NCBI GenBank assembly: GCA_016188835.1
Contig: JACPHB010000010.1
Span: 1 to 54,194 of the forward strand
Length of the DNA stretch: 54,194 nucleotides
Source of the DNA: Parcubacteria group bacterium
Lineage (GTDB): Bacteria > Patescibacteriota > Minisyncoccia > UBA10092
Direction: 5' to 3'
Shown here: positions 1 through 54,194 of the stretch, piece after piece
Layout of the letters: each line of letters starts with the position of its first letter
Numbering within the stretch: position 1 is the stretch's first letter
Position numbers and translations under genes: made by a program
The notes under the pieces: generated by a model
Told to the model about the DNA's origin: nothing
Database searches by the model: none
The model's input: the letters and a program-made list of their open reading frames with translations, nothing else

Positions 1-2403
1 AAATTTTTTACTAATCGCATCTTCCACTTCTTGGCGCGGTTTGGCATATTTTTGTCGGCATAATTCTCTTAATTTTTCCGCTTCATCCAAACTGCTGTCC
101 GGAGAATCTTCAGTCATAATGTTAAATGGTGTAGTAGTAGCACCATTAAGTAACAGCTTAACATAGGCATGGCGATTATCAATATTGATAAGATCGGATT
201 CGTTAAATACCGGTTCAAAATATTTAACTAAAAATTTAGCGTCTTCCGGGCCAATTCTAAACGAAGCTATGGAACCGGCATTGCCAAAAACCGAATCCCG
301 AATCTTATCGGTAAGCTGTCCAATAAATTGATGGGCTAAAATAAGGTTAAGGCGATATTTTCTGGCTTCGGCAAGAATAGTTGCTATAGAATCGGTCGTA
401 AAATTTTGAAATTCATCCATATAAAGATAAAAATCCCGCCGCGATTCCTCATTTCGCTCCTGCGCTCTCCTAAAAGCCGCCATTTGGAGTTTGGCGGTTA
501 TAATCAGCCCCAAAAGAGCGCTATTCATTTCTCCGATTCTGCCTTTTGAAAGATTAACAAGTAAAATTTTGCCGTTATTCATTATATCATTAAAATCAAT
601 TCCCGAACGGCTTTGACCAATTATATTTCTCATCATTGAATTTTCAACAAATCTGCCTACTTTACTAACCAAGTATCCGATCATCTCCGATTTGGTTTGC
701 TCCGACATTTTAAGCATTTCTTTTTCCCAAAAATCCCGCACCAAGGGATCGGTAACTTTTATGAGCAGTTGGCGGACAAAAGTTGGATCGGTGAAAATGC
801 GGGGAATATCAACCAAAGTTCCAGGGCTGTCTTCATCAGCCATTAACGTTAACATGGCATTTCTCATGCTGTGTTCAAAAACTGGACCAAGGTGTTCCGC
901 CAGAAAAAGTTTTTGAAAAGTGGCAATCATTTCTTGGATGGCAAAATCTTTTTCAGTCGCGGTGGCAGCTTCCAAAAGATTTAAACCTACCGGCCATTCA
1001 GTATCGGCCGGATCAAACAAAACCACATCGTTGTAGCGAGAGCGCGGAATAAGACCCAAAATCGCTTCAACCAAATCGCCATGGGGATCTATTACGCCAA
1101 TGCCGGCGCCGCTATCAATATCTTGTTTAATAAGATTTCTTAAAAGATAACTTTTTCCGGTGCCGGTTTGTCCGATAATATAAAGGTGGCGCCGTCGGTC
1201 AAGCGGATTTAATTTAATAATTGTTTCTTGATTTCTGAACTGGTTTCGGCCCAGAATCACGCCGGATGCCGGTAAAATCGCCGGCGGCGCGGCGGCCTTG
1301 GCTTTAACAAACCTTACTTTTGGCGTTTCTATTTTAATAATCGGAAAGTGAAAAATACTGGTTAATTCTTCTCCGGAAACCCAGATGCTTTCCGATTTAT
1401 TAAATAATCTGAAAGAAAAATTGTAAATTAAATTTTTTAAAATTCTTTTTTGCGGCCTAAAACTATAAAAAGAATTCAAATCCGGAAATTCAAACTGGGC
1501 AAAAGCGCTTTCAATGTTTGACAGTATTTGCGCCGCTTCTTCATCTGTTTCCGCCGATACCAAAATTCTAATGTTAACTTCAAATAAATTTTGCTTCGCT
1601 TTGTTATCAATGACATTAATAAGATCTTGGGTAAGCGGCGTTAACGTTTTGGGAAGTTCAGCGGATTTGTTGTTATCTTCCGATTTTTTAATGTTAAAAA
1701 ATTCTCTAAAGGCGTCAATAAAAGACAAGGGACTTTCTATTTCGTTAACAGCTTTATCTAAATGCTTACCCTGATACAGGTGTTTTATAACTTTTATGGC
1801 GTCGCTTTTTGATGAATATTTTGTCGGCCTAACTAAAATTTGAAGCGCCACTCCTTCGCCCCTGGCTTTAAGAGATGAAACGGCGTTAGTGATAAGGCCG
1901 AGGGTGCTGGCCTCAAGTTTTTTGTAGGTCTGGAACGGTAAAACATAATTGCGTTTTAATTTAAGCGTTGAGCCGGCGCTTTTTCCGCTTCTATTGAAAA
2001 TATTGTAATCGTTTATTGGTTCAATCTGGGCTTCCGGAAAAAATCCCTGAATTTGCCTTTGCATCGTATTTTGAAATTTTTTTGGAAGAGCAAAATAAAA
2101 GCCAATTTCCTCCCCTTCTTCCGGTACGGCAATTTCAAACACCATATATGGCTTGGGAGAAAAAAAACCGCTTTCTTTTTGTAAAATAGCGTTTAAAGAA
2201 TTGTAAAATTGCTCCATTATCAAAAGCTTTTCTTTTTCCTTATTAATGTCGGTTGATTCTAAAATTTTCGGAAAGCGAATTTCAAACAAAATAAAATTCA
2301 AAGAGCTGAAAATAATTCCTTTTCGCCAAGCCCTGTTAAACAAAAACCAAACAAACAATAAAACAATAGCGATTGCTAGAATAAATATTAGATAATAAAA
2401 CAT
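1..2403 (-). CDS. Fused membrane/N-terminal domain plus VirD4/TraG/TraD-like (type IV coupling protein family) P-loop ATPase. The C-terminus runs off the window; 801 codons are visible.
   Basis: This gene is absent from the ORF track because it has no stop inside the window. My own reverse-strand translation from the ATG at 2403..2401 stays open to base 1 (MFYYLIFILAIAIVLLFVWF...). It has Walker A IIGQTGTGKS (about 1150..1176), Walker B FYLYMDEFQNF, and ARKYRLNLILAHQFIGQL. The first ~390 aa parallel ORF 43567..44814 and the rest parallels ORF 41746..43452. Confidence 0.8.
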   Translation of the reverse strand, partial: MFYYLIFILAIAIVLLFVWFLFNRAWRKGIIFSSLNFILFEIRFPKILESTDINKEKEKLLIMEQFYNSLNAILQKESGFFSPKPYMVFEIAVPEEGEEIGFYFALPKKFQNTMQRQIQGFFPEAQIEPINDYNIFNRSGKSAGSTLKLKRNYVLPFQTYKKLEASTLGLITNAVSSLKARGEGVALQILVRPTKYSSKSDAIKVIKHLYQGKHLDKAVNEIESPLSFIDAFREFFNIKKSEDNNKSAELPKTLTPLTQDLINVIDNKAKQNLFEVNIRILVSAETDEEAAQILSNIESAFAQFEFPDLNSFYSFRPQKRILKNLIYNFSFRLFNKSESIWVSGEELTSIFHFPIIKIETPKVRFVKAKAAAPPAILPASGVILGRNQFRNQETIIKLNPLDRRRHLYIIGQTGTGKSYLLRNLIKQDIDSGAGIGVIDPHGDLVEAILGLIPRSRYNDVVLFDPADTEWPVGLNLLEAATATEKDFAIQEMIATFQKLFLAEHLGPVFEHSMRNAMLTLMADEDSPGTLVDIPRIFTDPTFVRQLLIKVTDPLVRDFWEKEMLKMSEQTKSEMIGYLVSKVGRFVENSMMRNIIGQSRSGIDFNDIMNNGKILLVNLSKGRIGEMNSALLGLIITAKLQMAAFRRAQERNEESRRDFYLYMDEFQNFTTDSIATILAEARKYRLNLILAHQFIGQLTDKIRDSVFGNAGSIASFRIGPEDAKFLVKYFEPVFNESDLINIDNRHAYVKLLLNGATTTPFNIMTEDSPDSSLDEAEKLRELCRQKYAKPRQEVEDAISKKF

Positions 2404-2411
2404 TTAAAGTT

Positions 2412-2621
2412 TTATTTTAATTTACCGGCTTCAACAAGCTTTTGATAAAAACGGTCTATTAAAGCGTCGTGAAAATCGTCTAAAAGATGGGGATCATTTT
2501 TTGCTTTAGCCGCTTGTATGGCTTCGCCTATCCCCTTCTCAAACGCGATTTGAATTAACGCTTCAATCTCTGGCGTATGTTGTTTTTCCTGTTCGGTAAT
2601 CATATAAATATATTTTACCAT
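2412..2621 (-). CDS. Small hypothetical protein directly upstream of the fused ATPase gene. The start is more likely Met7 at 2603.
   Basis: This 69-aa ORF is co-directional with the ATPase gene, and its stop is 8 nt before the ATPase ATG. No motif is recognisable. A TGgTAAAAT -10-like box lies 8 nt upstream of Met7. Confidence 0.45.
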   Translation of the reverse strand: MVKYIYMITEQEKQHTPEIEALIQIAFEKGIGEAIQAAKAKNDPHLLDDFHDALIDRFYQKLVEAGKLK

Positions 2622-2647
2622 AAATAAATTTTTGTTATAATAAGGTT

Positions 2648-4231
2648 ATGCCCAGCAAATATAACACTATCGCTTTAATTTTAATTATCACTATTGCGAT
2701 TTTTTTCAGGTTCTGGCAGTTTAATTCCATCCCACCCGGTTTATATCAAGACGAAGCGATGAATGGCGCCGACGCCTTGAGTTCTTTAGAAAGCGGAAAA
2801 CTTGGCGTTTTTTATACAAATAACAATGGCCGCGAAGGAATGATTGTTTGGTTAGATGCTTTAGCTATTAAAGTTTTTGGAACAGAACCATGGGTGTTAA
2901 GATTATTTCCCGCCCTTGCCGGAGTTTTGGCCGTTTTAGTGTTGTTTTTTCTGGCAAAAGAACTTTTTAGTGTTGAGATTGCCTTGGCTTCAAGCTTTTT
3001 TATGGCAACCAGTTTCTGGGCGGTAAATTTCAGCCGAATCGGTTTTAGAGCCGGACTTATGCTGCCAATCTTAATATGGTCTTTTTACTTCTTATATCGC
3101 GGCTTTAAATTATTGACATCCGATGTCGATAGCGACTATCGACATCGGATGTCAGATTTTATTACTGCTGGAATTTTATTCGGTTTGGGATTTTATACTT
3201 ATATTTCGTATAGATTCGCGCCGATTTTAGTCGCCGCATTTTTCATACCCTATCTTTTAAAACATCACATAAAAAACCTGTGGTTGGGATTTGCGATTTT
3301 CGCGATTACGGCTTTTATTGTCGCTTTACCGATAGGACTTTATTTTATTAATAACTCCGGCGACTTTTTCGGAAGAAGCAGGCAAGTATCTATTTTTTCA
3401 GCAGATAACCCCCTTAAGGCCTCTGTTTTAAGCATTGCGGCAACATTAGGAATGTTTAATATTATCGGAGACCTTAACTCACGGCATAATTTTGCCGGCT
3501 CTCCGCAATTGCTTTTGCCGGTGGGAATTTTATTTATTTTAGGGATTTTGATATGCGCCAAAAGAAGAAATTTGAGCGATAAGTTTTTATTGCTCTGGTT
3601 TTTTATATTTTTACTGCCAAATATTTTATCAACGGAGGGTAATCCCCACGCTTTGCGGGCTTTGGGAGCGATGCCTGCAGCAATGATTTTTGCCGGCATT
3701 GGATTAATTTGGCTTTATCAAAAAGTTAAAGGATATTTTGATAAAAAGATTAAAAATTTAGAACTTGAAGCTTACCGCGGCCAATTATTAAGAATTAAAA
3801 AAGAGGTCTTTATATTGCTATTCATTTTTTTATTGTTCATAAGCTTTTCTGAATTTAACAAATATTTTATTAAATGGGCTTCAAACATCCGCACCGCCGA
3901 TGCCTTTTCGCAAAGCCATGTTAAAATTGCCGACTACTTAAACCTATCGCCGAGAAACGTTAAAAAATATGTTATTTGGCCTGTGGATGATCGGCCAACA
4001 GAAAACGGCTTGCCGGTTTCCGCGCAAACCATATATTTCCTTACTTATGGAAAATCCGATATAAATTATGTGAAGTTCAATGAATCTGATAAAATAAATT
4101 TAGGGGCAAACGGTGCGATAATCGCTACGCTTAACTCCGATTTGGACTTGCTTCACGATTTAAATAAAAAATTTCCGAGCGGGAAAATTGAATTTATTTA
4201 TTTAAACACTCCGATTTTAATAGTTCCATAA
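2648..4231 (+). CDS. Polytopic membrane glycosyltransferase, GT39 / ArnT-PMT-like
   Basis: The 527-aa protein has many hydrophobic segments. The N-terminal loop PPGLYQDEAMNGADA carries the DE motif typical of ArnT/PMT-type lipid-carrier-dependent glycosyltransferases. Confidence 0.8.
   Translation: MPSKYNTIALILIITIAIFFRFWQFNSIPPGLYQDEAMNGADALSSLESGKLGVFYTNNNGREGMIVWLDALAIKVFGTEPWVLRLFPALAGVLAVLVLFFLAKELFSVEIALASSFFMATSFWAVNFSRIGFRAGLMLPILIWSFYFLYRGFKLLTSDVDSDYRHRMSDFITAGILFGLGFYTYISYRFAPILVAAFFIPYLLKHHIKNLWLGFAIFAITAFIVALPIGLYFINNSGDFFGRSRQVSIFSADNPLKASVLSIAATLGMFNIIGDLNSRHNFAGSPQLLLPVGILFILGILICAKRRNLSDKFLLLWFFIFLLPNILSTEGNPHALRALGAMPAAMIFAGIGLIWLYQKVKGYFDKKIKNLELEAYRGQLLRIKKEVFILLFIFLLFISFSEFNKYFIKWASNIRTADAFSQSHVKIADYLNLSPRNVKKYVIWPVDDRPTENGLPVSAQTIYFLTYGKSDINYVKFNESDKINLGANGAIIATLNSDLDLLHDLNKKFPSGKIEFIYLNTPILIVP
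3114..3154. repeat. Perfect 18-bp inverted repeat with a 5-nt loop inside the GT39 coding sequence
   Basis: The sequence is tgacatccgatgtcgata-gcgac-tatcgacatcggatgtca. It is in frame and encodes LTSDVDSDYRHRMSD. Confidence 0.9.
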
Positions 4232-4294
4232 AAAAACTCCCCCGCGCGTTTGCGAAGAAGGTGCTCGCACTCCATAGCTCATTGAGCGAAGGAG

Positions 4295-4370
4295 TGGTGG
4301 GCCCGGAAGGATTTGAACCTCCACAGTTCCGGTTATGAGCCGGGAGCTCTAGCCGTTGAGCTACGGGCCC
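4295..4370 (-). tRNA. tRNA-Met (anticodon CAT), CCA encoded
   Basis: The reverse complement folds by hand as GGGCCCG-TA-GCTC..GAGC-T-CCCGG-CTCATAA-CCGGA-ACTGT-GGAGG-TTCAAAT-CCTTC-CGGGCCC-ACCA. G1:C72 and the lack of the 3 G:C anticodon-stem pairs argue for an elongator Met or tRNA-Ile2 rather than an initiator. Confidence 0.9.
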
Positions 4371-4387
4371 CGCCATGGGAAAGAGAA

Positions 4388-4462
4388 TGGTGCCGCCGGA
4401 GGGACTTGAACCCCCAACTCTCGGCTTAAAAGGCCGCTACGCTGCCATTGCGTCACGGCGGC
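4388..4462 (-). tRNA. tRNA-Lys (anticodon TTT), CCA encoded
   Basis: The reverse complement reads GCCGCCG-TG-ACGC..GCGT-A-GCGGC-CTTTTAA-GCCGA-GAGTT-GGGGG-TTCAAGT-CCCTC-CGGCGGC-ACCA. Confidence 0.9.
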
Positions 4463-4485
4463 ACTAATTCTTGGCTTGTTGTGAA

Positions 4486-4570
4486 TGGTGCCGGCGGTCG
4501 GACTTGAACCGACACGAGCGATGCCCGCTCCGTCTTAAGCGGAGTGCGTCTGCCATTTCGCCACGCCGGC
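4486..4570 (-). tRNA. tRNA-Leu (anticodon TAA), long variable arm, CCA encoded
   Basis: The reverse complement reads GCCGGCG-TG-GCG..CGC-A-CTCCG-CTTAAGA-CGGAG, then a 15-nt variable arm, then TCGGT-TCAAGTC-CGACC..CCGGC-ACCA. Confidence 0.9.
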
Positions 4571-4597
4571 ACCTTAATTACCATTATATAATATAAT

Positions 4598-6451
4598 ATG
4601 AAAAAAGTCAATATCTTAGTATTTTTACTACTTTTAATTTTTGGCGTTCTTGCAGTAACCAGCATGTGGAACGACAGCGCCAATTATGATGAACGGATTC
4701 ACTTGCCGGCCGGATATTCTTACTTAACGCAAAAAGACATGCGCTTAAACCCTGAACATCCGCCGCTGGTAAAAGACATGGCCGCTTTGCCGCTTTTATT
4801 TTTAGATATTAAATTCCCCTTCCAAAGCTGGGGTTGGAATACGCCATTAAATGCCGATCGGTCGCGAACTCCGGCTTGGCAAACAGATGTCGGCTTTGGA
4901 AACGACCTGCTTTATTATTCAGGAAACGACGCGCAAAAAATGATGCGGTATGGAAGAATCCCGATTATTTTGATTGGCATTTTTTTGGGATTTTACATTT
5001 GGCGATTTACTAAAGAATTATGGGGTAACTTAGCCGGCATCATCGCTTTAACTTTTTATTCATTTTCCCCTACCGTTTTGGCGCATACGAGGCTTGTGAC
5101 AACCGACGTTGCCGCCGCCGCCGCGTTTTTTATCAGTTTTTATTATCTTTATCATTGGCTTAAAGCGCCGACACGAAGAAACCTGTGGATTTTCGGTATT
5201 GTTCTTGGTTTAGCGCTTCTAACAAAATTTTCTACTTTTCTCTTGATTCCCATTTTTGGCGCGATTGTTTTAATATGGGCGCTTTTAGAAAATCAGAAAA
5301 AATGGTTTTGGACCGCAAAATATATCGGCGGATTTATTTTCATTTTAATTATTGCTTTTCTTGTTATCGGCGCTATTTATTCTTTTCACACTTGGAATTA
5401 TCCGATTGAAAAACAGGCAATTGACACAAAATTCATTTTATCAACTTTCGGGTTTAAACCGCTGGCTAATTTTAACGTTTGGATTTCTTCGCAACCCTAT
5501 TTAAGAGCTTATGGTCATTATCTTTTGGGATTTTTAATGGTATTGCAGCGTTCTCTAGGAGGCAATACGACTTATTATCTTGGTAATGTCTCGGCGGAAG
5601 GAGCGCGATCGTATTTCCCGGTCGTTTATCTGATTAAAGAGCCGCTCGCTTATATCTTGATGGTTTTATTCGGATTGTTTTTGGCTTTGAAACATTGCCT
5701 AAGCCATTGCCGCCAGCGGCAATTCCGCTATTGGTGGCAAGATTTTGTTGATCTTATAAAAAATAACCCGGCGGAAATGGGAATGATTTTTATAATTTTT
5801 ATTTACTGGGCTTTTTCGGTTCGTTCCCGCCTCAATATCGGCGTGCGCCATATTTTGCCGACAATTCCTTTTATTTACGCTCTGACGGCCAGACAAATCG
5901 CCGCTTGGATTAAAGACGGCGTAACCGAAAGAATACCTAATTATCGAAGGTTCCTGCCTGCCGGCAGGCAAGTTTGGCAGCTTTTGGGATTATATTGGGA
6001 AAGAATAAAACGGTCAGTATTAGTTGTCATGTTTTTCTTCTGGGCGATTTTAACCACGTTATTCATCTATCCTTATTTTCTTACTTATTTCAACGAAATT
6101 GCTGGCGGGCCGGATAACGGCCACGAGTTGGTTGTAGATTCTAATCTTGATTGGGGGCAGGATATTTTGCGATTAGCAGATTTTATAGAAAAAAAGAATA
6201 TCAAAGAAATAAAATTGGATTATTTTTCCGGCGCTCCGGCGCAGTATTATATTAAAACGGCTAAAATTGAATCTTATAATCGCGAAACTCCGCAAAAAGG
6301 ATGGTTAGCAGTTTCGGCTACAATTTACATGGGCGCCTGTAAAGCTGATAAAATCCCCTGCTCTTACAACGAACGCGCTTATGTATGGCTTGATTCTTAT
6401 AAGCCAATGGCCAAAATAGGATATTCTATTTTTGTTTATGATTTAAAATAA
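4598..6451 (+). CDS. Second polytopic membrane glycosyltransferase (GT39/PMT_2-like)
   Basis: The 617-aa protein has an N-terminal motif ANYDERIHLPAGYSYL...NPEHPPLVKDMAALPL and many TM segments. Confidence 0.75.
   Translation: MKKVNILVFLLLLIFGVLAVTSMWNDSANYDERIHLPAGYSYLTQKDMRLNPEHPPLVKDMAALPLLFLDIKFPFQSWGWNTPLNADRSRTPAWQTDVGFGNDLLYYSGNDAQKMMRYGRIPIILIGIFLGFYIWRFTKELWGNLAGIIALTFYSFSPTVLAHTRLVTTDVAAAAAFFISFYYLYHWLKAPTRRNLWIFGIVLGLALLTKFSTFLLIPIFGAIVLIWALLENQKKWFWTAKYIGGFIFILIIAFLVIGAIYSFHTWNYPIEKQAIDTKFILSTFGFKPLANFNVWISSQPYLRAYGHYLLGFLMVLQRSLGGNTTYYLGNVSAEGARSYFPVVYLIKEPLAYILMVLFGLFLALKHCLSHCRQRQFRYWWQDFVDLIKNNPAEMGMIFIIFIYWAFSVRSRLNIGVRHILPTIPFIYALTARQIAAWIKDGVTERIPNYRRFLPAGRQVWQLLGLYWERIKRSVLVVMFFFWAILTTLFIYPYFLTYFNEIAGGPDNGHELVVDSNLDWGQDILRLADFIEKKNIKEIKLDYFSGAPAQYYIKTAKIESYNRETPQKGWLAVSATIYMGACKADKIPCSYNERAYVWLDSYKPMAKIGYSIFVYDLK
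5955..5970. repeat. 16-nt perfect palindrome tgcctgccggcaggca inside the coding sequence (encodes LPAGRQ)
   Basis: Read directly from the sequence. It belongs to the CCTGCC..GGCAGG family also seen at 31239, 31339 and 35936. Confidence 0.85.
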
Positions 6452-6520
6452 AGAGTCCCCGCAGTAATATCTGTCAATTGCACGTTTAGAACCGATCGGT
6501 TGAAAATATGCAATTTAATT

Positions 6521-6548
6521 AAAAATCAGCTTAATAAAGCTGATTTTT
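6521..6548. terminator. Bidirectional hairpin terminator between convergent genes
   Basis: The sequence aaaaatcagctt-aata-aagctgattttt forms a 12-bp perfect stem. A-runs and T-runs flank it on both sides. Confidence 0.65.
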
Positions 6549-6550
6549 AA

Positions 6551-7339
6551 TTATTTTAATTTATAAAAAACGCGGCTCGGGATGCGCAAATCCACATATT
6601 CTAAATTACCGGTGTTTTTTACCGCTTCCTCTAAAATCGACAGTAAATTATTAACTGCCGCCGCCGGCTCCTGCTTTTCATCAAGATAAATTGACCAATT
6701 TTTATTTGTTACGGCTTCCAAATCAACAGAAAAATTTGGTTTTATTTTAAATTCTAAAATTTTAAATTTATTATTTTCTGAAATTTTGGCATTAAAAGCA
6801 AATATAAAATTGATTAAATTATCATCTAAAACTTTATCACCCAATAAAATATTGTTTTTTGACAAATCCTCTATTTTCAATATTAAACTGCCTTCGGTTT
6901 CGGGCGTCTTTGCAAATGCAACGCCGGTTTTATCGAAGTAATAGCAACCAGCGCTATTACACCAAATACCAATCTGAATTCTTTTATGAAAATCTATTGT
7001 AATTGTGTTAAATAATTTTTTTGTGATTGTTATGTCGGTTATAGACGGAAAAGCGGCGGCTAATTCCGATTTTAACCGTGATTTTGATAAAATTAATAAG
7101 TTTTCACCCAATCCGAACGAATTGATATTTGAGATTATACTTAGAATATTATCGCGATTTAAAACGGTATTATCGGAAAAATTTATATTTTGAATTTTTA
7201 AAAAAGATGATAAAAAAATTAACCAAAATACAGTTAGAATAATGGCTAAAAGAAAAAATAAAAAAAATAAAATTTTTATTTTTTTAATTTTTTCTTCTTT
7301 GCTTATTGTTTTGAATCTGTAATAGCGGCTTGATGGCAT
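6551..7339 (-). CDS. ftsQ: Cell division protein FtsQ/DivIB-like (TM + POTRA)
   Basis: The 262-aa protein has one N-terminal TM followed by a POTRA-like segment (KIQNINFSDNTVLNRDNILSII...ITITKKLFNTITIDFHKR). Confidence 0.65.
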   Translation of the reverse strand: MPSSRYYRFKTISKEEKIKKIKILFFLFFLLAIILTVFWLIFLSSFLKIQNINFSDNTVLNRDNILSIISNINSFGLGENLLILSKSRLKSELAAAFPSITDITITKKLFNTITIDFHKRIQIGIWCNSAGCYYFDKTGVAFAKTPETEGSLILKIEDLSKNNILLGDKVLDDNLINFIFAFNAKISENNKFKILEFKIKPNFSVDLEAVTNKNWSIYLDEKQEPAAAVNNLLSILEEAVKNTGNLEYVDLRIPSRVFYKLK

Positions 7340-7365
7340 AAAGTTTAACTTTCAATTTCTAATTT

Positions 7366-8526
7366 TCAAATATAAAAACGCTTAATGAGAGGATTAATTC
7401 TCGTAACAATTTCATAGTTAGTTGTGTCAATTTTCATTGCCATATATTCGGCGGTTATTTTTTCTTTTCCTTGTTTTCCTATTATAACAACTTTATCTCC
7501 AATTTTAACATTTCGAACATTGGAAATATCAACAACAATCATATCCATGTTCACTCGACCAAGAACCTTACATCTCACCCCTTTAATTAAAACTTCGCCG
7601 CAACTTGAAAAGCCGCGGTCAAACCCATGCCAGTATCCGACCGGCACAATCGCCAATCGTGATGATTTTAAAGTTTTTTCCGTGAGATCATAACCGACGT
7701 AGGCGTTTTGTGACGTGTTTTTAATCTCGCCAATTACCGATTTCCATGTTAGTGCCGGTTTTAGTTTTGTGCCTGTTTGAATCTCCAATTCTTTAGTTGG
7801 ATACAGTCCATAAAGGCCAATGCCGATTCTTACCATGTCAAAATATGATTCGGGGTATAGCATAGTGCCGGCTGAAGCGGTAACATGGCAAAGATAATTT
7901 TTCCCGCCCCGAAAGGGCGAGGTCTCGCCTTGGGCGGAAAAACCAAATTTTTTGAATAATTCATCGGCTTTTTTAAAATCTTCTATCTGTTTAAAACTAT
8001 ATGAAGGATAAAGCCGATCTTTTGCGGCTGCAAGATGCGTGTAAATACCTTCGGGAAAAAGTTTAAATTGTTTAAGAAGTTTAATAACCAGCGGTAAATT
8101 TTTAACAAAAAATCCCTGCCGATGCATTCCCGTATCAATTTTTATGTGAATTCTCGGGGGGTTTTTAAGTGCAATTAAATGCTTTAGAGCGTCTAAACTT
8201 GAAATGGTCAAACTGATATTATTTTGAGCGGCTTCTGCCATCCGCGATGGCAAGGTATATCCAAGCACTAAAATGGGCTTTTTAAGCCCCTTTTGACGCA
8301 ATTTCAGCCCCTCGGTAATAGAATCCACGCCGAACCAATCAACCTTATTTTCGGCGATTTTAGCAAAATCAACCAAGCCGTGGCCATAGGCGTTAGATTT
8401 AATTACCGCCATTAATTTTACCTTCGGTTTTATGATTTTCCGGAATTCAGAAATATTGTGAAAAATCGCTTTTTTATCAACCTCAATCCAGGTTCGAAGA
8501 GTGTTTTTTGATTCCATTACTATCAA
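7366..8526 (-). CDS. alr: Alanine racemase
   Basis: The PLP-lysine motif AVIKSNAYGHG is present, and the length (386 aa) fits. Confidence 0.9.
   Translation of the reverse strand: MIVMESKNTLRTWIEVDKKAIFHNISEFRKIIKPKVKLMAVIKSNAYGHGLVDFAKIAENKVDWFGVDSITEGLKLRQKGLKKPILVLGYTLPSRMAEAAQNNISLTISSLDALKHLIALKNPPRIHIKIDTGMHRQGFFVKNLPLVIKLLKQFKLFPEGIYTHLAAAKDRLYPSYSFKQIEDFKKADELFKKFGFSAQGETSPFRGGKNYLCHVTASAGTMLYPESYFDMVRIGIGLYGLYPTKELEIQTGTKLKPALTWKSVIGEIKNTSQNAYVGYDLTEKTLKSSRLAIVPVGYWHGFDRGFSSCGEVLIKGVRCKVLGRVNMDMIVVDISNVRNVKIGDKVVIIGKQGKEKITAEYMAMKIDTTNYEIVTRINPLIKRFYI
7903..7937. repeat. GC-rich nested palindrome inside alr (CCGCC..GGCGAG-gt-CTCGCC..GGCGG)
   Basis: The sequence is cccgccccgaaagggcgaggtctcgccttgggcgg. 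It encodes GETSPFRGG on the coding strand and has the same architecture as 9496..9530. Confidence 0.8.
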
Positions 8527-8573
8527 AATAACATTTTATTGAAAACAAAAAAAGCGCTGAAGATGCTTTTTTA

Positions 8574-8600
8574 GAAATTAGAAATTGGAAATTAGAAATT
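8574..8600. repeat. Four tandem GAAATTN heptamers
   Basis: The sequence is gaaatta gaaattg gaaatta gaaatt, lying between the serS stop and the alr start. Similar runs occur at 7351..7370, 35460..35487 and 48577..48597. Confidence 0.7.
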
Positions 8601-9872
8601 TTATTTAATATATCCCTCTAAAACAGCCGGGATTTTTATTGTGCCGTCTTTTTGCTGATAATTTTCCATTATGGCGATTATCATACGGCCAATGGCAAAA
8701 GCCGTGCCGTTTAACGTATGAACAAATTCATTTTTACCCGTCTTTGGATTTTTATATTTAATATTTAATCGCCGCGATTGGAATTCGGTGTCATTTGAAG
8801 TTGAGTGCGTTTCCCGATATGTTCCCTGCCCTGAGCCTGTCGAACTGGGTTGCCCGGGAAGCCACGCTTCAATATCGTATTTATTCGCCGCTTGAAATCC
8901 TAAATCGCCGGTGCACATCTGGAGCACGCGATAAGGAATTTGAAGCGCCTGCATCAGTTTTTCTTCCATAGAAAGCAAGAATTCGTGTTCTTTTTTTGAA
9001 TCCTCCGGCTTGGTAAAACTGAACATTTCTATTTTATCAAATTGATGAACCCGCAATATTCCTTTGGTGTCTTTGCCGTATGAGCCGGCTTCACGACGAA
9101 AACAAGAAGAAAAGCCGGCATATCGAAGCGGCAGTTTTTTGACATCTAAAATTTCATTCATATGCATTGCGGCTATCGCCTGCTCCGATGTTCCAATTAG
9201 GTATAAATCATCTTTTTCAAGGTGATATATCTCGTCTTCGTTATAATCTAAATACCCCGCCCCGCGCATTGCAACTGGCTTTAAAAATACCGACGGCACA
9301 ACCTGTATAAAACCTTCTTTTTTCAAAACATCAAAAGCAAAACGCGTGAGAGCAAATTCCAAATCTACGGCATCGCGCAAAAGATATCCAAAGCGGCTAC
9401 CGATGGCCTTACCCGCTCGCTCAGTGTCTATCCAGCCCAAATTTTCTGCTAAAGCCATATAATCTTGTGCAGTAAAATTAAATTTCGGTTTTTCTCCCCG
9501 CCCGGCAGGGCGAGGCTCGCCAGAGGCGGCCACTTCGCGTAAAACAACATTTTCGGTTTCATCTTTTCCAACCGGAACTTCCGGCAACGGCAGGTTTGGA
9601 AGCTTCCTCAAAATGCCATTTATTTTCTCGTTTAAGATTTTTTCATCAATTTCTATTTTTGCTATTTTTTCTTTAATCTTCCTTCCAATTTCGATATTTT
9701 TCGCTTCAGCATTTTTTTTGCGTTCCGCATTAAGTCCCTCAATTTGTTTTCTCAAAACACCCCGCTTACCGTCAAGCTCCAAAGCCGAATCAATATCAAC
9801 TTTAAAACCCTTGGCCTTCATGCTTTTTCCCACTTCTTTTTTATTTTCTCTTATATATTTTATATCCAGCAT
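8601..9872 (-). CDS. serS: Seryl-tRNA synthetase
   Basis: The 423-aa protein has an N-terminal coiled-coil arm and class II motifs (FRREAGSYGKDTKGILRVHQF, GTAFAIGRMIIAIMENYQ). Confidence 0.95.
   Translation of the reverse strand: MLDIKYIRENKKEVGKSMKAKGFKVDIDSALELDGKRGVLRKQIEGLNAERKKNAEAKNIEIGRKIKEKIAKIEIDEKILNEKINGILRKLPNLPLPEVPVGKDETENVVLREVAASGEPRPAGRGEKPKFNFTAQDYMALAENLGWIDTERAGKAIGSRFGYLLRDAVDLEFALTRFAFDVLKKEGFIQVVPSVFLKPVAMRGAGYLDYNEDEIYHLEKDDLYLIGTSEQAIAAMHMNEILDVKKLPLRYAGFSSCFRREAGSYGKDTKGILRVHQFDKIEMFSFTKPEDSKKEHEFLLSMEEKLMQALQIPYRVLQMCTGDLGFQAANKYDIEAWLPGQPSSTGSGQGTYRETHSTSNDTEFQSRRLNIKYKNPKTGKNEFVHTLNGTAFAIGRMIIAIMENYQQKDGTIKIPAVLEGYIK
9496..9530. repeat. GC-rich nested palindrome inside serS
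   Basis: The sequence is ccccgcccggcagggcgaggctcgccagaggcggc. It encodes ASGEPRPAGRGE on the coding strand. Confidence 0.8.
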
Positions 9873-9878
9873 AAATGT

Positions 9879-11243
9879 TTATTCCTTTGGTTTCATCGTC
9901 GGAAATAGTATTATCTCTCGCGCAGAATGCGAATTTGTTAAAAGCATTGCCAGCCGGTCTATGCCGAGACCGAATCCGGCAGCTGGCGGCATTCCATATT
10001 CAAGCGCCTCCAAAAAATCTTCATCCAAGCGCTGGGCTTCTTCTTCGCCTCCTGCTCTTAACTGTTCCTGATCTTCAAATCGCCGGCGCTGTTCCAGCGG
10101 GTCGTTTTGCTCGGTAAATGCCTTTACTAACTCTAATCCTCCGGCAAAAACTTGAAAAGCATCAGCTTCCAAATGACTTTTTTGGAGTGTTTTAGAAAGC
10201 GGCAGAATATCGGCCGGAAAATTGTTTACAAAAGTAGGTTGTATCAATTTTTTTTTAGCCAAGTCAAAATCGCCGAATTCTTTGACTAAATCATCATATT
10301 TTTTTTCTTTCCATCGCCCATTAAAATCAATTTTATTATTTTGATATTCAATCACCAAATTACCATTGTTTACTTTTTTAACAATATATTCAAATAAATT
10401 CCCTATAAATTTTTTTAAATAATCAGAATCTTTATAGGCGATATAGGCCTCAAGCATTGTAAACTCCGGATTGTGATGCGCATCCATTCCCTCATTTCTG
10501 AAATTGCGGCCGATTTCATAAACCTTTTCAAAGCCGGCTACTAAAAGCCGCTTAAGATAAAGTTCCGGCGCAATACGCAAATATAAATCCAAATTCAGGG
10601 CGTTTAAGTGGGTTTCAAAGGGCCTAGCCGTGGCGCCGCCGGGAATTGTTTGAAGCATTGGTGTTTCAAACTCAACGAAACCGCGTTCATCAAAAAAATT
10701 TCTTAATTCTTTTATAATTACGGAACGTTTCAAAAATTTTTCTTTCACCTTGCCGTTCATTAAAAGATCCAGATACCTCTTGCGATAACGCTCTTCCACA
10801 TCTTGAAGTCCATGCCACTTTTCAGGAAGCGGCAAAAGTGATTTAACAATTATCCGTATTTCAGAAATACGAAGAGTTTTTTCTCCTTTCTTAGTTTTAA
10901 AAACTGATCCCTTAACCTCAACGAAATCTCCAATATCGTAATTGGTAATAAATTCATCGTAAGATTTTTTATCGCTTAAATCGGCGGGACTTATAAAACA
11001 CTGAATTTTTCCGCTTGCGTCCTCCAGGTCAAAAAAAGCCGCCTTGCCGTGGATGCGCTGAGTTTTTATTCTACCGGCGAGATAAAATACTTTTTTTGTA
11101 AGCCGCCAAAACCAAAATTTATCAATGATCTTTTTAATTTCAAAGTCGCGCCTGATTTCCGCCGAATAAGGGTTAATACCGTTATTTTTAAAACGTTCAA
11201 ATTTTTTAATTTTTGTTTGGCGCAGTTCTTCTAATGTCGGCAT
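9879..11243 (-). CDS. lysS: Lysyl-tRNA synthetase, class II
   Basis: It has an OB-fold N-domain, class II core motifs and EYGMPPAAGFGLGIDRLAMLL. Confidence 0.95.
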   Translation of the reverse strand: MPTLEELRQTKIKKFERFKNNGINPYSAEIRRDFEIKKIIDKFWFWRLTKKVFYLAGRIKTQRIHGKAAFFDLEDASGKIQCFISPADLSDKKSYDEFITNYDIGDFVEVKGSVFKTKKGEKTLRISEIRIIVKSLLPLPEKWHGLQDVEERYRKRYLDLLMNGKVKEKFLKRSVIIKELRNFFDERGFVEFETPMLQTIPGGATARPFETHLNALNLDLYLRIAPELYLKRLLVAGFEKVYEIGRNFRNEGMDAHHNPEFTMLEAYIAYKDSDYLKKFIGNLFEYIVKKVNNGNLVIEYQNNKIDFNGRWKEKKYDDLVKEFGDFDLAKKKLIQPTFVNNFPADILPLSKTLQKSHLEADAFQVFAGGLELVKAFTEQNDPLEQRRRFEDQEQLRAGGEEEAQRLDEDFLEALEYGMPPAAGFGLGIDRLAMLLTNSHSAREIILFPTMKPKE

Positions 11244-11248
11244 GACGA

Positions 11249-11713
11249 TTATTTTTCAATTTTAATTATTTTATATTTAACGGTACCGCCCGGCGTTTTA
11301 ATCTCGACTTCATCACCCGCTCTTTTCCCTAAAAAAGCCCGCCCCAAAGGCGATTCATTGGATATTTTTCCTTCTTGCGGCTTAGCTTCGGCAGAACCAA
11401 CTATGTTAAACACATCAATATTGCCTTCTGATTTTGTTTCTATTGTTGATCCTATCATTACAATATTTTCGTCGCTTGATGTTTTAATTACGACCGCATT
11501 TTTTAAAAGATCTTCAAGTTCAGCAATGCGGTTTTCATTTAGCGACTGTGCTTCTTTGGCTTCAAAATACTCGGCATTTTCGCTAAGATCGCCGAGATCT
11601 TTTGCTTCTTGCAATCGCTTGGCAATTTCTTGACGTTTTTTGATCTTTAGTTCTTGCAATTCTTTTTTGAGCGTTTCCATTCCTTCCGGACTTAAATAAG
11701 TTTGATTTGCCAT
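11249..11713 (-). CDS. greA: Transcription elongation factor GreA
   Basis: The 154-aa protein has a coiled-coil N-domain (DLSENAEYFEAKEAQ) and a GreA C-domain (SPLGRAFLGKRAGDEV). Confidence 0.9.
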   Translation of the reverse strand: MANQTYLSPEGMETLKKELQELKIKKRQEIAKRLQEAKDLGDLSENAEYFEAKEAQSLNENRIAELEDLLKNAVVIKTSSDENIVMIGSTIETKSEGNIDVFNIVGSAEAKPQEGKISNESPLGRAFLGKRAGDEVEIKTPGGTVKYKIIKIEK

Positions 11714-11730
11714 AAATTTATATAATTTTA

Positions 11731-13626
11731 TTATTTACTCAGCTTATCATAATTTTTATTGTAATACCAATAAAAAACTTCTTTGGCGACTGGAACAGCG
11801 GCTGTTGAACCTTCGCCAGCGCCCTCAATAATAACAGCTAGGGCAATTTCCGGATTATCATATGGAGCAAATCCGGTAAACCAAGCGTTGGTTTTTTTTA
11901 AAGTATTGGTTACTTGAGCGGTGCCTGTTTTCCCAGCAACTTTAATTGGTAAATCGTTTAAAAAATAAGCAGAGCCATCGGTTACTGCACCTCTTAATCC
12001 TTCACGCACTACTTTAAGCTTGTTTTCATCAACTATATTAGTCCTAATCGGTTCCGGTTTAAATTCACGGATAATATTATTGTTGTTGTCAGTAATTTTT
12101 AAGACAAGTTTTGGCTTCCATAAATTGCCGCCATTAGCAACAGCTCCCATAGCCGACGCCAGTTGTATGGGCGTTATTATAATGTCTCCTTGGCCAATAG
12201 AAACATTGTAAGTATCGCCGGTAAACCACCCTTCATTTTTCACTGATTTTTTCCATAAAGGATCGGGTATAAGCCCCGATAACTCTCCGGGTAAATCAAT
12301 CCCGAGATTGGATCCGAAGCCGAAAATATTTAAATATTTTTTAATCCGGTCTATACCCAGACCTTTAATATTTTTATAGCCGCCGCCGATAACATAAAAA
12401 TAAACATTCGCCGAAACCGCAATAGCACGCCTCATATCCACAAACCCATGGGCCTTCCAGTCGCGATAAGTATAAACTATATTAGGATCATACTGATTTT
12501 CTATTTTAATATATCCCAATGTGTCGTCAATTTTGGAATTCGGATCAATAATATTTTCGGCTAAAGCGGCAGAAGCTACAAACGGCTTTATGGTTGATCC
12601 GGCGGGATAAAAACCGCCTATGGCGCGATTAAAAAACGGTTTATTTTTATTTTTGATAATTTCTCCATAAGTTTGGCTGTCAAAGTCAAAACTGGGTAAA
12701 CTTACTAAAGCAAGAATCTCTCCTGATTTAACATTTAAAACAACGGCGGCAGCACCGATTGAGTTTGTTTGAATTATTTTATCGTTAAGAGCGTTCGTTA
12801 AAAGTTTCTGCAGATCGCCATCGATACTCAATATTAAATTATTGCCGGGCACCGATTCTTTGGCTGTTAAAGTTTTTAAAATGGTATTTTCGGAATTAAC
12901 CGAAACAGCAATTTTCCCCGGATTGCCTCGCAATTCTTTTTCATATTGCGCCTCAAGTCCGTCTTTACCGATAAAATCCAGTGCTCCATAATACGAATCG
13001 GCTTTAATATCATCGTCGGATACTTTACCGACATAACCGACTATGTGAGAAAAATAAACGCCATCTTTATAATCGCGGCGAGTTTCTTTATTTATAAATA
13101 TAGCAGGAAGAACGGCTGAATTGGTTTCTAAAGACATTAATGTTTCCTTATCTAAATTAGATTTAAAAAGTGCCGGCTCTGTTGAATTTCTATTTAAACT
13201 TTTTATAAAATTTTCTATTTCTGAATTATCTTTTTTAATTATTTTTGCCAATTGATTTATCCAATCATTTAATTTATCGGTTGGCTTGGGTAAATCAGCC
13301 GGAATAATTAATAAGCTAAAATCCGGAGTATTAGAGGTTAAAATTTGATAGTTGGCGTCATAAATAATTCCGCGTGGCGGCCGGCTATGATAAAAACGAA
13401 TGTTATTTTTATTTGATTTTAAAGCATAATAATCTTCATTTTTAATTTGAAGCCAAAAAGCCCGACCCCAAAATAAACCCAAAATTAAAATGGAAACTGT
13501 AAAAATAATTAAAAATCTGTTATTTTTAAGCGGAGTTTCCAACTTCATTGCCAACTTTCTGTCAAGAAGAATTTCTTCCGGTTCTATTTCACCTTTGTTT
13601 TTTTTTAAATATGAATTTTTAAACAT
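11731..13626 (-). CDS. mrdA: Penicillin-binding protein 2 (elongasome transpeptidase)
   Basis: It has an N-terminal TM, SxxK (GSTIKP), SxN (SAN) and KTG (KTGTAQ). It lies downstream of mreBCD. Confidence 0.85.
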   Translation of the reverse strand: MFKNSYLKKNKGEIEPEEILLDRKLAMKLETPLKNNRFLIIFTVSILILGLFWGRAFWLQIKNEDYYALKSNKNNIRFYHSRPPRGIIYDANYQILTSNTPDFSLLIIPADLPKPTDKLNDWINQLAKIIKKDNSEIENFIKSLNRNSTEPALFKSNLDKETLMSLETNSAVLPAIFINKETRRDYKDGVYFSHIVGYVGKVSDDDIKADSYYGALDFIGKDGLEAQYEKELRGNPGKIAVSVNSENTILKTLTAKESVPGNNLILSIDGDLQKLLTNALNDKIIQTNSIGAAAVVLNVKSGEILALVSLPSFDFDSQTYGEIIKNKNKPFFNRAIGGFYPAGSTIKPFVASAALAENIIDPNSKIDDTLGYIKIENQYDPNIVYTYRDWKAHGFVDMRRAIAVSANVYFYVIGGGYKNIKGLGIDRIKKYLNIFGFGSNLGIDLPGELSGLIPDPLWKKSVKNEGWFTGDTYNVSIGQGDIIITPIQLASAMGAVANGGNLWKPKLVLKITDNNNNIIREFKPEPIRTNIVDENKLKVVREGLRGAVTDGSAYFLNDLPIKVAGKTGTAQVTNTLKKTNAWFTGFAPYDNPEIALAVIIEGAGEGSTAAVPVAKEVFYWYYNKNYDKLSK

Positions 13627-14128
13627 TAAATCTAAATATTTTTATGCTTTTGACGGAAAATATTATCAAAAGTAGAACGGCCGTAAGCACCAGCTCAGCC
13701 ATAATTCCGCTATTTAAAAAATAAAAACTAAATTTTTCTTGTCCTCTTATAAGTATATTATTTATTATCCATGCTAAAAAATGGTAAAAAAACACCGCAA
13801 AAACAGTAATAATTAAAATATTTTCACTTTTTAAAGTTAACAGCACTTTCTTTTGAAGAATAATCAAAAAAGCGGCTGTTAAAAGCAATAATAAGCTGGT
13901 AACCCCAAATACAGAGAAATAAACCGTGTCAATTAAAAAGCCGCCGAACCATCCTAAAAAAATGGCGCTATAAATGTTTTTAGTAAGTATTAGAAGCGAT
14001 ATTAGAACCAAAAAAATATTAAATCCCCAGCGGAATTGATTTAAAAAAGCTATTTGAAAACTGGCTAAAATAATTAAAGCAAAAACGGTAAAAAAAATTA
14101 GAAACATTATTTTGTAGTCATAGCTCAT
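13619..14128 (-). CDS. mreD: Rod shape-determining protein MreD (by position and topology)
   Basis: This 169-aa multi-TM protein sits between mreC and mrdA. Confidence 0.6.
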   Translation of the reverse strand: MSYDYKIMFLIFFTVFALIILASFQIAFLNQFRWGFNIFLVLISLLILTKNIYSAIFLGWFGGFLIDTVYFSVFGVTSLLLLLTAAFLIILQKKVLLTLKSENILIITVFAVFFYHFLAWIINNILIRGQEKFSFYFLNSGIMAELVLTAVLLLIIFSVKSIKIFRFNV

Positions 14129-14154
14129 CTTAAAGATTTGATATTAATTTTTAA

Positions 14155-14943
14155 TCATTTAAGAATTACAAAAACATTATCAAAATCCCGAAAATCGGCT
14201 AATAATTCAATATCCGCCGTATTAAATACTTGATTGTCTTCCGATTTGATCTGCTTAATTTTGCCTATAATAAGACCTCGCGGCCATAAGCCGTCTGTAC
14301 CGGAAGAAATGATTAAATCGCCTATTTCTGGTTTTTTATTTTTAGCGATAAGATCAAAAATGATATCCGAACCCAAGCCCCGCACCAATCCGGAAACATT
14401 CCCAGTGGAGTTAACTGCCGCAATCTTGCTGGAAACATCAATGATTGTTTTAACTTTGGAAGTATTATAATTTACATCGCTTATTTTTCCAACCATCACT
14501 TCTCCCTTAAAAATAACTGGCATGCCGACCGCAATGCCGTCACTGGCGCCCTTATCTATTAAAAAAGAACGGTTATTTTCAAAATCTCTCCCAATAATGT
14601 TCGCCAAGCTGATGTTCCAAAAATTTTTATCGGCCAAATTTAATTTTTCTTTTAAAAGCGCATTTTCTTCTTCTATCTGCGGTAATTTTGCCAATTTTCC
14701 GTATAATTCAAGATTTTCCGTTGCCAGTTTAATATTTGATTCTTTTAACTGTCTTATGCCCAAAAAAGCATTCTGCCAAAATACAAACTTATTTCCAATT
14801 TGACTAAAAATAATTTCAAACGGTCTTAATGTTACGGCAAGATAACTTTTAAATAATAAAACGGGACCGCTTTGGTTAAAAAAAATAATAACCACGCAAA
14901 GTAAAAACAAAAGAAAAAATGTAGCCAATTTCGATCTGGTCAT
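14155..14943 (-). CDS. mreC: Rod shape-determining protein MreC
   Basis: It has an N-terminal TM, a coiled coil and a beta-rich C-domain. It lies directly downstream of mreB. Confidence 0.8.
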   Translation of the reverse strand: MTRSKLATFFLLFLLCVVIIFFNQSGPVLLFKSYLAVTLRPFEIIFSQIGNKFVFWQNAFLGIRQLKESNIKLATENLELYGKLAKLPQIEEENALLKEKLNLADKNFWNISLANIIGRDFENNRSFLIDKGASDGIAVGMPVIFKGEVMVGKISDVNYNTSKVKTIIDVSSKIAAVNSTGNVSGLVRGLGSDIIFDLIAKNKKPEIGDLIISSGTDGLWPRGLIIGKIKQIKSEDNQVFNTADIELLADFRDFDNVFVILK

Positions 14944-14946
14944 ATA

Positions 14947-15981
14947 TTAACCGTTATTTATCAAAATTTCTCTTAAAGATTCAACATCTTCAAGAATAAT
15001 GCCGCAACCGCGAACCACTGCCGTTAAAGGATCTTCGGCAAGTTTTGTCGGAATTCCGGTGGTTTGGGTAACCATCTCTGAAAGACCGCGCAACATACTG
15101 CCGCCTCCAGCTAAAACGATTCCCCGCGTCATTAAATCGCTTAAGAGTTCCGGGGGCGTTTCTTCAATCACAGAACGAACTTCCGAAATAATAGCGTTAA
15201 CTGACGGAGCGATTGCTTCGCAAACTTCTACGTCGCTTATTAAAACTTCTTTGGGTAAACCGCTTATTAGATCGCGGCCTCTTACCATTGCCGTTAATTT
15301 TTCTTTTAAAGGCAATACCGACCCGATTAAAATTTTAATTTCTTCGGCGGTTTTTTCTCCCAAAAGGAGCTGAAATTCATCTCTGGCGTATTGAATAATA
15401 TCCTCATTCATTCTCTCGCCGGCAACTCTTAGATTTCGCGACACCACAATGCCTCCCAAAGATATTACTGCCACATCGGTAGTCCCGCCCCCGATGTCAA
15501 CAATCATGTTGCCAACGGCTTCAGAAATTGGAAGGCGAGCTCCGATAGCCGCCGCCATTGGCTCTTCCACAAGATAAACTTCTCTGGCGCCGGCATTTTT
15601 AGCCGCGTCTTCAACGGCTCGCCGTTCCACTTCGGTTACCCCTGAAGGAATGCCTATAACCACTCGCGGCCTCACTAAAAAACTATAAGAATCCTTGTGG
15701 ACCTTATTAAAAAAATATTTTAGCATTTGTTCGGTTACTTCAAAATCGGAAATAACCCCATCAATTAAAGGGCGGATGGCTACGATATGGCCCGGCGTCC
15801 GGCCAATCATTTTTTTGGCTTCCGCTCCGATGCTTAACACCTGATCGGTTTTTTTATTTATGGCCACTATAGAAGGCTCGTTAATGACGATACCTCGTCC
15901 CCTTACGTAAACCAAAGTGTTGGCCGTCCCCAAATCTATGCCTATATCTCTTGAAAATATTTTAAATAAACGATTTATCAT
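14947..15981 (-). CDS. mreB: Rod shape-determining protein MreB (actin-like ATPase)
   Basis: The motifs DLGTANTLVY, DIGGGTTDVAVISLGG and LAGGGSMLRGL are present. Confidence 0.95.
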   Translation of the reverse strand: MINRLFKIFSRDIGIDLGTANTLVYVRGRGIVINEPSIVAINKKTDQVLSIGAEAKKMIGRTPGHIVAIRPLIDGVISDFEVTEQMLKYFFNKVHKDSYSFLVRPRVVIGIPSGVTEVERRAVEDAAKNAGAREVYLVEEPMAAAIGARLPISEAVGNMIVDIGGGTTDVAVISLGGIVVSRNLRVAGERMNEDIIQYARDEFQLLLGEKTAEEIKILIGSVLPLKEKLTAMVRGRDLISGLPKEVLISDVEVCEAIAPSVNAIISEVRSVIEETPPELLSDLMTRGIVLAGGGSMLRGLSEMVTQTTGIPTKLAEDPLTAVVRGCGIILEDVESLREILINNG

Positions 15982-17215
15982 TTTTTATATTTGATATTTT
16001 AAGCAAATTGATTTTTCCGGTTTTTCTGTTTTTAATTTCAACAGAATTTTTTGATAATGTTTTTTCACTTATTACGAGCCGAGTCGGAATTCCGATTAAA
16101 TCAGCATCGGCAAATTTTTCTCCAGCCGACTTATCGTCGCGGTCATCGTATAACACTTCAATGCCTTTATCAAGACATGTTTTATATATTTTTTCCGCTT
16201 CTTTTTTTACAACCGGATTAGAATTTTTTAGTTCAACCAGGTGAAACTTATATGGCGCCGCGAATTCCGGCCAAATTATTCCATTATCATCATGAAGCGT
16301 CTCAACTATAGCTCCCATTGTCCTCCCCAGCCCAATCCCATATGAACCCATTATTACGGACTCTTTTTTTCCTTTCGAATTTAAAAAATTCAAATTAAAA
16401 GCATCCGAATATTTAGTTCCGAGCGGAAAAATATTGCCGACTTCGATCGCGTTTTCTTTTATGATTTTACCGGCGCATTTGGAGCATTTGCCACCGGCAT
16501 TTAATTTGGAAATTTCCTTATTTTCCGCATAACCGCATTTCAAACAAACAAAAACCACATCCTCTCCCACAGGGCACAGAACATGAAATTCATGGGTATT
16601 TTCGGCGGTATAATCGCCGCCTGCTGCCAATGTGTAAACTGTTTTCAGACCGCATCGCTTAAATATATTGAGATACGTTTTTTTGACTATTTCATAATAA
16701 TTTCTAAAATCGGATTCTGAAGCATGGAAACTGTATAAATCTTTCATTATGAATTCCTTGCCCCGCAATAATCCGGATTTGGCTCTTAGTTCGTTGCGAA
16801 ATTTTGTTTGAATTTGATAGGCGGCCAGAGGTAGATCTTTGTACGAATTTATGTATTTTGATGCAATAGCCGTTAAAACCTCTTCATGAGTCCAACCCAA
16901 AACAAAATTGGCTGATTTTTCTTTTTTCCCGCGCGCCTCAAAACCAATCCCCACATCCCATCTGCTGGTAGCATCTAAATATTTTTTTTCGACAAGCGCC
17001 GGCATAAACATTTCCTGGGCGCTGATGGCGTTCATTTCTTCGCGAATAATATCGGCAATTTTAGAAAGCACCCGCCACCCCAAAGGCAGATATGAATAAA
17101 CTCCAGCGGAGTTTTTATATATAAACCCCCCTCTTTCAAGTAGTTTCGCGTTTACACTTACTTCATCCTTAGGCGCCTCTCTTAAAGTTTTCCCAAAAAT
17201 TTGTGATTGCCGCAT
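15962..17215 (-). CDS. proS: Prolyl-tRNA synthetase, short form without the INS editing domain, with a Cys4 insertion
   Basis: The 417-aa protein has class II motifs and a CLKCGYAENKEISKLNAGGKCSKC insertion. Its 3' end overlaps the mreB start by 20 nt. Confidence 0.9.
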   Translation of the reverse strand: MRQSQIFGKTLREAPKDEVSVNAKLLERGGFIYKNSAGVYSYLPLGWRVLSKIADIIREEMNAISAQEMFMPALVEKKYLDATSRWDVGIGFEARGKKEKSANFVLGWTHEEVLTAIASKYINSYKDLPLAAYQIQTKFRNELRAKSGLLRGKEFIMKDLYSFHASESDFRNYYEIVKKTYLNIFKRCGLKTVYTLAAGGDYTAENTHEFHVLCPVGEDVVFVCLKCGYAENKEISKLNAGGKCSKCAGKIIKENAIEVGNIFPLGTKYSDAFNLNFLNSKGKKESVIMGSYGIGLGRTMGAIVETLHDDNGIIWPEFAAPYKFHLVELKNSNPVVKKEAEKIYKTCLDKGIEVLYDDRDDKSAGEKFADADLIGIPTRLVISEKTLSKNSVEIKNRKTGKINLLKISNIKNDKSFI

Positions 17216-17279
17216 AAAGTTTTAGTTAAAGTTAAATCAAGCTCTTATATTCTACAACAAATATGCCACTCCGAAAACC

Positions 17280-17308
17280 TTGACAATAATAAATAATTGT
17301 TATATACT
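17280..17308 (+). promoter_or_regulatory. Sigma-70-like promoter TTGACA-N17-TATACT
   Basis: Read directly from the sequence. It lies about 50 nt upstream of the small ORF at 17359. Confidence 0.5.
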
Positions 17309-17358
17309 TATTATAATAAAAAAACAAAGTTCATTTTACAACTTATGAGGAGAACGCC

Positions 17359-17517
17359 ATGAAACACAAAACACTGGCAAAAAAACATATTCGACAAACC
17401 CGACTACTACCATCTTGTGATAATATGAGCTATAAAACTCCAAACCTAATTGAGGTCATTGCCCAAGAACTCAAACGAATCCGCGAGATTCTGCAGTATG
17501 GCAAACCACTCTCTTAA
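17359..17517 (+). CDS. Small hypothetical ORF (52 aa), below the ORF-track size cut-off
   Basis: The translation is MKHKTLAKKHIRQTRLLPSCDNMSYKTPNLIEVIAQELKRIREILQYGKPLS. It is preceded by a GAGGAG Shine-Dalgarno sequence about 6 nt upstream and followed by a hairpin plus T-run. Confidence 0.4.
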   Translation: MKHKTLAKKHIRQTRLLPSCDNMSYKTPNLIEVIAQELKRIREILQYGKPLS

Positions 17518-17561
17518 TAGCACAATAATTCAAAGGTTGTAATTTTATCATTTTTATTATA

Positions 17562-17598
17562 ATCTCGGAGTGAAATTATCATCCCGAGATATTTTTTT
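17562..17598 (+). terminator. Rho-independent terminator-like hairpin plus T7 run
   Basis: atctcgg pairs with ccgagat (7-bp stem, 15-nt loop), followed by atttttttac. Confidence 0.5.
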
Positions 17599-17647
17599 AC
17601 TGAATAAAAACCCTATATTCTAAAGTGTAACTTTTAAATCCTTTCTT

Positions 17648-17683
17648 GAACGCACAAAAATCCTATAGGCAGTTTGTGCGTTT
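17648..17683 (-). repeat. Copy A of the palindromic element GAACGCA..TGCCTATAGGA..TGCGTTC (inverted relative to B-D)
   Basis: The sequence is gaacgcacaaaaatcctataggcagtttgtgcgttt, with a 10-bp stem aacgcacaaa/tttgtgcgtt. Confidence 0.85.
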
Positions 17684-17718
17684 ATAGAAAGTATGATAAA
17701 ATATATAAAAACAATTAT

Positions 17719-18297
17719 ATGAAAAATGTAATTAAAAGCGAATCATTAACCGCGGATGTTTTACTTATAGCCGCCGCCGGGCCAATTATTTTAGCATCAT
17801 TATTCTTGCCCAACGCGCCCCTGATGTTAAAATCGTTAATTAAATGGCATAAAAATTGGGGTAAAATAAAGCGCCAGCGAATTTATGAGGCTATCAGGCG
17901 CCTTAATAAAAAAAGATTGATTGAATTAGAGCAAAAGGGTAACGATTTATATCTTAAAATTACCGAAAATGGTAAAAAGATAATAAAAAATTTTGATTAT
18001 GACAATATTGAATTACCCAATCATAAAAAATGGGATAAAAAATGGCGAATGATAATTTTTGATATCCCGGAGAAGAAAAATAAAGAGCGCCGCGCTCTTT
18101 CCGCAAAATTGAAAGATTTGGGTTTCTATCCCCTGCAAGAGAGTGTCTTTATTTATCCTTACGACTGCCAAGATGAAATAGATTTTATTTGCAGTTTCTT
18201 GTCCATTGATAATTATGTTAATTATTGTACTCTTGAAGCTTTGGATAAAAAAGAAGGCGATTTAAGAAAGTTTTTTGATTTATCTCTTAAACTCTAA
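17719..18297 (+). CDS. PaaX-like regulator: wHTH plus a Cas2-fold domain. The start is taken at the ATG at 17719; the track starts at a TTG at 17674.
   Basis: The wHTH-like segment is RQRIYEAIRRLNKKRLIELEQKGNDLYLKITENGKK. It is followed by WDKKWRMIIFDIPEKKNKERRALSAKLKDLGFYPLQESVFIYPYD, which matches the W..W..FDIPe..R..L..GF..Q.SV pattern of PaaX central/Cas2-like domains. Confidence 0.6.
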   Translation: MKNVIKSESLTADVLLIAAAGPIILASLFLPNAPLMLKSLIKWHKNWGKIKRQRIYEAIRRLNKKRLIELEQKGNDLYLKITENGKKIIKNFDYDNIELPNHKKWDKKWRMIIFDIPEKKNKERRALSAKLKDLGFYPLQESVFIYPYDCQDEIDFICSFLSIDNYVNYCTLEALDKKEGDLRKFFDLSLKL

Positions 18298-18301
18298 CTC
18301 T

Positions 18302-18336
18302 GAACGCATTTATTGCCTATAGGATTTTAATGCGTT
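18302..18336 (+). repeat. Copy B of the palindromic element
   Basis: The sequence is gaacgcatttattgcctataggattttaatgcgtt. It starts 5 nt after the stop of the PaaX-like gene. Confidence 0.85.
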
Positions 18337-18437
18337 TTAAAGTTAAAATTATTACATCAATTATGAAAAAATTAACGCATCTTTAATAAATCTCACCGCT
18401 CCGAAACAAACGTTTTCTAATCAATAGTTTGGAAATA

Positions 18438-18467
18438 TTGACAAATAAAACAACTTTGTGTTATTAT
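18438..18467 (+). promoter_or_regulatory. Promoter TTGACA-N18-(TGt)TATTAT
   Basis: Read directly from the sequence. It has an extended -10 TG and lies upstream of ORF 18535. Confidence 0.45.
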
Positions 18468-18495
18468 AAATATTATGATATTGGAACGTTCTTTA

Positions 18496-18517
18496 ATCTA
18501 ACTACAATCTAACTACA
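18496..18517 (+). repeat. Tandem direct repeat 2 x 11 nt (atctaactaca) in the 5' leader
   Basis: Read directly from the sequence. It lies 17 nt upstream of the ATG at 18535. Confidence 0.8.
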
Positions 18518-18534
18518 GAAATGGAGCAAGAGCC

Positions 18535-18897
18535 ATGCAAGCAAATATCATGAACATTTCAGAGCTTCAGAAAATTCAAAAAAAAGCAAAAATAAGCATG
18601 CAAAATATCAAGACCGATGAGGAACAGGAAAGGAAGCAAAAAATTGAAAAAAAGGCCAAATGGTATTTAGAAGGATTTAATGAGACATTAAAGCAAGTAG
18701 CAATTAAGGCAGCTAATGAAGGAAAGAACGAGGCAGTTGTTATGCAAGTTGGGCCATTTTGGGTAGCCGGATGGTTTGATGAAGTCACCAAAAAAGCCGC
18801 TGAAATGGCGGTTGTATATGTTAAAAAGAAATATGACGGTTTTAATTTCTGGCTTGATGATGGTTTTATTTGGGCATCTTGGCCAGAATCTTCATAA
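18535..18897 (+). CDS. Hypothetical protein (120 aa)
   Basis: The ORF has a GGAG Shine-Dalgarno sequence (atggagcaagagccATG), its own promoter and a downstream hairpin. No motif is recognised. Confidence 0.55.
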   Translation: MQANIMNISELQKIQKKAKISMQNIKTDEEQERKQKIEKKAKWYLEGFNETLKQVAIKAANEGKNEAVVMQVGPFWVAGWFDEVTKKAAEMAVVYVKKKYDGFNFWLDDGFIWASWPESS

Positions 18898-18915
18898 TTT
18901 TAGAATATATTTGCG

Positions 18916-18950
18916 TCCCTACCGAAATATTGGTGGGGATTTAATTTTAC
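18916..18950 (+). terminator. Hairpin plus T-rich tail
   Basis: tccctacc pairs with ggtgggga (8 bp with one G-U, 8-nt loop), followed by tttaatttta. Confidence 0.45.
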
Positions 18951-18983
18951 ACTAGCTCAAAATCTAAAAATAAGGTCTGCCTT

Positions 18984-19021
18984 GGACACAAAGATTACCT
19001 ATAGGAGATTTTTGCGTTCAG
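18984..19021 (+). repeat. Copy C (degenerate left arm) of the palindromic element
   Basis: The sequence is ggacacaaagattacctataggagatttttgcgttcag. Confidence 0.7.
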
Positions 19022-19126
19022 TAAATTTACGATTAATAAATCTTTGTTATTATCTTTCGTAAATCAGCAACGATCGTTGGAATATTACGAAAAATAAAAA
19101 TACGAAAATGAAAAATTAGAAAATTC

Positions 19127-19154
19127 TAATAATTTAGCTATAGCTAAATTATTA
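19127..19154. terminator. Perfect 14+14 AT-rich palindrome downstream of rseP
   Basis: The sequence is taataatttagcta-tagctaaattatta, lying 39 nt after the rseP stop. Confidence 0.4.
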
Positions 19155-19192
19155 TACAGTTGATTTAACCTCAACTGGTTGAACCTCAATAG

Positions 19193-20245
19193 TTATAGAA
19201 GTTTTAAGATATCTCTGTAGGTTATCAATGCAACGAGTACCAAGAGCAAGACGATGCCAACAGAATGAATGGCGTTTTCAATCTTGGGGTTGACTTTTGA
19301 GCCCTTGATTTTTTCTATAGCTAAAAATAACAGCCGACCGCCGTCTAAAGCAGGAAAAGGAATTAAATTTAAAACCGCGAGATTAAGAGAAATCAAAGCC
19401 ACTAATTGAAGCAGATAAACAAAACCGAGAGCTGTCGCCTGGCCGGCCAATACCGCAATTCCCACCGGACCGGCAACCTCCTGAGGCACTTTTCCGGAAA
19501 CCAGAAGATTTTTAATTAACCCAAAAAATCCCTTAATTATTTCCCAAGTTATAATAAACGACGATTTTATCCCAAGCCAAACGCTTTGATACCATGGATA
19601 AGAAACAAGGCCGGTTTTAGCAAGAGCTATGCCTAAAGCTCCTTCTCCTTCCGGAGGACTTACTCTAGGGACGGTTTTAATTTCTAAATTGCCTTGACCT
19701 CTTTTAATTTTTAAATTTATTTCTTGGCCCTTGTTTTTACTGATGAAATCCTGAAAAATTAAAATTTCGGAAAAATTTTCTATAGAATCGCCGAGTTTTA
19801 AACCGGCTTTTTCTGCCGGAGAATTATGGTTGATGGCAATAATTTGAATTTGAACATTTTTAGCGAGTGTTTCATTTTCTTCGCTTACAACTTGCGGCAA
19901 GCCGATATAAAATCCGATGATTAAGAGCATGGCGCCGAGTGCGAAATTCATCATAACTCCAGCCGCGGTGATTAAACTTCTAATAACAATGGATTTTGAA
20001 GAAAAACTTTTAGAATTATTAGTTTCGCTGCCGTCTTCGCCTAATATTTTAACAAAGCCGCCCAAGGGCAAAAGATTTATTGAATAAATTGTTTCGCCGG
20101 ATTTCCAGCTAAAAATTCTTGGCGGAAAGCCAAAACCGAATTCTTCCACAGTTAAGCCGCTTTTTTTGGCAACAATAAAATGGCCAAATTCGTGAACCAA
20201 AACTAAAATTCCCAAAATTAAAATAAAAACCAAAATGGTAATCAT
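19193..20245 (-). CDS. rseP: RIP metalloprotease RseP (site-2 protease, M50)
   Basis: It has HEFGHF, a PDZ-like middle region and NLIPFPALDGGRL. Confidence 0.9.
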   Translation of the reverse strand: MITILVFILILGILVLVHEFGHFIVAKKSGLTVEEFGFGFPPRIFSWKSGETIYSINLLPLGGFVKILGEDGSETNNSKSFSSKSIVIRSLITAAGVMMNFALGAMLLIIGFYIGLPQVVSEENETLAKNVQIQIIAINHNSPAEKAGLKLGDSIENFSEILIFQDFISKNKGQEINLKIKRGQGNLEIKTVPRVSPPEGEGALGIALAKTGLVSYPWYQSVWLGIKSSFIITWEIIKGFFGLIKNLLVSGKVPQEVAGPVGIAVLAGQATALGFVYLLQLVALISLNLAVLNLIPFPALDGGRLLFLAIEKIKGSKVNPKIENAIHSVGIVLLLVLVALITYRDILKLL

Positions 20246-20793
20246 CCGTTTTTAATTTCTTCTTCTTTTAACTTCAATAAATTTTCCAAATTATTATTTG
20301 TTAAGTCAATTAATTTTTGGATCCCTTCTTTTATTTTAAATTTTTCATCTTCGGTAATTTTTTTGGAGTCAAACAGCTCATTAACTTCTTTTATCATTTT
20401 ATCTCTGCTATTGCGATATTTGATTTTAGCTTCTTCCGATTTAGAACCTATAACTTTTATTAGCGCCACTCTTCGTTCTTCGGTTAATGACGGAATATTT
20501 ATCCTGATTAAATTTTTATCAACAATGGGATTTAAATTTAAGTCGGAAGTTAAAATAGCTTTTTCCAGATTAGGCAAAACGGTTCTATCCCATGGCTCAA
20601 TTATTAAAATTCTTGGTTCCGGAGCGGAAATGGAAGCCAGTTGTTTTATGGGAATTTTGGAACCATAGCAATCAACCAATATGTTTTCAACGAGAGCCGG
20701 GGTGGCGCGGCCAACGCGCAAAGAAGAAAACTCGGTTTTTAACGATTCTTCTATTTTTTTTAATTCATTTTTAAAATTTTCTAAAATTTCCAT
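20242..20793 (-). CDS. frr: Ribosome recycling factor
   Basis: The 183-aa protein contains LRVGRATPALVENILVDCYG. Confidence 0.95.
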   Translation of the reverse strand: MEILENFKNELKKIEESLKTEFSSLRVGRATPALVENILVDCYGSKIPIKQLASISAPEPRILIIEPWDRTVLPNLEKAILTSDLNLNPIVDKNLIRINIPSLTEERRVALIKVIGSKSEEAKIKYRNSRDKMIKEVNELFDSKKITEDEKFKIKEGIQKLIDLTNNNLENLLKLKEEEIKNG

Positions 20794-20805
20794 GAAGGTT
20801 TATAA

Positions 20806-20902
20806 GCCAATAAAACAAATTTTTTTAAAATTCCTTAGCCCCATTCGCCTTCGGCGAACGGCTCGCCCCCGCCTAGAATTTTAAAAAATTTGTTTTATTG
20901 GC
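20806..20902 (+). repeat. Long hairpin element, copy 1: a 27/28-bp AT-rich stem around a conserved GC-rich core
   Basis: The arms are gccaataaaacaaatttttttaaaattc and gaattttaaaaaatttgttttattggc. The core is cttagccccattcgccttcggcgaacggctcgcccccgccta. The right arm encodes the last 9 codons of holB. Confidence 0.9.
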
Positions 20903-21670
20903 ATCACAGTTAAAACTTAATAATAATTCATCATAAGCAAACTTCGGATTAATATTTGTTTCATTTAATTTAAAATAAATATTTTGGCTTGTTTTTAATA
21001 AATTGTTTAATTTTTGATTCGGGCTAAATAAGAATTTGGCTCTTAAAAATATGATCCAAAATTTGAAAATTTCAATTGCCGAGTAATCGCTAAATTTTTC
21101 AATAATAGAATATCGGTCTTTTGATTCATTGCTAAAAATTTCGTTAAAAATTTCTATAATTTTTTTATCTGTTTCTATATCAACGCCGTCTTGTCGCCAA
21201 AATGGCAATTTTATGCCGCGAGAAGCAATAGTTTCCGGAATTCCGTCAATAGTTTTAACGTTTAGTATAATAATGGCATGATTCGGTGCCTCTTCAAAAA
21301 TTTTGAGCAAGGCGTTTTGAGCGTAAATATTTAATTTTTCCGCCGCATCTATTACCGCTATTTTATATTTTCCGTAATAAGGACTTAAAATTAGAAATTT
21401 TTTAAGCTGCCTGATTAAATTTATAGACCGCTCTTCATCAGTATCGGCTGAAATTAAAATTAAATCCGGATTAAAACCCCGACGCTGTAAAGTCGGGGCT
21501 CCGACCGAAGCATCGGAGCTAAAATCAGGATTAAGAATTTTATTAGCGAATTTTAAAGCAATCGTTTTTTTAGCCAACTCATCCGGTCCATAAAAAATAT
21601 AAGCATGAGACAAACCATTGTTTTCAATGCATTTGTTAAGATAATCGGTAATTTTCTGATAATTATTCAT
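20873..21670 (-). CDS. holB: DNA polymerase III delta-prime-like clamp-loader subunit (divergent)
   Basis: The N-terminus NGLSHAYIFYGPDELAKKTIALKFANKILN and the length fit delta-prime. The Walker A motif is degenerate. Confidence 0.65.
   Translation of the reverse strand: MNNYQKITDYLNKCIENNGLSHAYIFYGPDELAKKTIALKFANKILNPDFSSDASVGAPTLQRRGFNPDLILISADTDEERSINLIRQLKKFLILSPYYGKYKIAVIDAAEKLNIYAQNALLKIFEEAPNHAIIILNVKTIDGIPETIASRGIKLPFWRQDGVDIETDKKIIEIFNEIFSNESKDRYSIIEKFSDYSAIEIFKFWIIFLRAKFLFSPNQKLNNLLKTSQNIYFKLNETNINPKFAYDELLLSFNCDANKTNFLKF
21477..21518. repeat. Tandem GC-rich hairpins inside holB
   Basis: The two hairpins are ccccgac-gctgtaaa-gtcgggg and ctccga-ccgaagca-tcggag. They encode SSDASVGAPTLQRRGF on the coding strand. 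Confidence 0.85.
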
Positions 21671-21674
21671 TTTA

Positions 21675-22688
21675 TTAGCGACGCGCCATAATGCTTCTTT
21701 TATAAAATTCCAGATTTTCTAAAACCAAACCAGCGCCCTTGGCGACGCAAAATAACGGTTCTTCGGCGACATATGCCGGAACTCCGGTGGCTTTTACCAT
21801 TAGTTCGTCAAAATTCCTAAGTAACGCCGTGCCGCCGGATAAAATTATTCCTTTATCCATTATATCGGCAGATAATTCCGGAGGAGTTTGGGCTAAGACC
21901 AGTTTAACGGCTTGAATAATTTCTTTAAGTCGCTCGGAAATTGCTTCCACGACTTCATTGGTGCCAATGTTAATATTCCGCGGCAAACCGGTTACTATAT
22001 CGCGGCCTCGAACGCCTATGTGAAGTTCATCTTTCAAAGGCAGTGCTGAGCCAACTTCAATTTTTATTCTTTCGGCAGTTCTTTCTCCAATGGCTAAATT
22101 ATGGCGGCGTTTAAGGTAATCAATAATCGCCTGGTCCAATTTATTGCCGCCTACCCTTCTTGAATGAGAAGTTACAATGCCGCCTAAAGAAATAACCGCC
22201 ACTTCGGTGGTGCCGCCGCCAACCGACATAATTAAATTTCCGGAAGCCGAATTAATTGGGATATTGGCTCCAATAGCGGCTAAAACCGGCTCTTTAACAA
22301 TATAGGCGGCTCTGGCGCCGGCATTTACAGCCGCGTCAATAACAGCCCTTCTTTCGGTTGAACTGGAACCGGATGGCACGGTTACTAAAACTTCCGGTTT
22401 TATTAACTGGAATCTGCCCAAGCTTTTACCAATAAAATACCTGAGCATGGCTTCGGTAATTTTATAATCGGCAATAACGCCATCGCGCATTGGTTTTTTG
22501 GCGATTATATTTTCCGGAGTGCGGCCGATCATTGTTTGTGCCTCAATACCAATGGCCAAAACGGCATTATTATCCGGAGAAATTGCCACCACAGTGGGCT
22601 CATTCAAAGTAATCCCGCGACCGGGAATAAATACAAGAGTATTAACAGTGCCGAGATCAATTCCGATTTTTTTAGTAAAGATTGCCAT
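21675..22688 (-). CDS. Second MreB/Mbl-type actin homologue
   Basis: The motifs DLGTVNTLVF, SVGGGTTEVAVISLGG and LSGGTALLRNF are present. It is clearly paralogous to 14947..15981. Confidence 0.9.
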   Translation of the reverse strand: MAIFTKKIGIDLGTVNTLVFIPGRGITLNEPTVVAISPDNNAVLAIGIEAQTMIGRTPENIIAKKPMRDGVIADYKITEAMLRYFIGKSLGRFQLIKPEVLVTVPSGSSSTERRAVIDAAVNAGARAAYIVKEPVLAAIGANIPINSASGNLIMSVGGGTTEVAVISLGGIVTSHSRRVGGNKLDQAIIDYLKRRHNLAIGERTAERIKIEVGSALPLKDELHIGVRGRDIVTGLPRNINIGTNEVVEAISERLKEIIQAVKLVLAQTPPELSADIMDKGIILSGGTALLRNFDELMVKATGVPAYVAEEPLFCVAKGAGLVLENLEFYKRSIMARR

Positions 22689-22693
22689 GTTTT

Positions 22694-22792
22694 AAAAAAT
22701 GAAAATAAAATTTTAAAATTGTCATAGCCCCACCCCGCTTCGCGGGGCGGCACGACCCCGCCTACAATTTTAAAATTTCATTTTCATTTTTT
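22694..22792 (+). repeat. Long hairpin element, copy 2
   Basis: The arms are aaaaaatgaaaataaaattttaaaattgt and acaattttaaaatttcattttcatttttt (29 bp, 1 mismatch). The core is catagccccaccccgcttcgcggggcggcacgaccccgcct. Confidence 0.9.
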
Positions 22793-22799
22793 ATATTAA

Positions 22800-24065
22800 T
22801 TAATTTTTAATTCTCTTTATATCTGCTCCTAGTGCTTGTAAACGTTCATCTATTTTTTCATATCCCCTATCAATTTGGTAAATATTTTCTACAACGCTTT
22901 GGCCTTCCGCTAAAAGCGCCGCGATAATTAATGCCATTCCGGCGCGAATGTCTGGGCTGTTAATTTTTTTACCGCGCAGCTTACTGGGACCTTGAACAAT
23001 AACCCGATGCGGATCAGCCATAATAATATTCGCACCCATCTGATTTAAGATATCGGTATAAAATAACCGGCCCTCATAAATTGTTTCGTGAACCAATGAA
23101 ATGCCGTTCGCCTGCGTCAACAAAACAGTAAGCGGCGCTTGAAGGTCTGTAGCAAAACCAGGATATTCGCGTGTCTTAACATCGATAGTTCGAAGATTTC
23201 TAACGGGCTTTACTATAACATAATCAGCGCCAATTTCAAGATCGGCTCCCGCTTTTTCAAGTAATGAGAGTAATACTTCCAAATGTTCCGGGTGGCAATT
23301 TTTTATTTTAATATTGCTTTTGCTCGCAATCGCCAAAATTATAAAAGTTCCCGATTCAATTCTATCGGGAAAACCGTTCCAAGCGCCGCCATTAAGTTCT
23401 TTTGCGCCAACAATTTCAATTGACGGCGTGCCAGCTCCGGAAATTTTAGCGCCCAAAGAATTTAAAAAAATGGCTAAATTTTCTATTTCCGGTTCGCAAG
23501 CGGCATTTTTTAAAATTGTTTTTCCTTGAGCCAGTACTGCCGCCATCATTAAATTCTCGGTTCCGGTTACGCTTACTATTGGAAAAACAAATTTATTGCC
23601 TATAAGTTTTTTGGAAGCGACTGTAAAAATATCTCCCCTCTTTTTAACCTTTGCCCCCAAAGCTTCAAAACCGTCAATAAAAAAATCAATCGGCCGTTTG
23701 CCCAAAGTGCAGCCGCCAGGATGAGGAAACGAAACTTTGCCGTATCTAGCTAAAATTGGTCCAGTCAAAACAATTGACGCCCTGAACCGATCGGCGATTT
23801 TATAATTTAAATCAGTTTTTTTTATTCCTGAAGAATTTATAAAATTGCCTGAAAACTTAGCGCCCAAATCAATAAGAAGTTCTTTCATTCTGTCAACGTC
23901 TTCTATCTTCGGCATTTTCGGCAATTTTACCGGTTTGTCGGTTAAAATTGATGCGGCTAAAATTTTTAAAGCCGCGTTTTTAGCGATACCAACAGTGATT
24001 TCGCCTTCTAATTTTTTCCCGCCGTTTATAACAAAATATTCCGCCATGATGTGAATATTATACAA
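22800..24065 (-). CDS. murA: UDP-N-acetylglucosamine 1-carboxyvinyltransferase. An alternative start is Met7 at 24047.
   Basis: The 421-aa protein is typical MurA throughout (FPHPGGCTLGKRPID, PGFATDLQAP). Confidence 0.95.
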   Translation of the reverse strand: MYNIHIMAEYFVINGGKKLEGEITVGIAKNAALKILAASILTDKPVKLPKMPKIEDVDRMKELLIDLGAKFSGNFINSSGIKKTDLNYKIADRFRASIVLTGPILARYGKVSFPHPGGCTLGKRPIDFFIDGFEALGAKVKKRGDIFTVASKKLIGNKFVFPIVSVTGTENLMMAAVLAQGKTILKNAACEPEIENLAIFLNSLGAKISGAGTPSIEIVGAKELNGGAWNGFPDRIESGTFIILAIASKSNIKIKNCHPEHLEVLLSLLEKAGADLEIGADYVIVKPVRNLRTIDVKTREYPGFATDLQAPLTVLLTQANGISLVHETIYEGRLFYTDILNQMGANIIMADPHRVIVQGPSKLRGKKINSPDIRAGMALIIAALLAEGQSVVENIYQIDRGYEKIDERLQALGADIKRIKN

Positions 24066-24124
24066 TAAATTTATTATTGACTCAAATTGCGCAATTTTTT
24101 AAAACGTGTTATGGTAACTGTCTT

Positions 24125-25066
24125 ATGACAATAAGATTCAGACGTTTTGTTTTTTGGATTTTTGTTATTCTATTTATCGCCGCGAGCATTACCATTACCC
24201 TTTTTGCCCAAGGATGGCGTTTTGATTTTGATTCTTTTAAAATGGTTAGAACCGGCGGTATTTTTGTTAAAACCACGGTTTCCGGCGCTAAAATATATAT
24301 AAATGATAAATTTACCGGAACAACAGCGGGCATTTTAAATTACACAAAATTAGTCGACGATCTTGCCCCCAAAAATTATAATCTTTTTATTCACAAAGAA
24401 GGATATTACCCATGGAACAAAATGGTTGAAGTAAAAAATGGCCTGGTAACCAAATTAATTTCTGTAACTTTATTTCCTTTGGAACTTAAAAAAATTAAAA
24501 TGGCGCAATTACCGGCGCAAAAAATAGCAGATTTTGAAGTTAACGATAAAACAATTAGGATAATAGATAATAAAAAAATAGGAACCGCTAAAATTTATGA
24601 TTTTGATGGGCAATTTATATCAAACGAAAAATTTAAAATTTCAACTTCCACAGAATTAATATCTCCCGATAAAAATAAAAAGCTTTATGCCGTAGATAAT
24701 AAAATTTGGATTGAGTATTTAAATGACATAAAAGAAGAGCCGTCTAAAAAAGCGGGGGAAAAAGAAATAATCGCTACGTCGGAATCGCCAATTTTATTTT
24801 TAGATTGGCTTAAAGATTCCGAGCACATTATCTGGCTTACTAACGGCGAATTAACAATTGCCGAAAGGGATAATCGAGGCGGTAAGCGGAACAGCGTTAA
24901 ATTTTATTTAAACATCAATCCGCCAATTTTTTGGGACATTAAAAATTTCGATCTCTATTTCTTTGAAACTGATAAATCCCGACGCCTTGACGGAACGTCA
25001 ACGGTCGGGATCCCGACCGAAGCATCGGGAGAAAAAATTATCTTATATAAAATAAATGTAGAATAA
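24125..25066 (+). CDS. Membrane-anchored PEGA-domain protein. The ATG at 24125 is preferred over the TTG at 24077.
   Basis: It has an N-terminal TM (FVFWIFVILFIAASITITLF) followed by a PEGA-like segment (GGIFVKTTVSGAKIYINDKFTG...NLFIHKEGYYPW). Confidence 0.65.
   Translation: MTIRFRRFVFWIFVILFIAASITITLFAQGWRFDFDSFKMVRTGGIFVKTTVSGAKIYINDKFTGTTAGILNYTKLVDDLAPKNYNLFIHKEGYYPWNKMVEVKNGLVTKLISVTLFPLELKKIKMAQLPAQKIADFEVNDKTIRIIDNKKIGTAKIYDFDGQFISNEKFKISTSTELISPDKNKKLYAVDNKIWIEYLNDIKEEPSKKAGEKEIIATSESPILFLDWLKDSEHIIWLTNGELTIAERDNRGGKRNSVKFYLNINPPIFWDIKNFDLYFFETDKSRRLDGTSTVGIPTEASGEKIILYKINVE
24977..25030. repeat. Tandem GC-rich hairpins inside the PEGA gene (same family as 21477..21518)
   Basis: The two hairpins are tcccgac-[gccttgacggaacgtcaacg]-gtcggga and tcccga-ccgaagca-tcggga. 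They encode SRRLDGTSTVGIPTEASG. Confidence 0.85.
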
Positions 25067-25078
25067 CAATTATTCCAC

Positions 25079-25098
25079 TTTCAGACGATCGTCTGAAA
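25079..25098. terminator. 20-nt perfect palindrome between convergent genes
   Basis: The sequence is tttcagacga-tcgtctgaaa. Confidence 0.45.
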
Positions 25099-25113
25099 CT
25101 CGTATAATTAAAA

Positions 25114-25158
25114 ACGGCACGTGGGAGAAGATCGCTGATGCGATTTCCCACGTGCCGT
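25114..25158 (-). terminator. GC-rich rho-independent terminator of the SPFH gene
   Basis: acggcacgtggga pairs with tcccacgtgccgt (13-bp perfect stem). On the minus strand it is followed by TTTTTAATTAT. Confidence 0.7.
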
Positions 25159-25186
25159 ATTGCCGATTGAACTGCTCTTTGGCCGG

Positions 25187-26056
25187 CTACTTGGTAGGCT
25201 TGCCCGAAGCGTCGAATGTTCCGACGAGAGGCACCCCGTTGTTGCCCACAGGGATATAGATCGTCGTGTGATTCGGCGACCCCACCATCTTCTCTTGCGC
25301 CGCGATCGCCTCGTGCTGGAGGTACTGGGGAGTGAGGCGCTGGTTGATGATCTCCATCGCCTTAGCAACACCCTCAGCGTCCTTGATTCGTTTCTCCGCG
25401 TCTCGCCCGGCGATCTGGATTTCGGTCGCCTTCTGCTCGAGAAGCTGAGTCGTTGCCATCTTCTTGGCCACGGCATTCGCCACTTCATCTGGGTATTGGA
25501 TATCGCCGACGACCACACTCATGATGTCGAACGGGGTGTTGTTGACCCAGATCTTCATTGTCTTCTCGATGGCATGGCCGATCTGAACAATCCGCTCTTT
25601 GAGAGCCAACGCATCCAGCGCCTGCACTTCATCACGAGTCGCCGTTCGCAATGGCTCCTTCAAAAAGTTACCGTAGGCGACTTCGACGACCTTGTTCGGG
25701 TTCTTGTCGTCGCCCCTTTCGAGCGTCGTGTACTTCTCGACGAACAACTTCACTTGCTCGTGTTCAGGCTTCACCCGCCAGACGATGTGCACCTGGAAAG
25801 ACACCTTGAGGTTGTCCTTCGAGAGAACGGTCATCGGCTCATGGTAGGTGTATGGCGTCACGCTGATGTTGTGAGCGTCGAGCAGCCATCCGAGCCCCGT
25901 CGATGTCGGCCCCGTCTGCATGTTGTAGAACCGATCATGACCGAACCAGGCGCCCTGCGTGACGTACCCGACGTAACCAGCAGGGGTTGAAGGGTTCGAG
26001 CAGCCGACGAGACCGAACGAACCAATGACGAGAGCGAGAAAAATAATCCTTTTCAT
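25187..26056 (-). CDS. SPFH/Band-7 (prohibitin/stomatin-like) lipoprotein; compositionally foreign
   Basis: It has a signal peptide plus lipobox (MKRIIFLALVIGSFGLVGC). The Band-7-like core carries a C-terminal Ala/Glu-rich helix (ATTQLLEQKATEIQIAGRDAEKRIKDAEG). GC is about 52-67% on hand-counted lines, against 23-40% in the flanks. Confidence 0.8.
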   Translation of the reverse strand: MKRIIFLALVIGSFGLVGCSNPSTPAGYVGYVTQGAWFGHDRFYNMQTGPTSTGLGWLLDAHNISVTPYTYHEPMTVLSKDNLKVSFQVHIVWRVKPEHEQVKLFVEKYTTLERGDDKNPNKVVEVAYGNFLKEPLRTATRDEVQALDALALKERIVQIGHAIEKTMKIWVNNTPFDIMSVVVGDIQYPDEVANAVAKKMATTQLLEQKATEIQIAGRDAEKRIKDAEGVAKAMEIINQRLTPQYLQHEAIAAQEKMVGSPNHTTIYIPVGNNGVPLVGTFDASGKPTK

Positions 26057-26155
26057 CTTGCGCCTCCTTTAGGCGTTTTTTCTCTTGTTTTTGGCATCAC
26101 TCAGCAAATACCTCACAATGAGATACCGCTTGATGCCAAGGAACTACTGTTGTTT

Positions 26156-26185
26156 ATTATAACACGTGTATAATTATAACGTCAA
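26156..26185 (-). promoter_or_regulatory. Promoter TTGACG-N18-(TGt)TATAAT for the SPFH gene
   Basis: Read on the minus strand. It is followed by a structured leader of about 90 nt and an AAGGAGG Shine-Dalgarno sequence. Confidence 0.55.
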
Positions 26186-26198
26186 TAGATGAAATATT

Positions 26199-26618
26199 TT
26201 ATCGCTTCGACCACTGAGGAGCGCGGCGGGCGCCTTTGAGGCCGGGTTTCTTTCTTTCTTTCATTCTTGGGTCGCGGGTTAAAAAGCCAAATGTTTTTAA
26301 GTTTGTTTTAGATTCAGGATGCGCCAAAACAAGGGCTCGGCTTAATCCGTGGCGCAAAGCATAGGCCTGAGCTCTAAGTCCGCCGCCAAAAACTTTAACG
26401 GAAACTTTGTAATTTTTAATCCCGCTTTTAACAATCGGATCCATTAACGTGTCCTGCATTTCTCTCCCCGGAAAGTAATCGGAATAATTTTTATTATTCA
26501 CAATTACCTCTTGCTTAATGTCGTTTGGCCAAAGCCGAATTCTGGCTATTGCCGTTTTTCTTCTGCCGACGGCCTCGTAATATTTATTGATTTTTGTAGT
26601 TTTGGTTTTTAGTGCCAT
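26199..26618 (-). CDS. rpsI: 30S ribosomal protein S9
   Basis: It contains GGGLRAQAYALRHGLSRAL and ends in the canonical ...RAPQWSKR. Confidence 0.95.
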   Translation of the reverse strand: MALKTKTTKINKYYEAVGRRKTAIARIRLWPNDIKQEVIVNNKNYSDYFPGREMQDTLMDPIVKSGIKNYKVSVKVFGGGLRAQAYALRHGLSRALVLAHPESKTNLKTFGFLTRDPRMKERKKPGLKGARRAPQWSKR

Positions 26619-26619
26619 A

Positions 26620-26973
26620 TCATTTGATGATTAACCGTTTCATTAATTTAGCTCGCAATCGGCTTTTATTAAGCATTCTTAAAACAGCCAACTTTAAAGC
26701 TCGACCCTTATCTTTTTTTATTAAATCGGCATATTTTACGGTTTTCAAGCCGCCGGGATAACCCGTGTGGTGCCGGTATATTTTTTGGACTGATTTTTTA
26801 CCGGTTAGCAATATTTTATCTATGCCGGATACCCTAACAGTTATCATAGGATCTGAATGAGGAAAATAATTTACCTCCCTTTTTCCCCTTAAGAGAGTTG
26901 CAATTTCACTTGCTAACCTGCCCAAAGATTTCCCCGCTGCATCAATGTTATAAATTTTCGGTTTATTTGCCAT
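26620..26973 (-). CDS. rplM: 50S ribosomal protein L13 (short, 117 aa)
   Basis: It contains DAAGKSLGRLASEIATLLRGK and lies upstream of rpsI, as is usual. Confidence 0.9.
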   Translation of the reverse strand: MANKPKIYNIDAAGKSLGRLASEIATLLRGKREVNYFPHSDPMITVRVSGIDKILLTGKKSVQKIYRHHTGYPGGLKTVKYADLIKKDKGRALKLAVLRMLNKSRLRAKLMKRLIIK

Positions 26974-26974
26974 A

Positions 26975-27325
26975 TTATTTCACAAGTTCAATTATTACCA
27001 TTTTTGCGCCATCATTTTTTCTAATTTCCAGTTTCATTATCCGACAATAACCGCCGCTTCGCTCTTTAAAGCGCGGCGACAAATCTTTAAATAATTTATT
27101 CACTGGCTTTAAATTTAATTTTTTAAGCAATAAACGCCGGTTTGCCAAATTATCAACTTTTGCCTTAGTAATTGCTTTTTCGATCATGGGCCTAATTTCT
27201 TTAGCTCTGGCCTCGGTAGTTCTGATGCGCTCTTTTAAAATAAGATTGCTTATTAGATTCCATAAAAAAGCTTTTCTGAAATCTGCCGATCTTCCAAATT
27301 TTCGATTTTTTCTTAAATGTTTCAT
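26975..27325 (-). CDS. rplQ: 50S ribosomal protein L17
   Basis: It contains MKHLRKNRKFGRSADFRKA...TTEARAKEIRP. Confidence 0.95.
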   Translation of the reverse strand: MKHLRKNRKFGRSADFRKAFLWNLISNLILKERIRTTEARAKEIRPMIEKAITKAKVDNLANRRLLLKKLNLKPVNKLFKDLSPRFKERSGGYCRIMKLEIRKNDGAKMVIIELVK

Positions 27326-27333
27326 AGCGTTTC

Positions 27334-28302
27334 CTACTCCTCTGATTTTAACGTAAAGCCAAGTTTACCAAGCGCTTTTTTTATTTCTTTTACCGCTTTA
27401 TTGCCTAAACCTTCCAATTGCAATAAATCTTTTTCTTTTAAACGTAAAAGTCCGGCAATAGTTTTTATGCGATTTTCTAAAAGAATATTTTGGGTACGAT
27501 TTGAAAGTTTAAGATCTTCTATTTTACTTTTTGTTATATCCTCTTCTTCTTTTTCTTTTTCAATTAATTCTTCCTTGGTTTCTTTTTTGTATTCGGTTTT
27601 CATAATTTTACTTGCCGCGGTGGTAAAAACCTGAAACTGTTCAATCAAAATTTGAGCAGCGTTTATAAGCGCTTCAGTAGGAGTTATTGTACCGTCAGTT
27701 TCAATATCAAACTTCAATTTGTTATAGTTGGTTTTATCACCGACGCGCATATCTGTAGTGTCATAATTAATCATTTTAATGGGCGTAAAAATAGCATCAA
27801 CCGCGATACTGCCAATTTCTTGTTTATCCTTTTTGCGAGTTTCCCATTCAGAATAACCAAGTCCTCTTTCAACCTGCATTTCTATTTCTAAAGAAGCGTT
27901 TTTAGAAGTAAGCGTGGCAATTAAAGTGTCAGGATTCGCAATTTCAATTTGTGACGTTAATTTTATATCACCCGCTTTAATCTCTTTTTCACCTTTTGCT
28001 TTTAAAGTTATAATTTGCGGCTCATCATTATAAATTTTAAATCTTATTTGTTTTAAATTTAAAATTATCTCAACAATATCTTCTAAAACGCCTGGGATAG
28101 TGGAAAATTCATGATTAACATCTTTTATTTTTACAAATGTTATGGCGGCTCCGGGAAGAGATGATAACATTACGCGGCGCAAAGCATTGCCCAAAGTTAG
28201 ACCGTATCCGGGATAAAGTTCTTCTATTTCGAAAACAGCCCTGTTTTTAGAAATTTGTTCTATTAATTTTGGCGTCTTTGGCAAAGAAATGTTTGTGTTC
28301 AT
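27334..28302 (-). CDS. rpoA: DNA-directed RNA polymerase subunit alpha
   Basis: It has N-terminal domain motifs (PGYGLTLGNALRRVMLSSLPGAA) and a C-terminal domain (LSNRTQNILLENRIKTIAGL). Confidence 0.95.
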   Translation of the reverse strand: MNTNISLPKTPKLIEQISKNRAVFEIEELYPGYGLTLGNALRRVMLSSLPGAAITFVKIKDVNHEFSTIPGVLEDIVEIILNLKQIRFKIYNDEPQIITLKAKGEKEIKAGDIKLTSQIEIANPDTLIATLTSKNASLEIEMQVERGLGYSEWETRKKDKQEIGSIAVDAIFTPIKMINYDTTDMRVGDKTNYNKLKFDIETDGTITPTEALINAAQILIEQFQVFTTAASKIMKTEYKKETKEELIEKEKEEEDITKSKIEDLKLSNRTQNILLENRIKTIAGLLRLKEKDLLQLEGLGNKAVKEIKKALGKLGFTLKSEE

Positions 28303-28352
28303 AATTTTAAATATTTAAAAAATTTTTAATTTATTTTTAATACCAATTTTCA

Positions 28353-28979
28353 CTATCTGGAATAAAAAGCGACAATTGAATTCATGTTAAAATTTTTTGG
28401 CAAATCATTATCTTCTGGATTACTTTTTATTTCTATTTCTAAATTTTTTTTATCAATTGAGAGCCAAGAAGGCGCCACGTGTTTTTTTAATTTATTAATT
28501 AAATCAAAAAATATCTGCTTTTGCCGGCTTTTCGGTTTTATGCTGATTATATCGCCGATTTCAACCCGATGCGACGGAATGGCGACTCTTTTATTATTGA
28601 CCAAAAAATGACCATGATTTACCACCTGCCGCGAAATACTTCTTGAGCTCACAAAACCGCTTCTGTAAATTGCATTATCCAAACGCCGTTCCAATATGCT
28701 AAGCACCAGATTACCGGTAATACCTTTGCGCTGTTTTGCTTCATTAAAACACTTATTTAACTGCTTTTCGCTTATGCCATAAGTAAATTTTATTTTTTGT
28801 TTTTCTAAAAGCTGCGCTCCAAATTCGGATAAAGCCCGCCGGCGAGCTTTCCCATGCTGACCCGGCCGATAAGGTTTTTTTAAAAAAGATGATTTTGGCG
28901 AAAAAGACCTCTCGGCTTTAAGTCCGAGATTTTCTCCCACCTTTCTTGATAATTTTTCTTTTGGTCCAGTATATCTCAT
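28353..28979 (-). CDS. rpsD: 30S ribosomal protein S4
   Basis: It contains MRYTGPKEKLSRKVGENL and an S4 RNA-binding domain. Confidence 0.95.
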   Translation of the reverse strand: MRYTGPKEKLSRKVGENLGLKAERSFSPKSSFLKKPYRPGQHGKARRRALSEFGAQLLEKQKIKFTYGISEKQLNKCFNEAKQRKGITGNLVLSILERRLDNAIYRSGFVSSRSISRQVVNHGHFLVNNKRVAIPSHRVEIGDIISIKPKSRQKQIFFDLINKLKKHVAPSWLSIDKKNLEIEIKSNPEDNDLPKNFNMNSIVAFYSR

Positions 28980-29428
28980 ACTCTTCTCACTTTTTTAGGC
29001 CTGGGGCCATTATGCGGAATCGGAGTTATATCTTTTATGGATATTACATTTAATCCGTGGCTGGCAAGAGCTCTTATGGCCGACTCCCGTCCAGAACCGA
29101 TGCCTTTTACAAAAATTTCAATTTCTAAAAATCCGGTTTTTTTAATTTTTTCTAAAACCGCTTCTGTTACTTTGGCCGCTGCATAGGGCGTGGCTTTTTT
29201 AGGACCATTAAAACCAAGCGCTCCGGCTGAAGACCAAGCTAAAACCCCGCCTTTTTCATCGGTAACTGTAATCGCAGTATTATTATAACTGGCTTGTATA
29301 TAAATTTTTCCCCTGGCAATCTGTCGACCGGTTTTACCGCTAAAAACATTTGCTTGCTCAATTCCTAATTTTTCGCTTTCCTTAAGGAGCTCTGCTTCAG
29401 TTTGTTTTTTTATTTTCTTTTTTCCCAT
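28976..29428 (-). CDS. rpsK: 30S ribosomal protein S11
   Basis: It contains NNTAITVTDEKGGVLAWSSAG...ITPIPHNGPRPKKVRR. Confidence 0.95.
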   Translation of the reverse strand: MGKKKIKKQTEAELLKESEKLGIEQANVFSGKTGRQIARGKIYIQASYNNTAITVTDEKGGVLAWSSAGALGFNGPKKATPYAAAKVTEAVLEKIKKTGFLEIEIFVKGIGSGRESAIRALASHGLNVISIKDITPIPHNGPRPKKVRRV

Positions 29429-29429
29429 A

Positions 29430-29819
29430 TTATGTTTTCTCCGCTGATTTTTTACGGCCGGAACCGACTGTTTTTCTCACATTGCCTCTTCTGGTTCTGG
29501 AATTTGTCTTAGTTCTTTGCCCCCTTACCGGCAATCCTCTGAAATGACGATAACCTTTATAGGCATTGATTTCTTTCAATCTTTTAATATTGCCTTGGAT
29601 TATTCTTTTTAAATCTCCTTCTATTTTATAATTTTTTTCCACAAAATCTTTTAAGCGCGTTAATTCTTCATTGGTTAAGTCTTTAGCTCTTTTATTAGAA
29701 TCAATTTTAATGTGTTCTATAATTTTAGCCGCCGAGGGTCGGCCGATACCATAAACATACGCCAGTGAAGCGATTATTTTTTTATTGTCCGGAATATTTG
29801 TTCCTGAGATTCTTGGCAT
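29430..29819 (-). CDS. rpsM: 30S ribosomal protein S13
   Basis: It contains MPRISGTNIPDNKKIIASLAYVYGIG. Confidence 0.95.
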   Translation of the reverse strand: MPRISGTNIPDNKKIIASLAYVYGIGRPSAAKIIEHIKIDSNKRAKDLTNEELTRLKDFVEKNYKIEGDLKRIIQGNIKRLKEINAYKGYRHFRGLPVRGQRTKTNSRTRRGNVRKTVGSGRKKSAEKT

Positions 29820-29824
29820 GTTTT

Positions 29825-29938
29825 TTAACCCTGTCTTTGTTTATGTTTTGGGTTTGAACAAACAATATAAAGACGCCTTTGGCGGCGGATAATTTTACAT
29901 TTAGCACAAATTTTTTTAACGCTTGCACGTACTTTCAT
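29825..29938 (-). CDS. rpmJ: 50S ribosomal protein L36 (37 aa), not in the ORF track
   Basis: My own translation is [37 protein letters not shown]. The ATGA overlaps the infA stop. Confidence 0.9.
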
Positions 29939-30156
29939 AATCGTCTTATTATTCGGCCCCGCCTCTTATCAGAAGATAATTCAACTTCCACACGATCACC
30001 GACCAAAACACGAATAAAATTTAACCGCATTTTACCTGATAAATGAGCTAAAATTTCCGTGCCATCTTCTAATTTAACTCTAAAAGTTGTATTTGGTAAG
30101 GCCTCTGTAACAGACCCTATAAGTATTAATCTTTTATTATCTATCATAAGAAACAT
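29935..30156 (-). CDS. infA: Translation initiation factor IF-1
   Basis: It has the S1-like fold signature [31 protein letters not shown]. Confidence 0.95.
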
Positions 30157-31817
30157 TAGTTGTCAATAGTAATATTAATCTTTCTGGAGTTACTGGGAGC
30201 GCGATTAACCCAAAACGGCCAAAGAGAAATGGCGGCGCTATTTATATATGTTTTATCAGAAATAATTGTTCTCATTTCAATTTCATCGCGTCCGGCCAAC
30301 TCTTTTTTAAGAACTTCAAGATCGGCTGGCAAGGCATTATTTTTATCAACGTTAAAAGTAAAAAATAATTCTCCTTTTTTAAAATCAACGCGATTAGCTT
30401 CGGGATAGGCAATATTATCATTAAAAGTGAAATTTTTTAAGTCTGGATAATGGTTTGATACAAAATAATTAATCATTGTTTTTAAATCTTTTTCTTTAAA
30501 AAATATGGCTTGCCAGGTAACTTTCATACTTAAAACATTTGCATTAATCTTATAATTATCAACTTTTACAGAAGAAGCGCCCTCAACTAACTGTAAATCT
30601 GAATCTTTCAGCGTGTTTAGAACATCAGTTTTTAATTCTTGCGCCAATTTATCTTGAAGTTCTTTCTTGTTTTGCAGAATCGCTTCTTGGTTTAAAGAAG
30701 AATTTGTAATAATGCTCATTGGTTCAATGCTTTTGGCGTAAAAACCGGCATACTTGGGCGTTTCTTTAAAACCGGGAATAGTAAAATATGATGGACCAAT
30801 TAAATAGTCGTTTGAAGCCTCGTTACCGATAACTTCCGTTTTAATGAAGCTGGGTGTTAATTTCGCATTTAACATTTTCGCGCCAGGAATAATAATTGAA
30901 TTTTTGATTCGGAAAATTTTACCGTCTTTTGTTTCAAATCTTGTATTGGCGACTAATTTTTGAGGAGCGGCGCTGTAAGCATTGTAAATTTCTATAACGC
31001 CGCCGACTTCAGGGCGACCTTCTATTGTTTTTGAACCGGTTTTATCTAATGAAAAGTATTGCCCGGGTATAATGCCGGCAGTTAAATTTGAAGAACTCAC
31101 ATTTTTACTTACGGCAACAGGAATCTGGACTTTAAGCGGAATTTCCTTTAAAGAAATTTTGATATTGGCTTTTGGTAAAATCAAATACATTGCTGTGCCA
31201 AAGAGCAAAAATCCGCTAATCATCAAAAAAAATATTGCCTGTCTGCCGAGATGCCATCTTGAATCCTCGCTGCCGCGCCTATCGGCAGGCAGATAGAAAT
31301 TTTCAAGATTTTTTTCTAAATCTAAATTTTGACTCGCCGTGCCTACCGGCAGGCAGGCAGTTTCATAGATAACTGGCTCCGGCGGCAGATTATAATCCGG
31401 CTCCGATTCTTTCCCTTTTGGTATTTCTTCTGTTATTTCTTCGGGCAATTCTTGAATTCCAGATGATGGCGGCAAAATATCCATCATAATTTTTATTTTT
31501 TTATCAGATTTTATTCGTTCTGTTGTTTCTTTTTTTTCTCCGCCAGAAACGGAAAAATTATTATTATCATAAATCAACATTTTTATTTTTTTGGCAAAGG
31601 ACTTTATCTCATTATTTTCGGTGTTAAGCGATAATATTTTGCCTATGCTCTCGGCCTCTTCTTTTAAAATTTTTATAGAATTTAAATCGGCGGCGATTAT
31701 AGAATTTTTAGGTAAAACCAAAACGACCTCTTGTTGCTTTGACCGCATTAAACGATCAATCAAAATAGCGGCATTATCTTTAATTCTGGCTCTAATTATT
31801 TCAAACCCTTGAGACAT
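30156..31817 (-). CDS. Hypothetical single-pass membrane protein (553 aa) at the head of the infA-rpmJ-rpsM operon
   Basis: The long ORF has one central TM ([20 protein letters not shown]) and overlaps infA by 1 nt. I cannot name a family with confidence. Confidence 0.6.
31239..31292. repeat. GC-rich inverted repeat inside the 553-aa ORF
   Basis: ctgtctgccga pairs with tcggcaggcag (11 bp with one G-U) around a 32-nt GC-rich loop. It encodes [18 protein letters not shown]. Confidence 0.75.
31339..31360. repeat. CCTACCGGCAGGCAGG palindrome-like element inside the 553-aa ORF
   Basis: The sequence is gtgcctaccggcaggcaggcag. It encodes CLPVGTA on the coding strand. Confidence 0.7.
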
Positions 31818-31845
31818 TATAAATATTTTAACACATTTTTAGTTG

Positions 31846-33618
31846 TCATTCCACAATAGCCCTGATTCTTCTTACTCCAGCGCTTGACGATTCTTCTTTT
31901 ATTATTTTAAATCTGCCTATTTCGCCAGTGTTCTTAACGTGCGGGCCGTCACAAAATTCCTTAGAATATGCCTTGCTTAAATCGGGATCGCCGACAGAAT
32001 AAACATTAACTTCATCCGGATACTTTTCTTTAAAAAATGCCCTGGCTTGTAATTTTAAAGCAATTTCTTTAGTCATTTTTTGTTTAATAACAGGCAAGTT
32101 CAATTTTATTTTATCATTAACGATATTTTCAATTTTATTAATTTCTTCGGGCGTTAATTTCCTAGGAAATGTAAAATCAAATCTCGTTCTTTCGGGCGTA
32201 ATATCAGAACCCATTTGTTTAACTTCTGATTCGCCGCCCAAAACATCATGAATCGCCTGGTGAAGCAAATGAGTTGCGGTATGGAGCCGCGTCATTTTCT
32301 CTGCAGTGCCTTTATCCTGAACTGTGCTGATGCCATGACCGCCAAATTTCTTTTCGGCTCCGGCACGCGAAATCTCTTGGTGTTTTTTTAGCGCGGTTTC
32401 CCAGCCGGATTCGTCAACTGAAAATCCATTTTCTTTTGCCAATTCCCGCGTTAATTCTATCGGAAATCCGTAACTTTCATAAAGATAAAAAGCATCTATC
32501 CCCGAAATGGTTCGACTTTGCTCACCATAAATAATTTTATCAGTTTTGGCTTCCATCATTTTTTCAAATTCTTTTAGTCCTTGTTTTAAGGTTTTGGAAA
32601 ATTTTTCTTCTTCTTTTTCTATAACTCTTAAAATATCATCTTTTTTTAAAGACAGCTCGGGATAAAATTCTTTATACATTTCAATAACTTTTTGTGATAA
32701 AGGAATGAAAAAATTTTTATCTAAATTTAAAATTCGGCCATAGCGAATAGCGCGACGCAATATCCTGCGTAAAATATATCCTTGAGCTATATTTGACGGC
32801 AAAACTCCATCGGCAATAAGAAAAGTCGCGGCTCTTATGTGATCAGCAATAATTCTTACCGCTTTTGTTTCATTTTCAATATCTCGATGAGGAATTAATT
32901 GGATGATTGGTTCAAATAAGTCGGTTTCAAAAACTGTCGGCGCGCTTTGGATAACTTTTGTAAGCCTCTCAAATCCCCAGCCAACGTCTACCCCTTTTTG
33001 TTTTAAAGGCGCAAAAGTATTATCCTTCGAATAAAAATATTCCATAAATACCAATGTGGCTACTTCTAGTCCGTCAACATAAACCTCGTTACACGCGCCG
33101 CAAGGGCCTTCCGGCCCGGCCGGACCCCAAATATTGCCATCTTCTCGATTTCCTTGTTTAATTTTTTCCGCCGGTAAAAACCGCAACCAAGCGTCATAAG
33201 ATTCTTGGTCTTTTGGTATTTTTTGATCCCCTTCAAAAACTGAAGCCGATATCCGTTCTTTATCAATTCTAAAAATTTTGGTGAGCAATTCAAAAGTCCA
33301 TTCAATGGTTTCTTTTTTAAAATAGGCGCCGAAAGAAAAATGCCCCAGCATTTCAAAAAAAGTCAGATGCGACTCATCTCCTACTTCGTCAATATCGGAA
33401 GTACGAAATGACTTTTGGATTGAAACTGTCCGCCATGAACCAAAATCTTTCATCGGGTCTTTGTCGCCGGTAAAATACGGCTTAAACTGCTGCATTCCGG
33501 CAGTCGTTAAAAGTACCGAAGGATCGTCTTTGGGCACAAGCGAAGACGAGGATACAATTTTATGTCCCCTCTCTTCAAAAAATTCCAAAAATTTTTCCCT
33601 GATTTTTTTTGAATTCAT
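31846..33618 (-). CDS. alaS: Alanyl-tRNA synthetase, short form (catalytic + tRNA-recognition + editing; no C-Ala domain)
   Basis: It contains MNSKKIREKFLEFFEERGHKIV, the editing-site HTATHLLH, and ...CDGPHV. Confidence 0.95.
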   Translation of the reverse strand: MNSKKIREKFLEFFEERGHKIVSSSSLVPKDDPSVLLTTAGMQQFKPYFTGDKDPMKDFGSWRTVSIQKSFRTSDIDEVGDESHLTFFEMLGHFSFGAYFKKETIEWTFELLTKIFRIDKERISASVFEGDQKIPKDQESYDAWLRFLPAEKIKQGNREDGNIWGPAGPEGPCGACNEVYVDGLEVATLVFMEYFYSKDNTFAPLKQKGVDVGWGFERLTKVIQSAPTVFETDLFEPIIQLIPHRDIENETKAVRIIADHIRAATFLIADGVLPSNIAQGYILRRILRRAIRYGRILNLDKNFFIPLSQKVIEMYKEFYPELSLKKDDILRVIEKEEEKFSKTLKQGLKEFEKMMEAKTDKIIYGEQSRTISGIDAFYLYESYGFPIELTRELAKENGFSVDESGWETALKKHQEISRAGAEKKFGGHGISTVQDKGTAEKMTRLHTATHLLHQAIHDVLGGESEVKQMGSDITPERTRFDFTFPRKLTPEEINKIENIVNDKIKLNLPVIKQKMTKEIALKLQARAFFKEKYPDEVNVYSVGDPDLSKAYSKEFCDGPHVKNTGEIGRFKIIKEESSSAGVRRIRAIVE

Positions 33619-33621
33619 GTG

Positions 33622-33954
33622 TTATGTATGAAGTCGAGCCGCTAGGGCAAAATGAAGAAAATAGTTATCAATTGATGACAAACTAGACAAATATTCATTG
33701 CCGCCGTAGAAAAAATCGCAAATAACTTCGCGCATCCTCGCAATTTCCTTGGCGCGATTTTTCCATCTTTTATCGGAAAGCGTCAAATCAAAAAGTTCAA
33801 GAGCGCGCTCCAGCGCTTTTTCCTTATGTTCTTCTTCGCCACTATTGTGCCATCTTATAGCTCTTGCAACCTCACTGCCAATATTGGCCATTTGTTCGGA
33901 AAGTGATAATTGAAACCATTTTTTATCGTCAAAATTGCGTTCAAAATTAGTCAT
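33622..33954 (-). CDS. Hypothetical all-alpha protein (110 aa)
   Basis: This is an ORF only. It lies 12 nt downstream of 33967..34320. Confidence 0.5.
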   Translation of the reverse strand: MTNFERNFDDKKWFQLSLSEQMANIGSEVARAIRWHNSGEEEHKEKALERALELFDLTLSDKRWKNRAKEIARMREVICDFFYGGNEYLSSLSSIDNYFLHFALAARLHT

Positions 33955-33966
33955 CTTATTATTTTT

Positions 33967-34320
33967 TTAATCAATCAAATTTTTTATAATGTCTTTTATT
34001 TTTTCCCTGATTTCCAAACTTTTCACATCCCGCGAACGATTATCTTGTGATGGTCTTATATTGATTACAGAATCAAATTCTATCCATTTTTCTTCTGATT
34101 CGTCCGGATATAAATTAACGCCCCAAAGATTCGATTGTTCGGAGCTGTTTTTCAAAAGTTCTGCCTCTTCATCGGCATGCAACTCACCTCCAACAGCCAT
34201 GATGCCGCGTTTAATATCAATAACCGCTTTTACTAAATCGCCAAAGCGTTTTTTTGCTAACTGTTTTAATTCTCTTTTAGAAATTTTTTCTGTAACCAAA
34301 ATTATATCCGTCATAAACAC
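33967..34320 (-). CDS. Hypothetical protein (117 aa). It may belong to the DUF5674-type family, but this is from memory and unverified.
   Basis: This is an ORF only; it contains GDLVKAVIDIKRGIMAVGGELHADEE. Confidence 0.5.
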   Translation of the reverse strand: MFMTDIILVTEKISKRELKQLAKKRFGDLVKAVIDIKRGIMAVGGELHADEEAELLKNSSEQSNLWGVNLYPDESEEKWIEFDSVINIRPSQDNRSRDVKSLEIREKIKDIIKNLID

Positions 34321-34395
34321 AATTTTAGCATATTGTTTAATTTTTGAAAAATAAAAAAACGGCTTGATATTATCGCGCCGCTCAAAACATTAATA

Positions 34396-34611
34396 TTAAT
34401 CGAAAAGCCGTTTATTTCCGGTAAACCACATTGGCAATGTATATAGTAAAAAGAACAGAATACTAGGCCAGATTGCTGGTGAGTAACCATCAAGCCATGA
34501 GGCTAAAAAGAGAAAGAAAGTTATCATTGTAAGTGGCGATAAAAACACCAGAATCGCCCAAATATTAAAAAGTGGACCATTATAGATAGCAATGGTTCTT
34601 GGTGTTTCCAT
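34396..34611 (-). CDS. Small two-TM membrane protein (71 aa)
   Basis: It has two hydrophobic helices. A strong GGAGG Shine-Dalgarno sequence lies about 9 nt upstream of the ATG. Confidence 0.55.
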   Translation of the reverse strand: METPRTIAIYNGPLFNIWAILVFLSPLTMITFFLFLASWLDGYSPAIWPSILFFLLYTLPMWFTGNKRLFD

Positions 34612-34717
34612 TATTTATTTTCCTCCGTTTTTAAATAACAATTATATAGGCTTCTGCTACTTGTCCCTATGACAAGTGCCGATAGTCCTGATAACACTTA
34701 TAACACAAAACAAATAG

Positions 34718-35893
34718 TCAGTCAATAATCCCGCCGCCAAGCATTTCCTTGCCATCCGAAGCTTTAGCGAAGGAGGGGCCACTCCTTAAAGAATAGAAAA
34801 CCGCGCTTTGGCCGGGAGTGACAGCTCTTTGCGGCTCTTTAAATTGAATAACGAATTTTGAATTATAAATTATGGTTTTATTCTTAATTCCTGATTCATA
34901 ATTCATGATTCGTGCTTCTTGCAATGGTTGGCGATAACGAATACGTGCAAGGCAATTCAGCGGTAATTTCGGCAGTTTTCCCGAAATCCAGTTGATGTTT
35001 TTTACCATTAACTTATTTGCAAATAAATTTTCATCCTTGCCTTCGGCCACAAAAATAATATTGGTTTTTAAGTCCTTTGCCGCGACATAATAAATTTTTC
35101 CCTGTTCGCCAGGCAAACTGCCTTTAATGCCAATCCCCCTTCTTTGGCCGATGGTGTAAAAAACCGTGCCATCATGCGTGCCAATAATTTTTCCATTAAG
35201 ATTTTTAATCGGCCCCGGATTTTTTCCAAGTTTTTCTTTTAAAAACCCCGCAACATTAATTTCACCGACAAAACAAACGCCTTGCGAGTCGGGTTTTTCA
35301 GCCGTCGGCAATTTATATTTTTTAGCGATTGCCCGTACTTGCGGTTTGGTGTAATCGCCAATCGGAAAAAGGCAATGTTTTAATTGCCCTTGAGTTAAAG
35401 TCCATAAAAAATAACTCTGGTCTTTATTTAGATCTTTTGCAATTTTTAATTTACAATTTGAAAATTGAGATTTGGAAATTGGAAATTCCCGCTGCAGGCG
35501 GGTGTAGTGTCCGGTAGCGATATAATCCGCTCCTAATTCAAGCGTTTTTTTTAAAAACAAGCCGAATTTAATTTCCCGGTTGCACATTACATCAGGGTTG
35601 GGAGTTCGACCAGCGGCGTATTCGCTGACCATATAATCAACCACGGCTTTTTTAATTTTATTTTCAAAATCAAAAACATAAAAAGGAATGCCTAAAACTC
35701 CGGCAACGCGCCTCGCGTCGGTTGCATCTTCTTCGGCGCAGTTTACCCCGACCGAAGCGTCGGGGCCGCTCCAAGACCACCCTTTCATATAAACTCCAAC
35801 GACATCGTATCCATTTTGTTTTAACAACAAAGCCGCAACGGACGAATCAACGCCACCCGACATCGCGCAAAATATTTTTTTTCGCTTATTCAT
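34718..35893 (-). CDS. mnmA: tRNA 2-thiouridine(34) synthase MnmA. The start is set at Met32 of the track ORF.
   Basis: It has the PP-loop CAMSGGVDSS. The 31 upstream codons translate a terminator hairpin and are rejected. Confidence 0.9.
   Translation of the reverse strand: MNKRKKIFCAMSGGVDSSVAALLLKQNGYDVVGVYMKGWSWSGPDASVGVNCAEEDATDARRVAGVLGIPFYVFDFENKIKKAVVDYMVSEYAAGRTPNPDVMCNREIKFGLFLKKTLELGADYIATGHYTRLQREFPISKSQFSNCKLKIAKDLNKDQSYFLWTLTQGQLKHCLFPIGDYTKPQVRAIAKKYKLPTAEKPDSQGVCFVGEINVAGFLKEKLGKNPGPIKNLNGKIIGTHDGTVFYTIGQRRGIGIKGSLPGEQGKIYYVAAKDLKTNIIFVAEGKDENLFANKLMVKNINWISGKLPKLPLNCLARIRYRQPLQEARIMNYESGIKNKTIIYNSKFVIQFKEPQRAVTPGQSAVFYSLRSGPSFAKASDGKEMLGGGIID
35746..35765. repeat. GC-rich hairpin inside mnmA (ccccga-ccgaagcg-tcgggg)
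   Basis: It has the same loop as the holB and PEGA copies, with compensatory stem changes. It encodes PDASVG. Confidence 0.8.
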
Positions 35894-35935
35894 AGTTGAA
35901 ATATCATGACACATAAAACTAAAAACCGCAAAAAA

Positions 35936-35971
35936 CCCCGCCTGCCTGCGGTAGGCAGGCAAAATGCGGGG
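35936..35971 (-). terminator. Rho-independent terminator after nrdJ, built from the CCTGCC..GGCAGG element
   Basis: The minus strand reads ccccgc-attt-tgcctgcc-taccgc-aggcaggc-gggg followed by TTTTTT. Confidence 0.7.
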
Positions 35972-35979
35972 TATAGAAA

Positions 35980-38376
35980 TTAACAAACATTGTAATCGCA
36001 GTTACTGCAGTGGCTGCAACCTTCTTCGTAAATCAACGTGCCCTGCCGGCATTGCGGGCAGCGATTACCGCGAAGAATCGCAATTTCTTTTTCTTTTATT
36101 TCTTTATCTTCAATAAAGCCAAAATATTTTAGATAAAAATCAATGGCCTTGCTGACACCATCGGCAAGCGATGTAACTTTTTCTTTTCCGAAACCGGAAG
36201 TGCGGCTTCCGCCAATGCCCCTAAGCTGGTCTTTAAGCTGGGTCAGGCGCTCAATCGGTGTTTTAGGCGATTCAATCCGCAAATGTGCTGAAGCCAACCG
36301 CCCCATGGCTTCGGCATCAGCCGCGGCATCGGTTCCTGCCTTGGCAACATTGATAAAAATCTCAAACGGTTCAATCGGTCCGATTTCAATATCATAATTA
36401 ATGGTGACAAAAGCGGCGCCATCGGGTGTTTCCACACGCGTGGTAATGCCATGAGCCGGCTTTGGCCTTGAGCGGATAAAATCTCGGTAATCTAATTTAC
36501 CCTTTTGACTGTTATCAATTCCCACTGTAAGCACTCCGCCTTTGCAGCCATCGCGAAAAACGGTGATCCCAAGGCAAGCGGTTTCATAAGCAAGCCAATA
36601 AATTTTTTCAATATCGGCCGGCGTGGCCGAATTGGGCAGATTAATGGTTTTACTTACTCCATTATCGGTGTTTTTCTGAAAAGCGGACTGGATTTTGACA
36701 TGCCACTCCGGCTTTATCTCATGGGCAGTGATAAAAACTTTCCTCACATCGCCTGGGATGCCGTCTAAATCGCTAATTTGGCCGCGGTTTTTGACTTCTT
36801 CTTCAAGTTTTTCGGAATAAAAACCGCGCTTTTTGGCAACTTCGAGAAATCTTTCAAATCCTGGCTGGATTCGATATAAAATCCGATTTTCAAACTTGTG
36901 AATTTCCGTAAGGCCGTAGAACGGCTCAATGCCGCCGGAACAGCCGGCCAAAATCCTGATTTCACCGGTCGGAGCAATAGTTGTAATGGTGCAATTTCTC
37001 ATCGGTTTATCATCTTTATAAATACTCTTATCCCATAGCGGGAAAGGTCCTCGTTCCGTGGCGAGTTTTTGCGACTCATCGTGGCCAATATCATTGATAA
37101 ATTTTGATACCTGTTCCGCCAGCTTAATAGCATCATTTGACGCGTAGGGCGTATCAAGATAAGTCAACATGTCGGCCCAGCCCATAATGCCAAGGCCAAT
37201 TCGCCGGATTTTATGCGCAAAATCTGTAATTTGAGGAAGCGGATAAGGATTAAGTTCAATGACATTATCCAAAAAGTGAACGGCTAACCTTACGGTTTTT
37301 TCCAATTCATTGAAATTAATTTTGTATTTATCGTTTTCTCTGATTAGAAACTTGGAAAGATTGATAGAACCCAAATTACAAACATCGAAATCAAAAAGCG
37401 GTTGTTCGCCGCAGGGATTGGTCGCGTTAATCATTTTAAGAGATGGAATTGGATTTGCCCGCCATCTGTTGGTTTTATCAATAAACCACAAACCGGGATC
37501 GCCGGTTTCCCACGCCATTTTTACAATGGCATCAAAAACCGTCCTGGCTTTAATCCGAGATACAACCTCGCCACTATGCGGAGCGATTAAATTATATTCT
37601 GCATTATTTCTAACTGCCTCCATAAAAACATCGGTTGCCGCCACGGAAATATTAAAGTTGGCAATTTGCGTATCAAGAAGCGAAGTTCTTAAAAGGTCTA
37701 AAGCGCGCTTGCTGTAAATGAATGGTTTTACGCGTTCATATATTACCTTGTTTTTATCTATTAACATTCCCTTGGACTCGACAAATTCCATGATATCGGG
37801 ATGATGAACATTCATAATCGCCATATTGGCGCCGCGGCGCATACCACCCTGTTTCACAAATTCGGTTGAAGTATTAAATACTTTAAGGAACGAAACGGGG
37901 CCAGATGACCGGCCGCGAGTGGATTTTACAAGCGCGTCTTTCGGCCGCAAAGATGAAAACGAAAAACCGGTTCCACCTCCGGATTTATGGATTATCGCCT
38001 GCCACTTGATGGCATCATAAATTCCATCCATAGAGTCCTCAACTGGAAGGACAAAACAGGCGGAAAACTGCAATCCGTTGCCGGTGCCGGCATTGTAAAT
38101 TGTCGGAGCGTTCGGGAAAAACTTTCTTTCCGCTAAAGTAGCGTAAAATTCTTTTGCCAAATCATTAACTTCGTCGTCGGACTTATTGAATTTTTTATCG
38201 GCGGAAGCTATGTGGTAAGCGACTCGCCAGCACATGCCTTCAACTGTTTCAACTATTTGGCCGTCTCTATCGCGGCGCAAATAACGCTCGTTAATAAGCT
38301 TAAGCGCATCCTCCGTAAAATCGGGAGCAATAAGGCCTTCGGGCATTTGAGCGATATAAACCTTAGTTCGGCTCAT
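35980..38376 (-). CDS. nrdJ: Class II (adenosylcobalamin-dependent) ribonucleotide reductase with a C-terminal Cys-rich zinc ribbon
   Basis: The 798-aa protein has the active-site NPCGEQPL and the C-terminal CPQCRQGTLIYEEGCSHCSNC. Confidence 0.9.
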   Translation of the reverse strand: MSRTKVYIAQMPEGLIAPDFTEDALKLINERYLRRDRDGQIVETVEGMCWRVAYHIASADKKFNKSDDEVNDLAKEFYATLAERKFFPNAPTIYNAGTGNGLQFSACFVLPVEDSMDGIYDAIKWQAIIHKSGGGTGFSFSSLRPKDALVKSTRGRSSGPVSFLKVFNTSTEFVKQGGMRRGANMAIMNVHHPDIMEFVESKGMLIDKNKVIYERVKPFIYSKRALDLLRTSLLDTQIANFNISVAATDVFMEAVRNNAEYNLIAPHSGEVVSRIKARTVFDAIVKMAWETGDPGLWFIDKTNRWRANPIPSLKMINATNPCGEQPLFDFDVCNLGSINLSKFLIRENDKYKINFNELEKTVRLAVHFLDNVIELNPYPLPQITDFAHKIRRIGLGIMGWADMLTYLDTPYASNDAIKLAEQVSKFINDIGHDESQKLATERGPFPLWDKSIYKDDKPMRNCTITTIAPTGEIRILAGCSGGIEPFYGLTEIHKFENRILYRIQPGFERFLEVAKKRGFYSEKLEEEVKNRGQISDLDGIPGDVRKVFITAHEIKPEWHVKIQSAFQKNTDNGVSKTINLPNSATPADIEKIYWLAYETACLGITVFRDGCKGGVLTVGIDNSQKGKLDYRDFIRSRPKPAHGITTRVETPDGAAFVTINYDIEIGPIEPFEIFINVAKAGTDAAADAEAMGRLASAHLRIESPKTPIERLTQLKDQLRGIGGSRTSGFGKEKVTSLADGVSKAIDFYLKYFGFIEDKEIKEKEIAILRGNRCPQCRQGTLIYEEGCSHCSNCDYNVC

Positions 38377-38556
38377 TTTTTTCCTCTTTTTTAAAGATCA
38401 AAAAACAAAAAGTAAAAACACTTTAACATTAAAAAAAATTTTAATCAAATAGAAAAATTGTGGACAAATTGTCACAAAACATATAACATGGAACACGCAA
38501 CATGAAACGCAAAAACATTTATGTTATATGTTACGTGTTATATGTTGTATGAAACT

Positions 38557-39129
38557 ATGTTATCAATAAATGATTTACAAAACGGAATAAATATCGTTTA
38601 TGAAGAAACGCCCTATCAAGTCCTTGAGGTCCTCCATCTTCATATTGGTCGCGGTGGCAGTAGTATCCAGACAAAACTAAAAAATTTAAAAACCGGTGGA
38701 GTTTTAAACCGTAATTTTAAGCCATCCGATGTTTTTGAAGAAGCGGATATTCTAAAACAGAAAGTGAAATATCTTTACAGCCACAGAGATGAATATTGGT
38801 TTTGCGAAGAAAATAACCAAGTAAAACGTTTTAAACTTTCGCAGGAACAAATTGGAAACGCGATTAATTTTTTAAAACCAAATACTGTTGTTGAGGCGCT
38901 TAATTTCAAAGGTGTAATTTTAAATGTAACCTTGCCTATTAAAATGGATTTTAAAGTTATAGAAGCTCCTCCAGCTACCCGCGGCAACACTGCGCAAGGA
39001 GGAACTAAAACCGTCACCATAGAAACCGGCGCTCAAATTAACACTCCCCTTTTTATAAATGAAGGAGATATAATTCGCATCAACACTCAAACCGGAGAAT
39101 ATGCCGAGCGAGTGGAGAAGGGAAAATAA
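38557..39129 (+). CDS. efp: Elongation factor P. The start is set at MLSINDLQNG.
   Basis: It contains HLHIGRGGSSIQTKLKNLKTG and is about 190 aa from 38557. Confidence 0.9.
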   Translation: MLSINDLQNGINIVYEETPYQVLEVLHLHIGRGGSSIQTKLKNLKTGGVLNRNFKPSDVFEEADILKQKVKYLYSHRDEYWFCEENNQVKRFKLSQEQIGNAINFLKPNTVVEALNFKGVILNVTLPIKMDFKVIEAPPATRGNTAQGGTKTVTIETGAQINTPLFINEGDIIRINTQTGEYAERVEKGK

Positions 39130-39239
39130 AAACCGCCTGTGGACAACTTTATTTGTAATGTGCTATACTATTTTCGGTGCTTGGAGGGCCTTGGCCCTGT
39201 CACGGCTATCTAAGCTGTAACCAAACACCACTAAAAAAT

Positions 39240-39259
39240 ACCGCTCTGCGGTGTTTTTT
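39240..39259. terminator. Bidirectional terminator hairpin
   Basis: accgc-tct-gcggt is flanked by A6 upstream and T6 downstream. It serves efp or the sRNA candidate on the plus strand and 39263..39748 on the minus strand. Confidence 0.6.
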
Positions 39260-39262
39260 AGT

Positions 39263-39748
39263 TTAGTCATATTCAAGGTCTCCACTATGTAAAATCCGCC
39301 TACTATTCATTGCGTCAATGCCCCAATGCGGAATAACGCTCCAAAAGTATTTTTCGCCCCCAATAACTTCTTTTACAATTACCTTTATACGAATATTATC
39401 AAGCACTGCAATGAATTCATAAAAAGTTACGCCTTTTAAAACGTGTTCCCAGCGACTGTTTGTCTTCTGGGCTTCAAAACATTTTGTTGACCATACACCT
39501 TGTAGCGTCCGCGACAATTTAATCACTTCGGGAGCATAGTGGATAAGCTTTAGACGACTATATTGATCATTGTGGGATCTCGCTTGTTTGTCTGACTTAA
39601 ATTTTAAGTGCCGCAACCCTTTGGCATTAAAAGCAATGTCACAACTAAAATATGGACAGCGTACTTTGTCGATAGTGGTATAAAATACTTCAGCATCATT
39701 TCGAACCCGTTCAAAATCCTGTTCGTCTTTAAAGTTAAATTTACCCAT
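39263..39748 (-). CDS. Hypothetical protein (161 aa)
   Basis: This is an ORF only. It lies 2 nt downstream of the small basic ORF, and the pair is bracketed by terminators. Confidence 0.55.
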   Translation of the reverse strand: MGKFNFKDEQDFERVRNDAEVFYTTIDKVRCPYFSCDIAFNAKGLRHLKFKSDKQARSHNDQYSRLKLIHYAPEVIKLSRTLQGVWSTKCFEAQKTNSRWEHVLKGVTFYEFIAVLDNIRIKVIVKEVIGGEKYFWSVIPHWGIDAMNSRRILHSGDLEYD

Positions 39749-39750
39749 AT

Positions 39751-39864
39751 TTAATTAGGAGTTGAACGACGATGCTCGTGTATTTTAATTCGTTTGTCTT
39801 TTCCAATCTTGCGCCAGTGAGTACGTACTTCAACAATTTTTTTGCCTTTTTTTGTCTTTGCCAT
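39751..39864 (-). CDS. Very basic 37-aa peptide (MAKTKKGKKIVEVRTHWRKIGKDKRIKIHEHRRSTPN)
   Basis: I shortened the track ORF 39751..39936 because the upstream 24 codons cover the terminator hairpin at 39916..39930. Confidence 0.4.
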   Translation of the reverse strand: MAKTKKGKKIVEVRTHWRKIGKDKRIKIHEHRRSTPN

Positions 39865-39915
39865 ATTTTTAATTTTACTTAATTTGAATAATTTCGGCCT
39901 TTTAACAACAAAAAA

Positions 39916-39930
39916 CGCGGCTTCCCCGCG
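39916..39930 (-). terminator. Terminator closing the ATPase-protease operon
   Basis: The minus strand reads cgcgg-ggaag-ccgcg followed by ttttttgttgtt. Confidence 0.6.
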
Positions 39931-40158
39931 ATTCATTTATGAAACACTGCCGAACAGTGAAACTGTCGGGAAAGTATTTTTCGTGAATCGGAGGAATAAT
40001 GTGAAATTAATAAAGTAAAAATCTTTTAACTAACCCGCCGATTAATTATGTCTCGTTTTGAATTGTATTTTAATTTTATATCAAAAGTATTGCTTGACAC
40101 AATAGCAATTTTTGTTTTGTAATATTTTAGTACACCCAACTTAGATATTTGAGAAATT

Positions 40159-40635
40159 TTAGATGAGGTTATTATTTGATAACTTTAAACCCTGCTTTTC
40201 AAAAAATATTCGCCACCACATGAGACACATTTCTGCTAAAACTAAAGCATCTAGTGATGGATATCCATCTACATGAACCCAACATACCGCCTTGTTTTCT
40301 GCAAAACCCCCAACAGATATGAAAAATTCGGTTGTATCTACGGCTATATTTGAATCAATGGATGGATTTGTAATAGCAAGATGTTTTGATCCGTTGCATA
40401 AATCCCGACATATTTTCATATCGGTATTCGATTCTATAAACCCATCAACAATGTTCTTTTCTAAAACACCAGAGTTGATAATCCAGTCTTTTAAATGAAA
40501 ACAATTTTGAAAGAAAGTGTAGACGACATCCTCCTGATAGTACGTGCTCTGTTCTTGGCCCTTTTTAGTAGAGATTTCTTTTAATCTTTTATACCATCTT
40601 TCTATACGATAAAATTGTTCACTCACTTTGTCCAT
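40159..40635 (-). CDS. Hypothetical cytoplasmic protein (158 aa), last gene of the ATPase operon
   Basis: This is an ORF only. The conserved-looking patches are FFQNCFHLKDWI and RDLCNGSKH. No family is assigned. Confidence 0.55.
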   Translation of the reverse strand: MDKVSEQFYRIERWYKRLKEISTKKGQEQSTYYQEDVVYTFFQNCFHLKDWIINSGVLEKNIVDGFIESNTDMKICRDLCNGSKHLAITNPSIDSNIAVDTTEFFISVGGFAENKAVCWVHVDGYPSLDALVLAEMCLMWWRIFFEKQGLKLSNNNLI

Positions 40636-40666
40636 ATGTATTGACTATAAAAATTTGATTTTTGGA

Positions 40667-41743
40667 TTAATTAACGCCAAAACGACTCATGTCTAAGATT
40701 CTTCCTAATGACTCAACTTGGCCTATGATGCCAAAAGTAGGTATACCGAGATAGCAATTATCCTTTACCAATATAGCCGCACCCCCAGAATTTCCATGAT
40801 CTATTTTAGCGTCTGTAACGTAATATTTTCCTTCGTATCCTGATATTTTACCACTTGTAAGCGTCAGGCCGTATTTACTGCCTATTGCTGGAAACCCCAA
40901 AATTACTACGTCATCTCCGATTTTAACCACATTACGATAACAGATGCTTTTAACTATTGCATTTTTTTCAATAAAATCTAATGATAGTGGATCATTTGTC
41001 AAATTTAGTGTTCTATATTTTGGTTCTATGATCTGAGGTTTTAATATATACTCATCATCATCTGGATCTGTAGAAAGTTTACCTGCAAAAATACCTTGAA
41101 AAGTGACGGCATCGAAACCAATTGTTCCTGTTGGGTTCGTTAAAAAAGAAAGAAAACATAAGTCAGTACCTTCGACTACGTGTTGATTTGTTAATACAAT
41201 ATATTCTCCGTATATATTCTTAAATAATACCCCTGAGCCAGCAGAGCTGAGTTTCCCACCGCTAGCACAATTAACAAATGCTACGGACTTGCTCCAATAA
41301 TCAAATACATCGCTGGTACTATTTATAACTTGTCTTTGATTTGTAGGGTAACTTTGTTGTTGAGTTTGGTCTTGACTAGGCATTGAATTTTCGGCACTTA
41401 GAGTATCAGAAAAAAGAATTTTGTTTATATATCCAGATCCGCTAGATGGATTGCCCCAAGAAACTAAAATCCATTCTGGTAAATTATCGATTTTATCATA
41501 TGGAAGATTAATGAATGTATTTTTTGGATATTGTCCAATAATTTTACAATCTAATCCGGCGCATTCACGAATATTTGCAATGGATTTTAAATAAAATCGT
41601 GTAGTTTCAGATTTTTTAATGTTATTTTCTGGAGTATTGGAAATATTGCTGTAATAACCGGCAATGGAAATTAAGGCAAGAGCAATTAAAAGCCCGACTA
41701 AAATAATACTTGCCTTAAACCAATTTTCTTTTAACCAGTTCAT
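40667..41743 (-). CDS. Membrane-anchored trypsin-fold (S1) serine protease with an SH3b-like N-domain
   Basis: It has an N-terminal TM and an SH3-like segment (ANIRECAGLDCKIIGQYPKNTFINLP..WILVSW). The catalytic His context is LTNQHVVEG and the catalytic Ser context is DHGNSGGAAIL. Confidence 0.75.
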   Translation of the reverse strand: MNWLKENWFKASIILVGLLIALALISIAGYYSNISNTPENNIKKSETTRFYLKSIANIRECAGLDCKIIGQYPKNTFINLPYDKIDNLPEWILVSWGNPSSGSGYINKILFSDTLSAENSMPSQDQTQQQSYPTNQRQVINSTSDVFDYWSKSVAFVNCASGGKLSSAGSGVLFKNIYGEYIVLTNQHVVEGTDLCFLSFLTNPTGTIGFDAVTFQGIFAGKLSTDPDDDEYILKPQIIEPKYRTLNLTNDPLSLDFIEKNAIVKSICYRNVVKIGDDVVILGFPAIGSKYGLTLTSGKISGYEGKYYVTDAKIDHGNSGGAAILVKDNCYLGIPTFGIIGQVESLGRILDMSRFGVN

Positions 41744-41745
41744 TT

Positions 41746-43452
41746 TTATTTTCCAATTGTCTCTTCCAAAATCTTTTTTAGGCCTTCGGTATCAACGGTT
41801 TTACGCTGCCTGCCCTGCATAGCTTTTGGAGCTGGCGATTCTTGAGTTCGAGGCCTCAACTGCGATAAATGCACTGGTTTAACGGGTGGGCGCCTGCCTG
41901 CCATCGCCTGCGGCTCAGGTCGCTGGCGGGCAGAAGTTTTAGAAAAACAATCCTTACAGTAAACCGGCCTCGTCGGATCAGGTTTAAAAGGAACGGTTGT
42001 ATTTTTCCCGCAATTCGCGCAAACGGCGCTGAACATATTTTTTTTATCATCAAAAGCGCCACGCTCTCCGCTAGAGGGTCCGCGCGAAGATGTATTGTAT
42101 GACGGTAAATCGTAAGCGTCTCTTTGAGACGAACTTTGTGCTTCTGCCTGTAGAACACCTGTAGCAATAGATATGGTGCTTTCTACTTCGGCTTTTGGCG
42201 TGCCATAAGTAATTCTCGAGTACTCTATAATTTCATCGGCATAAGAAATTTCCGGTTTGGAATATGGCGGTAAAGTGATCGCCGAAAACGGCCTTGACGG
42301 AACGCCATCAATCAAAAGACGCAGATAAATATTATAATTAGGCAGATTAAGCAAATCTTGAGCCGTAATGTTAGGGCTAAATTGCTTTTCTTCCAAAAAT
42401 TCAACGTCTTCGCCGCCGGCTCTGAAAGCAATAAATGTGCCGACATTGCCAAAAATCGCGTCTTTTACCTTTACATTTTGGTCGTGAACCAACTGGCCGA
42501 TGTATTGATTGGCAATTGTAAGATCAAGGCGGAATTTTCTGGCTTCCGACAAAATGTCGGCAAAACTATCAGTAACAAAAGTTTGAAATTCGTCAACGTA
42601 AAGATAAAAATCTTTACGGTCTTCTTCCAAAATATCAACCCTACTCATGGCAGCAAGTTGGATTTTGGTGATAAGCATACCACCCAAGAGTTTTGTATTG
42701 TCTTCTCCGAGCCGCCCCTTGCTAAGGTTCATTATTACAATTTTTCCTTCATCCATGGCCTGCCGGAAATTAAACGAAGAAGTCGGCTGACCGATGATGT
42801 TTCTGATGATGGTTGCCGAACTGAACTGGCCGATTTTATTTTGAATGGCCGCCGTCGCTTCCTGTTCGTATTTTTGCTGATAAGCGGCATATTCCTGCGT
42901 CCAAAACGCTTTAATAACTGGATCAGATATTTGGTTCACGATATTTTTTCTAAATGCCTTATCGGAAAACATCCGGTTAACGCCAAGCAAAGTGGAACCT
43001 GGAACTTCTAATAGAGCTAAAATAGTGTTGTTTAAAATATATTCCATTCGAGCGCTCCAAACATCGGGCCAGATTTTTTTAAATACTCCCATAAGACCAG
43101 AGGCCACCAAGTGGCGCGCTTTAGCGTCTATGGTTTCTATGGCGTTAAAAGCTATCGGAAATTCCATATCGGCCGGATTGAAATAAATAACGTCTTTTAT
43201 CCGGTTTTCCGGAATATAATGAAGCAACCTCTCAGCCATTTCACCGTGAGGATCAACAAACCCCATGCCGCGGCCAGCCAAAATATCGGAAATCATCATA
43301 TTCATTTGCAAAGTGGTCTTGCCGGTGCCGGTCTGCCCGATAATGTACATATGGCGACGGCGATCGTCGGTTTTAATGCCGAACTTTTTCCGTTCGTTAC
43401 GGAAAGTCGTTTCGGCAAAAAATGTTATTTCGTTTTTATTTTCGTTATTCAT
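41746..43452 (-). CDS. VirD4/TraG/TraD-like P-loop ATPase with a C-terminal CxxC-x17-CxxC zinc ribbon
   Basis: It has Walker A IIGQTGTGKT, Walker B FYLYVDEFQTF and ARKFRLDLTIANQYIGQL. The tail contains CANCGKNTTVPFKPDPTRPVYCKDC. Confidence 0.8.
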   Translation of the reverse strand: MNNENKNEITFFAETTFRNERKKFGIKTDDRRRHMYIIGQTGTGKTTLQMNMMISDILAGRGMGFVDPHGEMAERLLHYIPENRIKDVIYFNPADMEFPIAFNAIETIDAKARHLVASGLMGVFKKIWPDVWSARMEYILNNTILALLEVPGSTLLGVNRMFSDKAFRKNIVNQISDPVIKAFWTQEYAAYQQKYEQEATAAIQNKIGQFSSATIIRNIIGQPTSSFNFRQAMDEGKIVIMNLSKGRLGEDNTKLLGGMLITKIQLAAMSRVDILEEDRKDFYLYVDEFQTFVTDSFADILSEARKFRLDLTIANQYIGQLVHDQNVKVKDAIFGNVGTFIAFRAGGEDVEFLEEKQFSPNITAQDLLNLPNYNIYLRLLIDGVPSRPFSAITLPPYSKPEISYADEIIEYSRITYGTPKAEVESTISIATGVLQAEAQSSSQRDAYDLPSYNTSSRGPSSGERGAFDDKKNMFSAVCANCGKNTTVPFKPDPTRPVYCKDCFSKTSARQRPEPQAMAGRRPPVKPVHLSQLRPRTQESPAPKAMQGRQRKTVDTEGLKKILEETIGK

Positions 43453-43465
43453 ATTTATGTTATGT

Positions 43466-43563
43466 GATTACAAAAATAATAAAAATAAAATTCTAGGTGG
43501 GGGCGAGCCGTTCGCCGTAGGCGAATGGGGCTAAGGAATTTTATTTTTATTATTTTTGTAATC
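43466..43563 (-). repeat. Long hairpin element, copy 3 (core inverted relative to copies 1 and 2)
   Basis: Perfect 28-bp arms (gattacaaaaataataaaaataaaattc and gaattttatttttattatttttgtaatc) flank the core taggtgggggcgagccgttcgccgtaggcgaatggggctaag. The element fills the gap between the two genes. Confidence 0.9.
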
Positions 43564-43566
43564 ATT

Positions 43567-44814
43567 TTATCCTATTGGCAATGATACCGGCGGCTCCGCT
43601 TTTTTGGACTCAACGCGGCGCATGGTCGGCGTTTCAACCGTTAAAATCGGATAATGATAAATAGTCGCCAATTCTTCAATATTTAAAATAAAATCTTTTT
43701 TCTTCGGCCACTTCCGATTGGCATAACGCTCAATAAAACTTTGTTTTCTTAAAAACTCTTTCCTTTTTTTAAAAGGCGGATCGGCAGAAGTTCCCGCTTC
43801 GCTGTTTGATTTGAAGGCGTTCATATTGACCGTGTTGAACTGTTTGAAAGCGCCATTTATTGCCGCCATATTGGCGCGGCTAAAAATATCGCTTCTGGCA
43901 ATATAAGCAAAACGGATGCTTACCCTAAAAGCCAATTTTGCCATTTTATTTTCAATTGCCTCAATCAAGGCCTTTTCTCCCGATGTAAGATTGGCAATTG
44001 ACGCCTTACTTTCTTCCTTTTTCTTCTCTCCCCAAATGGGATAAATCAAAATGGCTTTTATAAGATTTATTATGAATTCGTCTATCGGCCCCAAAGCTCT
44101 GTCAAGCCAGCTTTCTTTGGTTGCGGTTTTTTTCCCCATCAGCTTGTTTATGAATTCCTGGCCTCTTTCTTTCCATTCTTTTTCGACAGTCGGTTTCATT
44201 AAATATTGAATTAAAATATTTTCTCCCGCCTTAAGTTTTGAAAGAATTTCAAGAAATGAAGCCATCGGGTCAACGCGCCTTTCTTCTTCTTTTTCTTCAA
44301 AAAAAGGATAGGTTCTGATGGGGAAGAAATCATCTTTTTCCAAAATAAGCTCCGCACCGCTTATGTCGTATGTTTTGCTCGGCGTTTTTTTAGCAATTGG
44401 GCCGGCGTAATCCAATACTTCGGAAATTTCCGCGTCTGGATATTGAGCGTGAATCTGGGCCTCAACCAGAGTCCGAAATTGTTCCGGCGTTCTGATAAAA
44501 AAATATACCGCCCCGTCAATGCCGGCGATTTCAAAACTGAACCATTCCTGCACCTTGCCTTTCCAGTATTTATCAATAAATTTGATTTTGGTAATAATGC
44601 CGTGAAGCCCAGAAAATATCTGCTCCATTGATTTCGGGCTTTTTTCAATGTCTCGAGAAACCTTAATCTCAAGAAAAGTCCATTTCAGCGCTTTTATGGC
44701 CGTGGTTTTTAAGTGCCTTACCCACAGTTCTATAAAAACCGCGATTAAAACTACCGGCAGCCAAAGCCACCAGAGCCCCAAAAAAACATTAATAATCGCA
44801 TAAAAAATACCCAT
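43567..44814 (-). CDS. Membrane-anchored partner protein of the ATPase. It is homologous to the N-terminal ~390 aa of the fused gene at 1..2403.
   Basis: It has an N-terminal TM (IINVFLGLWWLWLPVVLIAVFI). The C-terminal ELATIYHYPILTVETPTMRRVESKKAEPPVSLP matches ELTSIFHFPIIKIETPKVRFVKAKAAAPPAILP in the fused gene. Confidence 0.75.
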   Translation of the reverse strand: MGIFYAIINVFLGLWWLWLPVVLIAVFIELWVRHLKTTAIKALKWTFLEIKVSRDIEKSPKSMEQIFSGLHGIITKIKFIDKYWKGKVQEWFSFEIAGIDGAVYFFIRTPEQFRTLVEAQIHAQYPDAEISEVLDYAGPIAKKTPSKTYDISGAELILEKDDFFPIRTYPFFEEKEEERRVDPMASFLEILSKLKAGENILIQYLMKPTVEKEWKERGQEFINKLMGKKTATKESWLDRALGPIDEFIINLIKAILIYPIWGEKKKEESKASIANLTSGEKALIEAIENKMAKLAFRVSIRFAYIARSDIFSRANMAAINGAFKQFNTVNMNAFKSNSEAGTSADPPFKKRKEFLRKQSFIERYANRKWPKKKDFILNIEELATIYHYPILTVETPTMRRVESKKAEPPVSLPIG

Positions 44815-44843
44815 TCAATTGGCAATTTATACTTACATGATCA

Positions 44844-44873
44844 ATTATACCAAATTTGCCAAAGAAATTCCAA
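44844..44873 (-). promoter_or_regulatory. Promoter TTGGAA-N18-(TGg)TATAAT for the ATPase operon
   Basis: Read on the minus strand. It lies about 30 nt upstream of the ATG at 44814. Confidence 0.45.
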
Positions 44874-44957
44874 TAAAATAAATCCAATTCTGTATATGTT
44901 TTTATAATAACAAATATCTTATATTTTAACGAGTTATTTTTATTCACTTCATTTTAC

Positions 44958-44995
44958 GAACGCATTTACTGCCTATAGGATATATATGCGTTCAG
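44958..44995 (+). repeat. Copy D of the palindromic element GAACGCA..TGCCTATAGGA..TGCGTTC
   Basis: The sequence is gaacgcatttactgcctataggatatatatgcgttcag. The first 24 nt match copy B at 23 of 24 positions. Confidence 0.85.
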
Positions 44996-45097
44996 ATAAA
45001 AAACAAAAATAATTATAAACTTAACGATAATAATAAACTTACAATACAATTACAGATTTTTAACCGATCGGAAAAATATCCGTAATTTATAAAACCC

Positions 45098-45117
45098 AAC
45101 CGCCTCGCGAGGCGGTT
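45098..45117 (-). terminator. Hairpin terminator after 45139..45402
   Basis: aaccgcctc-gc-gaggcggtt forms a 9-bp stem. On the minus strand it is followed by gggttttat. Confidence 0.55.
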
Positions 45118-45138
45118 TGGAGGCAATCTAAGTTGTAA

Positions 45139-45402
45139 TCATTTAATCCCCAAAGAATATAATGCAAGTCCCACTATAATCCCTATTACAACTGGCCAAA
45201 AAAATTTATCCCAGATTGTTTTTTTGTTATTTTTAATTTTACTGCGCCCAATATTGTCTCCTTTCCCGGAATGGCTTTGGATTACAATATCTCTATTGGC
45301 ATTTAAGACTTTGGAAGGAGATTCAATCATAATTTTTTCTAAAACATTTTTCTTTCTACGCTCCAGTGTTTCTAATCGATTTTGGTGCATCTGTCTCGCC
45401 AA
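45139..45402 (-). CDS. Hypothetical protein with a C-terminal TM (87 aa; TTG start, or ATG at 45390)
   Basis: This is an ORF only. It overlaps the upstream ORF by 47 nt in another frame. Confidence 0.4.
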   Translation of the reverse strand: MARQMHQNRLETLERRKKNVLEKIMIESPSKVLNANRDIVIQSHSGKGDNIGRSKIKNNKKTIWDKFFWPVVIGIIVGLALYSLGIK

Positions 45403-45664
45403 GGGAGATGCTGTTTTTGTCTTTGATTCTTTTTATTTCTTCGTCTTCTTTTTCTCTTATATGTCTTTTTTCAAATTTTTCTAATAAATCTTTTGAAAGA
45501 TAGGCAAAAATGCTCAAAAAGAAAGCAATAACAACAATGTTCCAAAAATTAGGATTATAATTATTTTTACCAGACCAATCAAATAAAAATGCAGAACCTA
45601 GGCAAAATAAAATAAAGTAATAAATATGTCTATTATAATAAATTTTTTCTTGAATTTTTTTCAT
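45356..45664 (-). CDS. Hypothetical two-TM protein (102 aa)
   Basis: This is an ORF only, with two hydrophobic helices followed by a charged tail. Confidence 0.45.
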   Translation of the reverse strand: MKKIQEKIYYNRHIYYFILFCLGSAFLFDWSGKNNYNPNFWNIVVIAFFLSIFAYLSKDLLEKFEKRHIREKEDEEIKRIKDKNSISLGETDAPKSIRNTGA

Positions 45665-45731
45665 AAATTATCTCCCTAATTTTATTAACCTCGCTTCGAT
45701 AAATTCCTCCAAATCGCCGTTTTTAAAAATT

Positions 45732-45944
45732 TTAAGTGTTGGTCCATTTGTTATCGGAAATGCCAGCTTGTTTTAAAATTTCAGAAACAAGATGTTTTGA
45801 TATATCGCCCCTGTGAGGATTTGGAACTATAATTTTAAGATTCTTATTTTTCATTATTAAATGACGGCCGCCGGGATAAGGGCCGTCAAATTCCAAGCGA
45901 TGCAGTTTTTGGACTAATTTCTTCCAAGATATATTTTTAGGCAT
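45732..45944 (-). CDS. hicA: HicA-family mRNA interferase toxin
   Basis: The 70-aa protein contains GGRHLIMKN...IVPNPHRGDISKHLVSEILKQAGI, matching the HicA/YcfA pattern. Confidence 0.8.
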   Translation of the reverse strand: MPKNISWKKLVQKLHRLEFDGPYPGGRHLIMKNKNLKIIVPNPHRGDISKHLVSEILKQAGISDNKWTNT

Positions 45945-46182
45945 GTCTAACTGCTTGTTTGCGACTTACCTCAATCTTAAGTTCCGGTATTGAATCCCCG
46001 TCTTTAATCTTAAACAAGAGCCAATCCTCTAAGGCACTTCTTAGTTCCTCGCGGCAATCCTCAAGATTTTTTGTGTTTGCCCACACGCCTTTAAGGCCGG
46101 GAATTTTGCCAAAATAAGTGCCATCTTTAAGAATTTCATAAATGGCTTCTTTTAATTTTTTCGCGATATATTCACTAAGCAT
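45937..46182 (-). CDS. hicB: HicB-like antitoxin (N-terminal HicB fold only, no obvious DNA-binding domain)
   Basis: It contains YFGKIPGLKGVWANTKNLEDCREELRSALEDWL. It overlaps hicA by 8 nt. Confidence 0.75.
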   Translation of the reverse strand: MLSEYIAKKLKEAIYEILKDGTYFGKIPGLKGVWANTKNLEDCREELRSALEDWLLFKIKDGDSIPELKIEVSRKQAVRHA

Positions 46183-46218
46183 ATTTTATATAATACTATT
46201 TATGAGAAATTGTTTATG

Positions 46219-46548
46219 TTATTCCACTTTCTTATCAAAAAATTCGCCGCCTTGTTCAAGAACTTCTTTTCCCTCTTCGCTAAAAATTTCTAATTCGGCT
46301 AATTGTTCTTCGAAATCAGCTATCTCAAGTACTAATTCTGCAATAGTATAGCTAATAGCATCCGGATTTTGTTTTAATTCCTCAAGCTTTTTTCTTTTTT
46401 CCTCAATAGCGGCTTTTAATTCTTCAATATATTCATCCATGTCCTCTAATCTTTGCTTTGCCGCTTCCGGGGACATTAATTCTGCTTCGGATTCCGTTTC
46501 TGACCCATGTTCTTCCGGCTGATCAAATTTTGGTTCTCCAATATTCAT
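46219..46548 (-). CDS. Acidic coiled-coil hypothetical protein (109 aa)
   Basis: This is an ORF only and is very Glu-rich. Confidence 0.45.
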   Translation of the reverse strand: MNIGEPKFDQPEEHGSETESEAELMSPEAAKQRLEDMDEYIEELKAAIEEKRKKLEELKQNPDAISYTIAELVLEIADFEEQLAELEIFSEEGKEVLEQGGEFFDKKVE

Positions 46549-46575
46549 GATTTTATTATACTAATTATAATTTTA

Positions 46576-47613
46576 TTACACTAAAATGAAACGCTGGTCG
46601 TCGGTTTTTTTGAAAATTTTCCGATTTTGAAGATTTAAGAGAATGGTATTTTCTTTAACCAGCCGTTTATTCTGAACGGTTTTAACAATTTCTTCCTTGG
46701 TTAATCCAACTTTAGAATTTTTTAAAACAGAAACTAAAACATCGCGCACCGTGCCCGGCTCGTAGCCCCAGTCGCTTAAAGCGTATGTTCCCCTCCCAAC
46801 CAAAACAAACCTCGCGTCTTTAATAAGTTCGTTATGAACCGTTTGAGGATGGGCTTTGCGATCCGAAAAAACCGTTTTGTTTATTAAGTTCGCAACTTCG
46901 GTAAAGTGAAGTGGTTTTTTCTCTTTTTTAAAAACCAAATAGGCCTTATCTTTAACACCCCGCGGCGAGACCTCGGGCGAACTTATTAATCCCCATTCGC
47001 CGAAAGGATTCTGAGAAATCTGTCTGCAAAGTCCGACGTATGATTTTAAAGTTTGTTCGGTTAAATTTTTATTGGCTAATCCAGCGGCAGTTTTAAATAG
47101 GGCCTCATTTTGAAGTAGTAAATTTTGGCTGGCCAACTTTTCTTTCAAAGCGCCGGCTAAAGCGATCGCCTGATTATAATGCGCGGCGCCAAGCGCCCAA
47201 GCCGATCGCCAAACTGGAGTTTCCTTGAAATAAACAAATCTTCCATTTCCTAGGGCTAATGTAAAATTAATCAAATTTTCTTTATTTTTTTCTTTTAAAG
47301 AAAGAATTTCCGTTAATTCTTTTAAAAAATAATCCTCGCTTCTAACGCCGCCATGGGCCGTTAAATGCCGCTCTATCAGCTCAAAAACTGGCTTTATTGG
47401 CTCTAAAGCATTCTTATTGGTTAGCTGTTTAAGGCCTAGCGCTTCAATTTGCCTTACCCGTTCCCTGGTAATACCCATATTCTGGCCGATAGCTTCTAAA
47501 GTTTGGTAGGACATTGTGCGAAGGCCAAAACGTTTTTCTATAACTTCTCGAACCCTTGGATTGATAGTTTTAACTATTTCATCCAAAATATTTTTTAAAT
47601 TTTCTTCCGCCAT
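46576..47613 (-). CDS. Sigma-70 region-4 HTH plus HARE-HTH domain protein
   Basis: The N-terminus (VIEKRFGLRTMSYQTLEAIGQNMGITRERVRQIEALGLKQL) is region-4-like. The C-terminus (FTEVANLINK...HPQTVHNELIKDARFVLVGRGTYALSDWGY) is HARE-HTH-like. Confidence 0.7.
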   Translation of the reverse strand: MAEENLKNILDEIVKTINPRVREVIEKRFGLRTMSYQTLEAIGQNMGITRERVRQIEALGLKQLTNKNALEPIKPVFELIERHLTAHGGVRSEDYFLKELTEILSLKEKNKENLINFTLALGNGRFVYFKETPVWRSAWALGAAHYNQAIALAGALKEKLASQNLLLQNEALFKTAAGLANKNLTEQTLKSYVGLCRQISQNPFGEWGLISSPEVSPRGVKDKAYLVFKKEKKPLHFTEVANLINKTVFSDRKAHPQTVHNELIKDARFVLVGRGTYALSDWGYEPGTVRDVLVSVLKNSKVGLTKEEIVKTVQNKRLVKENTILLNLQNRKIFKKTDDQRFILV

Positions 47614-47673
47614 ATTTTTACTTATTTAAAGTAAATGTTAATAAACCTATAGTATAACAATCTTATAATACTG

Positions 47674-48576
47674 TCAATTTTTTTTTAGAATGTTAAACCA
47701 AGTTACTAAAAGCGGAGCCGCAATAAATATAGACGAATAAGTTCCGGAAAAAATACCAACCATAAGCGCCAATACAAAATATTTTAAACTCTCCCCTCCA
47801 AAAACATATAAAGCCGCCAAGGTCAATAAGACAGTAAGTGAAGTGTTAAGCGAACGGATAATAGTTTCGCGGATGCTTTGACTAACCAGTGGCATAAAAC
47901 TCAACTGGTTATAGCGTTTAAGATTTTCTCGAATCCTATCAAACACTACAATGGTATCATGAACCGAAAAACCGAGAATCACAAGAAGTGCGACGATAAA
48001 ATTAGCGCCGACCTCAATGCCATAAAAACGTCCCAAATAAGCGAATAAGCCGATGGGAATAATTAAATCATGAAAAAGCGCTATCAAAGTAACAACGCCA
48101 TAACGCCATGAACTTATCGGGCTTGATACTTTTCTAAAGGCCCAGGCGATATAAAGCGAAATCCCCAAAAGAACGATGATTATGGCTTTTATCGACTTCT
48201 GCTTTAGTTCGGCCCCGATAGTCGGCCCAATAGATGAAAATCTTCTTTCTTCAAATTGAATTTTATTTTTTTCCGCCTCAGCAGAAAGAATCTTAATAAT
48301 ATTTTGATGAGTCGCTTCATCGGTTTCCCTAAATCGCAAAACCGCGCCGTTTGATCCAAGTAGTGAAATTTTTAAATCGTTTAATTTAAGGGGCTTTAAA
48401 GAATCGGAAACTGAATTTAAATCGGGCAGAGCAGAATAATTAATTTCCAAAATTGAACCACCTTTAAAATCAATTCCAAACTGAAGGCCCCAAAGTGCTA
48501 ACGCGATAATGCTTATGGCAATAAAAATTACGGAAATGGCGTAAAAAATTTTTCTATTTTCAACAATATTTAACAT
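47674..48576 (-). CDS. secF: Protein translocase subunit SecF
   Basis: The 300-aa protein has a 6-TM pattern and lies downstream of secD. Confidence 0.9.
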   Translation of the reverse strand: MLNIVENRKIFYAISVIFIAISIIALALWGLQFGIDFKGGSILEINYSALPDLNSVSDSLKPLKLNDLKISLLGSNGAVLRFRETDEATHQNIIKILSAEAEKNKIQFEERRFSSIGPTIGAELKQKSIKAIIIVLLGISLYIAWAFRKVSSPISSWRYGVVTLIALFHDLIIPIGLFAYLGRFYGIEVGANFIVALLVILGFSVHDTIVVFDRIRENLKRYNQLSFMPLVSQSIRETIIRSLNTSLTVLLTLAALYVFGGESLKYFVLALMVGIFSGTYSSIFIAAPLLVTWFNILKKN

Positions 48577-48597
48577 GAATTAAGAATTAAGAAATTT

Positions 48598-50010
48598 TTA
48601 GATATTTTTAATCTTTACTCCCGTAAGCAAAGGCCATTTTGAAATAACAGCTTCCGGAAATAACTTTAAGAACGAACGAGTTACAAATATTGCCGAAAAC
48701 ATGCTTACAATAACGCCGATACCAAGGGTTAAGGCAAATCCTTTTATTATGCTAGTGGTAAAATAGTACAAAACCGCCGTGGTAATTAAAGTTGAAATAT
48801 TAGAATCGCGGATTGACGGCCAGGCGCGAGCAAACCCGTCATCAATGGCCATCCCAAAACCCTTCCCGGATCGGGCTTCTTCTTTAAATCTTTCAAAAAT
48901 AAGAATATTGGCATCAACCGCCATGCCGATTGATAAAATAAATCCGGCAACTCCGGCCAGAGTCATGGTTACCGGTATTAATTTAAATAAAGCCAAAACT
49001 AAGGCAGTGTAAATTAGGAGCGCCAGCACCGCCGCAATTCCAAAAAAACGATAGTATAAAATCATAAATACCGCCACCATCAAAAAGCCGAGCATTCCGG
49101 CAAACAAGCTTTTATCAAGTGAGTCGCGGCCTAAAGAAGCGCCTACCGAGTCCTGTGATATTAATTTAATCGGCACTGGCAGGGCGCCGGCGTTAAGGCG
49201 TTCGGATAATTTTTTTGCTTCTGCAAGAGTAAACTTACCGGAAATCACCGCCGAACCGCCGGCGATCGGTTCTCTCACAACAGGAGCTGAAATTGGCAAA
49301 CCATCAAGATAAATGCCAAGCGGCTTTCCAACATTTTTAGTTGTCAATTCTTCAAATATTTTCGCTCCCTCATCATCAAATTGGACGCTCACCGTCGGCT
49401 GATAAGTTGTTTGATCAAATTCTACTTTGGCGCTTTTTATATACTTGCCGTTTAAATTAGTTGGTTTAAAATACGGGTCAGTCAATAAATAATCTTTATT
49501 TTCGGCTTTTTGTTCGCTTAAGATTTTTTTAGTTTCGGCTTCATCTCTTGGTTCTTTAAATTCCAAAAACGGCGTCTCGCCGATTAAATCAATGGCCTCC
49601 GAAATATCTTTAATCCCCGCAAGTTCAACTATTAAACGCCATTCGTCGGCCGCGTGCTCAACTTCAACCACCGGCTCGCTAACGCCAAAAAGATTAACGC
49701 GCCGCTCAACAACATCGCGCAGTCCGGACATAGCTGAACTTACGTCCTGGCCCGCTACCCCAGATACGTCGGCTAAATAAGTCAATCGCGTGCCGCCCGC
49801 CAAATCAAGACCGAGTTTAAACGGCATATTAAAAAAACCGGGAATTTTTACCGGTGAAACAACATTTATTTTATCAATAGCTTTATCCCACCATGCCGGA
49901 TAAACAAAAAATGCCGCCAAAATGGCAATGACAAAAATTGCTAAAACGGCAAAACGCACTTTTAAAGCGGCGTCTAATTTGAATAATTTATCAGGAGAAT
50001 ATCCGGTCAT
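48598..50010 (-). CDS. secD: Protein translocase subunit SecD
   Basis: The 470-aa protein has a periplasmic P1-like domain and a C-terminal 5-TM bundle (GMAVDANILIFERFKEE). Confidence 0.9.
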   Translation of the reverse strand: MTGYSPDKLFKLDAALKVRFAVLAIFVIAILAAFFVYPAWWDKAIDKINVVSPVKIPGFFNMPFKLGLDLAGGTRLTYLADVSGVAGQDVSSAMSGLRDVVERRVNLFGVSEPVVEVEHAADEWRLIVELAGIKDISEAIDLIGETPFLEFKEPRDEAETKKILSEQKAENKDYLLTDPYFKPTNLNGKYIKSAKVEFDQTTYQPTVSVQFDDEGAKIFEELTTKNVGKPLGIYLDGLPISAPVVREPIAGGSAVISGKFTLAEAKKLSERLNAGALPVPIKLISQDSVGASLGRDSLDKSLFAGMLGFLMVAVFMILYYRFFGIAAVLALLIYTALVLALFKLIPVTMTLAGVAGFILSIGMAVDANILIFERFKEEARSGKGFGMAIDDGFARAWPSIRDSNISTLITTAVLYYFTTSIIKGFALTLGIGVIVSMFSAIFVTRSFLKLFPEAVISKWPLLTGVKIKNI

Positions 50011-50034
50011 AATTCAAGCTAAATCGTAAAATCT

Positions 50035-50604
50035 TTAAACTTTTTTGTCAACATTTATCAATACTAATCGCCATTTCTTTTTTGACCAAACAGGGCCGGC
50101 ATACGCCACGCCTACGCGTGGTAAATTTACAATTTTTATTTTCCCGCTCAAAAAAGCATTTTTGAGCGAGGCTCGCTCCGAATTTGTCGGAGCGGCAATC
50201 CACAAACCTGTTTTAGGCAATGCAATTTTATTATTAAATTTTTTATCTATTTTTAGTTGTTTAGTAATTCTCGCTGGCCCATTAATTCCTTTAACGCCGC
50301 GGATTAAAACCGCTGCCGGATAATTTTTTGGGCCAGTCACGATATTTAACATCCAATGCATTCCGTAGGTGAAATAAACGTACCAGCGCCCCGCTTCGCC
50401 AAACATGGACGCGTTTCTTTTGATTTTCCCGCGCGACGCATGCGACGCCTTATCTTTTAAACCGTCATACGCTTCAACTTCTGTAATTATAAACTTATCA
50501 ATTTTTTTACCGCGCCGCCTTACAAGATATTTCCCTAAAAGCTCGCGCGCCACAATAAGGGTGGACCTATTAAAAAAATTTTCTCTTAAAACTTTGTTTT
50601 TCAA
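50035..50604 (-). CDS. mpg: DNA-3-methyladenine glycosylase (Mpg/AAG family)
   Basis: It contains ARELLGKYLV, ITEVEAYDG..DKASHA and YVYFTYGMHWMLNIV. Confidence 0.85.
   Translation of the reverse strand: MKNKVLRENFFNRSTLIVARELLGKYLVRRRGKKIDKFIITEVEAYDGLKDKASHASRGKIKRNASMFGEAGRWYVYFTYGMHWMLNIVTGPKNYPAAVLIRGVKGINGPARITKQLKIDKKFNNKIALPKTGLWIAAPTNSERASLKNAFLSGKIKIVNLPRVGVAYAGPVWSKKKWRLVLINVDKKV
50164..50194. repeat. GC-rich overlapping hairpins inside mpg
   Basis: The two hairpins gagcgag-g-ctcgctc and cgctccga-atttg-tcggagcg share 5 nt, so they are alternative folds. They encode NSERASL on the coding strand. Confidence 0.7.
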
Positions 50605-50647
50605 TTTAATTTATAATTTATTTTGTTTGTTTTGCGTGCTATAGCAT

Positions 50648-50965
50648 TCATAACAAACAAATTGATTTTATTTCATTTAAAATATCTTGAGGAATAGGGT
50701 TATGAATAGGGCTTTTGCCGGGATAGCGCCAAGCGGTAATTATTTTTATTTTTTCTTGTTTTTTAATCGACTGATATATAGTCCAAATTTCAGAATAATT
50801 TTTCCCACCAGCTGGTTGCATAGCCGCAATCATTTTAGGCACAATTGCTTCTTCCGTCCGCGCCGGATAACGGATTATTCTTTTAATTCTCTGGGGCGAC
50901 AGGCCGTAATGCCGCATTTTATAGATTGAATGCTTGGTCCAGAAGTATTTTGCGCCGCTTATCAT
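50648..50965 (-). CDS. Hypothetical protein, possibly a DUF4258-like toxin fold (tentative)
   Basis: The WTKHSIYKMRHYGLSPQRIKRII pattern is present. It overlaps the upstream nuclease gene by 4 nt. Confidence 0.4.
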   Translation of the reverse strand: MISGAKYFWTKHSIYKMRHYGLSPQRIKRIIRYPARTEEAIVPKMIAAMQPAGGKNYSEIWTIYQSIKKQEKIKIITAWRYPGKSPIHNPIPQDILNEIKSICLL

Positions 50966-51639
50966 ATTTTCAATTCTTTTAACTTTTCATGCCACGAACA
51001 AAATGGGCAATCGAAAGATGGTTTCGGCATTTCGCCCTCTAAAACATCAATGGCTTTCAGAAATTCCCCTTCCGCCTGTTTTGGGTTTGTCTTAAGGGTC
51101 TGCACATGAACATGAATCGGCACGCCATTATGAAGCTCTTCTCCATGTTCCGGATAATAATAAATCAAATGGCCAAAACCGGAAGTTGGCTTATTATTTT
51201 TTTCTAAAAGCAATGCGTAAAAATTAAGCTGATGCTGATAAGCGCCTAGCACATCTTCTTTATCGCGCGGGTCCGAACTGGAAGTTTTGTGGTCAACTGG
51301 CGTGTAAGTTCCATCACTCCTAATCAAACAATCGTCAAGCCGGCCCGTCAGCCCATATTTTTCATCATAGTCCCAAAAGTATTTTTCCTGAAAAGGATTT
51401 TCTAACTTTCCTTCAATTTTTCCTTCAACCATTGGCGGAAGTTCGCCAAGCGGCCGATATAAATCAAAATACTTTTTCAAAATTATATCAAAACGATTGG
51501 CTAACCGCGAAACTATTCCTTCCGGTTGTCTCAATTTTTGATTATACTGCAGCCAAAAACAACGCGGACAACGGTATATTCCCTCAATTCCCGAATGTGA
51601 TAGCCAAGTTTTTTTGCTTTTATTTTTATTGCTGTTCAT
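50962..51639 (-). CDS. PD-(D/E)XK nuclease, Cas4/RecB-like, with four Cys
   Basis: It has an N-terminal CPRCFW and the D...D.K motif (RLDDCLIRSDGTYTPVDHKT). It also has QxxxY (YQHQLNFYALLL) and a C-terminal CPFCSW. Confidence 0.7.
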   Translation of the reverse strand: MNSNKNKSKKTWLSHSGIEGIYRCPRCFWLQYNQKLRQPEGIVSRLANRFDIILKKYFDLYRPLGELPPMVEGKIEGKLENPFQEKYFWDYDEKYGLTGRLDDCLIRSDGTYTPVDHKTSSSDPRDKEDVLGAYQHQLNFYALLLEKNNKPTSGFGHLIYYYPEHGEELHNGVPIHVHVQTLKTNPKQAEGEFLKAIDVLEGEMPKPSFDCPFCSWHEKLKELKI

Positions 51640-51670
51640 ATTTTGATATAGTATGATACACTAATACTAT

Positions 51671-52543
51671 ATGTCAAAAACGGAAAAAATCGGAAAACCG
51701 AGCATGAAAGACCCAGAAAGCGGCGCCGACCGTGAGCTTGGCCAGCCGGTCTTTGACCGGGAGTTTGAGAAAGAATCAATTGAAGCAACTTTCCCCGTAG
51801 TTAAAGAAGCAATTAGTGAATTCTATGAAAAATATTTTAGCCGTGGTAAACAAATCAATCGTACGCTTCAGATAATTCGCGACGCCGAAAGAACATGTGG
51901 CATAGCGATAGAAATACTAAAGAAAGAAGACGGCGACGCGACATTAGCACTTTCAATTATTGAAAGCGCCCGCGGCGAACTCCAGTACGAAAGAGATCTT
52001 ATGGAATCACATAAACTGGAATCTGAAGAAGAGGTTAAAAATCAAGAAGCAGAAATAGTATGGCAGAAAAATTTTGAGAAGGATCTGCACTACCAAGAAG
52101 CCAGCGATATTCTTTTCAGTCATGATGAGTATGGCGTTCCGGAAAAACCTGATTTTATTGAATGGCTTGGCGAAACAAAAGAATCTATAAAAAAATTGGC
52201 AAAAGAGGAAGAAGAAAAATTTCGCGGCGCGCAGGAAGGTGATGGCATTGGCAAGCGCCCGTTCCGATCAAGATTATTAACCGACGTCCCGGCTATTGAG
52301 CGTTTTGAAATCGGCAAAGAAACTACGCGGGATTATAGGGAAATAATGGACGTGTTAAATAGCCGCCTTTTGGCCGAGCGCGAGCGTCTGGGCGTTTTGC
52401 TTCTTCAATACGGAGAAAATTCTGAAAGGGTTTTTTATGATAAAATGGCAAAAACCCTCGTCGGAGTGCGGCAGATGGAGCTATTTCTCGCTATGGCGGA
52501 AGGCGAACGCAACGAGCGAATTGCTAAAAAACAATTATATTAG
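51671..52543 (+). CDS. Acidic hypothetical protein (290 aa)
   Basis: This is an ORF only. It is divergent from the nuclease gene with a 31-nt spacer. Confidence 0.5.
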   Translation: MSKTEKIGKPSMKDPESGADRELGQPVFDREFEKESIEATFPVVKEAISEFYEKYFSRGKQINRTLQIIRDAERTCGIAIEILKKEDGDATLALSIIESARGELQYERDLMESHKLESEEEVKNQEAEIVWQKNFEKDLHYQEASDILFSHDEYGVPEKPDFIEWLGETKESIKKLAKEEEEKFRGAQEGDGIGKRPFRSRLLTDVPAIERFEIGKETTRDYREIMDVLNSRLLAERERLGVLLLQYGENSERVFYDKMAKTLVGVRQMELFLAMAEGERNERIAKKQLY

Positions 52544-53087
52544 AATAAATTATTTTTCCGTTTTCAAAAATATGGAAATTGCCGGTTTCTTCGGAAACCG
52601 TGAAAACTGTCGTGTTTTTAAAAATATAAGATGAAGCGATGGCCGCCAAATGCCGGCTGTGAACTTTTTCTTTAAAGCCGAATTGTTCGGAAAGGTCTTT
52701 AAATTGGCCGGGATTAATTTTTTGAGCAATAATTTTCGGCCGCAATCCCTCAATAATAATACCCGAATGGATAACATTTCCTTTTCTGTCAATCAAAATC
52801 GCTCCGTCAAAATTTATGGTGGTAGAAACATCGTGGCGCGCCGATGATCTTCTTTTTATTTTCATAATGTTAATATGGCGCTTCGCGAATATATCCTGCG
52901 TCTTATCAGAGATATCGGTAAATTTGCTCCATTTTCTCTGCCAGCCCAAAATCACAAAAAGTCCGAATTCTTTTCGGCGCTTCAATAATGACAATATTAA
53001 TTCCGCGACTTTTAATTTTAAGGGTAAAAATAAATCAATATTTGATTTCAAAAATATTTTTTCTATTTTTGGGATTTGTTTGTCCAT
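52524..53087 (-). CDS. Divergent DAC (DisA_N / diadenylate cyclase-like) domain protein without a TM anchor
   Basis: It contains GLFVILG, FDGAILIDRKGNVIHSG, HSRHLAAIASS and FTVSEETGNFHIFENGKI. These parallel the GALIVI, DGA, RHR and SEETG motifs of DAC domains, but the RHR motif reads RHL here. Confidence 0.55.
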   Translation of the reverse strand: MDKQIPKIEKIFLKSNIDLFLPLKLKVAELILSLLKRRKEFGLFVILGWQRKWSKFTDISDKTQDIFAKRHINIMKIKRRSSARHDVSTTINFDGAILIDRKGNVIHSGIIIEGLRPKIIAQKINPGQFKDLSEQFGFKEKVHSRHLAAIASSYIFKNTTVFTVSEETGNFHIFENGKIIYSNIIVF

Positions 53088-53158
53088 ACTTTATATATTA
53101 TATAACAAATTAAAATCCCATAAAGTTTTATGGGATATAATTATTAATGCCTTCAGAA

Positions 53159-54154
53159 TTATTCCTGATGAACATATTCAAACGGATATCTTGTAATTTC
53201 TTCCCAATTTTCATTAATCCATTGAATTACTTCGTCTATGCCATCAGATAGTTTAATTTGTGGCTGCCAAAATAACTCTTCCTTCGCTCTGGAACAATCC
53301 AAGTCAATCATGGGATCTTGATCTGCTCTGTCTTCAGTTACTTCGGTTGACGCTTCAAAATCACGATTCATTTTTTGGCAAATTAATTTTACCAAATCTC
53401 TTATTTCCATCGTATTTCCGCCGGAAAAGTGATACGCTTCCCCAGTTTTGCCGCCCAAAATAACGCGATGAATTCCATTACAAACATCCGATATGTGAAT
53501 AAAGCTTCTATGCGCTCTTCCCCCGCCATGAAGCGGAACCTTTGTGCCATTTTGTAAAAAAATAATCGTTCTTGAAATGATTCTGTACAACTGCTGATGA
53601 ATGCCGTAAACGTTAACCGACCTGATAAAAGAAACCGGAAATTCAAATTTCTTAAACATTGCCATCAGAAATAAATCGCCGGCTACCTTAGAAACCGCGT
53701 AGGGTGTTGACGGATTGTAACAATTGGAATCCTCCCGATAATTGCGGCAAAGTCCATAAACTTCCGGAGTTGAAATCTGGATATACTTTTTAAGGTAATT
53801 CTTATCTTTAAGGTTAAAAGCGAGATTGGGGATTCCAATCGCGTTAGTCATAAGCCAATGCATTGGATTAGTCCAGCTGTGCTGAACATTGCCCTGAGCC
53901 GCAAAGTTAACGATTATTTCCGGCTTTTCCCGGTCAAGCAGACGGATTATTTCCGGAAGTTCCGTATTAATATTCAGCTGAAAAAATCTGAAGCGCGGCG
54001 ACCTTTCTTTTCTGTAAAGATAAGGTAAAAACAGAGGCGGATATTCGGGCGAACGGCTGATGCCGATAATTTTTTGATCAGTATTTTTCAAAAAATAATC
54101 AACCAAATGGCTGCCGGAAAAAGAATTGCTTCCTAAAATCGCAATCTTTCCCAC
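53159..54154 (-). CDS. NAD-dependent sugar epimerase/dehydratase (extended SDR, 4,6-dehydratase-like)
   Basis: It has an N-terminal Rossmann fold (KIAILGSNSFSGSHLVDY) and a catalytic YxxxK (YAVSKVAGD). Confidence 0.75.
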   Translation of the reverse strand: MGKIAILGSNSFSGSHLVDYFLKNTDQKIIGISRSPEYPPLFLPYLYRKERSPRFRFFQLNINTELPEIIRLLDREKPEIIVNFAAQGNVQHSWTNPMHWLMTNAIGIPNLAFNLKDKNYLKKYIQISTPEVYGLCRNYREDSNCYNPSTPYAVSKVAGDLFLMAMFKKFEFPVSFIRSVNVYGIHQQLYRIISRTIIFLQNGTKVPLHGGGRAHRSFIHISDVCNGIHRVILGGKTGEAYHFSGGNTMEIRDLVKLICQKMNRDFEASTEVTEDRADQDPMIDLDCSRAKEELFWQPQIKLSDGIDEVIQWINENWEEITRYPFEYVHQE

Positions 54155-54194
54155 GCCTTGTCTCCCTAGCCATTAATTTGTCAAAAAACAATAA

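Follow-up and report, generated by a model that had tools for sequence, protein, structure and literature searches.

A membrane-tethered T4CP-like ATPase fused to DUF8128 and its split paralog in a Patescibacteria chromosome

The first 2,621 nucleotides of a Patescibacteria contig (54,194 nucleotides analysed, hereafter the window) raise the question of whether a membrane domain and an ATPase that are encoded by two adjacent genes elsewhere on the contig also occur here as a single fused gene, and what kind of machine the two parts would form. The original prediction, made without database searches, had described this stretch as a fused second copy of the split pair. The fusion is genuine and informative, yet it does not represent a new kind of system: observing fused and split forms is in itself an everyday result of comparative genomics, and the family had been recorded before, both as Pfam DUF8128 and among the orphan homologs of type IV coupling proteins (T4CPs) (PMC12102498). 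DUF8128 received zero mentions in a literature search, the CxxC-x17-CxxC motif of the split ATPase brought up just two titles that look unrelated, and neither Pfam (DUF8128) nor PHROG (phrog_5156) gives a function for the family. New aspects presented here are the predicted VirB4-like fold of DUF8128, a 69-aa partner of the fused protein, a sigma-70 region 4/HARE-HTH partner of the split pair, and the gene neighbours of relatives in the phages G and SPO1.

A fused gene and its ancient split paralog

The minus strand translates from position 2403 to the window edge as 801 codons with zero stops (Table 1), and the frame was missing from the list of open reading frames for the reason originally given, as it runs past that edge. 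The final five codons and the stop fall beyond base 1 and could be read on another contig (L001), which is 99.95% identical to positions 1..4306 of the window and encodes the same 801 residues followed by KTINE and a stop, resulting in a full length of 806 aa. Both similarities on which the fusion had been proposed are real and far above chance in BLASTP. What had been described as the first ~390 aa aligned with the N-protein of the split pair at 26% identity over fused aa 6–378 (E 2e-25), including the quoted ELTSIFHFP... / ELATIYHYP... stretch, so that the N-domain similarity, without which the proposal was to be abandoned, is significant. The remainder aligned with the split ATPase at 40% identity over aa 389–798 (E 2e-105), including DRRRHLYIIGQTGTGKS and FYLYMDEFQNF.

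An artefactual origin of the long frame, with two genes run together by the assembly or by an overlooked frameshift, had been raised only as an a priori possibility and is effectively refuted already: the independent contig L001 encodes the identical protein, both domains are present in all 120 relatives listed (mostly full length, median 816 aa) and are collinear in many independent assemblies, an alignment of 65 sequences shows no variation at P374, G385 and R390, which span the domain junction, and the linker region is predicted with confidence by AF2.

Table 1 Features of the fused and split loci in the window
Feature	Position	Strand	Basis or remark
69-aa soluble helical protein, upstream partner of the fused paralog	2412..2621	-	Stop 8 nt before the fused start
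Fused gene: TM anchor, DUF8128 and T4CP-like ATPase	1..2403	-	aa 1-801 of 806
Predicted N-terminal TM helix, ~aa 1-25, followed by R/K residues	2329..2403	-	Hydropathy scan; AF2 helix 2-35
DUF8128 (PF26449), ~aa 35-350, alpha/beta	1354..2301	-	Precomputed Pfam annotation; Foldseek TrwK/VirB4
Conserved Pro-rich linker/docking segment, aa 351-381 (...HFPIIKIETPKVRFVKAKAAAPPAILP...)	1261..1353	-	Alignments; AF2
T4CP-like P-loop ATPase domain, aa 382-801	1..1260	-	Pfam; TrwB superposition
Walker A, GQTGTGKS, aa 411-418	1150..1173	-	Invariant or >=90% conserved in 65 homologs
All-alpha insertion in the nucleotide-binding domain, aa 482-595	619..960	-	AF2 secondary structure; TrwB alignment
Walker B, YLYMDEF, aa 659-665 (D663 and E664 invariant)	409..429	-	65-sequence alignment
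Split part 1: TM anchor and DUF8128, 415 aa	43567..44814	-	
Split part 2: T4CP-like ATPase (aa 1-440), Zn finger and R/P/Q-rich tail	41746..43452	-	
CxxC-x17-CxxC treble-clef Zn finger of the split ATPase, aa 471-506	41935-42042	-	
Intercistronic hairpin between the split genes, ~29-bp stem	43466..43563	-	dG -40.8 kcal/mol, z -8.5
Sigma-70 region 4 + HARE-HTH (RNAP-delta-like) protein	46576..47613	-	Co-directional, upstream of the split pair

The pairwise alignments agree with the view that the genome keeps two diverged copies, one fused and one split (41746..44814), and a relative contig (CAZBVM010000001.1) likewise carries both (P0020, P0126, P0250); the two architectures are each widespread in the ultra-small Patescibacteria. 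A phylogeny, which had been suggested as a check, separated fused and split forms cleanly into two clades, and the N-module and ATPase trees recovered the same bipartition (30/30). Clades as clean and congruent as these speak for paralogs of ancient origin and against a recent fusion, i.e., the fused form is an old and widespread paralog and no novel event, and the fused architecture is plausibly the ancestral state. An independent secondary fusion was found within the split clade (L068).

Congruence of the two trees also means that the two parts co-evolve. In the split loci, the DUF8128 gene is directly followed by the ATPase gene in ~70 of 80 species-level cases, and the Pro-rich segment that links the domains of the fused protein survives as a tail at the C-terminal end of the split N-protein (EEL..H.P...P...PP..LP), where it is no covalent linker. 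The proposal that membrane domain and ATPase act as one machine is supported by this adjacency, the congruent trees and the retained tail, and DUF8128 and the ATPase probably form one functional unit, joined by fusion or adjacency, by co-evolution and by a putative docking tail.

Domain layout and predicted structure

A single hydrophobic segment (aa 1–19/25) was found in a hydropathy scan of the fused protein, and given the R/K residues that follow it, the positive-inside rule places the remainder of the protein in the cytoplasm. The 'membrane partner domain' of the original prediction thus holds for one TM anchor, while the rest of it is a ~330-aa cytoplasmic DUF8128 with a predicted fold similar to the VirB4 N-terminal domain (NTD). 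The PF26449 assignment is a precomputed annotation, available for the identical L001 protein as well as for every homolog listed.

As judged from its sequence, the C-terminal half is a VirD4/TrwB-type P-loop ATPase of the FtsK-HerA superfamily. The Pfam models TrwB_AAD_bind (37.1 bits, cut-off 20.5), T4SS-DNA_transf (33.5 bits, cut-off 20.1) and DUF87 (37.8 bits, cut-off 23.2) were all passed. The NCBIfam T4CP equivalog models stayed far under their cut-offs (e.g., conju_CD1115, 40.9 vs. 250), and with Pfam T4CP cut-offs passed and equivalogs failed, the protein is a member of the superfamily and not an ortholog of a named T4CP. FtsK_SpoIIIE remained under its Pfam threshold (15.9 bits, cut-off 24), and the VirB4 families CagE_TrbE_VirB, AAA_10 and P-loop_TraG gave no match in the Pfam scan.

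AF2 models were built on alignments of 65–70 sequences, that of the fused protein reaching a pLDDT of 86.6. Foldseek searches with the full model returned full-length TrwK/VirB4 structures at the top (E 1e-15, ~900 columns, with low whole-chain TM-scores of 0.3–0.37), followed by HerA. The ATPase half was superposed on TrwB with TMt 0.62–0.67, an rmsd of ~5 Å and E ~1e-11, over ~410–460 alignment columns that represent nearly the whole 411–427-residue chains, and the insertion at aa 482–595 would be the positional counterpart of the TrwB all-alpha domain. With the DUF8128-only model, TrwK/VirB4 were the sole matches at E<1e-3. Since no other ATPase was among them, the match is to the non-ATPase NTD, and DUF8128 is therefore predicted to adopt a VirB4-NTD-like fold, a link at the fold level only.

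A sequence-level tie between DUF8128 and VirB4 or TrsD was dropped, as no signal was obtained by profile, Pfam or hhalign searches. The DUF8128 profile found nothing among PDB sequences, Pfam scans of the individual members, run at E<=10, turned up no link of the domain to VirB4/TrsD, and hhalign comparisons with single-sequence templates, a weak approach, were insignificant for A. tumefaciens VirB4 and pGO1 TrsD and insignificant or weak for VirD4, pGO1 TrsK and TrsE. The connection to VirB4 is for this reason drawn from predicted folds only.

These structural matches could also mean that the fused protein is not a T4CP at all, and is instead a divergent assembly ATPase of the VirB4 type, comparable to a VirB3-VirB4 fusion. 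Such fusions are a precedent for an N-terminal TM helix next to a VirB4 ATPase, the N-domain matches VirB4 only, and full-length TrwK/VirB4 are the best whole-chain matches. We nevertheless regard this as quite improbable, as the ATPase passes the cut-offs of T4CP families and matches none of VirB4, its superposition on TrwB is nearly full length at the rmsd given above, and Bacillus phage G encodes a separate VirB4-like protein (gp155) beside its own family member (gp156). Patescibacterial type IV secretion systems (T4SS) moreover have a separate VirB4 plus TrsD, the latter described as a remote homolog of the VirB4 N-terminus (PMC12102498).

Conserved partners, genomic context and phage relatives

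The soluble 69-aa ORF that had been noted upstream of the fused gene lies where it was described, and its association with the fused copy is truly conserved. Of 70 fused loci, 48 have a homolog immediately before the fused gene, with gaps mostly between -4 and +15 nt, and none of the 80 split loci has one; the ORF shares 44–46% identity (E 1e-13 to 1e-15) with the ORFs next to orthologous fused genes, the latter encoding proteins 47–48% identical to that of the window. In 23 of 148 cluster representatives the homolog is itself fused N-terminally to DUF8128-ATPase, and the 14 of these triple fusions that were examined are all without an N-terminal TM segment. Given the operon coupling and these fusions, which replace the TM helix, the 69-aa protein is most likely a binding partner of DUF8128, contacting its N-terminal side.

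The conserved partner of the split pair is the sigma-70 region 4/HARE-HTH protein (73 of 80 loci), which adjoins the pair in L086 and is separated from it here by ~1.7 kb of small ORFs. The hairpin between the split genes is absent from an 87%-identical relative. A Zn ribbon, which had been considered as a possible further part of the system, exists in the split ATPase and is confined to that paralog, the fused one being devoid of it. A protease, proposed as another component, did not hold up: among 80 loci of either type, a trypsin-like protease accompanies a single split pair and none of the fused genes, and it is also absent beside the split pair of the 87%-identical relative, and the two proteases of the genome are not close paralogs (no phmmer match at E<=1e-4). 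A 115-aa TM protein and ClpB were rejected as downstream partners as well, being present in two Portnoybacteria-like loci with no recurrence in 80 loci.

The fused gene is embedded in a PBP-GreA-aaRS-PMT ... GtrA-DnaX synteny that is kept down to orthologs of 47–48% identity. The recurrence of GtrA and DnaX in ~25–27 of 80 loci was read as synteny, and the SecDF-HARE-HTH and GtrA-DnaX neighbourhoods may stem from a gene order that became frozen rather than from a functional tie. T4SS-type ATPase, VirB and relaxase families were absent among the scanned window ORFs, neither the window nor the orthologous loci have T4SS mating-pair-formation or relaxase genes within ~10 kb of the fused gene, and no integrase, relaxase or defence partner was seen within the same distance.

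Relatives of the family are also present in phages. The phrog_5156 profile matches the fused protein over its full length, homologs occur in 63 phage records, and Bacillus phage G gp156 and SPO1 gp27.4 have DUF8128 followed by the ATPase, collinear with the window protein; gp156 follows the VirB4-like gp155, and gp27.4 overlaps a Replic_Relax protein. These phage homologs, together with weak PADLOC matches to mad8 and HerA, would be compatible with cargo of mobile elements or phages, or with an anti-phage defence ATPase, a reading that we find highly improbable. The PADLOC matches reflect generic P-loop likeness, with none for DUF8128 or the 69-aa protein, on which grounds the defence interpretation was rejected; the relatives found on IMG/VR viral contigs are ATPase-only, without DUF8128; and the mobile-element interpretation was rejected because the housekeeping chromosomal context is conserved across the phylum, with neither integrase, relaxase nor defence partner within ~10 kb.

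Proposed role and comparison with known systems

Taken as a whole, the locus is, on balance, probably an operon for a membrane-tethered T4CP-like motor that belongs to the vertically inherited core of the genome and has a role without a physical tie to a T4SS locus. The minus strand of 1..2621 would form a two-gene operon on a Patescibacteria (Azambacteria-like) chromosome, in which the first gene may encode a helical adaptor or regulator and the second the motor (TM helix, DUF8128, Pro-rich linker and ATPase). We infer the substrate, oligomeric state and partner binding of the family as follows: by analogy with T4CPs and VirB4, the DUF8128-ATPase unit would oligomerise at the inner membrane face and would be expected to spend ATP on translocating or passing on a polymer, with DNA or a nucleoprotein as the most likely candidate. 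A DNA-type substrate is hinted at by T4CP family membership, by the Replic_Relax overlap in SPO1 and the VirB4-like neighbour in phage G, and by the Zn ribbon, basic tail and HARE-HTH partner of the split paralog. The fused gene would be a core gene outside mobile elements and T4SS loci, and its ancient paralog consists of separate polypeptides, with a Zn ribbon and basic tail on the ATPase and a partner of DNA-binding type.

A rather doubtful alternative, though the strongest one, is that the fused protein is the bona fide T4CP of a monoderm-type Patescibacterial T4SS encoded elsewhere, recruiting substrates while DUF8128 docks to the VirB4/VirB3/VirB6 complex. T4CP Pfam cut-offs are passed, the nucleotide-binding domain (NBD) resembles TrwB, a VirB4-NTD-like domain could make the membrane-complex contacts of VirB4, and in phage G a family member has a VirB4-like neighbour. 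T4SS are also widespread in Patescibacteria, whose T4CP genes often lie far from virB4 (PMC12102498), so that distance alone is insufficient to exclude T4SS coupling. However, genomes carry two paralogs, and the conserved partner specific to each is not a T4SS component. TM-less forms exist (triple fusions, phages), and the gene lies within housekeeping synteny. Only 148 of the 5,713 VirD4-type T4CP homologs in 2,918 Patescibacteria genomes (~2 per genome) are near virB4, and in Ca. S. epibionticum t4cp is non-essential while T4SS genes are essential (PMC12102498). An exapted T4CP, physically untied to a T4SS locus, is therefore more likely than classical T4SS coupling.

A joint reading, which we consider unlikely at present, is that the DUF8128-T4CPs are a third VirB4/VirD4 branch, a 'missing link', and a phylum-wide core machine independent of T4SS. 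It would be a coupling-type motor still carrying a VirB4-type N-terminal domain, made up of three modules, i.e., a small helical adaptor, a scaffold and a motor. If true, two specialised paralogs would serve as membrane motors for DNA or nucleoprotein, for instance in nucleic-acid scavenging or handover as part of a host-dependent lifestyle, and the machine would have been co-opted for genome processing by Bacillus jumbo and SPO1-like phages.

On the evidence of this locus, the roughly two orphan T4CP homologs per Patescibacteria genome are distinct ancient paralogs built of the same two modules, one fused and one split, each with its own conserved partner. This provides concrete candidate complexes, namely the 69-aa protein with the fused motor, and the HARE-HTH protein with DUF8128 and the Zn-ribbon ATPase. 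The additional module with its predicted VirB4-NTD-like fold may also offer a structural hint on the kinship of VirB4 and coupling proteins.

Among known systems, FtsK/SpoIIIE and HerA belong to the same P-loop superfamily, with DUF87 passing its cut-off and HerA among the top structural matches. In contrast to FtsK/SpoIIIE, the family ATPase stays below the FtsK_SpoIIIE cut-off and carries another N-terminal domain; the HerA HAS-barrel, the FtsK gamma-domain and multi-TM N-terminal families were absent from the Pfam scan listing.

T4CPs (VirD4/TrwB/TraD; TrwB_AAD_bind, T4SS-DNA_transf, TraG-D_C) share with the fused protein the Walker A/B NBD with its all-alpha insertion, Pfam scores over the cut-offs, a predicted NBD that superposes on TrwB and an N-terminal membrane tether, and NCBI names relatives 'type IV secretion system DNA-binding domain-containing protein'. 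Canonical T4CPs have a two-TM N-terminal domain before the NBD, whereas the fused protein has one TM helix and ~330 aa of DUF8128 in this position. It further differs in having its own small partner, in leaving NCBIfam equivalog cut-offs unmet, and in a gene that lies in core synteny without T4SS or relaxase neighbours, with about two paralogs per genome.

The phage members of phrog_5156 (G gp156, SPO1 gp27.4) belong to the same DUF8128 family at ~22% identity. Unlike the window protein, they are without a TM helix, and their neighbours are a VirB4-like gene in phage G and a Replic_Relax gene in SPO1.

VirB4/TrwK differs in showing no detectable sequence likeness, be it through the VirB4 NTD, TrsD or the VirB4 Pfam families, and the family ATPase scores as a T4CP and is encoded away from VirB3/VirB6/VirB8-type genes. 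At the fold level, VirB4/TrwK nevertheless provides the best whole-chain structural match, with an NTD followed by a P-loop C-terminal domain, and in monoderm and Patescibacterial systems this NTD can be a separate gene in addition to VirB4, namely TrsD as described in PMC12102498, a parallel to the split DUF8128 and ATPase.

The fused gene and its predicted fold

The fused gene was translated as 801 stop-free codons (positions in the table) and, as had been predicted, was missing from the ORF track, solely because its frame leaves the window edge. The public contig L001 (99.95% identity to window 1..4306) encodes the same 801 residues followed by KTINE and a stop, so that the full protein has 806 aa and extends five residues beyond the window. 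Both domains were present in 120/120 relatives listed, mostly full length (median 816 aa) and from many assemblies, and invariant residues span the domain junction in the alignment of homologs; an artefactual join was therefore rejected, and it is scarcely conceivable that the long frame is an artefact. The gene is intact and encodes DUF8128 joined to a T4CP-like ATPase.

The C-terminal half scored above the Pfam cut-offs for TrwB_AAD_bind, T4SS-DNA_transf and DUF87 and far under the cut-offs of the NCBIfam equivalog models of named T4CPs, and its Walker A (GQTGTGKS) and Walker B (YLYMDEF) motifs are conserved in the homolog alignment. The N-terminal half was assigned to PF26449 (DUF8128) by precomputed annotation, with no assignment from a direct Pfam scan, while PHROG phrog_5156 spans the whole protein. 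A hydropathy scan gave only one hydrophobic segment, N-terminal and followed by basic residues; since there is just one TM helix and the ATPase is cytoplasmic, DUF8128 should lie on the cytoplasmic side too, and the protein is probably membrane-tethered with its bulk in the cytoplasm. Of the originally proposed "membrane partner domain", the N-terminal TM anchor is retained, but DUF8128 itself is rather an anchored cytoplasmic scaffold domain.

A PDB search with the AF2-predicted structure of the split DUF8128 protein (pLDDT 76.5) gave TrwK/VirB4 of plasmid R388 as the only match below E 1e-3 (E ≤ 3e-4 for 13 chains, 2e-3 for a 14th). As no other P-loop ATPase was matched, the matched part is the non-ATPase N-terminal domain of VirB4. 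For the model of the full fused protein (pLDDT 86.6) the top match was full-length TrwK/VirB4 (~900 aligned columns, E 1e-15), with HerA next, and TrwB matched the ATPase half alone (TMt 0.62–0.67, rmsd ~5 Å); the low whole-chain TM-scores (0.3–0.37) suggest differing domain orientations among these structures. The likeness of DUF8128 to the VirB4 N-terminal domain is one of predicted folds only; sequence comparisons connected it with neither VirB4 nor TrsD, nor with any sequence in the PDB. A true VirB4 identity, towards which the fold matches would point, is considered improbable.

Fused and split copies as ancient paralogs

BLASTP aligned residues 6–378 of the fused protein with the split DUF8128 protein (26% identity, E 2e-25) and residues 389–798 with the split ATPase (40% identity, E 2e-105), in agreement with the original prediction of parallels in both halves. 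Both architectures are widespread in Patescibacteria, with fused proteins of ~800–840 aa (Azambacteria, Portnoybacteria, Parcubacteria), stand-alone DUF8128 proteins of ~415 aa and split-type ATPases of ~550 aa carrying a CxxC-x17-CxxC Zn finger. DUF8128 relatives are encoded in at least 583 matching stretches of a collection of species-representative genomes, and clustering at 50% gave 1,292 representatives. When the N-module and the ATPase were each placed in a neighbour-joining tree, 30/30 fused sequences formed one clade without split members both times; this clean separation shows that the copies are ancient paralogs with co-evolving modules. The genome indeed keeps two diverged copies, and one relative's contig likewise holds both. 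The ATPase gene lies immediately 3' of the DUF8128 gene in ~70/80 split-type loci, which, together with the concordant trees, bears out the main proposal that N-module and ATPase act as one machine. One of the 80 split-type loci (L068) is an independent re-fusion within the split clade (1016 aa, Zn ribbon retained). Comparisons with phages and VirB4 suggest, the trees being unrooted, that the fused state is ancestral.

Positions of features in the window and on related contigs
Feature	Sequence	Position	Strand	Remark
Fused gene	window	2403..1	minus	stop ends at L001 1488
69-aa ORF	window	2412..2621	minus	stop 8 nt ahead of fused gene
Intergenic gap	window	2622-2647		26 bp; divergent PMT_2 glycosyltransferase starts at 2648 (plus)
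tRNA-Met, tRNA-Lys, tRNA-Leu	window	4295-4570	minus	between two PMT_2-family glycosyltransferase genes
Trypsin_2 protease	window	40667-41743	minus	
Split ATPase, Zn finger	window	41746..43452		
Perfect inverted repeat	window	43466-43563		between split genes; 28-nt arms, GC-rich loop
Split DUF8128	window	43567..44814		
Spacer ORFs	window	45139-46548		acidic coiled-coil protein; overlapping 81-aa/70-aa pair; two small TM proteins
Sigma-70-region-4 + HARE-HTH (RNAP-delta-like) protein	window	46576..47613	minus	upstream of split pair
SecF, SecD	window	47674-50010		
Trypsin_2 protease	L001	103-795	plus	convergent
GtrA-like gene	L001	start 1485		
Split pair, additional ATPase gene behind	L020	3576-6999		
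Re-fusion	L068	5242-8292		
115-aa multi-TM protein	L087; L089	12515-12865; 12528-12875		directly downstream of fused gene
Two tandem fused-type genes	L159; L171	242-6143; 4947-10564		
gp27.3, gp27.4 (SPO1)	L184	3747-7284		
gp155, gp156 (phage G)	L185	3243-7385		

Neighbours of the two copies

The ~52-aa core of the 69-aa ORF shares 44–46% identity (E 1e-13 to 1e-15) with the C-terminal end of 145–157-aa proteins, which adjoin, upstream, orthologs whose fused protein is 47–48% identical to that of the window. Among 80 metagenomic fused loci examined, 70 had sufficient flanking sequence, and 48 of these carry a homolog directly upstream on the same strand, mostly at −4 to +15 nt, and none of 80 split loci has one; the fused copy has a conserved small partner. 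In 23/148 cluster representatives the small domain precedes DUF8128(-ATPase) within one polypeptide (900–930 aa where full length), and the N-terminal hydrophobic segment was absent from all 14 examined of these 23. The triple fusion is a second Rosetta-stone fusion, more informative than the first. Given the 26-bp divergent gap, either promoters overlap coding sequence or the small ORF truly starts at its internal Met7.

Beyond base 1, L001 carries a GtrA-like gene at a 2-nt gap and then a protease. Distant orthologs keep the order PBP-GreA-aaRS-PMT ... GtrA-DnaX, which places the fused gene in a core chromosomal context. In two Portnoybacteria-like lineages (L087, L089) a conserved 115-aa multi-TM protein and then a ClpB-like gene follow the fused gene, an arrangement missing in the window that did not recur among 80 other fused loci. 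The trypsin-like proteases, which are not closely paralogous, lie 1–2 genes from both copies; one stands beside the family in 1/80 split and 0/80 fused loci elsewhere, and a relative of 87% identity has none next to its split pair, so that the earlier counting of the protease into the system was rejected.

The HARE-HTH gene is directly upstream of, and co-directional with, split DUF8128 in 73/80 species-level loci, with SecDF just ahead of it in 48/80, and may encode a protein that works with the split paralog, or else reflect very stable synteny. In the window ~1.7 kb of small ORFs separates the two genes, which are adjacent in L086, the 87%-identical relative; the 81-aa/70-aa pair looks, by eye, like a HicB/HicA-type toxin-antitoxin and had no NCBIfam match. 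The inverted repeat (predicted 29-bp stem, dG −40.8 kcal/mol, z −8.5) has no second copy in the window, is missing from L086, and could be an intercistronic attenuator/stabiliser or a small inserted element.

Possible function and relation to known systems

Relatives occur in 63 phage records (61 of Bacillus phages). Phage G gp156 and SPO1 gp27.4 hold both domains collinearly without the TM helix; gp156 comes after the VirB4-like gp155, and the overlapping neighbour of gp27.4 is gp27.3, a Replic_Relax (relaxase-like nicking) protein. These pairings suggest conjugation-like DNA-processing modules in phages, and among the available evidence they give the strongest hint of a family that works on DNA. 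The scanned window ORFs and all annotated orthologous loci yielded no VirB, relaxase or integrase gene; despite the phage relatives, a mobile-element or defence role is very improbable. A 2025 survey (PMC12102498) counted 5,713 VirD4-type T4CP homologs across 2,918 genomes of Patescibacteria (~2 for each), with just 148 close to virB4, reported for Ca. S. epibionticum that the t4cp gene is non-essential and the T4SS genes are essential, and raised exaptation of T4CP homologs as a possibility. We lean slightly towards a role without physical tie to a T4SS locus, somewhat likelier than classical T4SS coupling, with which the T4CP-type domains would agree and which we regard as rather unlikely. 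The motor may oligomerise as T4CP or VirB4 do and act on DNA or nucleoprotein, the 69-aa protein would bind the N-terminal side of DUF8128, and in the split copy a Pro-rich tail might dock DUF8128 on the ATPase in trans.

"DUF8128" has zero occurrences in the searchable literature. The gene belongs to a catalogued, uncharacterised family, a T4CP/VirB4 variant and no new system type, to which the VirB4-NTD-like predicted fold, two paralog-specific partners (that of the split copy a candidate) and the triple fusion are added here. TrsD is a stand-alone protein like the VirB4 N-terminus, encoded next to virB4 (PMC12102498), and this separation parallels that of split DUF8128 and its ATPase.

Follow-up and report, generated by a model that had tools for sequence, protein, structure and literature searches.

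REP and REPIN sequences with their RAYT partners, together with the BIME composites of proteobacteria, are the closest described counterparts of the intergenic element analysed here. REPs are imperfect palindromes of 20-40 bp, extragenic and enriched at the 3' ends of genes, a size range that includes the 36 bp of our element, and in both cases the units are found singly, as doublets or in mosaics that combine several types of unit. Both systems place a single-copy gene between inverted copies of its own repeat, pair each paralogue with a separate repeat family and combine mostly vertical inheritance with presence/absence polymorphism. Unlike in REP–RAYT systems, the partner protein here is a relative of PaaX, consisting of a winged helix (wHTH) and a Cas2 fold, rather than an HUH Y1 transposase of the IS200/IS605 TnpA-like kind. 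The GTAG/CGTC tag of REPs is absent, with a central 8-bp palindromic core instead; copy number seems lower; and the host belongs to the CPR/Patescibacteria (Azambacteria-like), not to the proteobacteria.

On the protein side, the closest match is PaaX of Escherichia coli and Pseudomonas (best match PDB 8a39), with which our protein shares an N-terminal winged helix and a Cas2-like dimerisation domain. The operator bound by E. coli PaaX is TGATTC-N27-GAATCA, and steric hindrance is how the protein represses its own promoter (PMC9493321). The sites of the two proteins both have inverted half-sites about three helical turns apart (39 bp overall for PaaX, 36-40 bp here), and the 6-N27-6 arrangement of the PaaX operator is geometrically compatible with the 7-N22-7 arrangement of our element. 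Repression of its own promoter by occlusion of RNA polymerase is a feature of PaaX that we propose here for one copy of the element, copy A. In contrast to PaaX, our protein has no C-terminal, ligand-responsive domain and no accompanying paa operon; copies of its putative site stand on either side of its gene, and these sites have a conserved palindromic core and a repeat-like dispersal, mostly away from promoters.

Little is understood of the small genomes of CPR/Patescibacteria, in which genes annotated as 'PaaX family regulator' or 'Cas2' come without an assigned role. Our literature searches for PaaX in connection with Cas2, palindromic repeats or Patescibacteria found nothing.

Results

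The window, by which we mean the whole 54-kb stretch of DNA analysed (54,194 nucleotides), holds four copies of the element, in the places where a first-pass annotation had put them. The 36-nt pattern GAACGCA-N5-T[GA]CCTATAGGA-N6-TGCGTTC, searched in the window with up to three mismatches, returns exactly copies A, B, C and D and nothing in 100 dinucleotide-preserving shuffles of the sequence; the 11-mer centre occurs five times, against 0.47 expected. Copy A (17648-17683, minus strand; AAACGCACAAACTGCCTATAGGATTTTTGTGCGTTC) lies just upstream of the PaaX-like gene, as annotated, ending 35 nt before its ATG (17719). Copy B (18302-18337, plus; GAACGCATTTATTGCCTATAGGATTTTAATGCGTTT) is inverted relative to A and starts 4 nt past the stop codon of the same gene, a gap previously given as 5 nt. 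Copy C (18984-19019, plus; GGACACAAAGATTACCTATAGGAGATTTTTGCGTTC), which has three mismatches and a degenerate left arm, had been placed after the terminator of the next gene, and it does begin 43 nt past the terminator-like hairpin (18915-18940) of the ORF120 unit. Copy D (44958-44993, plus) matches the pattern perfectly and occupies the spacer upstream of a 415-aa gene (43567-44814, minus); its agreement with copy B at 23 of 24 leading positions was also confirmed. Copies A to D differ from each other at most spacer positions. The centre of the element, described earlier as asymmetric, is a perfect 8-bp palindrome, CCTATAGG, and asymmetry is confined to the 2 nt on each side of it (T[GA] to its left and AT to its right). 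Spacing from this core to both arms is a symmetric 7 nt, and the consensus reads TGAACGCA...TGCGTTCA around the core.

Every copy folds into a hairpin with a stem of 8-12 bp, in line with the 8-10 bp first proposed, and fold z-scores range from -3 to -7, the exception being copy C on the minus strand. The arms co-vary so that the hairpin is preserved: 80.6% of cells in the copy alignment are paired, as against 70.7% in shuffles, none of 500 of which reaches the real value; pairing falls to 31-45% when the partner arm is slid; and the covariation score is 0.285 versus 0.139. Pairing past the 36 bp is present at copies A and B and is not general. Because G-T and A-C mismatches in the stems are balanced (60 versus 50) and copies point either way with respect to the upstream mRNA at random (16 plus, 20 minus), we take the element to act at the DNA level. 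In L004, the interior of a copy orthologous to D is inverted while its flanks stay colinear. The consensus 3' flank, TCA[AG], has no T-run after the stem of the kind found in an intrinsic terminator, and a terminator scan calls none of copies A, B and C in the region scanned. Rfam at gathering thresholds returns three tRNAs only from the window and nothing from the related loci L001, L103 and L049. Binding of a dimer to double-stranded DNA would by itself leave the covariation of unconserved spacer positions unexplained.

The gene between copies A and B (17719-18297, plus) encodes a protein of 192 aa with a PadR-like winged helix (residues ~10-95) and a Cas2-fold domain (~105-185), the N-terminal and central parts of the PaaX-family architecture, without the C-terminal domain of PaaX. 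Pfam matches are confined to PaaX_M (9e-22) and Cas2 (5e-5). The protein is not a full-length PaaX equivalog, as it is 192 aa long, whereas the 8a39 chain has 305 residues, and matches TIGR02277 at E 6e-11 over residues 39-174 with 42.3 bits, well below the curated cutoff of 264.55; the neighbouring genes encode ProS and RseP, not paa functions. An AF2 model from a diverse alignment reached pLDDT 85, and was used in place of one from a shallow alignment (pLDDT 47). With this model, Foldseek returned E. coli PaaX (8a39, E 3.5e-7) at the top, followed by PadR–DNA complexes and Cas2. Conservation of the Asp in the Cas2-like FDIPE motif reaches at least 90% in 103 sequences that are 29-83% identical to the window protein. 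The wHTH–Cas2-fold family is found mostly in CPR bacteria and comprises 3356 clusters at E<=1e-3 and more than 1800 clusters at 50% identity. No phage link was seen in IMG/VR, where the scan with the element pattern was empty and the protein-profile scan gave one weak relative without palindromes.

Copy A spans the position expected for the -35 element of the PaaX-like gene. Read by eye, TTGTGC in its right arm stands 17 nt upstream of TAAAAT, and an extended -10-like sequence, TGATAAAAT, lies downstream of the copy at 17694-17702; the -35-like hexamer matches at three of six positions, which is under the threshold of the promoter scan. A search of RNA sequencing runs found none that contains the locus.

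Is the association of gene and palindrome peculiar to this window? The metagenome pattern scan listed at least 120 loci, and loci of the comparison set carry labels of the form Lnnn. Some 25 close homologues from groundwater metagenomes (>70% identity, in repeat-selected loci, counting those with flanking DNA present) carry one copy 17-60 bp ahead of the start codon and another 0-60 bp past the stop. The upstream copy is in minus orientation in 11 of 13 cases and the downstream copy in plus orientation in 13 of 13. Since these cases form one orthologue group and the interior can flip, we give the orientation less weight as evidence for terminal inverted repeats; the consistency may reflect only shared ancestry within that group. 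Distant relatives are bracketed in 16 of 16 cases, and each has a private ~38-bp palindrome whose core differs (CGATCG-type, GCTATAGC, GCAATTGC, GCTCGAGC and others); eight of these are paralogues lying by chance in repeat-selected loci, and the other eight were chosen by protein similarity alone, at 31-44% identity. Two paralogues in L043 are accompanied by different palindrome subtypes, CCGCA..TGCGG and ACGCAATT..AATTGCGT, and in L124/L108 a palindrome of the third family defined below (GCTATAGC core) brackets a distant PaaX-like paralogue.

The reverse question gives the same answer. Among the matches listed, 20 of the 23 distinct copy pairs that lie 150-3500 bp apart bracket a PaaX-like gene: 19 with a gene called between the copies, and L019, where the gene call overlaps one copy. 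Other cargo stands between the copies in only two of the 23 listed pairs, ORF120 in the window and a HicAB block in L037. The earlier description of the palindrome as bracketing each gene of a small island thus holds locally and does not generalise; bracketing of a PaaX-like gene is the general, family-wide rule. The accompanying proposal, of a site that goes beyond a simple hairpin and belongs with the wHTH/Cas2-fold protein encoded beside it, is supported by the bracketing of close and distant relatives, by the PaaX fold match and by the compatible wide inverted-repeat geometry of the PaaX operator. In syntenic genomes, the module occupies three chromosomal positions, with empty sites present, and in the protein tree the position-2 proteins are nested within the position-1 proteins.

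Copies are mainly intergenic (174 of 200 matches listed) although the DNA is 87% coding. Many lie just past stop codons, and among the matches listed there is an enrichment in convergent-gene spacers (21/58 versus 71/463, p=3e-4). An operator role would leave this preference of dispersed copies for convergent, and hence promoterless, spacers unexplained. Copy presence varies between orthologous spacers of syntenic genomes. Density is about one copy per 10-20 kb here, with 4 copies in the 54-kb window; since four protein-selected loci (~70 kb in total) contain no copies beyond those bracketing the gene, copy number per genome may be modest. Copies orthologous to D are found in L037 and L004. 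The copies in the window's lineage are old: A to D have diverged at most spacer positions, whereas orthologous copies in L037 differ at only 3 of 36. Genome pairs that differ in the presence of a copy are too diverged or differ by composite units, and they define no target-site duplications and no clean insertion boundaries. A pattern match in L002 (Euzebyella) was set aside as chance-level.

By core, the matches listed divide into CCTATAGG (168), ACGATCGT (41), CCGATCGG (35) and GCTATAGC (16), with any other core at 8 or fewer. The ACGATCGT and CCGATCGG palindromes form a second family and the GCTATAGC palindromes a third, and both occur in the window. A second-family element with core ACGATCGT (19055-19092) lies 36 nt past copy C and is also found beside a copy in L007, where unitig depth is 3-5x baseline; a third-family element (core GCTATAGC) lies at 19122-19159 and another at 50623-50660. 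Two second-family elements have the core CCGATCGG. One (6477-6514) lies between convergent genes, in a spacer whose orthologues in other genomes hold a CCTATAGG copy or doublet; the other (45049-45086), 55 nt from copy D, forms a composite with it that turns up at another locus in L090/L081. Many distinct loci have composite doublets whose linkers and flanks are conserved, and in L019 near-identical composites of 80-130 bp lie twice on one contig. Upstream of the gene in L001, L103 and L049 are arrays of two to three copies with a 94-106-bp period, and sequences identical in all other respects differ by the gain of a 106-bp unit, the added unit being a duplicate. The near-identical composites of L019 call for a copying mechanism, and a plain regulon offers none.

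Between copies B and C lies the ORF120 unit (18438-18940, plus), with a promoter at 18438-18467 that matches 11 of 12 consensus positions, an ORF at 18535-18897 and the terminator-like hairpin at 18915-18940. An 852-bp stretch (18341-19192) comprising ORF120, copy C and the two other palindromes is missing from the syntenic locus L001; its left edge falls exactly at the end of copy B and its right edge 173 bp beyond copy C. The only homologue of ORF120, P0122 (62% identity), is found upstream of the PaaX module in L134. We considered ORF120 as a travelling cassette and set the idea aside, a single homologue being informative but anecdotal. Upstream of the module is a hypervariable slot (17280-17517, plus), where in the window a strong promoter (17280-17308) precedes an ORF of 52 aa (17359-17517), with a terminator-like hairpin behind it (17562-17590); in relatives the slot holds unrelated ORFs of 63-173 aa and, in L132, an rve integrase gene. 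In L037, a four-gene HicAB block stands between direct ~140-bp repeats that contain the palindrome, and L134 has a deletion with one end at the downstream palindrome core. A Pfam scan of 27 window proteins, including those of all genes that adjoin a copy, detected neither an integrase or recombinase nor cas1.

Discussion

From the repeat family, the covarying hairpin with its lack of strand bias, the pairing of gene and palindrome and the fold of the protein, we infer the following model for binding, autorepression, the roles of downstream and dispersed copies and the mode by which copies spread. The 36-bp palindrome is probably the cognate recognition site of the 192-aa PaaX-family protein, with the upstream copy as an autoregulatory operator and a REP/BIME-like spread of the site. 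The protein would dimerise via its Cas2-fold domain and place one winged helix on each outer arm (GAACGCA and TGCGTTC, 29 bp centre to centre), in the geometry of E. coli PaaX on TGATTC-N27-GAATCA, and specificity may be set by the 8-bp core CCTATAGG together with the arms. Copy A sits where the -35 element of the gene's promoter would be, so that binding there would lead to autorepression. Copy B would close the unit and may be either a second operator that allows looping or a boundary. The site appears to have spread through intergenic DNA as well (copies C and D and many copies in relatives), mostly to gene 3' ends and often as doublets or mosaics with the two other palindrome families; such dispersed copies are probably protein-bound, hairpin-prone boundary elements resembling REP and BIME sequences. 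The first-pass annotation had held that a generic REP-like repeat would count against a protein-recognised site, and this describes the data by half: the dispersed copies are REP/BIME-like, yet the repeat is specific to one protein. Of the two readings it had offered, the tie to the adjacent regulator is supported by bracketing and the PaaX match, and what bears on a recombination or cassette-boundary site is circumstantial.

It is conceivable, though in our judgement unlikely, that the partnership is of the REP–RAYT type in mechanism as well, with the Cas2-fold domain acting as a nuclease that nicks the extruded hairpin or cruciform, the single-copy gene mobilising or maintaining its own palindromes and the bracketing copies being the ends of an element. 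The architecture is like that of RAYTs (a single-copy gene, inverted cognate palindromes, one family per paralogue, extragenic doublets), and the conserved FDIPE Asp, the near-identical composites at two loci of one contig, the gain of a 106-bp unit and the L134 deletion stopping at the downstream palindrome core would all fit. The same could be said of the three chromosomal positions with empty sites and nested proteins, but duplication followed by loss could explain this movement equally well. Moreover, the Cas2 fold of PaaX is a dimerisation domain in a family without known nuclease activity, the genome pairs compared define neither target-site duplications nor clean insertion boundaries, copy number seems modest, and the copies are old in the window's lineage, as judged from the spacer divergence of A to D and the 3/36 differences of the L037 orthologues. 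More doubtful still is the wider speculation of a second repeat-guardian partnership without HUH transposases, in which each ~190-aa wHTH–Cas2-fold protein would recognise and propagate or maintain its private ~38-bp palindromes through a Cas2-fold nuclease acting on extruded hairpins.

We consider it improbable that the palindrome is a cassette-boundary or recombination site, comparable to attC or to an attachment site, beside which small promoter-bearing units are inserted and excised. The left edge of the ORF120 indel at the end of copy B, the homologue of ORF120 on the opposite side of the module in L134, the HicAB block between direct repeats, and the upstream slot with its unrelated small ORFs and, in L132, an integrase gene are suggestive, and integron attC sites are likewise imperfect palindromes that bound small variable genes. 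The right edge of the same indel lies well past copy C, however, no integrase or recombinase is encoded among the 27 window proteins scanned, and homologous recombination between repeats is expected to yield the same patterns. The IntI, the R''-L''/L'-R' organisation and the GTTRRRY core of integrons are all missing here; the units have their own promoters and terminators, and most pairs bracket the PaaX-like gene, with other cargo in just two of the listed pairs. An action at the RNA level, for instance by terminating transcription, stabilising mRNA 3' ends or directing processing, in which the Cas2-like (RNase-like) domain might cleave or bind the RNA, has the stable predicted hairpins and the many copies right after stop codons and between convergent genes in its favour, but is very improbable given the lack of strand bias in wobble versus A-C mismatches, the random orientation to upstream mRNA, the opposite orientation of upstream and downstream bracketing copies, the consensus without a T-run and the absence of an Rfam match. 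Hardly credible, and largely refuted, is a relic or proto-CRISPR. A Cas2-fold protein with weak Cas2 profile matches does stand beside ~36-bp palindromic repeats, which in three loci form small tandem arrays upstream of the gene, but these arrays hold at most three copies, and their spacers are not unique because the arrays grow by duplicating repeat and 'spacer' together. There is no cas1, effector or other cas gene nearby, the domain fits PaaX_M far better than Cas2 (9e-22 versus 5e-5), and, unlike in CRISPR systems, the repeats lie on both sides of the gene and are scattered genome-wide, and a winged helix is fused to the Cas2 fold.

What would follow from a PaaX-family protein with its own recognition palindrome? 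A large family (3356 clusters at E<=1e-3) gains a concrete, testable partner in its own ~38-bp palindrome, and because each member is bracketed by its own palindrome, a candidate DNA target can be read from the flanks of any member. Intergenic palindromes of these genomes would then be organised families with a dedicated protein, as in REP and RAYT, with a protein of unrelated fold. If the protein only binds, the system offers a compact model for the diversification of regulator–operator specificity; if it also cuts or copies hairpins, it would be a repeat system of a new class, whether mobile or domesticated, and would link Cas2-fold proteins to palindromic repeats outside CRISPR. On the repeat-guardian reading, a free-living Cas2-fold protein coupled to ~36-bp palindromic repeats would bear on the origin of the association of Cas2 with repeats in CRISPR.

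The palindromes of some paralogues have exactly GCGATCGC, the HIP1 sequence of cyanobacteria, or another CGATCG-type octamer as their core, and share with HIP1 an over-representation in intergenic DNA. HIP1 is a bare octamer that is present inside genes too, whereas the octamer here lies in the middle of a ~38-bp palindrome that goes with one specific protein encoded next to it.

The Palindrome and Its Genomic Neighborhood

The window is an AT-rich sequence (GC ~38%) from a groundwater community and, judged by synteny and protein names, belongs to an Azambacteria-like genome of the Patescibacteria. In it, the palindrome occurs at 17648–17683 (copy A, in reverse orientation), 18302–18337 (copy B, starting 4 nt past the stop codon of the PaaX-like gene), 18984–19019 (copy C) and 44958–44993 (copy D), all four where the first-pass annotation had placed them. 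The 36-nt consensus, GAACGCA-N5-T[GA]CCTATAGGA-N6-TGCGTTC, recovers these four copies with up to three mismatches and has no match in 100 dinucleotide-preserving shuffles; the exact gapped pattern matches copy D alone. Each copy contains a stem of 8–12 bp and has a folding energy well under that of shuffles, with the exception of the minus strand of copy C. The center had been described as asymmetric, but the core, CCTATAGG, is a perfect palindrome separated by 7 nt from either arm, and asymmetry is confined to 2 nt flanking it. Pair 6:27 reads C-G, T-A, A-T and T-A across the four copies.

The island is bordered by proS (15962–17215) and rseP (19193–20245), both on the minus strand. It begins with a strong promoter (17280–17308), followed by a 52-aa ORF with a terminator-like hairpin, copy A, the PaaX-like gene (17719–18297), copy B, a second strong promoter (18438–18467), the small gene ORF120 (18535–18897), another terminator-like hairpin (18915–18940) and copy C, past which lie palindromes of other families at 19055–19092 (core ACGATCGT) and 19122–19159 (core GCTATAGC). 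A 415-aa gene, adjoining one for a VirD4/TraG-like ATPase, has copy D in its upstream region, and a palindrome with a CCGATCGG core is found 55 nt from copy D. Altogether, ~38-bp palindromes built around 8-bp palindromic cores fall into three discrete families in the window (4, 3 and 2 copies), all of them intergenic; shuffles give 0–1. The gene pair next to copy D (41746–44814) encodes a coupling ATPase with a C-terminal treble-clef zinc finger and a membrane protein without a Pfam match (the 415-aa product), and copy D is conserved upstream of it in a close relative (L037) and a more distant one (L004).

Pairing with the PaaX-Like Gene

Our key result is that the 36-bp palindrome belongs to the adjacent PaaX-like gene. 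Without exception, homologues of >70% identity in the repeat-selected loci that have both flanks covered carry one copy 17–60 bp upstream of the start codon and another 0–60 bp past the stop codon. Where bracketing copies have asymmetric core flanks, the upstream copy is reversed in 11 of 13 cases and the downstream copy forward in 13 of 13. Among 23 distinct copy pairs with members 150–3500 bp apart, 20 bracket the PaaX-like gene (in 19 the called gene lies between the copies; in the other, at locus L019, the gene call overlaps one copy), two enclose other cargo (ORF120 in the window and a HicAB block in L037), and one spans three ordinary genes, proS and mreB included. The earlier proposal that the palindrome brackets each gene of the island thus holds for the PaaX-like gene and for ORF120, but does not extend to a general rule, given other cargo in just 2 of the 23 pairs.

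Two further protein sets are free of repeat-search bias. Eight distant paralogues (36–44% identity), present by chance in the repeat-selected loci, are all bracketed, each by its own palindrome, with CCGATCGG, ACGATCGT, GCGATCGC or GCTATAGC as the core. Eight representatives chosen on protein similarity alone (31–44% identity) are likewise all bracketed, by palindromes whose cores include TCTATAGA, GCAATTGC, GCTCGAGC, ACTATAGT and CTGCATATGCAG. Two close paralogues within one genome (L043) are surrounded by different palindrome subtypes. Clustered at 50% identity, the family comprises 3356 clusters at E≤1e-3 and 1829 at E≤1e-10; we found no description of the pairing in the open-access literature.

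The 192-aa protein matches Pfam PaaX_M (9e-22) and, weakly, Cas2; TIGR02277 (PaaX) aligns with residues 39–174 at a score far under its cutoff. An AlphaFold model from a diverse alignment (pLDDT 85) has E. coli PaaX as its best PDB match (8a39, E 3.5e-7), followed by PadR–DNA complexes, other PaaX-like proteins (3kfw, 3l09) and Cas2 proteins. Across 103 sequences, conservation of the Cas2-like Asp of FDIPE and of the WD.KWR motif is 90% or higher. The stretch coding for WDKKWR..FDIPE (18025–18080) has a unitig depth 4–9 times the genome baseline in all four source runs and is shared by many contigs that diverge on either side, which suggests that these ~55 nt, at ≥90% identity, are common to many of the paralogues or relatives that the community contains.

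PaaX binds the operator TGATTC-N27-GAATCA and, through steric hindrance, represses the promoter of its own gene (PMC9493321). The geometry of the window's 7-N22-7 palindrome is compatible with that of this operator, and the pairing as such resembles PaaX with its operator, but the window protein is not a PaaX equivalog. Copy A occupies the would-be −35 position and is followed by an extended −10-like TGATAAAAT, elements read by eye that fall under the threshold of the promoter scan. The reading with the best support takes the element for a DNA palindrome recognized by a protein, its cognate partner being the minimal PaaX-family protein encoded next to it. On this reading, the upstream copy would serve as an autoregulatory operator of the gene, and the palindrome family would have spread across intergenic DNA in a REP/BIME-like manner; we infer binding, autorepression, what the downstream and dispersed copies do, and how copying takes place.

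Constraint and Dispersal

The same element was detected in two CPR MAGs in a scan of one genome per species, and a looser symmetric pattern in at least 120 metagenome loci, nearly all from groundwater. Among the matches listed, 174 of 200 copies are intergenic (p ~1e-124) in DNA that is ~87% coding by a crude ORF call. In the 116 distinct copies among these matches, arm pairing reaches past the fixed bases and shows compensatory changes: paired cells make up 80.6% versus 70.7% in shuffles (0 of 500 reach this value) and 31–45% when the partner is slid, and the covariation score is 0.285 versus 0.139. We saw no strand bias among the copies, either in mismatches (60 G-T, 50 A-C) or in orientation relative to the upstream mRNA (16 plus, 20 minus); the constraint therefore acts on the DNA rather than a transcript.

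Copies away from the gene favor convergent spacers (21 of 58, versus 71 of 463 spacers; p=3e-4), with no enrichment in divergent ones, and for 47 of 168 copies a palindrome from a different family lies no more than 150 nt away. Tight doublets of a symmetric and an asymmetric subtype, joined by a 7-nt linker and accompanied by a conserved ~45-nt flank, recur at many distinct loci, two of them on one contig. Orthologous spacers vary in the presence of the element: a 4-bp gene overlap corresponds to an element-containing spacer of 107 bp, and window 14943–14947 to spacers of 294–404 bp with one or two copies. The array of L103 is longer by one 106-bp unit than that of the otherwise identical L049. 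At the D site of L004 the palindrome interior is inverted between colinear flanks, which is the flip-flop expected of hairpin-forming DNA. Syntenic genomes carry the module, that is, the gene with its bracketing palindromes, at three chromosomal positions (proS|rseP, murA-like|PEGA and yceG..|ligA) and are precisely empty at the alternative sites; the proteins of the second position nest within those of the first. In the source samples, unitig depth rises 3–5 fold across 18988–19161, and copy B is also found in another context. The copies in the window lineage are old: A–D differ from one another at most spacer positions, whereas orthologous copies in L037 differ at 3 of 36. Four protein-selected loci (~70 kb in total) contained no copies beyond the gene-bracketing ones; the per-genome copy number is probably in the tens, not hundreds.

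Cassette Boundary or Repeat Family?

Does the palindrome mark a recombination site at the boundary of a cassette, as had also been proposed? In the syntenic L001, copy B adjoins rseP, and the interval 18341–19192, with ORF120, copy C and two palindromes of other families, is missing; the single ORF120 homologue found lies upstream of the module in L134. Compared across the window and seven other loci (L001, L018, L021, L128, L132, L133 and L134), the slot that separates the module from the conserved promoter near proS (17280–17600) is hypervariable, with unrelated small ORFs by genome (52, 63, 81, 140, 154, 173 or 121+145 aa), each with its own terminator; that of L001 holds a G+C-rich non-coding stretch of ~110 nt and that of L132 an rve integrase gene too. 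The PaaX-like gene of L134 is cut to 154 aa by a deletion from codon ~150 (L134 3290–3320) that ends at the left edge of the CCTATAGG core in the downstream palindrome. The ORF120 indel, its L134 homologue and the variable slot show a hotspot. They do not demonstrate site-specific recombination at the palindrome: no recombinase turned up among the 27 window proteins scanned, including every gene beside a copy, and the indel extends 173 bp beyond copy C on its right side.

The palindrome and its PaaX-like protein work like a REP–RAYT pair but lack two defining features of that family, an HUH transposase as the protein and a GTAG/CGTC tag on the palindrome.

At the L134 locus with the truncated PaaX-like gene, the upstream copies, too, are degenerate or interrupted. 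Together with two small ORFs, a HicA/HicB-like toxin–antitoxin pair makes up a block (window 45732–46182; L037 6543–8020) that in L037 lies between ~140-bp direct repeats containing the palindrome; L004 has a different, NYN-like gene at this place. Promoters of accessory small ORFs have a recurring upstream context, ~AAATTTCCCAATC.GAAAA.ATTGACA (promoter regions of L019, L080, L031 and L128; window 18400–18445 and 17255–17285), so the promoter-bearing segments may themselves be repeated units. A further repeat family, AAAATTCCTTAGCCCCATTCGCCTTCGGCGAACGGCTCGCCCCCGCCTAGAATTTT, is located in spacers of minus-strand operons (window 20822–20895, 22703–22792 and, in reverse, 43486–43543; L005 6677–6750). 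It has no Rfam match and forms a G+C-rich hairpin with a TTCG loop and compensatory changes (TTCGCC/GGCGAA versus CCCCGC/GCGGGG); a terminator or a small structured RNA would be possible identities.

Follow-up and report, generated by a model that had tools for sequence, protein, structure and literature searches.

A dispersed hairpin repeat with a conserved, invertible centre and site-specific, co-varying arms at gene junctions of Azambacteria-like Patescibacteria

The hairpin between holB and frr in the window, i.e., the whole 54,194-nt stretch of DNA analysed here, is a member of a dispersed non-coding hairpin repeat family of Azambacteria-like Patescibacteria. Members of the family sit at gene junctions, their arms are kept paired, their centre is deleted, exchanged or inverted, and they supply stop codons and C-terminal codons to adjacent genes. 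The family is a small palindromic repeat set apart by a conserved, invertible centre and by site-specific, co-varying arms. It was not found in the searchable literature, and this ~100-nt repeat has apparently not been described before. From sequence comparison, the reading we find fairly probable is that of a REP/MITE-like hairpin repeat transcribed along with the operon around it, its arm pairing being kept by DNA recombination or template switching.

The holB–frr element and its repeat family

Copy 1 lies between a holB-like gene for DNA polymerase III delta' (20873..21670, minus strand; PF13177, 265 aa) and the downstream gene frr, encoding ribosome recycling factor (20242..20793, minus strand; PF01765). 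Its left arm, distal to holB, occupies 20806..20833 on the plus strand (GCCAATAAAACAAATTTTTTTAAAATTC, 28 nt), and its right arm, proximal to holB, occupies 20876..20902 on the minus strand (GAATTTTAAAAAATTTGTTTTATTGGC as written on the plus strand, 27 nt). The two arms are complementary save for one extra T in the left arm, and they surround a GC-rich core of 42 nt (20834..20875, plus strand; cttagccccattcgccttcggcgaacggctcgcccccgccta). A sequence-only reading of the same DNA had proposed arms of 27 and 28 bp with one bulged T around a core, which was confirmed at 20806-20833 and 20876-20902. The distal arm is separated from the frr start codon (20793) by 12 nt. The holB stop codon TAG (20873..20875, minus strand; cta on the plus strand) consists of the last three core bases and lies within a palindromic CTAG. 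The holB open reading frame (ORF) ends in ...NCDANKTNFLKF*, and its final nine codons, ANKTNFLKF, are the right arm read on the minus strand; the earlier placing of these codons in the arm, with the stop at the core/arm junction, held for the minus-strand ORF 20873..21670.

The core of copy 1 has the flanks CTTAGCCCCA and CGGCTCGCCCCCGCCTA, which are family-invariant sequences. AGCC (20837-20840) pairs with GGCT (20860-20863), and the C-rich stretch 20864-20875 is unpaired. The apical mini-hairpin (20844..20858, plus strand) reads TTCGCC-TTC-GGCGAA, or C(GAA)G on the minus strand, with a 6-bp stem and a 3-nt loop (TTC, or GAA on the other strand). The sequence-only reading had recognized this mini-hairpin and had noted c(TTCG)g within it on the plus strand; the hairpin stands, and its loop is the triloop TTC, not a c(UUCG)g tetraloop. 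Folded as RNA, the holB-sense strand of copy 1 reached -46.9 kcal/mol (z = -8.2 against shuffles) and the other strand reached -39.8 kcal/mol (z = -9.1 against shuffles).

A 21-nt core word is repeated within the window, where 0 repeats were expected. We searched the window with a covariance model built from 73 distinct copies and found exactly three copies, all other matches being generic hairpins below 21 bits. Copy 1 matched at 20803-20905 (core on the plus strand, 95 bits), copy 2 at 22692-22794 (plus, 93 bits) and copy 3 at 43464-43565 (minus, 104 bits). Copy 2 (22693..22793, plus strand; core 22723-22763) belongs to the subtype starting with ATAG/GTAG and fills the murA-mreB junction. 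Copy 3 (43465..43564, minus strand; core 43494-43535) has perfect 29-bp arms, and its core orientation is opposite to that of copies 1 and 2, though all flanking genes are on the minus strand. On one side of it is the gene for a 415-aa protein without Pfam match, and on the other that for a VirD4/TraG-like ATPase that has a treble-clef zinc finger. Copies 1 and 3 had been taken to have completely different arms, which was wrong, as the inner arms TAAAATTC and GAATTTTA are identical and family-invariant. The related claim that only self-complementarity is preserved was therefore overstated.

Outside the window, pattern matching gave 115 matches, ~80 of them distinct, in metagenome contigs and one metagenome-assembled genome (MAG); within this set, a second pattern scan accounts for 100 groundwater metagenome contigs with copies. 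The pattern used on the genome collection was loose, and its matches were mostly chance hits in GC-rich genomes; the one informative MAG, CAZBVM01, labelled Saccharibacteria, carries 7 copies in the pattern scan. Viral contigs gave no match to the repeat pattern. In DNA metagenomes containing the window, the summed depth of the core was ~50 times that of the flanks, as would be the case with some tens of copies in each genome; because part of the depth comes from related genomes, this figure is an upper bound. None of the RNA runs contained the locus. The sole hint of an RNA copy was a run of uncertain type, guessed to be RNA (X21), in which a 178-nt contig at depth ~5, matching 20823-20886, contains a core with 2 differences; it was uninformative. 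An Rfam scan of the whole window at gathering thresholds returned three tRNAs only. A permissive scan of 20700-21000 returned chance-level matches only, including PK-HAV and TwoAYGGAY, which were discarded.

The whole element measures 94-106 nt, with arms of 25-31 bp (mode 27) that are A-rich at the 5' side and T-rich at the 3' side on both strands. The inner arm TAAAATT(C/G) and its complement (8 bp) are invariant among copies, and two arm classes are seen, ...AAAATAAAATTC and ...AAATTTTAAAATTG. The outer 10-15 bp of the arms are site-specific; positions beyond ~13-20 vary by site and are still paired. The core of 42-49 nt is GC-rich and asymmetric, with the almost invariant flanks (C)TTAGCCCCA and CGGC(T/A)CG(C/A)CCCC(R)CCTA. 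Between the flanks lies a short helix, (A)GCC/GGC(T), and on one side only, 8-12 nt of C-rich sequence are left unpaired. At the tetranucleotide compared with the GTAG of REP elements, 59 of 73 copies read TTAG and 13 of the remaining 14 read GTAG. The apical hairpin is the variable part, with 26 different sequences among the collected copies.

The covariance analysis that the sequence-only reading had called for showed that the arms co-vary. Among the 73 distinct copies, 92% of arm cells were paired; shuffles gave 69%, and sliding the partner gave no more than 55%. Two-sided changes occurred in 24 of the 29 arm pairs, and none of 500 shuffles reached the observed values. RNAalifold, unprompted, recovered the GCC/GGC helix and the arms as well as an apical stem that co-varies (UA, CG and AU in the same columns). 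Of the 74 two-sided arm changes counted at orthologous sites, 73 were compensated, and 31 further changes were one-sided. Arm identity at these sites was 0.88 and that of the flanking genes 0.84, a similar pace; therefore, selection on the stem is inseparable from templated correction.

Copies sit exactly in the junctions of adjacent genes, in either orientation, and the distance from arm to downstream start codon is 4-14 nt. Relative to the core as written, 22 contexts were tandem in the opposite sense, 15 tandem in the same sense, 8 convergent and 2 divergent. In about one-fifth of copies, the upstream ORF enters the arm by ~22 nt and ends at the TAA of TAAAATT; therefore, what is seen at holB recurs regularly in the family. 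A TAG in a second frame, the frame used by holB, comes from the palindromic CTAG at the edge of the core. A Pfam scan of 40 window ORFs showed ordinary chromosomal genes, e.g., for cell wall and division, tRNA synthetases and ribosomal proteins, and include rpoA, secF and efp; no transposase, integrase or invertase was found among them. A sigma-70 promoter at the element was considered and rejected, the promoter-like matches being those of ordinary AT-rich DNA, and no conserved -35 element was found there. The unpaired core strand was also considered, on sequence grounds only, as SD-like, anti-SD-like or G-quadruplex sequence, and these readings received no support.

Several other features of the window were recorded. 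Intergenic palindromes at 18303-18336, 18983-19020 and 44958-44993, and also at 6476-6515 and 45048-45087, form two groups, one with centre CCTATAGG and ends (G)AACGCAT...ATGCGTT(C), the other with centre CCGATCGG and AATT ends; these groups may represent operators or belong to a different repeat family. Inside a PMT_2 glycosyltransferase ORF (2648..4231) lies an inverted repeat (3114-3154) of 19 bp, perfectly paired and with a 3-nt loop. An ordinary-looking bidirectional terminator, ACTAAAAAAT-ACCGC-TCT-GCGGT-GTTTTTTAGT (39230-39262), lies between the convergent efp and a 161-aa ORF and shares the A-tract, GC stem and T-tract design of the element. GC content rises to 0.55 at 25001-26000, compared with ~0.37 elsewhere, in a segment overlapping an SPFH/Band 7 gene (25187..26056) and long opposite-strand ORFs. 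Two mreB paralogues (14947-15981 and 21675-22688) lie 6 kb apart; mreC and the gene for a PBP2-like transpeptidase come after the first.

Gain, loss and inversion at orthologous junctions

The gene string murA-mreB-holB-frr-rseP is conserved among relatives. The names attached to holB homologues put the window in Candidatus Azambacteria (Parcubacteria group). In a homologue alignment, conserved HolB sequence stops at ...AYDELxLxL/F, beyond which length and sequence diverge. Comparison of holB C-termini with and without the element, a check proposed in the sequence-only reading, showed that the tail N(C/Y)(D/E)ANK(T/I)NF occurs only in orthologues with the GCCAATAAAA... palindrome, i.e., in the window, L118-121 and L122. 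Orthologues without the distal arm have other endings, such as NMLIK*, WKS* and QNS*. In L118-121 (holB 81% identical to that of the window), the junction is a perfect 37-nt palindrome, GCCAATAAAACAAATTTT-T-AAAATTTGTTTTATTGGC, without GC core, and the tail ...EANKTNF* ends in a TAA at the apex. Compared with the window, arms and tail are the same and the central 60 nt are absent; this form was also found as a 60-nt skip in a metagenome contig. L122 (holB 65%) has a full element with the same outer arms and a different apical hairpin, and its stop is the in-arm TAA. L123-125 (holB 83%) have only an A-rich tail resembling the proximal arm, with frr 3-8 nt on and the ending NMLIK*. L226 (holB 80%) carries a holB-frr palindrome with other arms and the signature AAAATTG, without core, and nothing is present at the junction in L227, L228 and L183. 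Within the window itself, a 23-bp A/T-only palindrome, AAGAAAAAATAAAAAAAATAAAA T TTTTATTTTTTTAATTTTTTCTT (7250-7296), just 5' of an FtsQ-like gene, looks like a coreless arm pair.

In L122, ACA/TGT of the arm in the window and L118 is ATA/TAT, changing Thr to Ile, and pairing was kept while coding changed. The coding arm has 6 Ts in the window, compared with 5 in L118 and L122; the extra T puts the TAA out of frame, so that HolB gains LKF and stops at the core-edge TAG. Given this one-T frame shift, the HolB tail is arm-derived, unconstrained and plastic. The alignments show that the tail is encoded by the arm and tied to the hairpin, and that it does not require the GC core. The sequence-only reading had offered two possibilities, an insertion that re-created the C-terminus or an arm under both coding and pairing constraint; the arm-encoded tail and the compensated Thr-to-Ile change partly support this interpretation.

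The event at holB-frr could be insertion into an older palindrome or core loss from an older element. On a tree of MreB, HolB and Frr, gain and loss at this junction were not orientable by parsimony, because the junctions that bear an element seem to have been exchanged laterally. Although no relative is more distant than L183, its copy 2 is nearly identical to that of the window, which points to such lateral exchange.

Presence and absence of the element at orthologous sites was seen at holB-frr, at murA-mreB and at 8 or more further sites. The element or a 5'-truncated remnant is present at murA-mreB in the window, L183 and L226, the remnant of L226 comprising the 3' half of the core and one arm, whereas in L118, L123 and L227 the genes overlap by ATGA with no element. 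L190, suggested by gene sizes as a further murA-mreB site, proved not to be one. In the element-bearing alleles, MurA ends in ...KN* instead of ...KS*, MreB begins with MAIF instead of MSLF, and the stop and start codons are separate.

Centre-less palindromes exactly 60 nt shorter were found at two independent sites (window compared with L118, and L075 compared with L146/L149), and the junctions of the 60-nt loss fall in the palindromic direct repeats TTTTAAAA / AATTTTAAAATT. Decayed remnants keep inner-arm signatures, namely AAAATTG without core in L226 and arm+C+TTTTATT in L162. At the site orthologous to L127:705-808, L189 shares the outer arms AAATAAAATAA / TTATTTTATTT, and a plain GC stem-loop, CCCCGC-AGTT-GCGGGG, replaces the core; this stem-loop resembles a bidirectional terminator and the apical hairpins of the family. 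The centre can also be exchanged, as unrelated apical hairpins occur between identical arms at sites whose flanking genes are only 73-86% identical. Finally, the core is inverted with flanks fixed in five site groups. In the closest pair, L144:9278-9381 and L180:359-462, flanks and arms are 100% identical and the 44-nt core is inverted; the four other groups involve more distant relatives. These flips were seen between assemblies, and within-sample Logan contigs break inside the element. Duplicate contigs across samples agree in core orientation, and so assembly error is unlikely.

We found no target-site duplication: flanking direct repeats of 72 copies were no longer than those of a control in which the left flank of one copy was paired with the right flank of another. 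Junction points vary, giving units of 60, 72 and ~100 nt. Inverted target duplication on insertion was considered because the empty sites of L123, L199 and L177 keep only the gene-proximal arm; it was inseparable from a deletion sparing the coding arm and was not adopted.

Origin and possible role of the element

The absence of target duplication and of conserved termini, the varying junctions, the occurrence of both orientations, the concerted centre and the site-specific arms together fit recombination or template switching better than cut-and-paste transposition. We propose that the palindromic arms, being of low complexity, would allow recombination between them, or template switching during replication, and that the element would be spread and homogenised in this way. 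This would keep the arms paired, copy the centre in either orientation and delete it between short palindromic direct repeats. Template switching is known to create, homogenise, extend and invert inverted repeats (PMC8794818, PMC8604942, PMC13100816). In mRNA, the element would form a 27-bp AU duplex clamped by the GC core between cistrons. Such an intercistronic hairpin probably acts in processing, stability or insulation, being of the kind cleaved by RNase III; Correia elements of Neisseria, ~100 bp in size, are cut by RNase III (PMC2649163). The element may also be without any function.

The core flanks are near-invariant across lineages whose proteins differ by 20-40%, a degree of conservation that seems to go beyond a generic hairpin role and points to a specific partner, whether protein, RNA or enzyme. 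One candidate is a strand-specific functional RNA, in which the TAGGYGGGGGCG...GGGGCUAAG strand would be active as a cis-regulatory motif or as a protein-recognised small RNA and the arms would only present it. The flank invariance and the co-variation of the apical stem at the same columns are in its favour, as are the features of the TAGGYGGGGGCG...GGGGCTAAG strand, which is the holB-sense strand for copy 1. On this strand, 59 of 74 copies have a C(GNA)G triloop at the apex, tandem G.A pairs occur in 13 stems, and arm mismatches are of the wobble type (G.U) in 28 cells, compared with 3 on the other strand; a wobble mismatch ~15 bp from the core recurs in 19 of 73 copies. The TAGGYGGGGGCG...GGGGCUAAG strand is also the mRNA sense in ~60-65% of contexts, including copies 1 and 2. 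These asymmetries are suggestive of a strand-specific molecule and would suit it better than a passive mRNA hairpin. However, the other strand is in the mRNA in ~40% of clear tandem contexts (15/37), and the wobble bias tracks core orientation and not transcription or flanking-gene direction (15 to 8, the background ratio). The wobble and loop signal is partly inherited by descent, and the 74/74 folding result is weak evidence because G-rich strands fold better anyway. In addition, there is no conserved -35 element, canonical terminator or Rfam match, and elements decay in some lineages. We therefore regard a functional RNA of this kind as unlikely, though it deserves consideration.

An enzyme-driven mobile or invertible DNA cassette appears less plausible still. 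Here, an HUH/RAYT-like nuclease, a hairpin-loop transposase or an invertase would have the folded single strand or the 27-bp inverted repeats as its recognition target and would put a ~60-nt centre into the apex of an AT-rich palindrome or terminator. The empty sites that are perfect palindromes exactly 60 nt shorter at two loci, the plain GC stem-loop between the shared outer arms of L189 and L127, and the core inverted between identical arms would suit such an enzyme. C(GNA)G hairpins are exceptionally stable in DNA (PMC13037366), and a minority subtype begins with GTAG like REP elements. Nevertheless, the 40 window ORFs scanned include no candidate enzyme gene, no target duplication was found, and most copies have TTAG instead of GTAG. 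The 60-nt difference is equally explained by deletion between the direct repeats TTTTAAAA / AATTTTAAAATT, the remnants of L226 and L162 show that loss by deletion happens, and orientation is mixed within one replichore (copies 1 and 2 compared with copy 3).

It is likewise doubtful, though conceivable, that the core is a transposase-free cassette copied either way into the apex of A-rich/T-rich terminator-like hairpins; within this reading, it would be copyable in either orientation because the arms are low-complexity palindromes. If so, the cassette would rewrite adjacent gene ends, namely the tail of HolB, the C-terminus of MurA and the N-terminus of MreB. Whether the G-rich strand with C(GNA)G caps or the C-rich strand enters the operon mRNA would depend on its orientation, and the core would be an invertible switch in miniature, placed among the housekeeping genes of a genome that is streamlined.

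A further reading takes the element as an intrinsic terminator or attenuator, elaborated and bidirectional, built from A-tract, GC-rich hairpin and T-tract as in the ordinary terminators of this genome. Such a device would share its design with the native hairpins at 39230-39262 and in L189 and agrees with the rarity of copies between divergent genes (2, compared with 8 convergent), but it is highly improbable. Terminator scanning, which for copies 1 and 2 covered 20200-23000, gave no site at any of the three copies. An intrinsic terminator has a U-run within 0-2 nt of its GC-rich stem-loop, and the U-run here (T-run in DNA) begins 6 nt (TAGG strand) or 17 nt (other strand) past the core helix. 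Conserved operons harbour most copies, at 4-14 nt from the following start codon, e.g., in murA-mreB-holB-frr, where genes overlap in relatives, and the invariance of the core flanks is unnecessary for termination.

Significance and comparison with known systems

The genomes of Patescibacteria (CPR) are ~1 Mb in size and nearly free of intergenic DNA. In so streamlined a genome, it is unexpected that perhaps ~0.5% of the sequence should belong to a repeat lying between essential genes whose termini it alters. More than 70 distinct copies, many with filled, empty, decayed or flipped states at orthologous sites, constitute a data set on the origin and upkeep of perfect stems. Should it prove to be an RNase III site, insulator or switch, the element would offer a first handle on post-transcriptional operon control in organisms that are not culturable alone. 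For annotation, gene ends beside elements, e.g., the HolB tail, should be read as element-derived and variable.

The repeat shares several properties with the Correia elements of Neisseria (CREE/NEMIS; PMC2649163, PMC2229807), which are non-coding, ~100-155 bp long and bounded by inverted repeats of ~26 bp. Both occur in dozens to hundreds of copies beside or between genes, with presence varying between strains in Correia, and Correia hairpins are co-transcribed, as is probable here; the present copies lie in conserved gene strings. However, the Correia inverted repeats are conserved in sequence and accompanied by a TA duplication, whereas here only the inner 8 bp of the arms are conserved and no duplication is seen. 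The conserved part of the present family is the centre and not the ends.

Like REP/BIME and REPIN-RAYT elements, the family consists of extragenic GC-rich hairpins at gene 3' ends, in high copy and both orientations, without target duplication. REP/BIME elements have roles in mRNA stability or attenuation. In contrast to this family, REPs are imperfect palindromes of 20-40 nt headed by GTAG, whereas here a 27-bp AT stem carries the GC hairpin only at its tip and the GTAG foot is found in a minority, with TTAG in 59 of 73 copies. No RAYT was seen among the 40 window ORFs scanned.

MITEs resemble the family in being short, non-coding, dispersed (three copies in 54 kb here and more than 100 elsewhere) and variably present at orthologous sites; the terminal inverted repeats of the present family are, however, not conserved in sequence, and there is no target-site duplication. 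Rickettsia palindromic elements (RPEs; MITE review, PMC10969869) are also small palindromic repeats of a reduced genome that join ORFs. RPEs lie in frame within genes and encode internal peptides, whereas the present element contributes only the last 6-9 codons and the stop. Invertons have a segment that is bounded by inverted repeats, as here, and that is found in both orientations at one locus; in the present family, the segment is only 42-49 nt, no invertase is nearby, and opposite orientations are seen between assemblies only, once with 100% identical flanks.

Inverted repeats formed by template switching (PMC8794818, PMC8604942, PMC13100816) match the family in their perfect stems, one-step compensated changes, arm homogenisation and extension, and spacer inversion. 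These are, however, single-locus mutational events, whereas the same conserved spacer occurs at many loci here, so that some copying between loci is also needed.

Follow-up and report, generated by a model that had tools for sequence, protein, structure and literature searches.

Short GC-rich hairpin elements in genes and intergenic DNA of CPR bacteria: a probable family of selfish repeats

Our analysis of a 54,194-nt contig from a Parcubacteria bacterium (this whole stretch of DNA is hereafter called the window), together with scans of genomes and metagenomes, points to a family of very short, GC-rich, non-autonomous and selfish hairpin repeats in CPR/Patescibacteria genomes, a reading to which we assign a probability of roughly 70%. 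Comparison of genomes, from which every insertion event is inferred, shows the units to be precise insertions that leave no target-site duplication and are polymorphic among relatives. They land in A/T-rich DNA or in the loops of like hairpins, in either orientation, within genes and between them, and where they enter a gene they are translated along with it. CPR/Patescibacteria have tiny genomes that are thought to be poor in repetitive DNA, and literature searches on the topic, the motif and the encoded peptides found no description of hairpin repeats in these organisms.

Three copies in one contig

The window holds three copies, at 21477-21518, 24977-25030 and 35746-35765, in genes for a DNA polymerase III subunit (holB), a PEGA-domain protein and MnmA, respectively; re-reading the window confirmed every letter that the first-pass annotation had quoted for them. 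All three contain the 16-mer CCGACCGAAGCRTCGG on the + strand, a number to be compared with 0.04 copies expected from shuffles, where three or more copies were reached in 0 of 100. A covariance model of the double hairpin, run on the window, returned just these copies and none further, with scores of 58.9 bits (holB), 53.5 bits (PEGA) and 29.1 bits (mnmA). Their GC content, earlier put at 60-70%, was measured at 65-70%, but the genome had been described as one-third GC and the window is 37.7% GC. The description of the elements as tandem pairs likewise fits the holB and PEGA copies and fails for the mnmA copy, which is a single hairpin. When folded as DNA, the two double copies are more stable than their shuffled versions (z from -3.2 to -6.4), whereas the mnmA hairpin alone is too short to show a clear excess (z of -1.0 and -1.8). 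Because CCGAC/GTCGG is common to all four arms of the double copies, alternative arm pairings are possible in them.

Compared with orthologues and syntenic empty sites, the three insertions are precise and measure 42 nt (holB), 54 nt (PEGA) and 24 nt (mnmA). The alignment of orthologues bore out the proposal that they are lineage-specific, as the inserts are missing from most orthologues that are 70-88% identical. Reading frames remain open through all three, as had been claimed, and the peptides that had been quoted are correct. The closest homologues of the holB, PEGA and MnmA proteins come from metagenome bins of Candidatus Azambacteria and other Parcubacteria (CPR/Patescibacteria).

The holB gene (20873..21670, - strand) encodes a DNA polymerase III delta-prime-like protein with the Pfam domain DNA_pol3_delta2 (PF13177). 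Its element (21477..21518, + strand) is a 42-nt insertion with respect to L124, L125 and L129, and consists of hairpin 1 (21477-21498, + strand; CCCCGAC-GCTGTAAA-GTCGGGG) followed by hairpin 2 (21499-21518, + strand; CTCCGAC-CGAAGC-ATCGGAG). Read antisense, it is translated as the 14 residues SDASVGAPTLQRRG, which are found only in the window protein (P0001) and in P0002 and P0003 and are missing in 37 other aligned orthologues; the latter include sequences 85-88% identical and read N-x-x-F-N-F-NPDL uninterrupted. In the DNA itself, the window, L127 and L128 carry the 42 nt, which L124, L125, L126 and L129 (about 87% DNA identity) lack, and the empty site in the syntenic L124 and L129 reads TTTTA(A/G) followed directly by ATTTTAATCC, precisely where the window has positions 21477-21518. 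The AlphaFold model places the inserted residues 51-64 in a coil with pLDDT <50, between a helix (31-46) and a strand (70-74). At this place E. coli gamma/tau has the cysteine-rich stretch CGVCDNC, which we take to be its zinc module. The five sequences in the holB tree are roughly equidistant (12-15%), and the tree fits one insertion as well as several. The copies of the window and L128 have diverged at 5 of 42 positions, roughly as much as the gene around them, and in L128 the stems are broken and pairing is lost; this neutral decay after insertion is counted in favour of the selfish-repeat reading. In L127, a second 42-nt double hairpin is nested in hairpin 2 of the holB copy.

The gene for a membrane-anchored PEGA-domain protein occupies 24125..25066 on the + strand (the ATG at 24125 fits the orthologues, the mechanical ORF being 24077..25066). 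Here the element (24977..25030, + strand) is a 54-nt insertion relative to L129. The 20-nt loop of its hairpin 1 (24977-25010, + strand) contains a small hairpin of its own, TTGACG-GAA-CGTCAA (24987-25001, + strand), and hairpin 2 (25011-25030, + strand) reads TCCCGAC-CGAAGC-ATCGGGA. The sense translation adds 18 residues, SRRLDGTSTVGIPTEASG; of the aligned orthologues covering the site, only the window protein and P0122 from the L124 genome have them. About 50 other orthologues covering the site, including ones 80-83% identical, are without the insert and read FFETDK followed directly by EKSILYKIN; in L129 the empty site is GATAA joined to AGAAAAA, so that the insert is exactly 54 nt. In the AlphaFold model it forms a disordered loop (pLDDT <50) at a beta-hairpin turn between two beta strands. 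The copies in the window and L124 are identical at 53 of 54 positions, while the gene is 87% identical, which is more in keeping with constraint or conversion than with neutral decay. The extra 1.1 kb of DNA that adjoins the PEGA gene is an SPFH/Band7 gene and not a transposase.

The third gene, for the tRNA 2-thiouridine synthase MnmA (34718..35893, - strand; Pfam), has its start at 35893 according to orthologues, within a mechanical ORF of 34718..35986. Its single hairpin (35746..35765, + strand) is of the hairpin-2 type, CCCCGAC-CGAAGC-GTCGGGG, and lies inside a 24-nt net insertion with the antisense reading GPDASVG. The peptide PDASVG that the earlier reading reported as added is indeed present and is an incomplete account of the insertion, since 8 residues are gained and SLTG becomes SWSGPDASVGVN. 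The 8-residue insert was found in 5 of 119 aligned orthologues. At the same site in the distant L252 the outer pairs of the hairpin are CT/AG, not CC/GG, and in L251 an extra 24-nt hairpin sits within the loop of the mnmA hairpin. Against solved MnmA structures, the region of the insert is a variable, gapped loop.

A widespread double-hairpin family

The family was searched for with the 16-mer, in one genome per species, and with the tandem form, in metagenome contigs. Among the matches listed from the first scan, the 16-mer occurs in many genomes. In high-GC genomes these matches are isolated and chance-like, and none of those listed has a neighbouring hairpin 1. About 20 low- or mid-GC loci among the matches listed, nearly all from CPR, have another hairpin with the same stem ahead of the motif. 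They come from Parcubacteria lineages (Kaiser-, Taylor-, Vogel-, Yanofsky- and Nealsonbacteria among them), from Saccharibacteria (seven loci), from Berkelbacteria and from a single Chitinophagaceae genome. The metagenome scan added at least 120 loci with the tandem form, and those listed are mostly from groundwater or aquifers, to judge from how the contigs are named (the Hainich "Hain-" series, for example). From both scans we obtained at least 146 distinct double-hairpin copies, with perfect 7-bp stems in both hairpins in 117 of 146. The expectation that the motif would be found elsewhere was thus amply borne out, as the architecture recurs in more than 100 unrelated flanking contexts in CPR genomes and groundwater metagenomes; for 110 of the copies listed, the 7-bp stems are complete and the flanks extend for 12 nt or more in both directions.

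The common plan is NN-CCGAC-G(variable loop)-GTCGG-NN, then NN-CCGAC-CGAAGC-GTCGG-NN, with a total length of about 36-65 nt and a mode of 39-42. The stems of 7 bp are made of the invariant CCGAC/GTCGG core and two variable, mostly G-C, outer pairs. A module measures 20 nt, and modules usually come as tandem pairs. The loop of hairpin 1 begins with G in 137 of the 146 copies listed and is otherwise free, from 5 to 35 nt. That of hairpin 2 is constant (CGAAGC, 6 nt) and is closed by G in 141 of the 146; applied to other loci, the covariance model returned the variant loops CGTAGC, CCAAGC and CTAATGC at the same loci. The two double copies of the window have a C.A mismatch as the loop-closing pair of hairpin 2, with a rare A where the orthologues in sister genomes have G. 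This shared A and the 53/54 identity of the PEGA copy suggest copy-to-copy homogenisation or a mutational hot spot. The covariation that had been proposed for the outer stem, seen in the window as CT/AG, TC/GA and CC/GG, was upheld on 17 independent copies, where 99.2% of cells are paired and 22 are double-change cells, a result equalled in 0 of 500 shuffles. Slid controls on the same 17 copies gave 23-55% pairing.

About one third of the copies listed lie inside ORFs (43/133 or 52/146, by two criteria). The intergenic ones, about two thirds, are found between convergent, tandem and divergent genes alike. Copy lengths are multiples of three in 31 of 52 coding-like copies compared with 35 of 94 others among those listed. 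Recurrent encoded peptides are PTEASG, SDRSVG, RPKRR, PDASVG, PTLRSG and SRRFGR. The strand that reads CGAAGC coincides with the gene-rich, G-rich strand at about 2:1 (40:20 and 45:22), and the three window copies are on the strand opposite to this majority.

The junctions of the 110 copies with sufficient flanks show no target-site duplication: 77 have no repeated junction base, the rest correspond to chance for 1-2 nt, and no duplication appeared when empty and filled sites were compared. No fixed target word was found in the flanks of the copies listed, which are A-rich with a modest preference (-3 Y, -2 A, -1 R; +1 Y, +2 W, +3 R, +4 A). Complementarity between flanks is no greater than chance, which led us to reject both a palindromic target and a third stem enclosing the element. 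Copies are also nested in the loops of other copies (L127, L251, L099, L064, L188, L229, L213, L219 and L211), and in L099 and L064 the hairpin-2 loop contains an exact inverted copy of hairpin 2.

Spread, decay and alternative origins

If these elements are selfish or neutral passengers, they may spread as folded single-stranded DNA, recognised through their conserved stem and CGAAGC loop by an enzyme acting in trans, for which a hairpin-binding HUH/Y1 (RAYT-like) transposase would be the leading candidate. A copy within a gene would persist only if it added whole codons and no stop codon in a tolerant surface loop, and such loops could become "hot spots" that gather different inserts in each lineage. 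Once inserted, a copy would decay at the neutral rate unless it were re-copied. The inserts are under no protein-level selection, since all six frames are used by the in-ORF copies listed (sense versus antisense, 29:23).

No transposase genes were found in the window. A Pfam census of 150 genes adjoining copies returned housekeeping families and two Y1_Tnp, and of about 120 metagenome loci listed that bear the element, 7 have RAYT-like Y1 genes. Those of L156 and L193 match PF01797 and score 34-45 bits with NF047646, below its cut-off of 80, and the other five are tblastn matches to the L156 and L193 proteins. All seven are flanked by other, longer palindromes, not by CCGAC hairpins, and as these genes have different palindromes of their own, their link to the CCGAC hairpins is tentative. 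The proximity of these genes, which may reflect no more than their base rate in CPR DNA, is a lead and not evidence. The consensus had no BLAST match in records of cultured phages and plasmids, and a scan of IMG/VR viral contigs found none either.

Several observations speak against the selfish-repeat reading, among them the failure to find a mobilising enzyme, the other palindromes beside the RAYT-like genes and the 53/54 identity of the PEGA copies. In addition, the loops of hairpin 1 and the outer stem pairs differ in nearly every copy, which is unusual for spread from a few master copies; and the core is kept across very distant CPR phyla, so that a host function could be conceived. Loops and outer pairs that are almost unique to each copy, yet always complementary, are what would be expected if replication or repair generated the hairpins de novo, with no donor copy, through template switching, fold-back synthesis, or the formation and opening of hairpins where A-tracts or hairpin loops are broken; the sequence preference of a host enzyme would then explain why CCGAC and CGAAGC are invariant. 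The inverted hairpin-2 copies of L099 and L064 are the expected product of intrastrand template switching, and this origin is also favoured by the absence of target-site duplications and by the failure to find a cognate transposase. However, an identical 16-nt core at more than 100 places and across phyla would be hard to make afresh, double copies come as whole 42- or 54-nt units with exact boundaries, and a copy, once at a locus, is passed on and decays; we consider de novo generation improbable. We give equally little credence to a functional nucleic-acid signal under selection at each site, with in-gene copies being regulatory, such as the binding site of a conserved CPR protein or a hairpin for RNA processing, stability or translation pausing. 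Such a signal would account for the invariance of the core across distant phyla, the covariation of outer pairs, a PEGA copy better conserved than its gene and the orientation bias of about 2:1. But copies are missing from most orthologues of the host genes and are thus dispensable there, the holB copy of L128 has lost its pairing, both transcript orientations are equally frequent, intergenic copies have no preferred arrangement, and the element corresponds to no Rfam family. At gathering thresholds, Rfam yielded 3 tRNAs and no element match across the whole window, and in permissive mode around the elements nothing appeared at E<=1 except a chance frnS match (21.7 bits against a threshold of 60). 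Intrinsic terminators were rejected because there is no T-run 3' of the window hairpins, whose 3' flanks are A-rich on the + strand and which lie inside ORFs.

That the peptides themselves are selected, whether as a short linear motif or as flexible linkers of the Gly/Pro/Ser type, and that the palindrome is incidental, is very improbable. The abundance of G, P, S, D and R in the peptides and their position in disordered loops speak for it, but six-frame reading yields unrelated peptides, the majority of copies are intergenic, and what is conserved is DNA complementarity and not peptide sequence. An artefact of assembly or sequencing, for example an adaptor or a chimera, is hardly credible: three independent Logan assemblies have the identical holB allele, orthologous copies are found also in ENA and JGI assemblies, the Chitinophagaceae copy lies within a 1.5-Mb contig (L074), and the reading frames are kept open. 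A bolder proposal, and a rather unlikely one, is that the 20-nt CCGAC module is a new minimal mobile DNA found across CPR and moved by a single-strand process distinct from REP/RAYT and IS200/IS605. It would multiply by entering unpaired DNA, namely A-tracts and the loops of its own relatives; double and nested elements would arise by "budding" and be homogenised within a genome, and the process could be run by a conserved host enzyme. Were this true, it would provide a steady supply of new loop peptides in essential CPR proteins.

Relation to known repeats and to CPR proteins

By its behaviour the CCGAC family appears to be of a known kind, similar to Rickettsia palindromic elements (RPEs) and REPs, yet we found no described counterpart in CPR. 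The earlier suggestion of a selfish or structured family like RPEs is supported, the likeness being one by analogy. RPE-1 measures roughly 100-150 bp; in length and host, the CCGAC elements differ from it in being about 36-65 nt, GC-rich, built of modular 20-nt hairpins, self-nesting and carried by CPR. They are also common to several CPR phyla, whereas RPEs are common to one genus. Both are palindromic repeats of reduced, low-GC bacterial genomes, both are found in frame in genes for functional proteins, including replication genes, and both add peptides outside the conserved core (PMC3733652). RPE-4 and RPE-6, which have a terminal CGTC tag and a CCA tail, fall within the tagged REP families, and the CGTC families have stems of 8-9 bp opening with A-T pairs and loops of 4-5 nt (PMC3733652). 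Membership in the tagged (GTAG/CGTC) families was rejected, as the CCGAC elements have no unpaired tag and no 3-nt tail and begin and end at the stem; their geometry also differs, as stems are 7 bp long and the loops measure 5-35 nt (hairpin 1) or 6 nt (hairpin 2).

With REP/REPIN sequences the elements share GC-rich hairpin units of 20-40 nt that are often paired, compensatory changes in the stems, a dispersed and mostly intergenic distribution with some copies within ORFs, and, as in REP/REPIN-RAYT systems, distant RAYT-like genes near some copies. They depart from them in that pairs are mostly head-to-tail instead of head-to-head, in the one third of copies in ORFs, and in the different palindromes that flank the RAYT-like genes. 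Many REP families are restricted to one or a few species (PMC3733652), unlike the CCGAC core, which is common to several phyla. The elements resemble IS200/IS605 and PATEs in being short and non-autonomous, with hairpins at both ends and neither terminal inverted repeats nor target-site duplication. Of the IS200/IS605 features, two hairpins on the same strand are seen; there is no fixed tetra- or pentanucleotide, and the YAR / YWRA preference is weak. IS200/IS605 transposition needs guide and cleavage sites beyond the feet of the hairpins, where the CCGAC elements, by contrast, have no sequence. MITEs (Correia/NEMIS, RUP), likewise short and non-autonomous, have terminal inverted repeats and target-site duplications, both of which the CCGAC elements lack, and the junctions without duplication led us to reject MITE membership.

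In their behaviour the elements seem to resemble mitochondrial GC clusters and double-hairpin elements even more closely than RPEs or intragenic REPs. Double-hairpin elements are found in Allomyces mitochondria. The likenesses to mitochondrial GC clusters are GC-rich palindromes of about 40 nt in a lower-GC genome, sporadic presence and absence, variants made by merger, nesting and shuffling, and entry into coding regions. The repetitive hairpin-forming elements of sponge mitochondria provide another system for comparison (PMC2800124). Yeast GC42 is a palindromic GC cluster of 42 nt that merges and shuffles, with a putative AG target-site duplication and a mechanism that is still unresolved (PMC4478555). 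The CCGAC elements differ from GC42 in their bacterial (CPR) host and in the absence of an AG duplication, and their core seems unrelated. The resemblance to mitochondrial GC clusters is functional only.

The inserts add peptides to essential proteins, namely a clamp-loader subunit, MnmA and a cell-envelope protein, and bear on the origin of many lineage-specific insertions in CPR proteins. Because PTEASG, PDASVG and PTLRSG are repeat-derived, they matter for the annotation and alignment of these proteins. The presence or absence of a copy is a marker for strain typing, and the family bears on the search for the enzymes, acting on single-stranded DNA, by which such elements are moved. Its 16-nt core is common to Saccharibacteria, Parcubacteria and Berkelbacteria, which points to horizontal exchange among CPR or to a common recognition machinery.

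The CCGAC family is one of several such families. In the 20 kb compared, the window and its syntenic relatives are about 86% identical in DNA sequence, and GC-rich hairpin inserts of several families, the CCGAC family among them, make up several of the larger length differences specific to the window. Syntenic comparison served better for listing such inserts than a scan for GC-rich islands, which was too noisy and was dominated by peaks of coding GC. The holB loop, the PEGA turn and the C-terminal loop of MnmA collect different inserts in different lineages, which indicates that hairpin insertion is general in these genomes.

Pairing at the CGAAGC loop

Both double copies of the CCGAC/GTCGG-stem element in the window (holB, 21477..21518, and the PEGA gene, 24977..25030) carry A for G at the pair closing the CGAAGC loop, at positions 21512 and 25024, which leaves a C.A mismatch. 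G occupies this site in the orthologous copies of sister genomes and in 141 of the 146 copies listed elsewhere. Either the same change took place twice in parallel, or conversion carried the A from one copy to another.

Further hairpin families and inserts in protein loops

Besides this element, the window holds a further GC-rich hairpin family, of sequence GCCCCATTCGCCTTCGGCGAACGGCTCGCCCCCGCC, at 20833-20871 and 43492-43531, and also at 22720-22765. The family is intergenic, with two copies inverted to each other and about 22 kb apart, and none of the syntenic relatives compared (L124, L125, L129) has the inserts at 20833 and 22720.

A third hairpin family, with the core TGCCTGC...GCAGGCA, is represented at 31336-31356, 35943-35961, 5949-5972, 31265-31292 and 41879-41936, its copies translating to LPAGRQ or PAYRRQAG. 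Two of these copies have no counterpart in the relative L129: one of 21 nt inside ORF 30156..31817(-), and one of 19 nt that lies upstream of mnmA. PAYRQAG is found in the holB orthologue P0015, in the same loop that carries the insert of the CCGAC-stem element. In our alignment of holB orthologues (A1), a second loop, after WRQ, contains the unit ADFV(T/Q)PK in P0023, P0027, P0028, P0031 and P0032, present once or repeated several times in tandem, and in other orthologues the first loop is filled by PFEKLRVNVERSQSI or by PAQGEARQRW.

The C-terminus of MnmA (34745-34790 in the window) contains a 12-aa insert, SLRSGPSFAKAS, relative to solved MnmA structures. This C-terminal loop is an insertion hot spot: orthologues from Azambacteria carry four or more distinct inserts there, LPxEARRAKEG.. 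and GPSxAKASxGK among them.

Hairpin elements in other loci

Locus L201, 13.8 kb in all, has six CCGAC-type hairpin elements (1987-12631) around a RAYT-like Y1 gene, and three copies of another palindrome, CTTGGAAGC(T)CGGCTTCCAAG, bracket a Y1 gene in L216 (3816-4549). In some genomes (L073, L180, L183, L196 and L205) the double hairpin forms part of a more extensive repeat with ATTCGTAT(T/C)CAT ... TTGTATATTCG-like flanks, an arrangement that suggests composite elements.

Additional features of the contig

About 1.1 kb of GC-richer DNA (25070-26190), absent from L124 and L129, separates the PEGA gene from rpsI. It contains an SPFH/Band7 lipoprotein-like ORF (25187..26056, minus strand), probably acquired horizontally, and has a perfect 20-nt palindrome, TTTCAGACGATCGTCTGAAA, at its edge (25079-25098). 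A perfect 41-nt palindrome with 19-bp arms, TGACATCCGATGTCGATAG-CGA-..., lies at 3114-3154, inside the PMT_2 glycosyltransferase ORF 2648..4231(+). Two genes, both on the minus strand, encode VirD4/TrwB-like (type IV coupling protein / HerA-type) ATPases, one at 1..2403 and the other, which adds a treble-clef zinc finger, at 41746..43452.

Follow-up and report, generated by a model that had tools for sequence, protein, structure and literature searches.

A family of palindromic DNA repeats, probably mobile, with a strand-asymmetric GC-rich core in Patescibacteria

We analysed a 54,194-bp stretch of DNA from a Parcubacteria group bacterium (contig JACPHB010000010.1, assembly GCA_016188835.1), which is referred to as the window below. 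The window contains housekeeping genes, namely those for aminoacyl-tRNA synthetases and ribosomal proteins, rpoA, mreBCD/PBP2, murA, frr, holB, secDF, and the genes for ribonucleotide reductase, and no transposase was found in its gene content. It is an ordinary chromosome stretch of a small AT-rich bacterium. The hairpin studied here, copy 2, is a palindromic unit of 101 bp on the minus strand (22693-22793) located between the murA stop (22800) and the start of an mreB paralog (22688). It begins 6 nt past the murA stop, and its other end is 4 nt short of the mreB-paralog start. Its AT-rich arms, which are 30 nt each and 97% complementary with a spacing of 41 nt, comprise the left arm, a terminal inverted repeat of the GAAAATAAAATTTTAAAATTG subfamily (22693-22722), and the right arm (22764-22793). 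The sole mismatch, due to the C at 22778, is A.C on the plus strand and G.U/T on the minus strand. The arms enclose an asymmetric minus-strand core of 41 nt (catagccccaccccgcttcgcggggcggcacgaccccgcct, 22723-22763), of which the G+C content is 78%; that of the window is ~38%. The core is composed of a junction CA, TAGCCCCA (22725-22732), an apical mini-hairpin (22733-22747, minus strand), and CGGCACGACCCCGCCT (22748-22763). The mini-hairpin reads CCCCGC-TTC-GCGGGG on the plus strand. On the minus strand it reads CCCCGC-GAA-GCGGGG with a C(GAA)G triloop, and is lengthened there by CCG/UGG with a G.U(T) pair. We propose that the G-rich minus strand of copy 2 is the strand that folds.

The window contains two sister copies, copy 1 (20806-20902, minus strand) between frr and holB and copy 3 (43465-43564, plus strand) between a gene for an uncharacterised protein of 415 aa and a TrwB/HerA-like ATPase gene. 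A covariance model run on the window detected exactly these three copies at 83-92 bits (92.4, 83.5, and 87.8 bits for copies 1, 2, and 3, respectively), and everything else scored 18 bits or less. The folding z-scores of the three copies were -7.5 to -10.9 with RNA and DNA parameters, and no shuffled sequence folded as well. Each occupies nearly the whole gap between two codirectional genes on the minus strand. They have TAGCCCCA, the 15-nt mini-hairpin, and CGGCnCGnCCCCnCCTA in common. TAGCCCCA occurs four times in the window versus 0.98 expected, and the fourth occurrence, at 46763, is without arms. The core of copy 3 is reversed, with the G-rich strand on the plus strand and the host genes on the minus strand, and the predicted transcripts would contain copies 1 and 2 as the G-rich strand but copy 3 as the C-rich strand. 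When re-derived from the window sequence, the arms, the single mismatch, and the core of copy 2 were as given in the preliminary description, which had also stated that the apical stem is replaced between copies. This is indeed the case: copies 1 and 3 share the stem TTCGCC/GGCGAA, copy 2 has CCCCGC/GCGGGG, and each stem is complementary. The loop TTC of copies 1 and 2 is TAC in copy 3. The basal AT-rich stem had been described as replaced as well. The arms do differ between the copies and represent diverged arm subfamilies, but the inner 8-10 nt of the three copies are similar (TTTAAAATT[C/G]). The TAG stop of holB (20873-20875, minus strand) is the conserved CTA at the core boundary of copy 1. 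Since the holB frame crosses the copy 1 arm to the TAG at the core edge, the repeat supplies C-terminal codons and the stop of this gene.

Inverted repeats of other types were also observed in the window. Inside a PMT_2 glycosyltransferase-like ORF (2648-4231), two perfectly complementary inverted arms of 19 nt are separated by a 3-nt spacer (TGACATCCGATGTCGATAG / CTATCGACATCGGATGTCA, 3114-3154). A 23-nt palindrome of A and T only (7250-7296), which is 96% complementary with a 1-nt spacer and is without a GC-rich core, is located at the 5' end of an ftsQ-like ORF (6551-7339, minus strand), just downstream of an alanine racemase gene. The start of efp (38521-39129, plus strand) lies within an imperfect inverted repeat of 50 nt (38457-38567, 72% complementary) that contains many ATGTTA/TAACAT-like words.

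Copies of the repeat were gathered by pattern scans and the covariance model from one genome per species (185,579 representatives) and from metagenomes. We obtained ~105 distinct copies, all of which originate from Patescibacteria MAGs or metagenomes, mostly of groundwater. Among the species representatives, the strict pattern detected armed copies in only ~8 Patescibacteria MAGs, including Paceibacterota, Azambacteria, Nomurabacteria, and two labelled Saccharibacteria, and the remaining hits were armless chance matches in GC-rich genomes. The metagenome scan yielded 109 further loci, again mostly from groundwater. The copy number is patchy, with ~17 copies in ~240 kb of one Saccharibacteria-labelled MAG and a single copy in others, and the density is ~1 per 14-18 kb. 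The units are 95-105 bp long, with arms of 19-32 nt (mode 27) that contain 0-3 mismatches, and 103 of the 105 copies combine an A-rich 5' arm with a T-rich 3' arm. In each unit the AT-rich arms enclose a strand-asymmetric GC-rich core consisting of TAGCCCCA, a variable mini-hairpin, and CGGCnCGnCCCCnCCTA. The core is highly uniform, as a search of 622 kb of flanking DNA with the covariance model added only one copy to the strict-pattern set.

The Rfam search proposed in the preliminary description gave no family for the hairpin: a scan of the whole window against release 15 at the gathering threshold matched three tRNAs only, and a permissive scan of 22650-22840 returned sub-threshold noise, the best match being a plant miRNA model at 24.8 bits with a cut-off of 83 bits. 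Neither scan thus matched a known RNA family. No match to the repeat was found in viral contigs, phage records, or plasmid records, and a phage, plasmid, or viral origin was rejected on the basis of these three collections. Targeted full-text searching of the literature found no description of the repeat. The TIGR arrays of CPR bacteria, which were considered as an earlier description, are tandem arrays and hence different. The best-supported reading is that this is a previously undescribed repeat of ~100 bases scattered in the tiny genomes of some Patescibacteria (CPR bacteria).

Three loci whose flanks are unrelated (L021, L164, and L072) share a 94-bp unit, from GAGAAG to CTTCTC, at 95-97% identity. 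The identity extends over the arms, and an A.C mismatch is common to all of these copies. Because the 94-bp match includes the arms, they are the terminal inverted repeats of the mobile unit. Arm subfamilies can be distinguished, within which the inner 12-22 nt are shared. Locus L125 is syntenic with 8388-23872 of the window at 71-78% identity. Copy 1 is absent from this locus and copy 2 is present at 99/101 identity, with flanks that are 80-85% identical. At many orthologous sites, one genome has a copy and a related genome has none. The empty sites at L140, L141, and L078/L144 retain element fragments or have the appearance of a deletion between short direct repeats, which means that loss is directly visible at these sites, whereas insertion is not. 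In 11 of the 47 orthologous pairs, the two copies have opposite orientations with respect to the flanking genes.

Direct-repeat scores between outer arms and flanks did not differ from permuted controls in 84 copies, the three young copies at L021, L164, and L072 are not flanked by a duplication, and no target motif was detected. We rejected the possibility that a small core had been inserted into pre-existing palindromes, as the empty orthologous sites are without a palindrome and armed units recur at unrelated loci. The comparison of L071 with L144 had raised the possibility that the outer arms arise from a target duplication and an inverted target copy, which is without statistical support over the 84 copies. 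This pair is better read as a deletion between short direct repeats in L078/L144 than as an insertion, most of the orthologs being filled. A phmmer search with E. coli RayT, a weak single-sequence search, gave no hit at E<=10 among 3781 ORF segments from the loci and the window (fragments of ~1.1 Mb in total). Neither a transposase nor another candidate enzyme emerged from these genome fragments.

Several features near the copies were also recorded. HolB, of which the 3' end of the gene lies at 20873-20902, has 265 aa in the window and 238 aa in L125, and copies 1 and 2 bracket holB and mreB. Repeat pairs 0.5-0.8 kb apart flank single short genes at L094 (5648-5743 and 6238-6303) and L004 (2583-2680 and 3427-3522). 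The region 17225-19192 of the window is absent from the syntenic L125. It contains a gene for a 207-aa winged-helix and PaaX_M/Cas2-like protein (17674-18297, plus strand) and an ORF of 120 aa without a match in Pfam. Repeats of ~25 nt (AAATCCTATAGGCA..TGCGTT) were found at 17660-17684, inverted at 18303-18330, and in a third related form near 18998-19020. Relatives of the PaaX/Cas2-like gene occur at 11 loci in 9 gene contexts, 1-5 kb from the nearest hairpin repeat. This gene had the most diverse contexts, but the distance of 1-5 kb does not amount to tight linkage, and a linkage of this gene to the repeat was rejected.

In an orientation-aware count by gap, 55 copies were found in codirectional, 21 in convergent, and 1 in divergent gaps. 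Compared with the baseline of the same loci, convergent gaps were two-fold enriched (15 of 62 copies; baseline 11.2%) and divergent gaps were depleted (2 of 62; baseline 11.4%). The median distance from stop to start was 114 nt in gaps with a copy versus 24 nt in codirectional gaps without one. REP-type repeats and terminators are known to be distributed in this manner. Among the codirectional gaps, the mRNA carries the G-rich strand in 31 and the C-rich strand in 24. That copies can face either way with respect to host transcription speaks against a strand-specific motif acting in cis in the mRNA. By the criterion for intrinsic terminators (a GC stem with a T-run within 0-2 nt), the elements were not among the terminator-like sites of 15000-34999. 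The GC-rich hairpin is 10-22 nt away from the T-rich arm; the T-rich 3' arm is nevertheless terminator-like. Canonical intrinsic-terminator-like sites themselves were not enriched in 15000-34999 (28 versus 21.9 +/- 5.1 in shuffles), and the genome may make little use of classical terminators.

Covariation was scored on a model-based alignment of 23 pairs (1588 cells), with 500 shuffles and slid registers as controls. It was revealed that 97.8% of the cells are paired and that both sides have changed in 17 of the 23 pairs, whereas none of the 500 shuffles reached the observed value and no slid register was comparable. This covariation does not, however, show selection on a folded RNA, since complementarity on both strands is inherent in any DNA palindrome. 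One-sided (wobble) changes accounted for only 2 of the 1588 cells, swaps between A-T and T-A and between G-C and C-G were common, and wobble pairs were nearly absent from the inner helices. The scarcity of wobbles together with the frequent swaps fits the copying of one arm of a DNA palindrome from the other, and not an RNA helix drifting via G.U pairs. Mutation by template switching at quasipalindromes is well established (PMC7202029). At L045, L071, and L079, which are orthologous copies, the conserved C-terminus of the protein upstream (..A-V/T/I-I-L-K-I/F-stop) is encoded within one arm, and the substitutions in this coding arm are mirrored in the non-coding one. In orthologous copies with flanks of 90-95% identity, the arms can be 100% identical and the whole apical hairpin replaced (for example, AATTTGC..GCAAATT versus CCCCGCC..GGCTGGG). 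This exchange is cassette-like and presumably reflects gene conversion between copies rather than stepwise compensation. A possible pairing of the bulge at the 5' junction (TCG) with CGA in the 3' segment holds in only 63% of the cells.

The preliminary description had taken conserved loops with compensatory stem changes as the signature of selection on a fold. The complementarity is indeed overwhelming, but selection on RNA is unsupported, given the rarity of wobbles and the cassette swaps. In the best-supported reading, the "compensatory" stem changes reflect the upkeep of a DNA palindrome, and a structured RNA is not demonstrated. Of the two identities offered there, a structured RNA motif or a protein-bound DNA hairpin family, the latter fits best for this dispersed palindrome, with putative binding of a protein.

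Four mutually independent features indicate the G-rich strand as the one that would fold, whatever the direction of the host gene. First, among the orthologous groups with transition mismatches in the arms, these are G.T(U) on the G-rich strand in 22 and on the C-rich strand in 2 (p=3.6e-5), or 18 versus 2 when counted by distinct sequence context, and this bias is present both where the mRNA carries the G-rich strand (12 to 1) and where it carries the C-rich strand (8 to 1). Second, the apical loops on the G-rich strand are GNA triloops in 80 of the 105 copies (GAA in 67, GCA in 9, and GTA in 4), closed by 5'-C..G-3'. Third, a recurrent 2x2 internal-loop variant gives tandem G.A on the G-rich strand and T/C mismatches on the other. 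Fourth, the hairpin extension by CCG/UGG with its G.U(T) pair forms on the G-rich strand only, an A-T pair replacing it in one copy. A stem of 27-30 bp is predicted on both strands, and the G-rich strand gave the more stable fold in all three window copies with RNA and DNA parameters. The G-rich strand opens with GTAG in ~60% and with CTAG in ~37% of the copies, ~11 nt ahead of the hairpin, and the unpaired core segments are conserved across copies. Stable RNA hairpins are usually capped by tetraloops. The d(C-GNA-G) triloop is a classic, extraordinarily stable DNA mini-hairpin (PMC3201870, PMC13037366). The C(GNA)G triloops would thus favour single-stranded DNA over RNA. Single-stranded DNA is probably the relevant form, since the strand bias is independent of the direction of host transcription and the gaps are too small for a promoter of the repeat's own.

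We consider it probable that the hairpin is a copy of a non-autonomous mobile palindromic DNA repeat of the MITE/REP-like kind, confined as sampled to Patescibacteria. From the sequences we infer a mechanism of mobility in which the active form would be a hairpin of the G-rich single strand, most likely of single-stranded DNA exposed in replication or transposition. The conserved unpaired G-rich segments on the stable C(GNA)G mini-hairpin would be recognised by a putative enzyme that acts in trans and whose gene lies elsewhere in the genome. The complementarity of the arms would be maintained by copying at the DNA level, through quasipalindrome template switching and gene conversion, and not by selection at the RNA level. 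The imperfections of the arms are of the kind that self-folding of the G-rich strand can accommodate, in either direction of host transcription. Read-through transcripts would also form long hairpins, with a possible secondary effect on mRNA 3' ends.

Two observations would also fit other explanations. The conservation of copy 2 at 99/101 relative to L125, with flanks at 80-85%, could be due to purifying selection on a function in the host rather than to homogenisation or selfish persistence. The preference for gene 3' ends, the polarity of the arms, and the lack of terminator enrichment would also fit a bidirectional terminator or an mRNA-end element. The main rival is a host-selected RNA element in read-through mRNA, acting as a bidirectional terminator, a block to 3' exonucleases, or an RNase III site that uncouples cistrons. 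Correia, ERIC, and REP repeats have been reported to act as such mRNA elements. This explanation would account for the enrichment in convergent and depletion in divergent gaps, for the A-rich 5' and T-rich 3' arms, which resemble those of bidirectional terminators, for the filling of the stop-to-start gap, for the lack of enrichment of canonical terminators in the window, and for the retention of copy 2. It does not account for the asymmetry of the wobbles, which tracks the orientation of the core and favours the G-rich strand 8 to 1 even where the mRNA is C-rich, nor for the conserved non-palindromic core, which termination does not need. Furthermore, the inner helices are almost without wobble pairs, triloops outnumber the tetraloops usual in stable RNA hairpins, the canonical terminator pattern is not matched, and the distribution is patchy, with copies that come and go between close relatives. 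On balance we regard such an RNA element as rather unlikely to be the primary explanation. It would be compatible with a mobile repeat, as REP and Correia elements show, and the two explanations are not mutually exclusive.

The repeat might instead be a DNA-level site of the host that is not selfish, such as a site for a chromosomal protein (gyrase or a nucleoid protein, as in BIMEs), a site of lagging-strand priming, or a DNA-uptake signal. The conservation of the core over several Patescibacteria lineages, the mini-hairpin of the single-stranded DNA type, and the independence of orientation from gene direction are in accordance with such a role. However, strict matches are present in only ~8 of the 185,579 species representatives with widely different copy numbers, near-identical units at unrelated loci represent recent spread, and a density of ~1 per 14-18 kb is far sparser than that of known uptake sequences. 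A host site of this type is quite improbable. An independent small-RNA gene, in which the G-rich strand would be transcribed from every copy and processed to a ~100-nt hairpin whose loop segments bind a target or protein, is less probable still. It would agree with the four features that favour folding of the G-rich strand in any context and with the conserved unpaired segments, but the copies are only 4-20 nt from the neighbouring ORFs, a distance too short to accommodate a promoter, and different copies have unrelated flanks. A promoter within the palindromic arm would exist on each strand and would yield a transcript without the 5' arm; moreover, the repeat has no Rfam match and its substitution pattern is that of a DNA palindrome. 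A chance palindrome or assembly artefact, suggested by nothing except the AT-rich, low-complexity arms, is already refuted by the folding z-scores, by the ~105 distinct copies from independent assemblies and sites, and by the complementarity, which shuffles never match (0/500), and the preliminary description was right to claim a real family.

We compared the presumed mobile repeat with known systems. REP/REPIN elements are GTAG-tagged palindromes mobilised by RAYT tyrosine transposases in E. coli and Pseudomonas (PMC3733652, PMC3337134). The Patescibacteria repeat resembles them in being extragenic and multi-copy, in its location at gene 3' ends in codirectional or convergent and rarely divergent gaps, in a GC-rich hairpin of which the single-stranded fold is what matters, in the (G/C)TAG at the 5' edge of the G-rich core, and in the lack of target duplication. 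The differences are in size (95-105 bp with long AT-rich arms, in contrast to GC-rich REP palindromes of 20-40 nt), in arrangement (single copies, in contrast to the frequent inverted doublets of REP), and in the tag. In the present repeat, ~11 nt separate the TAG from the foot of the hairpin, and the TAG is paired with a CTA on the 3' side, whereas the GTAG/CGTC tag of REP is directly 5' of the stem. As in MITEs, a small non-coding unit with terminal inverted repeats (modal length 27 nt) is dispersed as a unit, but no target-site duplication flanks it, and no parent element was found in the genome fragments.

Correia/NEMIS of Neisseria and ERIC of enterobacteria are bacterial MITEs that have long terminal inverted repeats and form ~100-nt hairpins. 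They are of ~100-150 bp with terminal inverted repeats of ~26 bp, intergenic, co-transcribed with their neighbours, and present or absent between strains, and they supply stop codons or extend ORFs, in all of which the present repeat is similar. There is, however, no sequence similarity, no target duplication was seen in the Patescibacteria repeat, and its strand-asymmetric centre is the most conserved part while the outer arms vary yet remain complementary. The GC clusters of yeast mitochondria are short GC-rich palindromic mobile elements in AT-rich spacers, some classes of which are flanked by TAG. They provide an analogy only, as GC-rich mobile palindromes in a small AT-rich genome; they belong to other organisms, differ in sequence, and are without 27-bp AT-rich inverted arms. 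Integron attC sites and parvovirus terminal hairpins are single-stranded DNA hairpins with strand selectivity or flip/flop. The likeness, which implies no membership, lies in a function in one folded DNA strand, a free stem sequence, and an asymmetric centre in both orientations. Unlike attC, which conserves the outer R''/R' boxes (RYYYAAC ... GTTRRRY) and varies in the centre, the present repeat conserves the centre and varies outside; attC sites occur in cassette arrays, whereas its neighbours are housekeeping genes, and parvoviral hairpins are genome termini. The repeat thus behaves like REP/REPIN and long-TIR MITEs, yet lacks defining features of each, and it is not an attC site, a canonical terminator, or a member of an Rfam family.

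The distinctive features of the Patescibacteria repeat are a conserved strand-asymmetric centre with freer yet complementary arms, an exchangeable apical mini-hairpin, flipped orthologous copies, and a clean strand-specific wobble signature. More speculatively, and with considerable doubt, the repeats might be substrates of an unrecognised CPR recombination or transposition system acting on single-stranded DNA hairpins. Such a system would read the G-rich segments on the C(GNA)G mini-hairpin atop a ~27-bp stem, move the palindrome without target duplication, flip it in place, and swap the mini-hairpin cassette.

These results also provide a caution for the discovery of non-coding RNA: a DNA palindrome repeat yields perfect "covariation with conserved loops" without evidence of an RNA function, and tests of wobbles and strand asymmetry can separate a DNA palindrome from a structured RNA. 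Patescibacteria have very small, streamlined genomes with few recognised mobile elements, and the repeat offers a handle on the dynamics of these genomes. It is abundant, fills intergenic gaps, remodels the 3' ends of genes, and turns over among close relatives, and it may point to an undiscovered hairpin-specific enzyme.
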